Shown in pieces: positions 1-64,000 of a stretch of 64,000 bases of DNA. Numbering within the stretch: the first letter of the stretch is position 1; each line of letters begins with the position of its first letter. The stretch covers positions 21,344,001 through 21,408,000 of the forward strand of contig CP086569.2 in assembly GCA_009914755.4 (NCBI GenBank), read 5' to 3'. The notes under the pieces are model-generated. The model saw only the letters and a list, made by a program, of their open reading frames with translations, did no database searches and had not been told where the DNA came from. The DNA comes from the human T2T-CHM13v2.0 reference genome, Homo sapiens. The position numbers were made by a program, and so were the translations under genes.

Positions 1-775
1 TTTAACTTGTAGCTACCTGTCCCCACAGCACACCTCCTAGAAGAAAAAAGGCAATTCACCTCATAGAGGGACTATCCAGTCTGACTAGTCAGTGCTGGCT
101 TCTCACATGGAAAGCAACAACAACAACAACAAAAAGAGGCTAGGTAGAGAAAGGGGTGTTCAGTGATGGTTGTTTGGGAAGGAGGAGTAACCTCCTACCC
201 AACCCCAGGAAGTGTTATTATTAGCAGTTAAACAGTCTTTGAGATTTGGTATAAATCCTCCTGACTGCAGAAAGTCACAAAAAATTGCAATCCCTTTACC
301 TGCATTCCTGGTTACTAAGCCTGCTTAATTGAGTTATTTCACTGCTCTGTAAAAGATCCTGTGGCATTGCATCCAGAGAAGGGATGGGAGACACGATGAT
401 CTCAAAAAGTAAAGGAGGAAAATAACATTTGCAATAGGAAATCTTTGAGATACTGTGGCTGACACCCGGTTGGGTAGTTGGGAGGCTGGGGTCAGTCCAG
501 AAACCTTTGAATAACACTGGGGTGTAGCCATGGCCAGAAATTCTCAGTTAATCCAAGACCTATTCAAGCTCCATGCAACAGCCAAGCTCTCCACGAAAAT
601 AAACTGGTTTTGACAAAGACTACATTCCCAGCACCCTGAGGGCACTAAGGGATTGACTAGGTCCTTCCCAGTAAGCCTCACATCTGAGTCTTCAAGACTA
701 GCCCTTGTGGTTAGTCAGCCATCAGATGCTTGATGGTTTTTGATAGTTCTTTTAGTTAATAAAAACTGAGTGCAT

Positions 776-1035
776 GCTAGCTGCGGTGGCTCATGCCTGT
801 AATCCAATCACTTTGGGATCTCTAGAGATTGGGAGTTTGTGACCAAGCTGGCCAACATGGTGAGACCCCGTTTCTACTAAAAATACAAAAATGAGTCGGG
901 CATGGAGGCTGAGGCAGAAGAATTGCTGGAACCCAGGAGGCAGAGGTTGTTGCAGTGAACGGAGATCATGCCACGGCAGTCAGCCTGAGTGGCAAAGTGA
1001 GACTCCGTATAAAAAAACAAAAAAAACAAAAAACT
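776..1035 (+). mobile_element. Alu SINE (internally deleted), ending in an A-rich tail
   Basis: gctgcggtggctcatgcctgtaatcc ... ggaggcagaggttgttgcagtgaac ... followed by aaaaaaacaaaaaaaacaaaaaac. Confidence 0.85.
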
Positions 1036-1170
1036 GAGGACAAGAAGCCAGAAAAATTAAAGTAGATGTTCACTCCTGTACTCACCTTTCAGGGAATACA
1101 CCTTTAAATCCTGGGTGGGCCCATGAAATGAAGCAACCTTACACTTTATACTTGAAGTATATACTTTATA

Positions 1171-1260
1171 CTTAAAGGGTTAAGTATAAAATGAACTGTA
1201 GAAAGGAGAAAAGGTGAGTTAAAAGGCAATATAATTAATGTATCTCTTAGAAAAATAAAA
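1171..1260. repeat. Copy 1 of an 89-bp near-identical direct repeat; copy 2 is at 7918-8007
   Basis: ttaaagggttaagtataaaatgaactgtagaaaggagaaaaggtgagttaaaaggcaatataattaatgtatctcttagaaaaataaaa recurs 6.7 kb downstream with one mismatch. Confidence 0.85.
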
Positions 1261-3196
1261 TGCTTGCTAATTTAGTTGGGACTACATGTGCTTTCTTTAC
1301 AGAGCAGAGGTTTTTGTGTTTTTTGTTTGTTTGTTTTCTTTTTTATCAGATCTCACACCATTCCCTGAACACATAAGCAGACTATTAATCTGTTGCTCTG
1401 TGTTGCTTATCTGGGAGGGAGCATTTCTGTGACTGTTCCCAGACATCTTCTTGCAGCTGCAGACATTCCTTCCCCTTTCTGCTTCTAGCTTCTACATTGT
1501 AGTGTGCCTAAAGGGAAAGGGATGTACATATTAAAGGCCACTGTTTTTACTGGAGCCGATTATATGGTGTGAAGTTCGGTGATTACCCAGCAGACACTCC
1601 CTCCTTCTGTGCTCAAGCTGTTTATCCATGATTTACAGCCTGAATTTCCATGCTGCCCTTTCTTAGGAAAGAAGTGATTTCTTTCAATGGTGTAAGTTAG
1701 AAAAGGAGCTATTTCTGAAGTTTTTTTGTTAGAAAAGTTTTCTTCTGGCTACTCTCTTTACCCTGTGTACCAAAATAATTTCTTTCTACTTCCTATAACA
1801 TTGCCACAGCCAAAACTTCAGTTCATTCAGAAAACTAGCTATTTATAAAGATAGTCTGATTGTCATAAAATCTATTTATAATAAAATATTCTGGTTAGTC
1901 AGAAAATTGCTCACAATAATATTAAACAAACACAAATTATTATTAAATAAACAACAAATAATAATAATATTCACCTCAATGGAAATTTATCATGAAGTTG
2001 GAAAAGACAGACATCAATTCTTCTAATAGCCAATCGTGAGAAATTACTTGCATAATTATTCTTCAGATAAACAACCTCTGGCTTCCATGACAAAATTCCT
2101 TCACATAAATATTTCTCACACAGGGTTTAGGTTCCATTATTCTTCTATTTAGGGGGCTATCTGTGTTAGCTTACAGCATTTAGCAACAAAGAAAATGAGT
2201 TGTCACATTGTCAGAGCAGCATTATTTTGAAGTGTGGCATATACCCAATAAAAGCCCTAAAAGACTATCAGGGAGCTGGAGAAGAGCAGTTCTGTGATCT
2301 ACCTCATCTGATTCATTGATATGTCATTAAGAAATTGTCTTCCTTACTTTGATGATCTATTCTATTACTATTAACGGGATGTCTCTCAGGGACAGGAGAG
2401 AGAAAAACTTTATTTTACAATTGAGAAACGGCTCCTGTGGGTTTACAAATATTCCTCATACGGTGTTTTCTTAATGTCATAGATTCTTAAGAACTATTAT
2501 TTGAAGAAGAGCAGAAATACTGATTAGTCATAAGTTTGCTTTTCACTTATGTGTTTCATTTTCTGATTTTTGTCTGAGTGTGTTAATTTGAAGAACTAGT
2601 GTTTGTGCAATGAAATCTTTTCCTCAGATTGGTCTATTTTGCTGTTATAATTTCTGATTGTATTTAAAAAATGCTTGTAGTAATTATTTTTATCTCAAGA
2701 AGCTCAGCTTGGATCTTTCTTAAAATAGGATTTTAATCTCCCTGTGAGAATGAATTGTTCCACTATATGAATTAACTGTCTTGAATTATTTCAACTTTCT
2801 GCTCAATCTCAACTAATTTATTGCTATTCTGATTGTGAATTCTATCTCTGTAATTTCAGAAAGTACAGACTGATTGAGAGTCATTACTAGACAGCTGGTG
2901 TGCTCCTTTTGAAGTAAAGGGACCCTCCTAACTTACTGAAAATCCTGAGTACTTGTGCTGGCTCTTCTTAGCAAATGCAAATCAAAACCACAAACAGATA
3001 ACACTTCGTATCAATAAGAATAGACATTATTTAAAAATATGAAAATTATGGAAGCTAGCAAGACTTCAGAAAAAAAGAAATACTTAGACCCAGTTGATGC
3101 AATGTAAATTCCTACAGTCAAAGTGGAAAGTAGTCTGGAAATATCTCAAAGAAGTCAAAACAGAGGGATCATTAAACCTACCAATCCCATTCCTTA

Positions 3197-3199
3197 GTA

Positions 3200-3245
<46 letters not shown>
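3197..3245. repeat. (TAA)n microsatellite
   Basis: run of aataataataat... Confidence 0.9.
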
Positions 3246-3246
<1 letters not shown>

Positions 3247-4137
3247 GGTGATACAAGAAAAAAATTTGTTTTCCTTCTTGGCTTTTAAATAACAAACACT
3301 TGAAATCAAATTAGTTGTTTTTAAAAGCTAGATTAATGAAGAAAATATGGATGAACATATGGTAAATATGGTCTATGTAGACCATAAAATACTATACAAC
3401 CATTTACAGTAAAATTGGGTCCTTTGGAGCAACATGGATGGAGATGTTGCAAGATCACTTGGGCCACTGCGATGACTGCCTCTATCTGATATGAGAGTCA
3501 CTAGATGCCAAGAGTGGGACTAAGCACTACCCCAAATTATTCCAAGTTTTCCCCTATGAATGCAACAGACTAGATAACATTTCCAAGTACCAAAATGAAT
3601 TATGGGAGAAGTGGAATATTAATGAAAGATTGAAGAATCCAGAACATAAATTCTTAGCCATTAATGTACATTATAGCCCAATCATGGATATAATGTACAT
3701 TAATGTACAAAATATAATGTACAAAATATAATCAGAGCCCAGATAGCCTCTGGGGCTGTCTATAGTTGAGTCAACAATAACTTTGTTAACAAGAAGAAAG
3801 CCCTATGTAGTGCCTGCCCAAGGGGACTGAGTAGTCTATGAGCAATCTTTTTGGAAGTTAACAGTTGGCCCTGGAAAAAGGCACAAGATTTAGATCCTGC
3901 CAACTTTTATAGGAGTAACTGAATTGATGTAACAATGTTTTCCATTTAATTAACAGAGACAGGATAACTTAACTATTTTCCCAGAAGAAGACGTTAAGGG
4001 TATCGTTTGTTCAACTGTAGGCATTTATTTCACATAAACGTCTCCTCCATAAGAATGTGGAAGTCTTATCACATTTAATCCCATTGCATTTAGCAGATTC
4101 TGATTTCAACTTCTAAATTTAATCTAAGGAAACACTT

Positions 4138-4150
4138 TCAAATGGGCCTT
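4138..4150. repeat. Left target-site duplication of the L1 insertion at 4151-7714
   Basis: tcaaatgggcctt lies just before the poly-T and recurs at 7715-7727 just after the L1 sequence ends. Confidence 0.7.
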
Positions 4151-4185
4151 TTTTTTTTTTTTCTAAATCCAAGGGTGAGTACATT

Positions 4186-4230
<45 letters not shown>

Positions 4231-4434
4231 TTATACTCTAAGTTTTAGGGTACTTGTGCACATTGTGCAGGTTAGTTACATATGTATACATGTGCCATGC
4301 TGGTGCGCTGCACCCACTAACGTGTCATCTAGCATTAGGTATATCTCCCAATGCTATCCCTCCCCCCTCCCCCGACCCCACCACAGTCCCCAGAGTGTGA
4401 TATTCCCCTTCCTGTGTCCATGTGATCTCATTGT

Positions 4435-6612
<2,178 letters not shown>

Positions 6613-6615
6613 TCA

Positions 6616-6810
<195 letters not shown>

Positions 6811-6813
6811 TTA

Positions 6814-7773
<960 letters not shown>

Positions 7774-7917
7774 TAGCATGTCCAACTTTTGACTCTTCTG
7801 AGCTGGGCACCTGAGTATGTGATTGTTGGCCTTTTCTTTTCTGAAGCTTCCAAGAACATAGTTACATAAACCTGTAGTAAGGGCCTCACAAAGAGGAGTC
7901 AAAAGACTGTGTTTTAA

Positions 7918-8007
7918 TTGTTAAAGGGTTAAGTATAAAATGAACTGTAGGAAGGAGAAAAGGTGAGTTAAAAGGCAATATAATTAATGTATCTCTTAGA
8001 AAAATAA
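7918..8007. repeat. Copy 2 of the 89-bp direct repeat (see 1171-1260)
   Basis: Identical apart from agaaagg versus aggaagg. Confidence 0.85.
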
Positions 8008-8367
8008 AAGCACTTGGTAACAATACTCCACTTCTGTTTTATTCCATTTCCATGGGAATTCTGTGTTGTACTTATTCTAGATAGTTTCTGCTCAAAGAGG
8101 GCAGAAATATTAGGTCTCAAAGTGGAAATGATCTATTTGAAGTTAGAAATATTCATGAGTATCAAAAATTTAGAACTATCTATTAGATCATGAGGATGCC
8201 AGGTCTGGAAGGTCTCTCAAGAAGCCAGTATTGTAACCCCATACAGAGGGTGTAACAACAGTATAATCTGCAGTGCACAAGTATGCCTCTTCTTACAACC
8301 AGGTCTAAAGGTAAAAGTAGCCCCCACAAACAAAATTTTTCTGACCTGATAAAGAATTCTAACTATT

Positions 8368-9395
8368 CAGGGATGGAGCCAAGATGGCCAAATAGGAACA
8401 GCTCCAGTCTACAGTGCCCAGTGTGAGTGATGCAGAAGACAGGTGATTTCTGCATTTCCAACTGAGGTACAGGGTTCATCTCACTGTGGAGTGTCAGAGA
8501 GTGGGTACAGGACAGTGGGTGAAGTGCACTGAGCATGAGCTGAAGCAGGGCGAGTTATTGCCTCACATGGGAAGTGCAAAGGGTCAGGGAATTCCCTTTC
8601 CTAGTCAAAGAAAGGGGTGACAGATGGCACCTGGAAAATTGGGTCACTCACACCCTAATATTGCACTTTTCCAACAGTCTTAGCAAATGGCACACCAGGA
8701 GATTATATCCCACACATGATTCAGAGGGTCCTATGCCCATGGAGCCTCACCTATTGCTAGCACAGCAGTCTGAGATCAAACTGCAAGGCTGCAGTGAGAC
8801 TGGGGGAGGGGCGCCCACCATTGCAAAGGCTTGAGTAGGTAAACAAAGTGGCTGGGAAGCTTGAATTGGGTGGAGCCCACCACAGCTCAAGGAGGCCTGC
8901 CTGTCTCTGTAGACTCCACCTCTGGGGGCAGGGCATAGCCAAACAAAAGGCAGTAGAAACCTCTACAGACTTAAATTTCCCTGTCTGACATCTTTGAAGA
9001 GAGTAGTGTTTCTCCTAGCATGCAGCTGGAGATCTGAGAACAGAGAGACTGCCTCCTCAAGTGGGTCCCTGACCCCCAAGTAGCCTAACTGGGAGGCAAC
9101 CCCCAGTAGGGGAAGACTGACACCTTAAATGGCTGGGTACCCCTCTGAGACAAAACTTCCAGAGGAGTGATAAGGCAGCAACATTTGCTGTTCACCAATA
9201 TCCGCTGTTCTGCAGCCTCCACTGCTGATACTCAGGCAAACAGGGTCTGGAGTGGACCTCCAGCAAACTCCAACAGACCTGCAGCTGAGGGTCCTGACTG
9301 TTAGAAGGAAAACTAACAAACACAAAGGACATCCACACCAAAACCCCATCTGTACGTCACCATCATCAAAGACCAAAGGTAGATCAAACCACAAA
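8368..9395 (+). promoter_or_regulatory. L1 5'UTR (internal sense promoter, and the known antisense promoter region, by family knowledge)
   Basis: Canonical L1 5'UTR start and body; activity cannot be judged from sequence. Confidence 0.5.
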
Positions 9396-10458
9396 GATGG
9401 GGAAAAAACAGAGCAGAAAAACTGGAAACTCTAAAAGTCAGAGTGCCTCTCCTCCTCCAAAGGAATGAAGCTCCTCACCAGCAATGGAACAAAGCTGGAC
9501 GGAGAATGACTTTGATGAGTTGAGGGAAGAAGGCTTCAGACGATCAAACTACTCTGAGCTAAAGGAGGAAGTTCGAACCCATGGCAAAGTAGTTAAAAAC
9601 CTTGAAAAAAAAACTATACAAATAGCTAACTAGAATAAGCAATGCCGAGAAGTGCTTAAAGGAGCTAATGGAGCTGAAAACCATGGCACAAGAACTACAT
9701 GATGAATGCAGAAGCCTCAGTAGCTGATTCGATCAACTGGAAGAAAGGCTATCAGTGATAGAAAATCAAATGAATGAAATGAAGTGAGAAGAGAAGTTTA
9801 GATAAAAAAGAATAAAAAGAAACAAAGCCTCCAAGAAATATGGGACTATGTGAAAAGACCAAATCTACATCTGATTAGTGTACATGAAAGTGACTGGGAG
9901 AGTGGAATCAACTTGGAAAACACTCTACAGGATATTATCCAGGAGAACTTCCCCAATCTAGCAAGGCAGGCCAATATTCAAATTCAGGAAATACAGAGAA
10001 CACCACAAATACTTCTCGAGAAGACCAACTCCAAGACACATAATTGTCAGATTCACCAAAGTTGAAATGAAGGAAAAAATGTTAAGGGCAGCCAGAGAGA
10101 AAGGTCAGGTTACCCACAAAGGGAAGCCCATCAGACTAAGAGTGGCTCTCTTGGCAGAAACTCTGCAAGCCAGAAGAGAGTGGGGGTAAATATTCAACAT
10201 CCTTAAAGAAAAGAATTTTCAACCCAGAATTTCATATCCAGCCAAACTAAGCTTCATAAGTGAAGGAGAAATAAAATACTTTACAGACAAGGAAATGCTG
10301 AGAGATTTTGTCACCTAGAAGAGCTCCTGAAGGAAGCACTAAACATGGAAAAGAACAATCGGTAGCAGCCACTGCAAAAACATGTCAAATTGTAAAGACC
10401 ATTGAGGATATGAAGAAACTGCATCAACTAAAGGGCAAAATAACCAGCTAACATCATA

Positions 10459-14270
<3,812 letters not shown>

Positions 14271-14887
14271 GAGGGATACCATTAGGAGATATACCTAATG
14301 TTAAATGACGAGTTAATGGGTGCAGCACACCAACATGACACATGTATACATATGTAACAAACCTGCATATTGTACACATGTACCCTAAAACTTAAAGTAT
14401 AATAATAAGAAATTCTAACTATTTATTTAATATCAGCATGCAGTCAGATACAGCTTTAAACTATTGGTCCTCATCCCCAGGGCTATCTGATACACTTTCT
14501 AAATGTTCTTGAATGTACACACAGAAGTTAGTCTTAATTATTTTGCAAGGTTCCCATAATCAATCATAAGTAAATATGATGAGAAGTTAGGCAGAAAAAT
14601 AAATAATATGTTGTCAATCCTGTCTAGTTTCTGAGAATAAATCAGGTTACATAACTGCCTCATTCAAAAGGTAGCATTGCAAATGAGCTAGTAATCTGCA
14701 TGTGAAGAAGGCCCTCAAATTTTAATAAGAGCCATTTCTATGGAAATAAAAGAAATACATAGTTTAACATTTGACCAATTTATTAAGTTGTCAAACTAAA
14801 AGCATTATTATTTACAGAGAAGGAATATAGTGGTGGTATAATACTTTTTTTGCCTCTTTTAAGAGGAATAGTGTAGGAGTGTTTTCA

Positions 14888-14970
14888 CGGAGACCAAATC
14901 AGAAACACAGACACACATAAACACGCACACACACGTGCGCGCACACACACACATCTATATATATATATAT
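14888..14970. repeat. (CA)n / (TA)n compound microsatellite
   Basis: acacagacacacataaacacgcacacacacgtgcgcgcacacacacacatctatatatatatatat. Confidence 0.9.
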
Positions 14971-17900
14971 GCACTAACTTGGTAAGTTTAGCCCAAGAAG
15001 CACATAGCATTCAGCCTAAATGGTGGAAAGTAATAAAAACTCAGAAACAGTGGGCAGTACAAGAATCTAACAGCTTGTGTACTGGAGTTTTTAAATTATC
15101 ATACTCTCTCAAGTTATGCTTCTTTTATTATTATTATTAGCTTTATATATTATTTTTTATTTTAATTATCCTCTTTCAAGTTCCTGTATTTATAAAGACA
15201 AATAATAGCAAGGGCAAGTTGTTCAAAAATTTAGTTCTTTTTTTATTCTCTTTGCCTGAGTATTTGCATTGAATGATACAATGAAAGTTATTTGTTATAA
15301 AGGCTCCTCTTAAATTGGCTTTGCTGGAACTTTGTTTAATTAGGATTATAGATTAGACTTTCCAAAGCCTTGACCTAAGCCAATGTTTTGTGTGTGCCTG
15401 CATATATTTGTGTTAATTGGATAAACTTCTCTACTGAGGGTCCCAGGATAATTTGGAGATCCTGGGCCTGTCAGAAAAGTACATGATTTAATCATCAGAG
15501 TTCAGGGAGCCTGTAGAGGAATCCCATAAACAAAAAATAGAGATAGATTTTCCAATGGTCTTTTAAAAAGCTGTATAAGTCAACTTTGATTTTTAAAGCA
15601 GTCTCTTTATATCTGAAAGTATGCCATTGCAGAAAAAAACTTTGGTAAGATAACAACTGCTTATAACGGCATTTTATAAGTCTAATGGAATGTATGCAAA
15701 TAATTACACTGCTACATATTAAGTATAGTTAAATATAGTCCTCATTTTCTGGGGGTATCTGGTAGAGACAGAAAAAGACACTCCAACTTTTCTCGAAGTA
15801 ATCAATCTTATTCAACTTTTATAAATTGCAAATAGCTTAAAAGAAAAAATATCATTGAAAACAAACCAAGAATAATAAACTAATTCAACAAAAAGTTATG
15901 AGAGTTTAGTATAATATTCTGTTAGTTTTGTCAATAAAATTTACTCTCTTTCTGATTAACATTGAATCAATAATCCTCAGGTATATTTTAGTTCTCCATG
16001 ACAGAACAGTCCTGAAAGCTTTTGGCTCCATTCCAATGGCACAATTCTAACGTTATCAGGGACCCATTCTTAACTTATCAGGAACACATTCTTTAGTATA
16101 CTCCTTAGAGTTTTGTAGCTGTTTACATACTGCCCTATAAAAAATCAAAGAAAAGGAGTGATTGTTGATGATAAAATTGTTAAAATCTCTATGATTATAA
16201 ACAAAATCAACTATAAGTCTCGGTTACATATATGGCATACAAATATTTTGAATAATATTTGTAATTACAACTGATAACATATACTAAGAACAATTATAGG
16301 ACACATAGTAATGGGAAATCTGTATGAATATAGCTCAGAGAAGCTTAAGCAGCATTATATTGCTATAGTTCACAATACTTTCTATATACAATTAATATAC
16401 CAGATAAGCAAAATATGCCTTTTTTGGACTTCAGGCTACCTCATATTCAGAAAACGAATAAATAGATCAATAAGAGGCTTGATTTAGAATATGACTTTTA
16501 AAGCTTTTTAAATATATACATTTTAAACATTTGATGTTACAAAACCCAGAAAAAGATATCTTAAATACCTAAGAAAAGTTTTTACTTTGTTATATGGTAG
16601 ACATATTTTTTTTGAAGGGAAAAACTGGTCAAATAAAATAATGTGAGAGAGAGAATCTGTATTTCTTCCCATTTTCTTTATCATTTATCCAAAGGAAAAC
16701 AAAATTATTATCTTTTACTATATCATAAATATCCAGTTTAAAAAAGTAAGCAAAATTTTACATTTGCCTTAGTTTACTACGTTAAACTTGATTGATAGTA
16801 TAACCTTATAAACAAATGTATTCAGCATTCTTTAGTTTGCTTATAAAGTAAGATTCTATAAACCTACGATAATTTTTTATAACTTCTGTGGAACAGTTGA
16901 CAATCTCTGTAAAAACAACTTTAAAGAAATTTAAAAAAAAGTGTTTTAAAAGTTTCCTTATAAAAACCAAAGGCAAAAATTTTGGTTGCATATTACTGTA
17001 ATTGTATTGTAAGGTTTTATATAAAGAAAAATCATTAAAGCCCCTTAACTTCAGGAAAACTGCTCCCAGCCACAGAATTTTTTTATTAATAAAAATTTGT
17101 TACAAAATTTTTTGTAACTGTAAAGCCAGATTTTACAAGCAGATTATGAGAAAGAAAGAAAAGAAAGGAAAACACCTAAAGTGACCAAAAGTTAAGTATA
17201 AACTATGGGGTCACTTTCTGTAGTATTTTTGTTTACTTACCTCAAGAATCAATATATAAAAATTAGGTCAGCTGTTAATATTTAGTTCAATTTTTGAAAG
17301 GAAAAAATTGGGGACTCTCAGTGTTCCAGGTAGATGACTTTCCCAGATAGGAGGGTGAAACAAGAGGTGCAGCGTGTAGAAGAAATCAGTGTTCATACAG
17401 AAATTTATGCATTCACAAATTCAAATAAACAGTGTGCTTCAAAATGAGTCCCAAATCAATAGTTTGGATAGGTCCTTGAAACCTCTTCCCAAGCTCTGAA
17501 TTGCTCCATGGACAGCTGAGTCTCAGTCAAGCAAAGAGCTTCAGTGGTGCTGCACTTGACAATAAATACAAAGGCATAAAACATTCAAATAGCTTTTTGA
17601 GGAACCTATAGTCAAAAATTGCAGGACCATAGTGACACTCTAAGAGAGGCAGAAGGTGGCCAAATATTTATTGAGATCATATAGCTTACTTCCAAATGTA
17701 GCCATCTTTTTAGAGGTCACTTTCTTCTTTAGAAGTGTGTTGAAGGAAGTAAGGTAAAGAGGAGGTTTGCCAAACCAGAAACCATTTCTGTCAGTTGTTG
17801 AGAATTTTCTGAAAATTCTCATCAAAGAGTCAGCCAGGCATAAGCAGCTGTCACTCCTAGGTGCCCTCATTTTTGTTCAATAAAGTAATATGTCAGGTGC

Positions 17901-18539
17901 AGAGTAATCCACAGTGTGCAGCTCTTCTGCATATGGGCTACAGCTATTGTGATTAGAATGCAGATTCAGTCACTTTCTGCTTGCAGAGTCAAATTGACAA
18001 GAGTGATATACAGAAACTCTAGTAAACAGCAAGTTCTGCTTTAATTTCAAAACTAGCCTAGAGGAATAAGTGCAGGCTTTCTGTCTTTTTAGGGTATGAT
18101 TTTACATTTGGAACAGAAAGGGAGTACTTTTAAAAGGGGCCTAACCTAATGGTCATTCAGATGAGGGAAGGGGGAAGGGAGCAGGTGGGGTTTATACCGG
18201 CTAGCCTACTGCCTTATCTACAGAGCAATTTACCAGGAGATTGTTGGCATTTTCCTAAGTCGGGATACTTCTGGTGATAAACTGACTGATATTTTTTAAC
18301 GTATTCTGCTCATGGGAGTGTGTTTCATAGAAATTTAGTGTTTTATCTTCAGACAGTCTCCTGGTAGGTAAGAGTTCTTTTTAGGAACTGTAAGAGAGTA
18401 ACTAGCCCTGTAGAAATCATCTACTGAAAGGTAGATAAAAGGCTACATCTGCCTTTCTAAATGGCCAACTAGGAAGTGGAGAACTAAAGAAATAAGAAAA
18501 TAAGAGAAAGAAAAAAATACACCATCTCAGCAAAATGTG

Positions 18540-18970
18540 AGTAGACTTCAAATTATACTACAAGGCTTTAGTTATCAAAACAGCATGATGCTGATATAAA
18601 AAAAATGGCACACAGAACAATGAAACTGAATACAGAACACAAAAACAAGGACAAATACTCACTGCCAATTCCTTATTGACAAAGCAAACAAAAATATAAA
18701 TTGGGGAAAGGACACCCTATTCAACAAATGATGCTGGGAATACTGGCAAGCCACATATAGAAGAATAAAACTGGATCCCATCTCTCACCCCATGCAAAAA
18801 TCAACTCAAGATGGATCAAAGACTCAAATCTAAGACCAAAAACTATAAACATTCTTGAAGATAACATCAGAAAAATCTTGTAGACATTGGCTTAGGCAAA
18901 TAACTCATGATTAAGACCCAAAACCAAATGCAACCAAAACAAAACTAAATAAATGGGACCTAATTAAACT
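18540..18970 (+). mobile_element. Old L1 ORF2 3'-region fragment
   Basis: Translates to ...[42 protein letters not shown]..., typical of an L1 ORF2 C-terminal region. Confidence 0.7.
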
Positions 18971-19090
18971 ATTCCTCCACATCCTCTCCAGTATTTTTTT
19001 TCCTGACTTTAATGATCACCATTCTAACTGGCATAAGATGATATCTCATTGTGGTTTTGATTTGCAGTCCTCTAATGACAAGTAATGATG
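18970..19090 (-). mobile_element. Short inverted L1 ORF2 fragment
   Basis: Reverse complement of the [23 protein letters not shown] region: cctgactttaatgatcaccattctaactggcataagatgatatctcattgtggttttgatttgca. Confidence 0.6.
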
Positions 19091-20084
19091 AGCTACAGCT
19101 TTGTCAGTCACACTAGTTTTATTATTTTCTCCCGAAAATATCAGAGACTTTGAAGGAGAACATTATAAGCCTAACACAATCCAAGAAATTCTGTGGTTTT
19201 GCTTCTTGAAATGCACAAAACAACACCACAGAGATAGAAGGAATGCTAAGTATCAGCCATTCATGACACAACCAGAGAAATTTCATCAGACTTCAAAGAA
19301 AAGATAAAAAATCAGAGACCTAGAAATTGCCTGAAATGTAATTAACAATATGTCAAAAAGAACAAAGAAAACCTACAGCTGTGTAATATATTCATGGAAT
19401 TTAAAATATCAATACAAAATTGCAACAGCATAACTAATCTGGTAGAAGAATTAAATGGCCATCTCAAATACAGTTTATATGAATTTAACCAATTAGAAGA
19501 ACAACAATAAACATGGAAAAATGAAATAACCATGTCTATTAATGGATGCCTTAATTTGTAAAAATACACCAATTATAAAAGTACACAAAAGATAAGAAAG
19601 AGACAAAGAAGCAGAAAAGTTATCAGAATTTTTATTGTTCACATTCCAAAGTTTAGAAAAAATATGAACTCACAGATTTAGAAACTCAATGATCATATCA
19701 AGATTAATTTTAAAAGTTAATAGTCCTAGATGCATTTTAATCAAGTTATAAAAAGTAAAATTTAAAAAGTAATGTTAAATCTGTCAGTGGGAAAACTCAT
19801 CCCACATAAGTGAGCTCTATCTGGGTAATTCCCAGTATTTCTAACAGGATTCTACAAAGACAGGAGATAATGTGATGCCATATTAAAAGTGCTAAGATAA
19901 AATTTAAAATACTGCTACCTAAGAGTAGTCTAGACTGCAAAGCTCTTCCTCGGATATGAAAAAAGGCACAAATAGATTTTTAAGTGAACGTCTTAAGCCT
20001 TTCTTAAAAGTCAATCTGTTAGATAATTAACTTCCAGATTCATTTTTTTTCTCTTGAAAATTATTTGTGTCTCACTCTTCAAAA

Positions 20085-20910
20085 GAAGACATTTATGCAG
20101 CCAAAAAACATAGGACAAAAGCTCATCATTACTGGTCATTAGAGAAAGGCAAATCAAAACCACAATGAGATACCACCTCATGCCAGTTAAATGGCTATCA
20201 TTAAAGTCAGGAAAAAACAGATGCTGGAGAGGATGTGGAGAAACAAGAACGCTTTTACACGTTGGCGGGAATGTAAATTAATTCAACCATTATGGAAGAC
20301 AGTGTGGTGATTTCTCCAGGATTTAGAATCAGAAAAACCATTTGACAGAGCAATCCCATTAATGGGTATATACCCAAAGGAATATAAATCATTCTACTAT
20401 AAAGACACATGAACATGTATGTTTATTGAGGCATTGTTCACAATAGCAAAGACTTGGAACCAACCCAAATGCCCATCAAAGATAGACTGGATAAAGGAAA
20501 TGTGGCACATATACACCATGGAATACTATGCAGCCATAAAAAAGGATGAGTTCATGTTCTTTTCAGAGACATGGATGAAGCTGGAAACCATCATTCTCAG
20601 CTAACTAACACAGGAACAGAAAACCAAACACTGCACATTCTCACTCAGAAGTGGGAATTGAACGATGAGAACACATGGACACAGGGAGGGGAACATTATA
20701 CATGGGGGCCTGTTGCGGGGGTAGGGGACTAGGGGTAAGATAGCATTAGGAGAAATACCATCATCTACCTAATGTAGATGATGCGTTGATGGGTGTAGCA
20801 AACCACCATAGCACGTTTATCTATGTAGCAAACCTGCTCATTCTGCACATGTATCCCAGAACTTAAAGTATATATATATAAATTCTCCAAAAAATAAAAA
20901 ATAAAAATTT
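20085..20910 (+). mobile_element. L1 3' end (ORF2 C-terminus plus 3'UTR, with an A-rich tail)
   Basis: ...[10 protein letters not shown]..; [29 protein letters not shown]; ...ttaaagtatatatatataaattctccaaaaaataaaaaataaaaa. Confidence 0.8.
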
Positions 20911-22439
20911 TAAGAAAGCACAACACACCAGACAATCCCTTCTACGGCTGCTAGGATGATTATAATATAACAATGCTTATATGCTAAAGATTGTATGAAC
21001 CAAGCCAAGCAAATTAGAGAGATCAAAAATTAAGCCAGGTGAATAGCTTACCTATGGTAATCAAATAGCCTATTTAATCTTCTGTAACTGTGTTTCTATA
21101 AGACTCAATCTATCCAGGTGCAAAAGTAGTGTCAACACTGATAAGCATCTACTTTCATATAGGTACATCTGCTGTCTTTTGATTACCATTTACTTTGAAT
21201 ATTTTTAATCCTTTCACCCTCATATTTTGGTGTACTGAAATCTAAAGATAGCTATTATCTTGGCATCAAATTATTGGGTTTTTTTCCTTTTTTATTTTAC
21301 TTATTTTTATTTTTTACCACTTCTATTACATTAGGTCTTTTGGTTCAAAAAATAAAATCCAGGTACACTTAATTATTTATTGTTAACAACTTGCTACAGC
21401 AATTTTATTTTTAAATTTTGCCTGACTTTTGCAGTTCTTGTTTTGCTTTATTCCAATTTTACTTCCTTGATTTTGTTTTTGCTGTTGTCTAATTCCAGTT
21501 GTATACCGTATCTATTTTTTTTGTTGCTTTTGTATATGTAATGCAGAATTTTTTGTGATAACAAGGAATATTACCTAAAATGTCTTGTAATATTCTAATT
21601 TAAGAAGATATTATTTTATTTGAAGATTAACATGGTTTTTACATCCCCTCACACATTTTATAGTATTAATGTTCTACTATATATCAATTTATATTCAGAA
21701 TCCATTGAGCAATTCTTTACAGGTGTATCTTATTGAAACTTTTTAAATTCTCATCCCAGAGTTACTAGTATTTAAATTAGATAATAATTATTTACTGTAG
21801 GTTTTCCTATATTATATTTTTTCCAAAAAATATTATAATTTCATGTTTTTTTATCATTGATTTGTTTCAAACAGTAAAACTGGTTAGGAAATTATTGTAA
21901 AGATATTCACAAGGAGATGAACATGCACAACTTTTTTTCTCTTTAAATGTGCTTTTTAAATATCAAACAAAGAGCTTTTCAGGTTAGAGTATTCTGAGCT
22001 AGCAATTCCTTATTTCTTTAGCACCTTCAATATGTCATTTCATTTTCTCCTTACTTGGTGATTTCTTTTATAAAGTGAGGTGATAACCTAATAGAAGATA
22101 AGTGATATGTAGCAAGTTTCTCCTATAGCTGTTTTACATTTATTTTTATCTTTTACTGTTTACAATTTCATTATAATGCTCCTTGGAGTATAAGATTTTT
22201 TATCTTGTTTTTTTTGAGTTTCATGAATTTCTGAGTTAATATTTCTCTTAGCATTTTAGATGGTTTGAACAGTATATTTCAATGCATTTTCTGCTTTTTT
22301 GTCTTTCTCTTCTGTCTTGGGTATTTCATAATTTGTCTTTTCATACAATTGACAGTAACCTCCCCACAACACTCTTACTTTAATTATTTTCCAAATGCTT
22401 TTGTTATTGTTGTTGGTGTTTCAATTGGCTGAACAAACC

Positions 22440-25400
22440 TGGAGAACAGTTTAGGCCACAAGGACTGCAAGTCTTTGGTGAGCCCAAGTGCTGGCTTGGT
22501 CCCAGAGACAGTGGACTGGAGGGAACATGCAACCTGCTGAGACACCAGCTGGGACAGTCAAGGATGTGCTGGCATCACCCCTCCACTAACCCTAGGCTGC
22601 ACAGCTCATCGCTTTAAAAAAGACCCCTTCACTCCACTTATGGAGAGGCGAGGGGAAGAGTGGGGAGGATTGTCTTCTATGTTGGATACCAGCTCAGCCA
22701 CAGCAGGATAGGATATGGGTCAGTCATGAGGCCCCCATTCCAGACCCCAGCTCCTGAACACATCCTGGGCTGGAAGGAAACCTGTTGCTTTCAAGGGAAG
22801 AACCCATTCCTGGCAGCATTCATCACCTGCTACCTGAAGAGCCCTTGGACCTTGATTAACCATCAGCAAGATCCAGGTACTACACTGAAGGTGTTGGGTG
22901 AAACTGGGAAACTCAGCACATTCCCAGCTGTCATGGCTACTGGCTGAAACCCCTTCCAGTTAAGAAAAGCAGAGGGAAAAGCAAAAGGGACTTTGTTGTA
23001 TATATCAGATATCAGCTTAACCACAGGAGATTAGAGCACCAAGTAGGCTCTTGGGTCTCTCATTCTAAGACTTGTCTATTGAATGGAATTTCTAGACCTT
23101 CCTTGGGCCAGAGGGATGCCCACAGCCCAGAAGGTTAAGTCTCAGGCCAGGAAGCATTCACTAAGAATTGATTAAGAAGCCCTTGTGCCTGAAGGGTAAA
23201 TTGATGGTAGGCTGGCAATACTCTCCATGGGTGTTTGGTCATGATAGCTACAAGGTGAGACTCCTCTGTCTTTGCAAATGGGAGAGAATACTAGGAAGGA
23301 CTGTGTCTAATAGTTTGAGTTTCAGCTAAGCCATAGTGCTGTAGAACACTAAGTAGACATCTAAGGTTTTTGACTAGTCTCTAACTTCTGGAATGTCCCT
23401 CTGGACATGGCTGGGGACTGAGGAACTAGCTACCCTAATAGGAAGGACTTGTCTTGCAACTAGGTCTGGCTGGCTTTTCAACCTGCTTACTGTAGACCCC
23501 AAGGGACTTGAGCAACCATAGGCCATAGTCAGAGTGTGGTTACAGCAGCCCTTGGGTGAGACACAGTATTGTGCTGGTCTGACGTCTGATGCAGAGCAGT
23601 CCTGGTAGTGGAGGCCACAGGGGTGCTTCTTTTACACCACCAGAAGCTCTGGGTGGCTTAGAACAAAGAGAGACTGTTCATTTGGGAGAACGTAAGAAAG
23701 ATAACAAGTGTATCTGCCTGGTAATCCAGAGAATTCTTCCAGAACTTGTGCAAGACCATCAAGGCGGCACCTCTATGAGTCTGCAAAACCACCGTGTTAC
23801 TGGGTTTGGGGAGCCCCCTAAAGCAGATACAGTTCAGATCATAACAGCCAATTCCTTTAAAATATCTGAAAAGCCTCCTCAAAGAAAGAGGGGTACAAAT
23901 AGACTCAGAGGAAGAAGGCTATTATAGATACTGAACTCTTCCATGCCCAAACACCAACAAATCTTTATAAATATTAACAACATTCAGGAAAACATGACCT
24001 CATTAAATGAACTAAACAAAGCACCAGTGACCAATTCTGAAGAAACAGAGCTATGTGAGGGTTCAAACAGAGAATTCAAAATTGCGGTTTTGAGGAAACA
24101 AAGATATTGAGGAAAACACACATATAAAATCATAATTCTATCAGATAAATTTAACAGAATAGAATAAATATAAGAGAATGGAATAAAAAAGAGTCAAGCA
24201 GAAATTCTGGATCTGTAAAATACAGTCGAAATGTGGGAGGATACCTCAGAGTCTCTTAATAGCAGGATTGATTAAGAAGAAGAAAGAATTAGTGAGCTTG
24301 AAAACACATTATTTGAAAATACATTCAGAGAAAACAACAATAACAAAAAACAATATCAGCGAAAATAGATTTTTAGACAAAAACTATCAAAAGAGATAAA
24401 GAAGGATTCTATATAATAATAAAGTTGTCAATTCAGAAAAATGACGTGGCAATTTTAATTATATATGTGCAAACACTGGAGCACCCAGATACACAAAGCA
24501 AATATTATTAGAGATAAAGAAAGAGATAAGCCCTGATACAATAATACCTGGAGACTTTAACATCGCACTTTCAGCATTGGACAGATCTTTCAGACAGAAA
24601 ACCAACAAACATTGAATTTAATCTTCACTAGATACAGAATGAATCTAATAGATATTTACAGAACATTTCATCCAGTGGCTGCTGAATACATGTTTTTTTC
24701 TAAGCATATGGAGCATTCTCAAGCATAAAGTGTTTGTTGGATAAACAGTTTTAAAACATGCAATAAATGAAATCATGTCAAGCATCTTCTGAATATAGTA
24801 AGATTGGATTACAATGTAATAACAAGATAAATTTTGGAAATTATACAAATACTTGGACATTCATCAATGTGCTGCTGAATGACAAGTGGGTCAATAAAAT
24901 TAGTAAAAGAAATAATATCATGGAGCACAAATAAATAATATTGAAAAAATAAAGACCAATGAAACAACATTTTTTTGTAAAGTTTAATGCAATTGACAAA
25001 CCATTAGCTAGACCAGCTAAGAAAAAAAGTGAAAACATAAATAAATAAAATCAGTGATGAAAAAGGAAACATTATAGATTACTGCAGAAATTCAAAGGAT
25101 CACTAGAGGCTACTATGAGCAAATATATGCCAAAAATTAAGAAAATCTTAAAGAAACAGACAAATTATTAAACATATATTACTTACCAGGATTGAGCCAT
25201 GAAAAAATTCAAAACATTATCAGACCAATAACAAGTGACAGGATTGAAGCTGTAATAAAAATTCTTCAAGTAAAGAAAAGCCCAGGACCCAATGGCTTTG
25301 CAGCTTAATTTTACCAAACATATTAAAAGTACTGATCCCAGTTCTACTCAAACTATTCCAGAAAACACAGGTGGATACACTTTCAAACTAATTCTATAAG

Positions 25401-25830
25401 GTTAGTTGTACCCTGGCACTAAAAGCAAAGACACATAACCCCACAAAAAATCTTACACACCAATATATCTGATAAATATGCAAAAATCTTCAATAAAATA
25501 CTAGCAAACCAAATGTAATAATACATTAAAAGGGTAATTCATCATGACGAATTGGAACTCATTTCTGGGATTCAAGGATAGTTCAGCATATGCAAATCAA
25601 TCAATGTAATACATCATATCAACAGAATGAAGAGCAAAAATTATTTGTTCATTTCAATTGATGCCATAAAAGCATTTGATAAAATTCAACATATCTTCAG
25701 ATAAAAATTCTAAGAAGAACTGAGGATTGAAGGAACATACTTCCACATAATAAAAACTATATATAACAGAACGACAGTTCATATTATCCTTAATGGTGTA
25801 AAACTGGAAGTCTTTCCTCTATCCATTATA
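22440..25830 (+). mobile_element. Ancient L1 (L1M-type), comprising a long 5'UTR, an ORF1 remnant and the ORF2 N-terminal half, ending abruptly at about 25830
   Basis: ORF2 EN and RT motifs in frame fragments: [43 protein letters not shown]. The element is very degraded. Confidence 0.7.
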
Positions 25831-25859
25831 ATTATTAATGGCTAATTGCCACTGTCCTG

Positions 25860-26730
<871 letters not shown>

Positions 26731-27313
26731 AACATCCAAGTATTCTTAAGTAACCATAATTACTACACTTTAGTCATTCAATTTTTTAGGTGTGTAATCT
26801 TGCAAATTATTGCACAGTAGTTGCTGCTGATAAAAGCAAAGTCTTAATTAAACATGCCCAAACAAGTTCTCAACTCAAGGCCTTTGAAACTATTATTTTT
26901 GTAGGCATGTGGGACAACATAAGTGAGATATGCTTCCACTTGGACCCTCATTTGACCCAGAAATTACCTTATTCAACATCCTAATTGGAAAACCTGTACC
27001 TAAATTCTCTGTACATCTCATCTGTTAACTGGATCATATGGTAGGTCAATTTTTAGTTTTTAAAAGAAACTCCAAACTGATCTGTACAGTGGTTGTATTA
27101 ATTTACATTTTGACCAACAGTGTACAAGGGTTTCCTTTTCTCCACATCCTTACTAGCATCTGTTACTGCGTATCTTTGGATATAAGGCATTTTAAATGGG
27201 GTGATACCTTATTGTCATTTTGATTTGAATTTGTCTGATTATCAGTGATGCTCAGCACCTTTTTCTATGCATGTATGCTCTCTATATATCTGCTTTTAAG
27301 TAATACCTATTTA

Positions 27314-27629
27314 GGACAGGCACAGTAGCTCATGCCTGTAATCACAGCATTTTGGGAAGCTAAGGTGGGCTGACCACATGAGGTCAGGAATTCAAGAGCA
27401 GCCCAGCCAAAATGGTGAAACCTCATTTCTACTAAAAATAAAAATTAGCTGGGCATTATGGCAGGTGTTTGAATGTCTCAGCTACTCAAGAGGCTGAGGA
27501 AAGAGAATCACTTGAACCCCGGAAGCAGAGGTTGTAGTGAGCTGAGATTGCCCCACTGCATTCCAGCCTGGTGGACAAAAAAAGATTCTGTCATTAAAAA
27601 AAAAAGAAAAGAAAAAAGAGAAAAATAAA
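27314..27629 (+). mobile_element. Alu SINE nested inside the old minus-strand L1
   Basis: ggacaggcacagtagctcatgcctgtaatcacagcattttgggaagctaaggtgggc ... A-rich tail. Confidence 0.9.
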
Positions 27630-30600
27630 GTTTATTTAAATATTGTGCCAATCTTTTGATCAAATTTTTTTGTGTATAGAATTGATAGAATTGTTTGAGC
27701 TCTTTATATTTCCTGGTTATTAATTTTTTTTGTTGGATAGGTAGTTTAAAAATATTTTCTCCAATTTTGTGGGTTATCTCTTCACTTTGTCGATTGTATC
27801 CTTTGCTATAAAGAAGCTTTTTAACTTGTGACCCCATTTGTCCATTTTTTTTCCCTCATAATTGCTTGAGCTTGCAGGGTATAGCTCAAGAGATGTTTGC
27901 CCAGACCTATGTCCTAGAGAAGTTCCCCAATGTGTTCTTATGCTAGTTTCATAGGTTTAGATCTTACATTTAAGGCTTTAATCCATTTTATTTTGATTTT
28001 TTCTTACGGCAAGAGATGTGGGACTGGTTTTATTCCTTTGCATGTGCATATCCAGTTTCTTGGCACTATTTATTTAAGAGACTGTATTTTCCCTAGTGTA
28101 TGTTCTTGGCACCTTTGTTGAAAATTAGTATTCTGTAGGTATGAAGATTTGCTTCTCAAGTCTCTATTTTGTTCCATTGGTCTATGTGTCCATGTTTATA
28201 CCAGTGCAATGGTGTTTTAGCTAGTATAATTCTGTAGCATAATTTAAAGTTAGGTAATGCTGTTCCTCCAGTTTTGTTCTTTCTGCTTAGGATGGCTTTG
28301 GTTATTCTGGGTCTTTGTAGTTCCAACTAAATTTTTGGATTTTTAAGATTCTACTTCTGTGAAGAATGTTGTTGGTATTTCTATAGGGATTGCATTAACT
28401 GTTTGGATTGCTTTGGGTAGTATGAAGATTTTAACAATATTAATTCTTCCAAACCATGAACATGAAATATTTTTCCATTTTTTTGTGTCCTTTTCAATTT
28501 TTTTTATCAATGTTTTGTACCTTTTATTATAGAGATACTTTATAACTCTGGGAAAGTTAATTCCTAGGTATTTAATTTTATGTGTGGCTATTGTAAATGG
28601 GATTACTTTTTATTTCTTTTCACATTGTTCATTGTTGGCATATAGAAATGCTACTGATTTTGCATGTTGATTTTGTATCTGACAACTTTACTGAATTTGT
28701 TTACCATTTCTCATAGTTTACTTGTCAAGTGTTTAGGTTTTACTACATATAAAATCACATTATCAGAAAATAAAAATAACTTGACTTCTTTAAAATCTGA
28801 GTACCCTTTATATTTTTCTCTTGTCTTGTTGCTCTGGCTAAAACTGACAGTACTAAGTTGAATAACAGTGGTAACAGTGGGAACTCTTGTTATGTCCCGG
28901 ATCTTAGTATAATACAAGCTGTGGATCTGTCATATATGGCTTTTATGTTGAGGTATGTTCCTTCAATCTCTAATGTCTTTGAGGATTTTTATCATGAATA
29001 TGTTTATTTTATAAAATGCTTCTTTAGTATCAATTGAAATGATCATACGCTTTTTACTCTTTACTCTGTTAATATGATGTATCATGTTGATTGATTTGTG
29101 TACATTGAGCTGTCCTTGTATCACTGGAATAAATACCACTTGGTCTTGACAAATGATTTTTCTAATATATTGTTGTATTTGGTTTCCTAGTGTTTTGTTG
29201 AGAATTTTTGCATCAATATTTATTAGAGGTATTGCCCCATGGTTTTTTATTTTTGATGTGTCATTGTCTGTTTCTGTGTTAGCATAATACTGGTGTTGAG
29301 GAATTAGTTTGAAAGTATTTCCTTCTTCTCTATTTTTCAGAATAGTGTGAACAGAATTGGTATTAGTTCTTCATTAAATGTTCAGTGAAATTTAGCAGTG
29401 AAGCTACCAGGACCCGAGCTTTTTTTACTGGAATATTTTTTTTTTATTATGGCTTCAATCGCACCATTTATTATTAGTCCATTTAGATTTAAAATTTCTT
29501 ACTAAGTCAATATTGTTAACTTTGAATGTATCTAGCAATTTGTCAGTTTCTTCCAGATTTTTGAATTTATTAATATATACTTGCTTATACTACTCACTAA
29601 TAATGCTTTGAATTTCTATAGTATCAGTTGTAATTCATTCTTTTATATATAGCTGGTGCTATTTACTTTGAACTCTTTTTTCCTTAGTCTGACTAAAGGT
29701 TTTTCAATCTTAAACTAAAAACTTTGTATTTATCTTTTTCATTGCTTTCTATTTTCATTTTTATTTATTTATTTGTGTTCTAATCTTTATCACTTTATTT
29801 CTTCTTCTAATTTTGGCTTAGATTTGCTATGCTTTCCTAGTATTTCAAGATGTATCATCAGATTATTTGAAGTGTTTTTGTTTTTTGATGTAGGTGCTCA
29901 TAGTAATAAACTTTCCTCTGAGTACTGCTTTTGCTGAATCTCACAGGGTTTGGTAGATTGTGTTTTCATTATCATTTGTTTCAAAAAAGTTTTCAATCTT
30001 CTTCTGAATCTCTTCATTGACCCACCTGTCATTTAGAAGCATATTATTTAATTTTCAGTTATTTGTATAGTTTCAAAAAATTACTTGTTATTAATTTCTA
30101 GTTTTATTCCATTGATGAGAAGATGCTTCATATAATTTCAATTTTTTAAAATGTTTTGAGACATGATTTGCTACCTAAGGTATAGTCTATCCTTGAGAAT
30201 GATCCATGTGCTGAGTAAAAGGATATATATTCTGAAGCTCTTAGATAAAATTATCTCTAAATAACTATTAAATTTATTTGGTCTATAGTGGAGATTAATT
30301 ATGACTTTTTTGTGTTGTTGATTTTCTGTCTGGAAAATCTATCTAATCTTAACAGTGGGGGGCTGAGGTCTCCAGCTATTATTGTATTGGACCCTATTTC
30401 TCTCTGTGGCTGTAATGTATGTATTATATATCTCTTTGCTCCAGTGTTGGGTTCATATATCTTTAAAATTGTTGTATCTTCTTGCTGAACTTACTCCTTT
30501 ATTATTACATAGTGAGCTTCTTTGTCTCATATAGTCTGGTCTTGAAATTTATTTTGTCTGGTAAAAGTAAGTGATTCTTGGACCTTTCTTGTTTCCAATG

Positions 30601-30813
30601 ACATGAAATATATTTTCACATCACTTTATTTTCAGGCTATGTGTATTTTTATAGGCAAAGTGTATTTCTTATAGGCAACTGGCGAGTGTCTTATTTTTTC
30701 ATACATTCAGCCAGTCTATTTTAATTGGATAGTTGAGTCCACTTACGTTCAATGATATTATTGATTATTATGAACTTATACCCTGCCATTTTGTGGTTTG
30801 TTTTCTGGGTTTT

Positions 30814-30815
<2 letters not shown>

Positions 30816-30864
<49 letters not shown>

Positions 30865-30868
30865 TCTT
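30816..30868. repeat. (TG)n microsatellite
   Basis: tgtgtgtgtg... Confidence 0.95.
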
Positions 30869-33800
30869 TTTCTCCTTTTTTCTTTTATTGCTGTCTTTCT
30901 CTAGCGAAGATAAGAGTCTCTGGTGATATGATTTAATTTTCTGCTTTTCATTTTTTGCATTTTTAAAATATTTTTTTGTTTGAGGTTACCATGAGACTTG
31001 CAAATGCTATCTTATAGCCCATTATTTCAACCTGATATCACTATTTGCATAAACTAACAAGCAAAAAGAAAACTAATAAAAACTCAGATTAACTTCAGCT
31101 TCCACCCAACTTTTCTTACTTGTTACTTCTATTTATATTTTACTCTACTGTGTCCTAAAATGTTGTGATTATTACTTTTTTTTTATTGCTTAGTTTTTCC
31201 ACTTAGGATAACAGTAGTTTACACACTGTAGTTAGAGTGTTATTATATCCTGTGTTTTCCTCCATACTTATTTTTATCCATAAGTTTTGTACCTTCAGGT
31301 GATTGTTGATTGTTCCTTAACACTTTTTTCTTTCTGACTGAAGTACTCCCTTTAGGTTTGCTTGTAGAATGCATCTGGTATTCATGAAATCCCATAGCTT
31401 TTGTTTGCTGAAAAAGTCTTTACATCTTCTTTATATGTGAAAGATATTTTCACCAGCTATACTATTCTAGGATAAAAATGGATTCATTTGTCCTTTTTTT
31501 TCTTTCAGCACTTCAAATATGTCATGACATTCTTTCTTGTTCTGCAAAGTTTCCACTAACAAGTCTGCTGCCAGACATGTTGGAGCACCATTGTAGGTTT
31601 TTTTTTGTTTTTTTTTTTTTCTCTCTTGCTGCTTTTAAGATCCTTTATCCTTGACCTTTAGGAGTTTGATTATTAAATTCCCTGAAGTAGTCTTATTTGG
31701 GTTAAGTCGTCTTGGTGTCTATAACCTTCTTGTATTTGAATGTTGATTTCTTCCTGTAGGTTTGCAATAGTTTTCTGTTACTATTCCTTTGTATAAACTT
31801 TCTACCCCTATCTTTTTCTCTACCTCCTCTTTAAGGCCAATAACTCCAGAGGCTACTTTCTAGATGCTGTAGGCATGCTTTATTATTTTCTTTTTTTTCT
31901 CTGACTGTATATTTTCTGTTTGCCTATCTTCAAGCTCACTAAGTCTTTCTTCTGTTTCATCCATTATATTAATACATCTCTGATGTATTCTTCTGTATGC
32001 CAATTTTATCTTTTAGCTCTGGAATTTCTGCTTAATTATTTTAATACCCCATTATTCTCATGGAATTCTGAATTTATTCTCCGTGTTATATCAAATTTCT
32101 TTGCGTTTCAACACTGGTCTTCAAATTCTCTGTCTGAAATGTCATGTACTTCTGTTCCTCCAGGATTGATCCCCAGTACCTTATTGAGTTCATTTAGTTG
32201 GGCCACATTTTCCTGAATGGTACTGATGCTACTAGATATTCTAAGGTGCCTGGGTATTGAAGAGCTAGGTATCTATTGCCATCTTTACTATATGGGCTTA
32301 TTTATAGTCTTCTTTTCTGAGATGCCTTTCCAGATATTGGAAAAGACTTGGATGTTGTGATCTACACTGTGTTTGCTTTAGGAAGTACCACAAGCCCCCA
32401 AACTCTGTGGCTCTTCTGGAGTTGTTAGACGTACTGCCTTAACAGTCTTGGACAGAATCTGGGAGACTTATCTGGATTACCAGACAGACAATTTTTTTCT
32501 CTTTACTTAGTTTCTCCCAAACATACAGAGTCTCTCCCTATGTTCTGAGTCATCTAAAGCTAGTCATGGAGTGACACAAGTACCCCTGTGGCCACCATCA
32601 CTGTGATTATGCTGGGTCAGAACTGAAGCCAGCACAGTGCTGGGTCTCACCCAAGGCCTGCTATAACCACTCCCTGGTTACTGCCTATGTTAATTCAAGG
32701 GCTTGGGGCTCCACAATTAGCAGGTAGCAAAGGCAGGCCTTTGTTCTTCCATTTAGGGCAGAGGTTCCCCAGATCCCATGTGTGTCAGAAGTGCCATCGT
32801 GGAGTCAGGGCTGGATTCAAAAACCTTAGAAGTCTAGTTGGTACTCTACGGTATTGAGGCTGCCACCCAAACCACAAGTTGCAGTTGTTTCCACTCTTCC
32901 CTCTACTTTCCAAAGGCAGAAATTTCTTATCCCTTAGTTACCACTACTACCCTGCCAAAAGGACTACTGCCAGACTACCACAGATGTTTTCTTCAGGCTT
33001 GAGGTCTTTTAGGTTAGCTTTTGGTGAATGCTGCCTGGCACAGGATTCACCCTTCAGGGCAGTGGGCCTCTTTCTGGGTCAGGGAAGGTCCAGAAATGCC
33101 ATCCAAGAGTCAAGTCTTGGAATCAGGTACTCTAAGAGCTCACTTTGTGCTTAGCACCTGTGGCAGTGTTGGTATCTAAAATGCAAGACGTCAAAGTCCC
33201 CTTTAAGTTTCTCTCCACTTTTCTAGAGTAGAAGTTGTTTTGCCCCATTGCCACTACAGTCTACAGTTGGTTATGTGCTACATTTCTCCTGAAGCTAGCA
33301 AGTCTCAGAGCATCACTCAAGGCCCTTAATGTAGTACCTGGGTATCACTGCTGTTCATTCAGAGCCCAAGGTTTCTTCAGTGAGCAGGCAATAAATGTTG
33401 ACTGGACTGAGTCCTTTCCTTCAAGGCATCAGGTTCCCTTCCGGCCCAGAGTGTGTCAAGAAATGCCATCTGGGAGGTAAGACCAAAAATGGCAGGCTCA
33501 AAACTCTGTACGGTACCTTAACCTGCTGTGGCTGAACTGGTGTGCTAAGTGCAAAACAAAGTCTTTTGTATCCTTTCATGCTCTCCCCTTAAGTGAAGGA
33601 TAGGAGCCTTTTTTGGAGCCATGAGCTAAAAAGCTTGGGGTTAGCACAGAGGTGATGCCAGGACTCTCTTTTCTGCCTTAGCTGGTGCCTCTTGTTCCAG
33701 TCAACTCCACTGTTTCTGGGCCTACTTCAGCAACAGGACTTACTTAAGAGATGCAGTGGCTTAGAATACTATTCAAGTTTACTTAGATACCAAGAGCATT

Positions 33801-34920
33801 TTGGCCCTCTATGGAGAGGTTTGTGGGCAGTCAAGTTCAGACCACTAGGACTGGAGATTCTCTTGTAGCTAGGGATGGTTTCAATGCTCCTTCTGTGGGT
33901 GGGCATCAGCTGACTTTGTTCTGATTTTCTTCTCTCCTTTAATAGGACAGCACTAAGTTCACTGCCTTGCAATTACTGTGTTGTTTCTACATCAGTGCCC
34001 ACAGATACTTTCTGCCTACACAGTTGCTACCAGGGATTAGGGAGAGGTGGCTTTGGTGATTCAGGGATGGTTTTGTTGTTCTTGCTTGTTTGTTTTTTGT
34101 TTTTGTTTCAAATCTTCAGTGCCTCTTTCAGTGATATGAAGTTAAAATCAGTTACTGTAAGTGATCACCTGATTTTTTGGTTCTTACGAAGGTGTGTAGT
34201 TTTTTGTTTGTTTTTCTTTTATGTGTAGATAATTGGTAACTTGATGTTCTTGGGGTGAGGGGGAGGGCTGTAATCAGTGGAGCTTTCTATTTCCACCATT
34301 TTGTTTCTTTTCTCTCCAAATTTTTATTTATTGATTGAACTTTAAATTTTGTATATGCATAGTTTTCCAATATTTTTATTTGTTCCTGCATTTTTGGGAT
34401 TTCTTTTACATCTAAGGAGTGTTTTATAATAATCATGTTTAATTCTGTTTCAGGAAATTCATTTTTGTAATTTTTTAAAAGATGTATTAATATTCTTTAT
34501 TAGTTTTATTAATATTCTTTATCTGATTATATGTTTGCATTGAGTCTTACAGACTGGTTTAGGTTTGAAGTTTTTCTCTATTAGGCTTTTGTGCTGAAGA
34601 TATTGCCTTTGGGATTACAGTTTTGTGAGTTCTAAGTAGGTCTCCTGGCTAAACTTGGTGCACAATAAAAACTGAATTTTACAGTCCAGTTACCAGGAGA
34701 ACTAGTAGACTGGAGTTCTATCTGTATCCTGGGGAGATCTGTTCGTCTCCAAGGTCATGGACTTTGGGGGCTGGCACTAAGACAAATATTTTCTTCATGA
34801 CTTGCAAACAGTGGGGTTTTCAGCATTTGTGCTGAAAGGTGTGGCTATCTATGATAGTTGGGAGAACTACTCTTATGTACAGACAGGTCCCTGGGCCTTT
34901 CATATTGCCTCATTCTTTTA

Positions 34921-35978
<1,058 letters not shown>

Positions 35979-36121
35979 TCAAAGAACATTTTTATTTCTG
36001 CCTTCATTTCATTATGTACCCAGTAGTCATTCAGGAGCAGGTTGTTCAGTTTCCATGTAGTTGAGTGGTTTTGAGTGAGATTCTTAATCCTGAGTTCTAG
36101 TTTGATTGCACTGTGGTCTGA

Positions 36122-36664
<543 letters not shown>

Positions 36665-36901
36665 GTGAACTCCCATTCACAATTGCTTCAAAGAGAATAA
36701 AATACCTAGGAATCCAACTTACAAGGGATGTGAAGGACCTCAAGGAGAACTACAAACCACTGCTCAAGGAAATAAAAAAGGATACAAACAAATGGAAGAA
36801 CATTCCATGCTCATGGGTAAGAAGAATCAATATCGTCAAAATGGCCATACTGCCCAAAGTAATTTACAGATTCAATGCCATCCCCATCAAGCTACTAATG
36901 A

Positions 36902-37831
<930 letters not shown>

Positions 37832-38468
37832 TGGGACTGTAAACTGGTTCAACCATTGTGGAAGTCAGTGTGGCGATTTCTCAGGGATCTAGAAGTAGAA
37901 ATACTATTTGACCCAGCCATCCTATTACTGGGTATATACCCAAAGGATATAAATCATGCTGCTATAAAGACACATGCACACGTATGTTTATTGCGGCATT
38001 ATTCACAATAGCAAAGACTTGGAACCAACCCAAATGTCCAACAATGATAGACTGAATTAAGAAAATGTGGCACATATACACCATGGAATACTATGCAGCC
38101 ATAAAAAATGATGAGTTCATGTCCTTTGTAGGGACATGGATGAAATTGGAAATCATCATTCTCAGTAAACTATCGCAAGAACAAAAAACCAAACAGCGCA
38201 TATTCTCACTCATAGGTGGGAATTGAACAATGAGAACACATGGACACAGGAAAGGGAACATCACACTCTGGGGACTGTTGTGGGGTGGGGGGAAGAGGGG
38301 AGGGATAGCATTGTGAGATATACCTAATGCTAGATGACGAGTCAGTGGGTGCAGCACACCAGCATGGCACATGTATACATATGTAACTAACCTGCACATT
38401 GTGCACATGTACCCTAAAACTTAAAGTATAATAATAATAAATAAATAAACAAATAAATAAAATTTAAG

Positions 38469-38479
38469 AAAATTAGGAT
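38469..38479. repeat. Right TSD of the L1 at 35006-38467
   Basis: aaaattaggat. Confidence 0.65.
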
Positions 38480-41400
38480 GTGTCCTGGTGTCTTTTGGAG
38501 TTACCAATCCTGCTCTGAGGCTGTGGCAGAGAGGGGCTGGATTCTATTTACATACTTGTTTCAAGATTCACAGTGCATCCAAAGTGAGGGTATAAATCTG
38601 TAGGACACAGCTGGACCTGATTCTCCAATGGCTTCATAGCAGGCAAAATATCTTATGTATCTGCAAACAACAAAAATAGAGATCAAATATTGAGATCTAT
38701 ATATATATTAGAGGACTGACTGAAAGTCACCAGTGAACAAGTTTGGTAAGAAATCCCGTGTGTTGTTTCTTAGGTTTTAAATTTTCCCAGAGTATAGCTG
38801 GGGGAGCTGAAATTGAGATTAAGATCAAAAACAAAAACTATTTTGTACACCATCTTGAGATGGTGGCTTTTTTGATATAACACCAAGAAATTTCTTTTGC
38901 AGGCAAAATTGCTCACAAATACCAGTTAAGAGATGCTGTTGTCAATCTAATCAGTTACCTTCCAGAATATTCTTTGGCTTAAGGGACTTCAAGACTATCT
39001 AGTTGTAACTTATAATAATTCTCTATTGATACAGAGTAAATTTGGGACTTTGGCAGTGAAGCTAACACAGAGACTCATCAGTAACTGCTGACAGATGGAA
39101 GCAGGCAAGCTTGTCTGGGTTTATTGCTTAGGTGTTCGCTACACAGGCATAGAAACTCTGCCTACCACAGAATGGACCTGCTCTTGAATAGAGAGGCAAG
39201 CCAATCCTGGTGGCACAGATAGATGAGTTCCCTTTAGGCTCCTGAGGGGAGAAAAAATACCTGAAACGATGCCTTAAAAAGGAGAGAATCTATTTTACAA
39301 AATAACATCAGGGTCCACTGCCAAGACAAGGGTCAGCAGGCAGATTTCATTCTGTTTAGGCTCTACTGCACATGATTCTTCTGCATCTTGTAGAAGATAG
39401 TTTTGTGATTAGGCTCCCAGAATACATGTGAATTTACCCAGCCAAAGGGGCTACTCTTGAGTCCAAATTAAAGAGAACAAATGGCATGTCTGCCACATGA
39501 ATGTTTATTTGCAGTCTCAAAAATCATAGTTCTTGGGCTACACCAGCATTTTACAAATCTCACAGCTGAATCCCAATCACTTTATCAAGAAATAAAGAAA
39601 CTTATGTCCGTGGATGGGTGCAGAATTCTTCTGTTTTGAAGAGACACAAAATGGTGACCTCATATTTCACCATCTTGCTTTTATCATCCTCTATCTTCTA
39701 TTTTTAACAGCTAAAATGTTATTGTACAATGAACACAAAGATTTGCCATTTAACTTAATATCAAAACTATTCACTCTGCACCATGTCTGACAATCAGCAG
39801 TTTCTATGTGTGTGAGGTTATATGTTTGTGTGGGGGTGTAATTGATGTACAGTGGTGAGAAGCAAAAGATAAACCAAATCCCTATGAAATCTTTATGTCC
39901 TTTGAAACACTTTTAAGTTAAAACAGCTTTACTGTGATTTGTAATGTCCTAAGCAGCAGTGCAAAGACATGAGAGCTTTATACACTATGTTGTAACTCTC
40001 CATATGTAAATAGCATGGGGCTGTTCCAATGTGATTTTATTTCTGATATCTTCACCTTTTTTTTCTTAAGCTGACACTGTCATTTCTGAGTTTTCTTACA
40101 TAATGATAATTATCTGCATTTAAAATACATGTTATCCTTAACTTTCAGTTGTTTTTCCCAATGTTTTCTCCTCTTCAACAAAGTGTCTACCCTGTAAGCA
40201 TATGACTTTATCTCACCACTCCTACCTCCTTCCAGTGATACAAATTTGATCTCTGCCTAAGAGTCTTTATCCAAGACGTGACACCATTTCTTAAGAGGTC
40301 CTCTGTCCTAGCTCACCCATTATTTCCTGTGTTTCTTCCTTCTAGCTCTGAACAATATACTCTATTTCTTCCATTACTGCCAATCTGATATAGAAAAAAC
40401 TGATAAATAAGTCAAAACAACCACTGTGTAGCATCTCTTAAGTTGTTTATTTTTTTTAACCGCAGACTGAGAGCTGTTAGCTCAAATTTTACTGGCACAA
40501 GAGACAAAATTTTGCACATCTAGCTATGTTTAAATGAGTTTCAATGAGTAGAATGTAGACATTAGATTTTCTTGGTGTGCAAATTCATAAACTTGGCTCA
40601 GCATTTGCTGAATATTAAATAAATGATTTTATTATATGATGCTAAGCCAGCATTAGAAGTAGAGCTTTTAAAACTTAATTTCTGGAAGGGTTTTGAAGCA
40701 CCATCACAGTGACATACATCTTCTTAAACTCTTGTCTTATCCAGAAATAACCTTACTTAATTCAGCTTTACTGAATTGAAAAATCTGCACCTTTATCCTG
40801 TGTACAATCTCAATTTGTGAGGGTCTTTATCTGTTATGCAAAATTGCACAATAAAGATTGTTGTGTGGTATTTACAGCCATAATGAATTTGTTTTTCTTT
40901 ACTACTTCTCATATCATTTATTCTTCAACAATCATTCTACCTCTGTTAGCTCACAGGTGCATTGCTACATTCAAATATTTACATATCATGTTATTTTTAA
41001 AAGCCAAAATGACACCTTTTCAGCATTTACAATTTTCTTGGTTATTTAAACCCCTCCAGCTTTATTCAGGAGCTGTTAAATATTGATAAGATAGAGGCTT
41101 GTTGCTATATGCTTTCAAGTGCAATTTCTCTTGAAATTTTCTCACCTGGAGTTTCCATGGTAAGTTGCTAAGAGGTATCACCTAGACTTTTAAGTGCATT
41201 ATAGGATACACCCCACTAAGGAGCTGTCTTTCCCTTCTCTCCCTCTTTATCACGGGAGACAGAGAGAAGGAAAAGAAGGAGACTGCAGGAAGAAGACAGA
41301 GAAAAGAAAATACAATAAAGATACAAAGAGAAAAACCTATGATAAAAGACTTGCCGTGAGAGCTGCACTTCTTAATTCTCTCTCAGGAGTTCTCTTCTCC

Positions 41401-44400
41401 TAGACCAGAAGGGACCCATGATAGAGTCTTTGTTTTCCATGTGATTATTGGGAATTCTAAGCAATGAGTTAGCAGAACAAGGACTATGGGTGGGCTGTCT
41501 GCTAACGGTTTGTTAGTCAAGTTTGAGTTAGAAAGAACATCAGAAGACAAAACTGGGCTATGATGATGGCCACAGTGTTGGAACCTTCTGCCACAAAAAT
41601 ATGAGTAGGACTTAAGCCTTAGAACCTCGGAAGCCAATTCAAGGCTGACATGGTGAGTCTCAGGATGAGATAAACTATGGACCATGGGATGCCAGAGCAC
41701 TTTCTCTTGTGAGGCACAGGAGGGCACTGTGTGGGACTGGCTCAACTCACTTTTCTTGCTTCTGCTCAAGATGAAAAAAAAGAAAAAAAAAGGAAGAAGT
41801 TTAAAGATGAAGACAAGGGAGAACATTTGGATTAAGTCAGAAGGAGTAGTGCTTTGGCCACAGCCAAAACCGAAGCTAGCCCACTTGGACATGCTGTGCT
41901 CCAGGATTCTGCCTACCAGCCTGTCCCTGGCCCATTGGTGTCCCCAAGAAGTCAATATCCTGACCTTCTAAAGCACAGTAAGTAAGTAGAATCCCTATCT
42001 TTACGGTCAGGTCCAGCACAAGCATTACCAAATATCAATATGAAGCTTTTATCTTCAGACTTTTCTATCAGAGTAGCACTAAGGCACTATTGTTGAGGTG
42101 GTTGTTCTGAGGATTTCTGCGAATTAACAACAGAGTAGCTAGCCCATTGGCCCTTTGAGGATACAGCAGCTTATATTAAGTTAATCAAGATAATGCCTAG
42201 AACAGAGATGGGTAAGTGATGACCTCAAATTTGTCCAAGAAGGAAGGAAGCTTCAAGGACAGTGGCCCTGAACCTCTGAGAATTCCTGAAACCTTGGAAT
42301 TTTGGCAGCCAACCAGAAATGGGTCTAATCAGTTCCAGGACAGGACACAGCCTGCCCTTAGCAATGCTAAATCTTAAATGCTTGTGGTCTACCCACCATC
42401 CCACAACCTCTTCTAGAGGCCAAAGCAGAAAGGTAACCTGCCTCTTTGTTGTGACTGTGCTCTTACGTGGCTTCTCAGTCCAGCCTTGACAGACAGCTTC
42501 AGGCATACATGGGTCAGGTTACAGAAGCAGTTCCACATAGAAGCCCTTAGCCTATATCCATCAGACTGGGGCCTGCAGGAGCAAGCATTACTGGCTATTG
42601 AATACACGAAAAGGCTGCATATATCTTTGGCTTTTACTCTCTGCATGCATTGAATCCCTTTTGTCATTAGGATTCATAAAAACAGGATCCTACAGTCTTG
42701 GTGCCCTGTGTTCTTAAAGTTGTGCCATCTTTCTTCCAGCTGTGAAATGGTCCCTCTGCAAAAAGAATGTTCTAACAAATTTTTTTCTTCCACCACCATC
42801 CTTGCATGTGTAAATCTTTATTCTGCCCATCAATCCTAAAATCTGACTCTAATACCAAAGGCTCTTTTGTCTTTTTACAAAGACTTCTTAATGTTATTTT
42901 CCTCCAATACTAGACACTGGCCATTCTTACCCTTGCCTTAAGATGCAAATTAAAGACTGTTGTGCCAGCCTTTCCCAATACAGCTTTTGTCTCCACATGA
43001 GCAGGGCTGCTTTTTCAATGAATGACATTTTCGCCAGACCATAGGGAATTACCAGGTGAACAAACTTCCCTTTGCTTCTGTAACCTATCTCATAAACTGT
43101 GTATGTAATCAAGACCTCATGATGCTAAATTAAATTTCTTGTCTTGTACTTCTCTTTAGTGATCTCAGAGAATGGTAAACCACTTTCTGTAATCATAGGG
43201 TCCCCTTAAAAAGAAAGAAAGAAAACATGAAACAAAAGAAACAAGGACACATCCCAGAATACTATTTGTAGCATCTTTGGGCAGGAATTAGACAACAAAG
43301 GACTTCAGAGGTTTTGCTGCCCATCTGGGTCTACTGCTTGGGTCCAGTCAGGTTATACTCCCAGCCTTGTTGCAGTGGCTTCATGTCCTATGAAAGCCTG
43401 ACCCATGACCACTCTGCTTTGAGGTCTTGAGCTGCTTTCAAAAAAAAAAAAAAGACATTTTGGTTGAATAAATATTCAAATATTATGCCTACCAAATAGG
43501 TTGGCCTGGAGTTTGACTGTACTGCACCTATGACCAAAAAAGACTAGAAGCGTGTCTGGGTTTTGCACTCTCAGACCAAACAACCCTAATCTTACAGAAT
43601 TTGGTCAGAAGCAGGGAGGCCTAGCTGTATGATTCAAGTGAGTACAGAATAAGAGAAGTTAAAGACTCTAGAGAAGGGAGTGGTGGAGGCATATTATCCC
43701 TTTGCAGGTAGCAGGTTATTTTGGGGTGGCTTGCTAACACCCTTCCCATCCTCGCCAAGCTGGGCAATTAGAACAAGGTAGAACCAGCAGTTCTGTTATC
43801 TATTTCACAAAGGCTATAGCTGGATAGAAAAGAGAGAGAGGGTCTGAAAAGAGACTTGTCCAGATAATGCCTTGGTCATTTGGGGTCAAAGGTAGCTGTA
43901 GGACCCTTGCCACTGTGGCTACCTACCAGGTCTTCATTCCTATAAACATAATACTTTTCAATACAGTCATGTGCCAATGACTAAGTTCAATGATTGGAAT
44001 ATATACAATGGAGGTCTCATAAGATTATAATGCAACTAAAAAATTCCTATTGTTTAGTGATGCCATAGCGGCTCTGAGGTAGCATCGCATCCCTCAAGTT
44101 TTTGTGGTGACACTGGTGTAAACAACTGATTGCACTGCCAATTGTTTGAGTCTAGCATACATATTACATACATACAATACATAATTCTTATTAATGATAA
44201 CAACCATCCATGTACTGGTATGTACTGTACTGACTATACTGTATTTTCACTATTATTTAGCATATACTCCTACTCTTTACAAAAAAAAAAAGTTAAGTAT
44301 AAGACATATCAGGAGATATTCCAGTACAGGAAATATTTCAGTAGGAGGCATTGTTAACATAGGAGGTGACCCCTGCATGTGTGTTACTGCCCTGTAGACC

Positions 44401-44628
44401 ATCCAGTGGAACAAGATGTGGAGGGGGTGACAATAATATTGAAGACCCTGTCTCTGCATAATACAAGGCTAATGTGTGTGCTCATGCTTTATATTTTAAA
44501 AAATGATTTACATGGAAAAAATTAAGTAACCATTATAAGAGCAGATACAAGCTTATATTATTGAATATAAAATTAATGTTTATTCATCTGTATAATACAT
44601 TTATTTTAACCTAAATTTCATTTAAAGA

Positions 44629-44920
44629 GGGTCAAGCATGGGCATGGTGGCTCACACCCACAGTCCCAGCACTTTGGGAGGTTGAGGTGAGGAATGCTTG
44701 TGCATAGGTATTCAAGAACAACTTGGGAAGCAGGGCAAGGTCCTATTTATACAAAAACTATAATAATTAGCCAGTGTAATTACAGTGACTGTAATTCCAG
44801 CTACTAGGGAGGCTGAATCTGGTAGGTTGAGGTAGCAGTGGGTTATGACTGCATCTCTGTACTGCAGCTTGGGTGACAAAGTGAGACTTTACCTTAAAAA
44901 CAAAACAAAACAAAAACCCT
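44629..44920 (+). mobile_element. Alu SINE (diverged, old), inserted in duplication copy A only
   Basis: gggtcaagcatgggcatggtggctcacacccacagtcccagcactttgggaggttgaggtgagg... Confidence 0.8.
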
Positions 44921-46394
44921 AAATAAAATTTTTAAAAAGAAAAAATAAAATTTAAAAAATCTAAACTTTAAACAAAAATTAAAAGTTTGTAAAGTAAAAA
45001 GTTACAGTAGCAGAGGTTCATTTACTATTAAAGAAAGGTAGTTTTAATAAATGTATATATTCTAAGCATACAATATTTATGTCATAGTAGTTTACACTAA
45101 TGTCCTTGGCCTTTATATTAATTTGCCAATTATTGACTCATCCAGAACAATTTTCAGTCCTAAAATCTGCATTTTAGGACATGCATTTAAGTATGTTCCC
45201 TAAACAGTTATACCACATTGTACTCCTTCCAAAATATTTTTAGTATACCTTTTCAGTATTTCATATGTTTAGATAATAAATACCATTGTGTTATAACTGC
45301 CTACAATATTTAGTATAGTAACCTGCTATGTAAGTTTATAGTCTACAAATCTATACCATATAGTGTGGTATACCATGTAGTGCAAGGTATCCTGTCTTGT
45401 TTGTGAATGTACTCTAAAATGTTCAGCCAATTACAGAATTGCTCCACAATGCATTCAAGTCATTAATTGATGCTTGAGTGTATTTTTAACTAGCCTGAAT
45501 TGGTAGAAATGTGAGTGAGAGAATTTTGTCTTACTTCTTCCCTTAGCGCACACACTTGCTGTAAATTCGGGGAAGTTAATTTGTCATATTATCCCTTCTG
45601 TGATCATTTCTCATTGATGTAGTATAAAGAAATAGAGAATGTGGAAGGACCTATCAAAGGAACATGATGCAACCACACTTGAAATACAATATCAACAGAT
45701 GTGGTTCCTCCTCCAGCAGCACAGTATAAAACATGTTGCCTTGTCTTCTTTGACAGAAACATGAATTTAATATTTACCAACTGTAGTCAGTGGTCAGTCA
45801 TGAACACTAGCACTACTTCCAGACACCCATCCACTTTCTATTTATTTTGGAAGCAATCTGCATTTTACACTTATATTGCATATGCAATTCCATGGCTATG
45901 CTTGGTACTTACTGAATTTGTTGCAAACCTCGTTGAAAAGGAAATGGTGATAACATGCACTAGCTCAAGTATAGAGTGGAGATGCTTTATTCTGCTCATC
46001 TTTTTACTACATTATTTCCAACCTCTTCTCGTGCTCTTGACTTTAAAGGCAGCAGAGTAGTTCTTTTGGAAATTGTACTACTTGATTAAAAAAAAAATAG
46101 GATGCAGAGTATTGCCACCTAACCTGGATTTCCTCGGTTATACTGTGTTTCCTAGTTTATCCTTGTTCTTAACTCCAGTTTCTAATATTAGATATCTGCC
46201 TCTCTACCAAGTGGAGTATTAGAATCTCAAGAAGCTTCTCTAGGCCACAGGTTATATGCCATTGGACTTTATTGACTTCCTCTGAGTACAGAGTTAAAGG
46301 CTGTTATGAAATAGACCATAGTTTAGGTACAAGGTAGTACTCAGTTCAATATGATATTTGTGGACATTTAGAAAACAAAAGGTTGTGATACAAA

Positions 46395-46500
46395 ACGAGT
46401 TAGTGGGTTCAGCGCACCAGCATGGCACATGTATACATATGTAACTAACCTGCACAATGTGCACATGTAACCTAAAACTTAAAGTATAATTTAAAAAAAA
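46395..46500 (+). mobile_element. Severely 5'-truncated L1 3' end (about 105 bp) with a poly-A tail
   Basis: acgagttagtgggttcagcgcaccagcatggcacatgtatacatatgtaactaacctgcacaatgtgcacatgtaacctaaaacttaaagtataatttaaaaaaaaa. Confidence 0.85.
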
Positions 46501-49500
46501 AGTCAGAGTTATTGTTTCTGATGCACAGGCTAGTTCTGTCTTCCCTTTACATAACTATGGTGGTATCTGCAAAGGAAAAATGTTGAAAGTCTGGGAGACA
46601 TATGGTTGTATGATCTCATGCTAAATATGCTTAGAAAAGAGTCTAGCCCATGTATAGCACAGTCCCTGTATCTAACTCTACTTGCTACGCAAATAGTATG
46701 GAAACAAGTTATTTCTTTTTCTAGAATGGTATCTTCTGGCATTTTTGAGCAGTGTCACTGTAGATCCCTGAGAAACTGGTACAGCAAAGAGTGAGTAAGG
46801 CCAGATAACATGTTATTAAATATTACAATGTATCTCTCTGGCCTAGTGTCATACCTGGAACCATTCACATCACATAAAATAAAAAAGCCAGATTTTGGCT
46901 GTGTATTGTTTTTCACCACTCTCCTGTTCATTACCTTTCATCTTATATACCTAAATATATTCTGGCTTTTGTTCCTAAAAAATTTTGAGACTATGGCCTC
47001 CTGCTTCTGCTCCGGCAGAGTGTGGCCATCATTCACACTTTAGACTATCTGCTGTTTTAATAGAACTGTGTATGGGATGAAAATTTTAGAAGGTAAACCA
47101 GTCTGCACTGGAACTTCTTTATTACATACCACAGAAGGCATCTTTACTGACTTGTCCACATGCTCAGTGTAGTGAGTATGAGTGGATTATTTTAATCCAC
47201 TCCTCTAGGTCACTTGGAAAAAGGACATTGTCTGTCTGGTTTTGGCACCAAAGTCTCTTATGTGTAAGTCTTGGTGTGACTCTTTGCCAAGAAGCTCAGT
47301 GCCTCATCCCAATGCTGCTTTATGTGTTGTACGTGTGCAAATGTGACTCATATACAGTAGTAGAAAGAAGCAAAAAACAAAGTGAAACCCCATGAAATCC
47401 ATGTGGACTTTGACACTACTGCAGTACAACTGCATTAATGTGATTGGTAGTGCACCAAGAAGCAGTACAAATAGGTAAAAGCTCTATTCAACTCTGTTGT
47501 AACTACTTAAACATCCACACGTAAATGAAAGGGCATAGCTATGCTTTAATACATATTATTATGGTCACTTAAATTTGAATTTAATGAAAATGTTTATGTG
47601 ACCATTTTTTTAGTGATTTATAGTTGTAAAGAAATAATCTTATTTCTTTGATTGTATAAAAACAGGTAGACGGTGGCTAGCTACAGGCCAAAATTTCTCA
47701 ACCCCTTGTCTGAGGAATCAATAAAGAAAGACATAATTATATTTCAATAAATATCTGTTTCACAATTCTGTATTTCTTTTGCCTCTGTACTTTGTGCTTT
47801 AGTTGTTAAAGTCTTATAAAACAACTAAATAGGTTTGTCTTTCTGTGTTTTTTTGGAAATTTCTCTTTACCCTCTTCCTTTAATAACTAAACCTTGTTTC
47901 TCCTCCAGTTTTCCAAATGATGATAATCACTTGATGTCAATATAAATGTTTTATTTGTCTTTCAATATTTTATCTCATATAATTTTTCCTTATCTCTATA
48001 ACTTTCACATCTGTTAAGGATATGGCCTTAATATTCTACAACTATTTCCTCTCAATTATGTACATATAGTAAAATTCCAACTATGTGTATGCATTGCCAT
48101 CTGGTCCATAATTACTTTTTATATGTTCCTGTGTCCCAGCACTCCGCAATCATGCCTGTATTCTCGTCTTCAATAATATGCTGTCATTCCTCCATTACTG
48201 CCAACATATGATGTATAAATAACTAATATACAAATGAGCCAATGAGGGATTCTGTTTGTTTACTGGTCACCAAGTAACTTATTTTTTTCACTGCAGCCTA
48301 ACCCTTCCAGAAGCAAAGCTATTGTTTTATATATCCAGTTATATTTATAAAGGAAGTCAAAATAAACAGATTTTAGCCATTATATTCTTTTGGTTTGAAA
48401 TGCCCCAAAAACTTTGCTAAATATGTGTTTCAGATAAAATAGAAACTTTTCTGCGCAACCCCAAGACCAGCAGTGAACTTGGAACTTTGGGATGTAAATT
48501 CCTTTTATATCCCAATGTAATGGTCTTTTCAGCAACATTACTTAGATATAATTTCTCTTTGACTCTCTTCTTTATTCAAAATCACCTTAACCTATTTAGC
48601 ACTTGAATGATAATTCCTGCACCTCAACTCTCTTCAGTCTCATACTGTGAGAGTCTTTTCCTCTCATCCAACAATCTGAAATAAAAATTGTGTGTGTTAC
48701 TTCCTCCCATGGTCATTTTTTTTTTGATGACCAGCACCCATCCAGCAATACTTCTATGCATTGCTTCATACAGGTAAATTGCCAAAATTAAATGTTCACC
48801 CATGTTGTTCTTTTTTTAAAAGCTCAAACAGCATATTTTTTATCATTTAGCCTTTTTCTGCTTTTTATACCCCAAAAGATTCATCACCAGGCATCTATTG
48901 GCCATTGATGAGAAAAAGCCTTGCTACTATTGACCTTCAAGGTGCAATTGCTGTTTTAATTCTCTCACTCACTCTCACTGCTGGGTTGCCAAGTGGCATC
49001 ACCCAGACAAATCAGACCCATCTAGAATATGACTACCTGGAAGTCTTTTGCCCTCCTCCCATTCAGGATGATGGCTCCTTTTCTGGGAGAGGTAATAGAG
49101 AAGAGAAACTAGAGACAAATTACAAAAAGGAGAACCAGTTAAATGAAGCCTTAACACCATTCGGTGAGAGCTACTCTTTTCATCAGTCTCTTCCACAAAT
49201 GCTCTCTAAATTTTGTTACTAGAAGGCAGCAACCTCAATGTCAGGGTTCAAGGTGTTATTATTGGGAATTTCCATCATGGTTAAAGTGATGGGTTAGCAG
49301 GACTATGGGTGAGCTATCTACTTACAGCGAGTGTGTCAAATTGGGGTCAGACAGAAAGAGCAGCAAGGAACTAAACTGGGCCATGGTGATGACATTAGAA
49401 AGTCAGCATCTCCTGGCACAACTGTGTAAGCATGGCAACTGTCTTGGGCTCTCTGAAATCAATCCAAAACCCACCTGGTGAGTTACTAGATGACAGATCG

Positions 49501-51741
49501 TGGGGACCCTCTACAGCCAGAGCACTCTTCAACCTGGAATACAAAATAGGGAACTGCAAAATCTGGCTTTTTGTACTCTTTTTCTCAATGATTAGAGAGA
49601 TGAAAAGATAACGAAAAGGTGAGGGTAGGGATACCAGGAAGCAGTTGGACAAGGCAGAAGGAACAACAATGCAGCTATATCCACAAGAAAATCCAGCACT
49701 GTGAACTGTGCCTTGGCTATTTGCTCCTGCTCCTTCACCTCTGCCTGGCTCACAATCATCTCCTAGAAGCAAAAATTCCTTAAAGCACAGTCACGAAGCA
49801 GTATTTCGTCTTTATTTCCAGGTCCAGCTGAAATATAACCACATTTAAATAATGCGGTTTTCAATAATTTTCTTTATCAGAACCTCCCATCAGAGTCCAA
49901 GGGCAGAATTTGTTGAAGTGAGTGTTTTGACAGGATCTAAGAAAGAGTATCAGGACAGCTCAGGGACCCTATAGGGCACTGGAGGCACCAGGTGAGTAAA
50001 ACAACATGATATGTAAAACAAAGACATAGGTTACTGCTGACATGGGCTATGGCCAGGGTGGAAAGAGGCTTCAAGGACTGTGAAAACTAACCTTTGTACA
50101 TTTCCAAAATTGTGATATTTTGGAAGCCAAGCAGGAGCTGTTCTGATAGGTTTCAGGATAACGGCCTGCCATCCTGGAGTTGCTGATGAAATGCCTGTCA
50201 TTCCCTATACAAAGAAAGGCTGTTTGCAGGCTTACTTACCATTCACTTGCCTGCCCACGTATGCAGAAGTACAGAATGGGAGTGAGAAGGAAGGAGTCAG
50301 GTGACCTTTCAGGTTGTTGGTACGATGCTCTGGTTTGCTTTGTTGTGCTGACTTGGAGAGAAAGCTTAGCACACGATTCTGGGTATAGAAGCCTTAATGC
50401 CTAAGCAGCTCCTGGCTTAGGTTCACTGCCCTGAGAACTGCAGAAGCATAGACAACATGTTTTTTCATGCAAGTGAAAGCTGTAAAAACCTATAACCTTA
50501 ATAGCATGAATGTATTGATTCACTTATATCATCTTGCTCAAAAGCAGAGCAGGATTTTACCACCTTGATATTATGAGTACTTAGGATGTTGCCACTTATT
50601 TTTCAGCTGTGAAAATGTCCACTGCAGAATGCAGCATCTTCTAGAAAACCTTCCTGACAAGTTTCTTTCCTCCATCACTGTCTCAGGGTATGAGATTTTT
50701 AGTTTGCTGACAAATCTCTTTTGTCTGCTGACAACTACTTCTATGAATCTTTCCGCATACCAGACCCTGACAAAATTCACCCATATACTAAAGGTCCCAA
50801 TAAGAAACTCCTAGCCCCAGCTTTCCCCAATGTACCTCTGTCTCCACAAAACCTGGGCTACTACTGTACTGAATTACATTTCCTCCCCACCAAATAAGAT
50901 GCCGGTAAACAATCTTTCATTTGCTTCTGTAATCCATTTTACAAACTGTATTTATAATCAAGGCCCCAGGATGCTAGATGGACCCAACATTCAGTCCCAT
51001 TTCTAATGCCCATTTCTAATGCAGTAAGGGCAAGGGACTTTGCAAATATGGGATTCCTTGACAAAGACAGAGAAAAATAGAAAGAAAAACAAACAAGAAC
51101 ACATCCTATAATACATTCATTACTATGGCATATATGAACATGAATGGGGTAGTAAAAGCCCCTACAGATGTCTGCTTTGTATCTGGGTCTGCTCTGTGAG
51201 TCCATCTGAGTTATTTCCAGACCCAGGACAGTTACATTATGTCCTGAGCAAGCCCAAAGTACAGCCACCTGCTTTGAGATTTACCCTTTTATTGTGCCCC
51301 TCCCTTAAAGCTCTTATCATTATTTTTTGATCAGCCAGGGAATGTCCTGTGTCAGGTCTTGAGTTGGTTGATAAGCAGTGGCTCTAAGAAAGGTCAGCTA
51401 AGTTGGGCTGGTACACTCTCAGCCCTTTGACATCTCCTAATATATTGGCCTAGCAGGAAAAACAGTCAGAGACAAAGCAGGAGTGTACCTGAGATGAAGC
51501 GGAATTTAAGAATTGGAAGCTCAAACCCTGACACTTCCTGGCACACACACTGAGCTACGAAGTATTGTGTAATCTCTAAGGTCAGGCTTCTGGGTTCCTG
51601 AGAGACTCACAGTGGAAGACAACTGCAAGTCAGGTGCAGGGGTCCTCTGTCTTCTGCAATGGGAAGAAAGGCACTTCTGGAATTTTCTACTCAACTTTTC
51701 CCCTGTATTACGTAAAATAGGATTAAGAAGCAAAAAAAAAA

Positions 51742-52028
51742 ATTTTTTTAGACGGAGTCTCACTAGGTTGCCCAGGCTGGAGTGCAGTTGCACAATCTCG
51801 GCTCGCTGCAACTTCTTTCTCCTGAGTTCAAGTGATTCTCCTGGCTCAGCCTCCCCAGTAGCTAGGATTACAGGCACATGTCACCACACCTGGCTAATTT
51901 TTATATTTTCAGTACAGACAGGTTTTCACCATGTTGGCCAGACTGGCTGGTCTCGATCTCCTGACCTCGTGATCCGCCCGCCTCAGCCTCCCAAAGTGCC
52001 AGGATTAAAGACATAAGCCACCACATAC
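51742..52028 (-). mobile_element. Alu SINE
   Basis: Poly-T followed by agacggagtctcactaggttgcccaggctggagtgcagt ... cctcccaaagtgccaggattaaagacataagccacc. Confidence 0.9.
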
Positions 52029-52789
52029 ATCCCCATAAAAAGCAAATTTTGAGCAAAGTTGTATCTTATCAACCAGGATTCAGATTGGAGACCACCTGGT
52101 AATACTGAGTGCTGTATGCTTTTGCTTTCAACCAGCATCATCACAAATGTCTTCCAAAGCCAGGATCCCTCTAAACACTTGCTTCCCTCCACTGATATGC
52201 ACTGTGACCCCAAAATGGTGGAGCAGAGAGTTAGTGGCATCTCAGTCCTTCAAATGTGCACCACTATTATTGTACAGTAGCAAGGGACTACCAAGTATGG
52301 GCAGATTCTTGACATCATACACTTGGACTACTTACTTTAGACTTCTTTTCTCCTGAATACAATTCACTGCCAGTTGACAGACATCCACAAAGTTTGAAAA
52401 TAGGGACTGTGTGACCCAACTTATGACACAGTCTGAATTACTGTTGGCATGATCATTGCTATTGCTCTCAAGATAATGCAATGATTTTTCATTAGTTGAG
52501 AACTCTGTGCAGAAAAAATAAAATAAAAATATATTACTTCAAATTACTAACTTTTCTTCATGAGAAGCAGCCAGAATGGAAACACAAAATTCCCACAGAA
52601 CATAATTGGTATTCTATGCTTTTGAGAGTAACTGCCAGTCCAAGGAAAGTGATTACAATGTGATTGAATTTTTTTAAAGCATGGCATGTTGTAGCAGTTG
52701 TAAGTTAGCATGCCTTCATTATGTTTGTGTCATTGCTGAGGTAAATATTCTACTTCACTGCCAGTCCTGTGAGTCTAGCATATATATAT

Positions 52790-53170
52790 ACACACATACA
52801 GATACACATATGCACACACACATTAAAATACATATGTATTTATATATAAAAATATATAATATATAAATATATAAATGTATATATGTATTTTATATATATT
52901 AAATATATAAATATAAAAAACATAAAATATATCTCATATATAATAGAATAGTATTATTTAATATATTATACATATTTATATATAAAATATATTATCTATT
53001 ATATATGATATAAAACATATTTTAATATATATTTATATATAAAATAATTACCTGTTATTAAGTTTTATGTATGGAACATTTATATATTTACATAATACAA
53101 TATATAACATATATTTATATATATAAATGCTCAATACATAAAATTTAATAATAAAATGTAACTATTTTAA
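52790..53170. repeat. Long AT-rich simple-repeat tract ((TA)n / (TATATAAA)-like; low complexity)
   Basis: atatatatatacacacatacagatacacatatg... then extended ta/at-rich units. Confidence 0.85.
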
Positions 53171-53234
53171 CAACAAATGACTTACATATTGCCTATATCA
53201 TACTTTTTTATTATTACCCTAGAATATGTTTCTT

Positions 53235-54335
53235 CTATTTTTTATTTTAAATTTTAGATTTTGTGGATACATAGTAGGTATATATATTTATGGGGAAAAT
53301 TACATATTTTGTTACAGGGATGCAGAGAGTGATAATCACAATAATAAGGAATGCGACATACATCCCCTCAGGCATTTATCTTTTGTATTGGCAACAGTTC
53401 AATTAAAGTGTTTTAGTAATTTTAAACATACAGTTAAATTATTATTAAATATAGCCATTCTGTTGTGCTATCAAATACTAGGTCCTGTTCTTCCTTTCTA
53501 ATTATTTTTGTACCCATCCCCCCCTCGCACATCATCCCCACTACCCATCCGAGCCTCTGGCAACCATCTTTCTACTCTTTATCTCCATTAGTCCAATTAT
53601 TTTGATTTTTAGATCCCACAAATAAGTGAGAACATGTGATGCTTGACCTCTAGTTTCATCCATGTTTCAAATAACAGAATCTCATTTTCTTTATGCATAA
53701 ATAGTACTCCACTCCATTGTACCACATTTTCTTGATCCGGTCATCTATTAAACAGGAATGTAAAATAGTACATTCCTGGTGAATCACTGATCATCAGGGA
53801 AATGCAACATCAACATCATTAATCATCTGGGAAATGCACATTAAAATTACAGGGAGATACCATCTCATGCCTGTTAAAATGGCTTGTAGCAAAAAGACAG
53901 GTAATAACAACTGGCTTATAGCCAAAAGACAGGCAATAACAACTGGCTTATAGCCAAAAGACAGGCAATAACAACTGGCTTATAGCCAAAAGACAGGCAA
54001 TAAGAATTTCTGACAAGGATGTGGACAAAGACAGGCAATAACAATTGGCTTATAGCCAAAAGGATGTGGAGAAAGGCAATAAAAATTGGCTTATAGCCAA
54101 AAGACAGGAATAACAATTTCTGACAAGGATGTGGAGAAGATGGAACTTTGTATGAACAGTTTTGAGGTCTCTCAAAAAACTAAAAATAGAGATACCATAT
54201 GGTCAACTAATCCCATTGCTGGGTATACACTCAAAAGAAAGAAAATCAGTGTGTTGAAGAGTTTGTTATAGCACTGTTCACCATTGCTAATATCTGAAAG
54301 CAACCTGTGCCTATCAACAGAATAAACTTCTATTA
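53235..54335 (-). mobile_element. Old L1 (L1PB/L1MA-type) 3'-terminal insertion with a twin-priming inversion. The minus-oriented direct segment is 53235-53760 (terminal about 520 bp of the 3'UTR). The inverted plus-oriented segment is 53770-54335 (ORF2 C-terminal region). It contains an internal tandem array at 53893-54115
   Basis: 53480-53640 reads tacccatccccccctcgcacatcatccccactacccatccgagcctctggcaaccatctttctactctttatctccattagtccaattattttgatttttagatcccacaaataagtgagaacatgtgatg, the reverse complement of an old L1 3' end. 53770 onward translates to LIIWEMHIKITGRYHLMPVKMACSKKTGNNNW ... PIAGYTLKRKKISV (L1 ORF2). The two segments abut in L1 coordinates at IKKMWY / STDEW. Confidence 0.75.
53893..54115 (+). 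repeat. Tandem array of about 30 bp (about 4 units) plus longer 60-bp units, derived from the L1 ORF2 KKTGNN..CGE segment
   Basis: caaaagacaggcaataacaactggcttatagc x3, then ...caaggatgtggacaaagacaggcaataacaattggcttatagccaaaaggatgtggagaaaggcaataaaaattggcttatagccaaaagacaggaataacaatttctgacaaggatgtggagaag. Confidence 0.85.
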
Positions 54336-55734
54336 TTATTTAAGTTAAGTTGATGTTAGCCTCACACAGATTCTTCAGCAACTATTCCAGTAGAATACAT
54401 TGTTGTCATGGGAGATAACAGCTGCACACCTGTCATTCAAAGATGTAAGACAGCTCCACACCTGTTTACTTGAAAAGCTTTCAGTAAGACAAGGTGTGAA
54501 GGTGGAAAGTGGCTATATTGACATGTAACACAGTACAGGCCTAGTACAACATGCATGTTTGTAGCTCAGTTTTTATAATGTTGTAAATGTAAAAAAAAAA
54601 TTAAAAACATTCATAAGAATGTACAGAAATAAGATATTGTTTGTGCACCAGTACAATATACTTGTATTATAATTTTAAGTTAAATTATTAGAATATAAAT
54701 TTTAACAGAATTTCCAAGTTTATGGAGTGAAAAATCTACAGTATCTGGTAAGTTTTTGAAGAATGACACTTTATAAGATAAATTTAATGCAGCCTAAGTA
54801 TATAGTATTTATAATGCATAGTAGTGTACAGCAGGGCACTGGGCCTTCACATTCATTTACCATTCACTCACTGACTTACCCAGAACATCTTTCTGTCCTG
54901 CATTCTTCTCTCATTGTAAGTACTCTATATAGGTGTACCATATTTCACATCCTACATAACATGTTTACTGTACTTTTTAAATTTTTACACATGCTTAGAT
55001 GTAAAAATACTACTTTGTTATAATTGGCTTCAATATTTAGTATAGTAATAAATAGGATTGCAGCCTACAATGGATAGGCTATATGTTATAACTTTGGCAT
55101 GTAGTAGGCTATATTTATTTGTGAAAGTAAACTCTAAATTGTTCACTCAATAATGGAATTGCCAAAAATGCCTTTAAATCATTAAAAAATGCTTTAATGT
55201 ATTTGTAATTAGTTTGCATTGGTGGTGCCAGTGGGAGAATGGGAAGCTTGTCTTACTTTTTCCTTCAATCCACACACTTTCTGTAGCCCCAGAGTAGTTA
55301 ATTTATAGTATTTATTTTCTTAGATGATGCATTACTAGGGCTTTTATAAGGGAAAGAGGAAGTGGCAGGAACTCCCAGAGAAACAGGGTGTAACCACACT
55401 AAAAAATTGAAAAGCAGTTGCTCTGGTTTCTCTTCTAGCAGGATGCTATATAACATGCTTTTTTTTCTTACCTCTATAGACCTTTGAATTCAATAGCAAA
55501 TATTTTCTGCAGGACTCCTCCATGTCATCTAGGTTCAGACACTCACCCAGCATCTCTTTATTCAGGCATCAACCTGTACTCTGCATGTACATTGCATGTA
55601 CATCTACCACAATGTTTGGTCCTTGGTGATGTTGTCGAACCTATCTATAGAAGGAACAGGTGGTCAAATGTTAATATGCTTTTCAACTTGTTCCACTAGT
55701 GTATTAAATAGATGCATTTTATCCATATACACTA

Positions 55735-55752
55735 GCCTCAATGTATTCTCTC
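55735..55752. repeat. (TC)n short microsatellite
   Basis: tctctctctctctttcc. Confidence 0.8.
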
Positions 55753-58374
55753 TCTCTCTTTCCTTTTATTGTCTATTAGATGAACAAACCGAGGCAGAAT
55801 ATCTTGCCCCTAGGATTCCTGTCTGTAAAAACCAACAGTAGCATTTTCATTTGTTCCTGGGACATTACAGAAAATGGGGGGCACTTGCTCAAGAGATTTC
55901 CCACCGTGAACACTGAGAAAGAATCCATGTTCAAAACTTAGAACTACATTACTGTAGGCTTCTAGGGGTTTCTGGGGATAGCAGCTAGGAATGGATGAGG
56001 GAAAATCTTAAACTGGATTATCTCAGGTATGGAAGGTTAAGTTATTCTATCCTGCCCTGCTTCTCACTCTATTCTGCCTATTCCTTTTCTTTGGTTTCAG
56101 TATTGAATGCAAGACAGTATTCCCTTTGCTAAGTGTACTGCTGGTCTAGAAAATATTTAGTAATATGCAGATTGTCTAGCAGGATGATTTTTAGGGGTTC
56201 ACATTTTCTAGTTTATAAGATCTTTCCCTGGAAACATCTCTTTCCCAATATTAGATATTGGCCAATATCCAAGTTGCAGCTTTGAAACCTTAGGAAGTCT
56301 CTTTGGACCACAGTGCTTATGTAGATTGCCTTTCTTCAGAGGAGATGCAGAGAAATGCTTGGGAAATGCATTTCCCCCATCTTGACATCTAATTTAGAAC
56401 AAAAATATTTTCTCACCTAGAAAAATATTGTTTCCTTTGAAAGGAGACAGTTCTCAGTCTTCTTTGCAACTTCCTATTAACCAATGACTGCTTTCTTACT
56501 TTACCCTATTCAAACTGTTTTCCTGCATGGGAGAGTTGTGCCTTTTTTCAACCTCAATTACCTTTCTGAAATGTAAAGGGAAAGGGAAAGCTTTCTGACT
56601 TAATTATAATAACTCTAGGCTCTGGCAATGTGTGTTTGATTCTTTCTGGAGATAAAGTACACTACCATGTGTTTCTTCCTCTTGAGAGCAGTAAAAAGTG
56701 GAGTGGGAGCCATTGAGATGAGAGAAAAAGGAAATCATAACTCTCTGATGTATTTTGTGCTGGTGATTTCTCCATCAGGGAGACAAGCTTGAGCTTAATT
56801 ACTGTCCAATGGAGTTAAACCCCTTGGCTGGGGAAGGGGAAATCTCCCATGGCATGTGGCAGAAAATGCCAGCCAGATGCCCTGGGTGCCTTGGGTCATG
56901 CATCCCAGCCCAGCAGGGAGGGGAGAAGTGAAAAACTGCTGCTCACTAGTCCGTCTTGTAAAAGGAATGAAGGCCATGTAAAGGACCCAGACCCCTTAAG
57001 CTCAGATGTTCGAAGATAAAAAGGCTTACAAACCACAGTGAGAGGTTTTGATTCCCTATTTTCCTCACCACTTCTTCAGGCCCCACATGGCATGCCTAAA
57101 AATATCGCAGGACATTTCCTTAGTTCAGCTAAAGATAAGATCCTTGTCTCATAACCACAAAAATTTAGTCTCACAGATGGTTTGAAAGGTGAGTAAAGCA
57201 AGGCTTTATTGGGTGAAATTTTTTTAAAAAAGGAAAAATAGGGACTCTCCACAAGGCTAGAGTTCCTCTCATTTGCTTCCCGCCTCACAGTTTGAATTCC
57301 AGGTTTTACACAGGAATAGGAGGGGCAAGGCTTCTCCCCACTGCAAATGTCATGAACTTCCGTGGCTCCATCTCAGTGTGCATTCCTCCCAGTGTGCAGG
57401 TTCGCTGACATTTTGCAAGAAACCCCCTCACAACTTTCTGTCTCAGCATAAAATCAGAATAAAGCTATCATTCTTTCTTGTGGTCTTTAGTGCAGCTCTC
57501 TTTCTAAAGTCCTAAAAGATAAAGACAAATGCAATAGAAATTGCCACACATTGCTTCAGTAATGTTCACAAAACCATAATGTTTTAGAAGCCACTCCTCT
57601 CTTTTTTTCCCCTAAGTTGGATACATATTTAGAGTATCCATGAGACAAATTACAGGAATACAAGCTGTCTCAAATCATTAAAACCACATGGGCATCCCAC
57701 CCAGAAAGCTGGCTAAGTGACTTGGTGTCACCTTGTTCACAGCAGAAGTTGTAGTCTACAGCCTCTATTCTTGCCACCAAACTTTTGATTTCCAATGAGA
57801 ATTAAAAGCCCACAGTTCCAGCATGCAGGCCACATGTCTGAAAACAACCTTTAAAACTACAACCCAGAACAAAGGAAGGGACTGTGATTCTTAGAGAAGT
57901 AAGTGCTTTTCAACTTCAAATCTCAGGCCAAGCATAGGCTCATTTAGGAATTTGGTGCCACTAGCATGAGGCAAAACATATATTAGAGAAGACTCACTCT
58001 GAAATAAAACCATGTAACAGGTTTTTACCAGAGAAACTAAGTGACCTAGGCTGAGTAGGCAAAATGAGCCCAGCAGCCCCCAGTCAAACTTGGGCAAAAA
58101 AGTCACCAGCCAATAAGTTTTTCTGTGACACTCACAAGGCTAAAGTTTATTTTCCCCTGTGGATAAAGCAGTTTTTATGAAAAGAAAATAGTAAAATAAC
58201 TATTTCATTGGTCTCTTTTTTCATAATCAAGATAATCTTGAATTAGTTAACAGCATAAAAATTTTTATATCAACACTAGTAGCAAAGTCAGCCAATTCAA
58301 ACTAAGCAAAAAATACATATGTAAGCAAAAGTATGTATACTTTATAGTTGTAGACTTTTAAAAATAACGATTTG

Positions 58375-58690
58375 TGGACCAGACACTATGGCTCTCACCT
58401 GTACTCCCAGAACTTGGGGAGCCTGCGGCAGGCAGATCACTTGATCTTGGGAGTTCAAAACCAGCCTGGCCAATGGTATGAAACCTGTCTCTAAAAAAAA
58501 AATACTAAAAATTAGCCAGATATGGTAGCATGTGCCTATAGTCCCAGCTGCTCAGGAGGCTGAGGCATGATAATCACTTGAACCCAGGAGGCAGAGGTTT
58601 TAGTAAGCCAAAATTGCACCACTGTACTCTATTCCAGGTGACAGATGAACATGGTCCTGACATAAAGCAATACAAATAAAAACAAAATAA
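58375..58690 (+). mobile_element. Alu SINE
   Basis: ggaccagacactatggctctcacctgtactcccagaacttggggagcctgcggcaggcagatcacttga ... A-rich tail. Confidence 0.85.
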
Positions 58691-59067
58691 CTATTTGAGC
58701 ACTATACATGAAATGTTTCTTGATGTAATTTGGCCATTCAATATAAAATGTGCACTAAAACAGGCCATCCTTTGTAACTAGATGAAGTCTAAGAAAACTT
58801 GGCAAACAATGTTTAAGAGTTTCATTTTGATAATTTCAATGTCATTTCTCTTTTGGTAAGTTTCTCTAGTTCAGGGAGATATTTGATGGATTGCTGATTA
58901 AAAATCAGTTCTCTGGTGCCTTGTCTTTGTTTTGATTTTCATTTTAAATTATTTGTTTCTCATCGGTACAGCTACAGAGAGAATTTTTAAATCCAGACTT
59001 TTAAAAATCACAAACTTTATCAATGAATCTTGAGTCCCTAGAAAGAAGTATTATGACACCAGAGTAG

Positions 59068-59391
<324 letters not shown>

Positions 59392-59407
59392 AAGAGAGAT
59401 GAAATGG

Positions 59408-64000
<4,593 letters not shown>

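What the first reader, a model, noticed from the sequence alone, without database searches (positions are those of the whole stretch)
39780..57070. Ancient tandem duplication of a ~7.5 kb unit that predates the Alu and L1 insertions into each copy
Block A (about 39.8-47.3 kb) and block B (about 47.3-57 kb) are colinear and in the same orientation, and they differ heavily (by eye 25-35%). Anchor pairs read directly from the sequence follow. A 39.85 kb aagcaaaagataaaccaaatccctatgaaatc matches B 47.37 kb aagcaaaaaacaaagtgaaaccccatgaaatc. A 41.45 kb gattattgggaattctaagcaatgagttagcagaacaaggactatgggtgggctgtctgc matches B 49.25 kb gttattattgggaatttcc..gggttagcaggactatgggtgagctatctac. A 42.7 kb cttccagctgtgaaatggtccctctgcaaaaag matches B 50.6 kb tttcagctgtgaaaatgtccactgcagaatg. 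A 43.08 kb cttctgtaacctatctcataaactgtgtatgtaatcaag matches B 50.92 kb cttctgtaatccattttacaaactgtatttataatcaag. A 45.7 kb tggttcctcctccagcagcacagtataaaacatg matches B 55.43 kb tggtttctcttctagcaggatgctatataacatg. A 46.15 kb ctaatattagatatctgcc..ctctaggccacag matches B 56.25 kb ccaatattagatattggcc..ctttggaccacag. The end of A adjoins the start of B, so the duplication is tandem. Each copy carries private insertions: an old (diverged) Alu and an L1 tail in A; an Alu, an AT-rich tract and an old twin-primed L1 in B. The duplication is therefore older than all of these insertions, i.e. very old. A third partial homolog of one sub-segment sits at 25860-26440. Such old local duplications often mark the birth of paralogous regulatory elements or ncRNA exons, and I see no TE family that explains the unit.
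Basis: seen in the sequence. Interest (0 to 1): 0.6.

Follow-up and report, generated by a model that had tools for sequence, protein, structure and literature searches.

The report
Old near-tandem duplication of non-coding DNA
A stretch of about 6.4 kb of primate non-coding DNA, which already held a DNA transposon, was copied about 1 kb downstream roughly 70-110 million years ago; both copies have since decayed like neutral DNA, so this is a real but ordinary relic.

Summary
Block A (39823-46273) and block B (47328-56336) are colinear on the same strand. They share 4672 aligned columns at 66.7% identity (largest HSP E 1e-171; reversed-sequence control 37 bits against 592).

The unit is not a transposable element. 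Six-frame Pfam scans of A and B find nothing, while equally old L1s in the window score RVT_1 and L1 ORF1 domains. There are no LTRs, terminal inverted repeats or poly-A tail. Both copies also carry the same ~1.2 kb Tc1/mariner-like DNA transposon at the same relative place, with a homologous 3' flank and shared indels. So composite genomic DNA was copied as a block.

Private insertions came later: a very old Alu cleanly splits A, and an AT-rich tract plus an old L1 splits B.

Three caveats:
- A 1054-bp spacer between A and B has no counterpart after B, so the ends do not strictly abut.
- The "L1 tail" lies in that spacer, not in copy A.
- A third partial copy (25867-27020, split by an Alu) is equidistant from A and B.

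Identity is flat (100-column maximum 0.76). There are no Rfam hits and no CpG island, so nothing suggests function. Low interest.

The parts
39823..46273 (+). Copy A of the duplicated unit (about 6.45 kb including a private Alu)
   Evidence: Colinear HSPs to B. No Pfam domain in any of the six frames.
47328..56336 (+). Copy B of the duplicated unit (about 9.0 kb including about 2.9 kb of private sequence)
   Evidence: Colinear HSPs to A. No Pfam domain in six frames of 47300-51300.
46274..47327 (.). Spacer between A and B. It has no counterpart after B or before A, and it contains a short L1 3' tail at 46386-46500.
   Evidence: Local and global alignments against 56337-58400 and 38480-39822 are no better than shuffles. 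The L1 tail is 88% identical to L1PA 3' ends in the window.
25867..27020 (+). Copy C, a partial third copy of the first ~1 kb of the unit, split by an Alu at 26440-26730 and bounded on both sides by 3'-truncated old L1s
   Evidence: BLASTN to A 40034-40812 and B 47772-48286. It is the only hit of an nhmmer profile built from A+B. Three-way identities are A-B 0.59, A-C 0.63, B-C 0.61.
43964..45480 (+). Tc1/mariner-like non-autonomous DNA transposon inside copy A, flanked TA|...|TA and interrupted by the Alu
   Evidence: A consensus recalled from memory aligns at 1-689 and 680-1169, E 4e-98 and 4e-61. Junctions were read.
52651..55199 (+). The same DNA transposon inside copy B. Its first ~66 bp are missing, and it is interrupted by the 52940-54375 insertion.
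   Evidence: Consensus positions 337-1160 align to 54342-55166, E 2e-95, and positions 67-193 align to 52651-52766. The 3' junction and downstream flank are homologous to A, and A and B share indels relative to the consensus.
44640..44942 (+). Private, very diverged Alu in copy A
   Evidence: 69% identical to an AluS consensus, 74% at non-CpG sites. Both flanks are homologous to contiguous B sequence 54427-54676 | 54677 onward.
52940..54375 (.). Private insertion in copy B: an AT-rich tract (about 52880-53240) plus old L1 3' fragments in both orientations (53535-53746 minus, 53799-54328 plus), consistent with twin priming
   Evidence: The flanking HSPs are only 18 bp apart in A (44309 / 44327). 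L1 matches are 62-74% identical to the L1 copies in the window. Sequence read.
51743..52025 (-). Alu in copy B, inside a stretch (51279-52650) that has no counterpart in A
   Evidence: 86% identical to the AluS consensus. A 43424-43963 against B 51279-52650 shows no homology.
47505..47863 (+). Segment present in B and partly in C (B 47772-47864 aligns with C 25867-25937) but reduced to 51 bp in A, indicating a deletion in A
   Evidence: Three-way alignment and the HSP limits.
55671..56008 (.). 338-bp segment private to B, of unknown nature
   Evidence: Gap between HSPs 44943-45957 / 54677-55670 and 45951-46273 / 56009-56336. No match to any other private segment.

Best explanation
This is the relic of a single germ-line structural mutation. 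A stretch of at least 6.4 kb of non-coding genomic DNA was copied in direct orientation about 1 kb downstream of itself. That DNA was already composite: unique sequence plus a resident Tc1/mariner-like DNA transposon.

The event was either a near-tandem duplication by replication slippage, template switching or unequal exchange, or a strict tandem duplication later altered at the junction. A ~1 kb piece of the unit's 5' end was copied to a third site upstream at about the same time.

Since then both full copies have evolved as neutral DNA, at about 0.22-0.33 substitutions per site per copy. Each has independently collected Alu and L1 insertions and deletions. The element has no detectable present function.

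Shown here: the homology, its colinearity, the shared embedded transposon, the order of the private insertions, and the absence of coding, RNA-family or CpG-island signal.

Inferred: the mechanism of duplication and the absolute age. The age is roughly 70-110 Myr, because divergence is slightly above that of the old L1 pair in the window and about equal to that of the oldest Alu.
For: Homology and colinearity:
- HSPs reach E 1e-171 and 1e-100. The reversed-sequence control gives 37 bits.

Identity is flat, with no exon-like peak:
- 100-column mean 0.61, SD 0.059, maximum 0.76.

The unit is not TE-like:
- No Pfam domain in six frames of A or B.
- The same method detects RVT_1 (6.8e-7, 9.4e-6) and the L1 ORF1 dsRBD domain (8.8e-5) in L1s of similar age, K2P 0.37.
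- No LTR or TIR structure within the unit.
- No LTR-like relation among the pre-A, spacer and post-B sequences.

The unit is composite DNA:
- The same DNA transposon lies at colinear positions in A (43964-45480, TA|...|TA) and B (52651-55199).
- The 3' flank is homologous and A and B share indels against the consensus.
- At non-CpG sites, A=B but different from the consensus at 68 positions. About 27 are expected from independent decay (972 x 0.258 x 0.319 / 3, from the numbers).
- Three-point branch lengths are A 0.23, B 0.33, and consensus to the A/B ancestor 0.09-0.11.

Private insertions are clean.

No sign of function:
- No Rfam family and no tRNA.
- CpG o/e is 0.09-0.12.
Against: - The copies do not abut. 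The 1054-bp spacer has no homolog after B, so a simple head-to-tail model needs a later insertion, deletion or replacement.
- Copy C is no more distant from A and B than they are from each other (site patterns 133/116/103, not significantly unequal). A repeat family would give the same star-like pattern.
- No TE library (Dfam/Repbase) and no source genome were available, so the copy number of the unit elsewhere is unknown.
- The transposon consensus came from memory. The alignment is objective, but the family name and the accuracy of the consensus are unverified.
- Transversions exceed transitions in the A-B alignment (0.185 vs 0.149). Some columns are probably misaligned, so the distances are rough.
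Confidence: 0.85

Rival explanations
1. A, B and C are independent insertions of an uncharacterised long (about 6 kb) non-coding or composite repeat family that happened to land close together in the same orientation.
For: Three-way distances are star-like, and C is as close to A and B as they are to each other. Homology has fairly defined ends, and an unmatched 1 kb spacer lies between A and B.
Against: - No reverse transcriptase, integrase, transposase, gag or ORF1 remnant, while the controls are detected.
- No LTR, TIR or poly-A tail.
- The unit contains a complete foreign DNA transposon with its own TA duplication and a flank shared by A and B.
- Three same-orientation copies of a rare long family within 30 kb would be a large coincidence (inference).
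- No other copy exists in the remaining ~45 kb of the window.
Confidence: 0.06
2. The blocks are two members of a tandemly duplicated gene, exon or regulatory cluster that is still under selection (paralogous exons, enhancers or lncRNA exons).
For: Tandem duplications are the usual origin of such clusters (established knowledge). The longest ORFs of A (41383-41955, minus strand, 190 aa) and B (49395-49772, minus strand, 125 aa) lie at colinear positions.
Against: - Identity is uniform with no peak above 0.76 per 100 columns.
- Protein-level similarity is no better in one frame or strand than in another.
- No Pfam domain and no Rfam family.
- CpG o/e is about 0.1 with no island.
- An ORF of that length is expected about once per window by chance (own estimate).
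- Branch lengths of A, B and C are similar: 0.28, 0.32 and 0.24, derived from the distances.
Confidence: 0.05
3. One copy arose by retroposition (an L1-mediated transduction or a retrocopy of a long transcript) rather than by DNA-level duplication.
For: The region is dense in L1s, and copy C directly touches two L1 elements.
Against: - No poly-A tail or recognisable target-site duplication at the ends of A, B or C.
- The L1 next to C is truncated about 100 codons before its ORF2 stop, so C is not downstream of an L1 3' end.
- A and B have no L1 at either end.
Confidence: 0.03
4. The similarity is a chance or compositional artefact of AT-rich DNA.
For: The region is 37-38% GC and identity is only about 60-67%.
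Against: E-values reach 1e-171 and about 6 kb is strictly colinear. The reversed-sequence control gives at most 37 bits. Local alignment z is 25 in the known-homolog control (45951-46273 vs 56009-56336), against less than 3 for unrelated segments.
Confidence: 0.01

Closest known systems
Ancient local duplications below the segmental-duplication threshold, as seen in whole-genome self-alignments (e.g. self-chain type analyses; PMC3136455 describes length distributions of duplicated sequence in genome self-alignments)
   Same: Direct-orientation copies a few kb long and a few kb apart, with identity far below 90%, non-coding, and riddled with younger repeats.
   Different: Nothing essential differs. 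This instance adds a third partial copy and a 1 kb unmatched spacer.
Classical segmental duplications / low-copy repeats (operational definition: at least 1 kb and at least 90% identity; established knowledge)
   Same: A DNA-level copy of a composite genomic segment that carries resident repeats along with it.
   Different: Identity is 67%, not 90% or more. It is far too diverged to drive non-allelic homologous recombination or to be listed in SD catalogues.
Nested-insertion chronology of mammalian transposons (Giordano et al. 2007, PMC1914374)
   Same: The same logic is used here. An element that interrupts another is younger, so the order is: DNA transposon, then duplication, then Alu in A and L1 in B.
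   Different: That work orders TE families genome-wide. Here the logic dates one duplication.
Tandem gene-cluster duplications (globin, olfactory receptor or protocadherin type)
   Same: Unit size and spacing of a few kb in direct orientation.
   Different: No exon, ORF or domain is conserved between the copies, and both look neutral.

Membership tests
Tandem (head-to-tail) duplication | Two copies in the same orientation and colinear | tested here: met
   Five plus-strand colinear HSPs and an extra homologous segment.
Tandem (head-to-tail) duplication | The end of copy 1 directly abuts the start of copy 2, or the spacer is itself part of the repeated unit | tested here: not met
   The 1054-bp spacer 46274-47327 has no homolog after B or before A. 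Only 115 bp of it is explained, as an L1 tail. A later insertion or deletion could reconcile this but was not shown.
Segmental duplication (catalogue definition) | Length of at least 1 kb | tested here: met
   4672 aligned columns over about 6.4 kb.
Segmental duplication (catalogue definition) | Identity of at least 90% | tested here: not met
   66.7% over aligned columns.
Segmental duplication (by mechanism: a copy of composite genomic DNA) | The copies share resident repeats at the same relative position with the same flanks | tested here: met
   The same DNA transposon is present in A and B, with a homologous 3' junction, flank and shared indels. There is an excess of shared derived sites.
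Autonomous transposable element (LINE, LTR/ERV, DNA transposon) as the unit itself | Remnants of reverse transcriptase, integrase, transposase, gag or ORF1 | tested here: not met
   Six-frame Pfam scans of A (39780-43500, 44000-46400) and B (47300-51300) find nothing below E 0.04. Controls of similar age are positive. B 54350-56400 was not scanned.
Autonomous transposable element as the unit itself | Terminal structures: LTRs, TIRs or a poly-A tail | tested here: not met
   Direct and inverted comparison of unit ends is no better than shuffles. Flank and spacer comparisons are negative. The ends were read directly.
Interspersed repeat family (any) | Many dispersed copies in the genome | not testable with these tools
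   No source genome or Dfam/Repbase library is available. Within the window only A, B and C exist.
Tc1/mariner-superfamily DNA transposon (the embedded element only) | Terminal inverted repeats and a TA target-site duplication | tested here: met
   The termini of the recalled consensus are inverted repeats (18 of 23 bases, read directly). The A copy reads TA|CAGTCATG...CTTGAGTG|TA, and about half of the TIR positions are still complementary. The family name rests on memory and is unverified.
L1 (the elements flanking copy C) | ORF2 reverse transcriptase and ORF1 domains | tested here: met
   RVT_1 at 6.8e-7 and 9.4e-6, and Tnp_22_dsRBD at 8.8e-5. tblastn with the L1PA ORF2 C-terminus gives E 5e-27.
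Known structured RNA family | A match at Rfam gathering score | tested here: not met
   No matches in the whole window and no tRNA.

The most novel reading that the evidence does not exclude
The three copies are not a one-off duplication. Either they are members of an undescribed long composite repeat that spread locally, or one of the decayed copies hides a lineage-specific regulatory element or lncRNA exon born from the duplication. That would be invisible here because only paralog-to-paralog comparison was possible.
Probability: 0.05. Interest if true: 0.35.

Novelty: new member of a known kind. Interest (0 to 1): 0.15.

Why it matters
It matters little beyond annotation. It is a clean worked example of ordering events by nested insertions: DNA transposon, then duplication, then Alu and L1. 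It also shows how far below the 90% catalogue threshold a local duplication can still be recovered. It would matter more only if comparative or epigenomic data showed constraint in one copy.

Tried and rejected
- **Unit as L1.** No DNA or protein similarity to any L1 in the window, including the ORF2 C-terminus.
- **Copy C as the missing 3' end of the adjacent old L1.** Rejected: L1 ORF2 protein homology stops abruptly at 27029, and the conserved downstream motif is absent from C.
- **ERV-like array (LTR-int-LTR-int-LTR).** Pre-A, spacer and post-B are mutually unrelated.
- **Internal LTR or TIR.** None found.
- **RPL37A pseudogene** suggested by a weak Pfam hit (E 0.044). tblastn gives 22% identity, so this is chance.
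- **MIR and L2 3'-end consensus sequences recalled from memory.** No hits in the unit. An apparent L2-like motif at about 40270-40310 was therefore dropped.
- **Further copies.** A relaxed BLASTN, Smith-Waterman with shuffles and an nhmmer profile of A+B find only C.
- **Relations among the private segments and the spacer.** None.
- **Large shared protein-database, structure and collection searches.** Not used: there is no credible protein to search, and the DNA collections hold no primate genomes.
Full report
**Observation**

A relaxed BLASTN of 39780-47300 against 47301-57070 returns five colinear plus-strand HSPs:
- 39823-39997 / 47328-47504
- 40049-43423 / 47864-51278 (3549 columns, 59.6%, E 3e-171)
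- 44066-44309 / 52692-52939
- 44943-45957 / 54677-55670 (65%, E 1e-100)
- 45951-46273 / 56009-56336

A short sixth match, 44327-44377 / 54376-54426, also lies on the chain. A global alignment adds 44378-44639 / 54427-54676 (z 8.3 against 200 shuffles).

Over gap-free columns the copies share 4672 positions at 66.7% identity, K2P 0.44. The control, A against reversed B, gives at most 36.8 bits against 592.

**Anatomy**

Copy A is 39823-46273 and copy B is 47328-56336. Between them lies a 1054-bp spacer (46274-47327). Only 46386-46500 of it is explained, as an L1 3' tail 88% identical to the young L1s of the window. The spacer matches neither 56337-58400 nor 38480-39822. The copies are therefore near-tandem, not strictly abutting, and the "L1 tail in A" cannot be ordered against the duplication.

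Private material:
- In A, an Alu at 44640-44942. It is 69% identical to an AluS consensus and 74% at non-CpG sites. Both flanks are homologous to contiguous B sequence, so it is a clean insertion.
- In B, a 1436-bp insertion at 52940-54375. It consists of an AT-rich tract and old L1 3' fragments in both orientations. Their coordinates fit a twin-primed minus-strand L1.
- In B, an Alu at 51743-52025 (86% to consensus). It lies within 51279-52650, which has no counterpart in A 43424-43963.
- In B, an unexplained 338-bp segment at 55671-56008.
- B 47505-47863 is partly shared with copy C, so the 51 bp at this place in A reflect a deletion in A.

**Third copy**

Copy C is 25867-26439 plus 26731-27020, split by an Alu. 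It corresponds to the first ~1 kb of the unit. It is the only hit of an nhmmer profile built from A+B.

On 752 shared columns the identities are A-B 0.59, A-C 0.63 and B-C 0.61. Site patterns are AC|B 133, BC|A 116 and AB|C 103, which is star-like. C is bounded on both sides by old L1s whose 5' ends point outward:
- L1 on the plus strand at 22464-25818 (RVT_1 9.4e-6).
- L1 on the minus strand at 33757-27029 (ORF1 dsRBD 8.8e-5, RVT_1 6.8e-7).

Both L1s are 3'-truncated where they meet C. In the minus-strand L1, ORF2 protein homology stops at 27029, about 100 codons before the stop. C is therefore not an L1 3' end, and the site has been rearranged.

**Is the unit a transposable element?**

Six-frame Pfam scans of A (39780-43500 and 44000-46400) and of B (47300-51300) give nothing better than E 0.04. 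The one weak hit, Ribosomal_L37ae, is chance. The same procedure detects L1 domains in the two old L1s, whose mutual divergence (K2P 0.37) is close to that of A-B. The negative result is therefore meaningful.

Other tests:
- No LTRs or TIRs in the unit.
- No LTR-like relation among pre-A, spacer and post-B.
- No poly-A at the unit ends.
- No similarity to L1.
- No further copies in the window.

**Decisive positive evidence**

While reading A 43960-44060 I recognised the terminus of an interspersed DNA transposon. The family name is unverified. Its termini, CAGTCATGCG... and ...CGCACGACTG, are inverted repeats.

That sequence aligns as follows:
- A 43964-44635 and 44954-45455, E 4e-98 and 4e-61
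- B 54342-55166, E 2e-95
- B 53103-53240, a further weak match (E 1.6e-6) that lies inside the B-private AT-rich tract and is not counted as part of the element
- B 52651-52766, consensus positions 67-193

In A the element reads TA|CAGTCATG...CTTGAGTG|TA at 43964-45480, the Tc1/mariner hallmark. In B it ends ...CTTTAATG|TA at 55199.

The evidence that A and B inherited one insertion:
- The sequence downstream of the element is homologous in the two copies.
- A and B share a 14-bp and a 5-bp deletion relative to the consensus.
- At 972 non-CpG columns, A=B but different from the consensus at 68 sites. About 27 are expected from independent decay.

The transposon was therefore already in place when the segment was copied. 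The unit is composite genomic DNA, not one mobile element.

**Order and age of events**

Three-point JC branch lengths on the transposon are A 0.23, B 0.33, and consensus to the A/B ancestor 0.09-0.11. The B value is inflated by poor alignment in AT-rich parts. The last value is an upper bound, because it includes subfamily differences and recall errors.

Half of the A-B K2P is 0.22. Branches derived from the C comparison are 0.24-0.32. For scale:
- The two old L1s differ by K2P 0.37.
- The young L1 pairs differ by 0.04-0.12.
- The Alu in A differs from its consensus by 26-31%.

The order is DNA transposon, then duplication (with C at about the same time), then the Alu in A and the L1 in B, then the younger Alus and L1PA elements. 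With usual mammalian neutral rates (established knowledge) this puts the duplication at roughly 70-110 Myr. It is no younger than the oldest Alus and about the age of late L1M families. This absolute age is an inference.

**Function**

- Identity along the alignment is flat: 60-column windows range 0.37-0.80 and 100-column windows have mean 0.61, SD 0.059 and maximum 0.76.
- Translated similarity is equal on both strands.
- Rfam at gathering thresholds finds nothing in the whole window, and there are no tRNAs.
- CpG o/e is 0.09-0.12 with no island.

Nothing indicates that either copy is constrained. Constraint limited to one copy cannot be excluded without other species.

**Verdict**

It is one more member of a well-known kind, and interest is low.

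Noticed in passing
window 22464-25818 (+) and 27029-33757 (-): Two old L1 elements of the same family (K2P 0.37) lie tail to tail with their 5' ends outward. Each has a ~1.9 kb 5' UTR (22464-24350 and 31879-33757, 65% identical). Both are 3'-truncated exactly where they touch copy C. L1s are not normally 3'-truncated, so a deletion or rearrangement happened here. An ancient inverted duplication of one L1 was not excluded.
   Followed up: partly
window 44640-44942: This Alu is unusually diverged: 69% identity to an AluS consensus recalled from memory, 74% at non-CpG sites. The other Alus in the window are 77-86% identical. The cause could be a very early Alu or a locally high substitution rate.
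   Followed up: partly
window 8370-14413 and 59406-64000: Two long plus-strand L1s are 89% identical over 4.6 kb (K2P 0.12) and bracket the whole region 51 kb apart. The second runs off the window end. They are most simply two insertions of one L1PA-type subfamily. A larger duplication was not excluded.
   Followed up: no
window 19482-19970 vs 21948-22426: An inverted repeat pair of about 490 bp at 66% identity, of unknown nature, lies just upstream of the old plus-strand L1.
   Followed up: no
window 52880-53240: An AT-rich, partly self-complementary tract (52907-53291 matches its own reverse complement at 64%) lies next to the old L1 fragments inside copy B. It may be an expanded L1 poly-A region.
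   Followed up: no
window 41383-41955 (-) and 49395-49772 (-): The longest ORFs of copy A (190 aa) and copy B (125 aa) lie at colinear positions on the minus strand. Neither has a Pfam domain, and their similarity is no better than the DNA identity predicts. Judged to be chance.
   Followed up: partly
window 43440-43454: A pure A15 run lies exactly where A-B homology breaks off (43423). It is followed by 540 bp (43424-43963) with no counterpart in B. It could be the tail of an unrecognised retroposed insert, or a microsatellite.
   Followed up: no
window about 30790-30850: A (CA)n-type microsatellite lies inside the old minus-strand L1. It was seen as a THTHTH... run in the translation, and the coordinates are approximate.
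   Followed up: no
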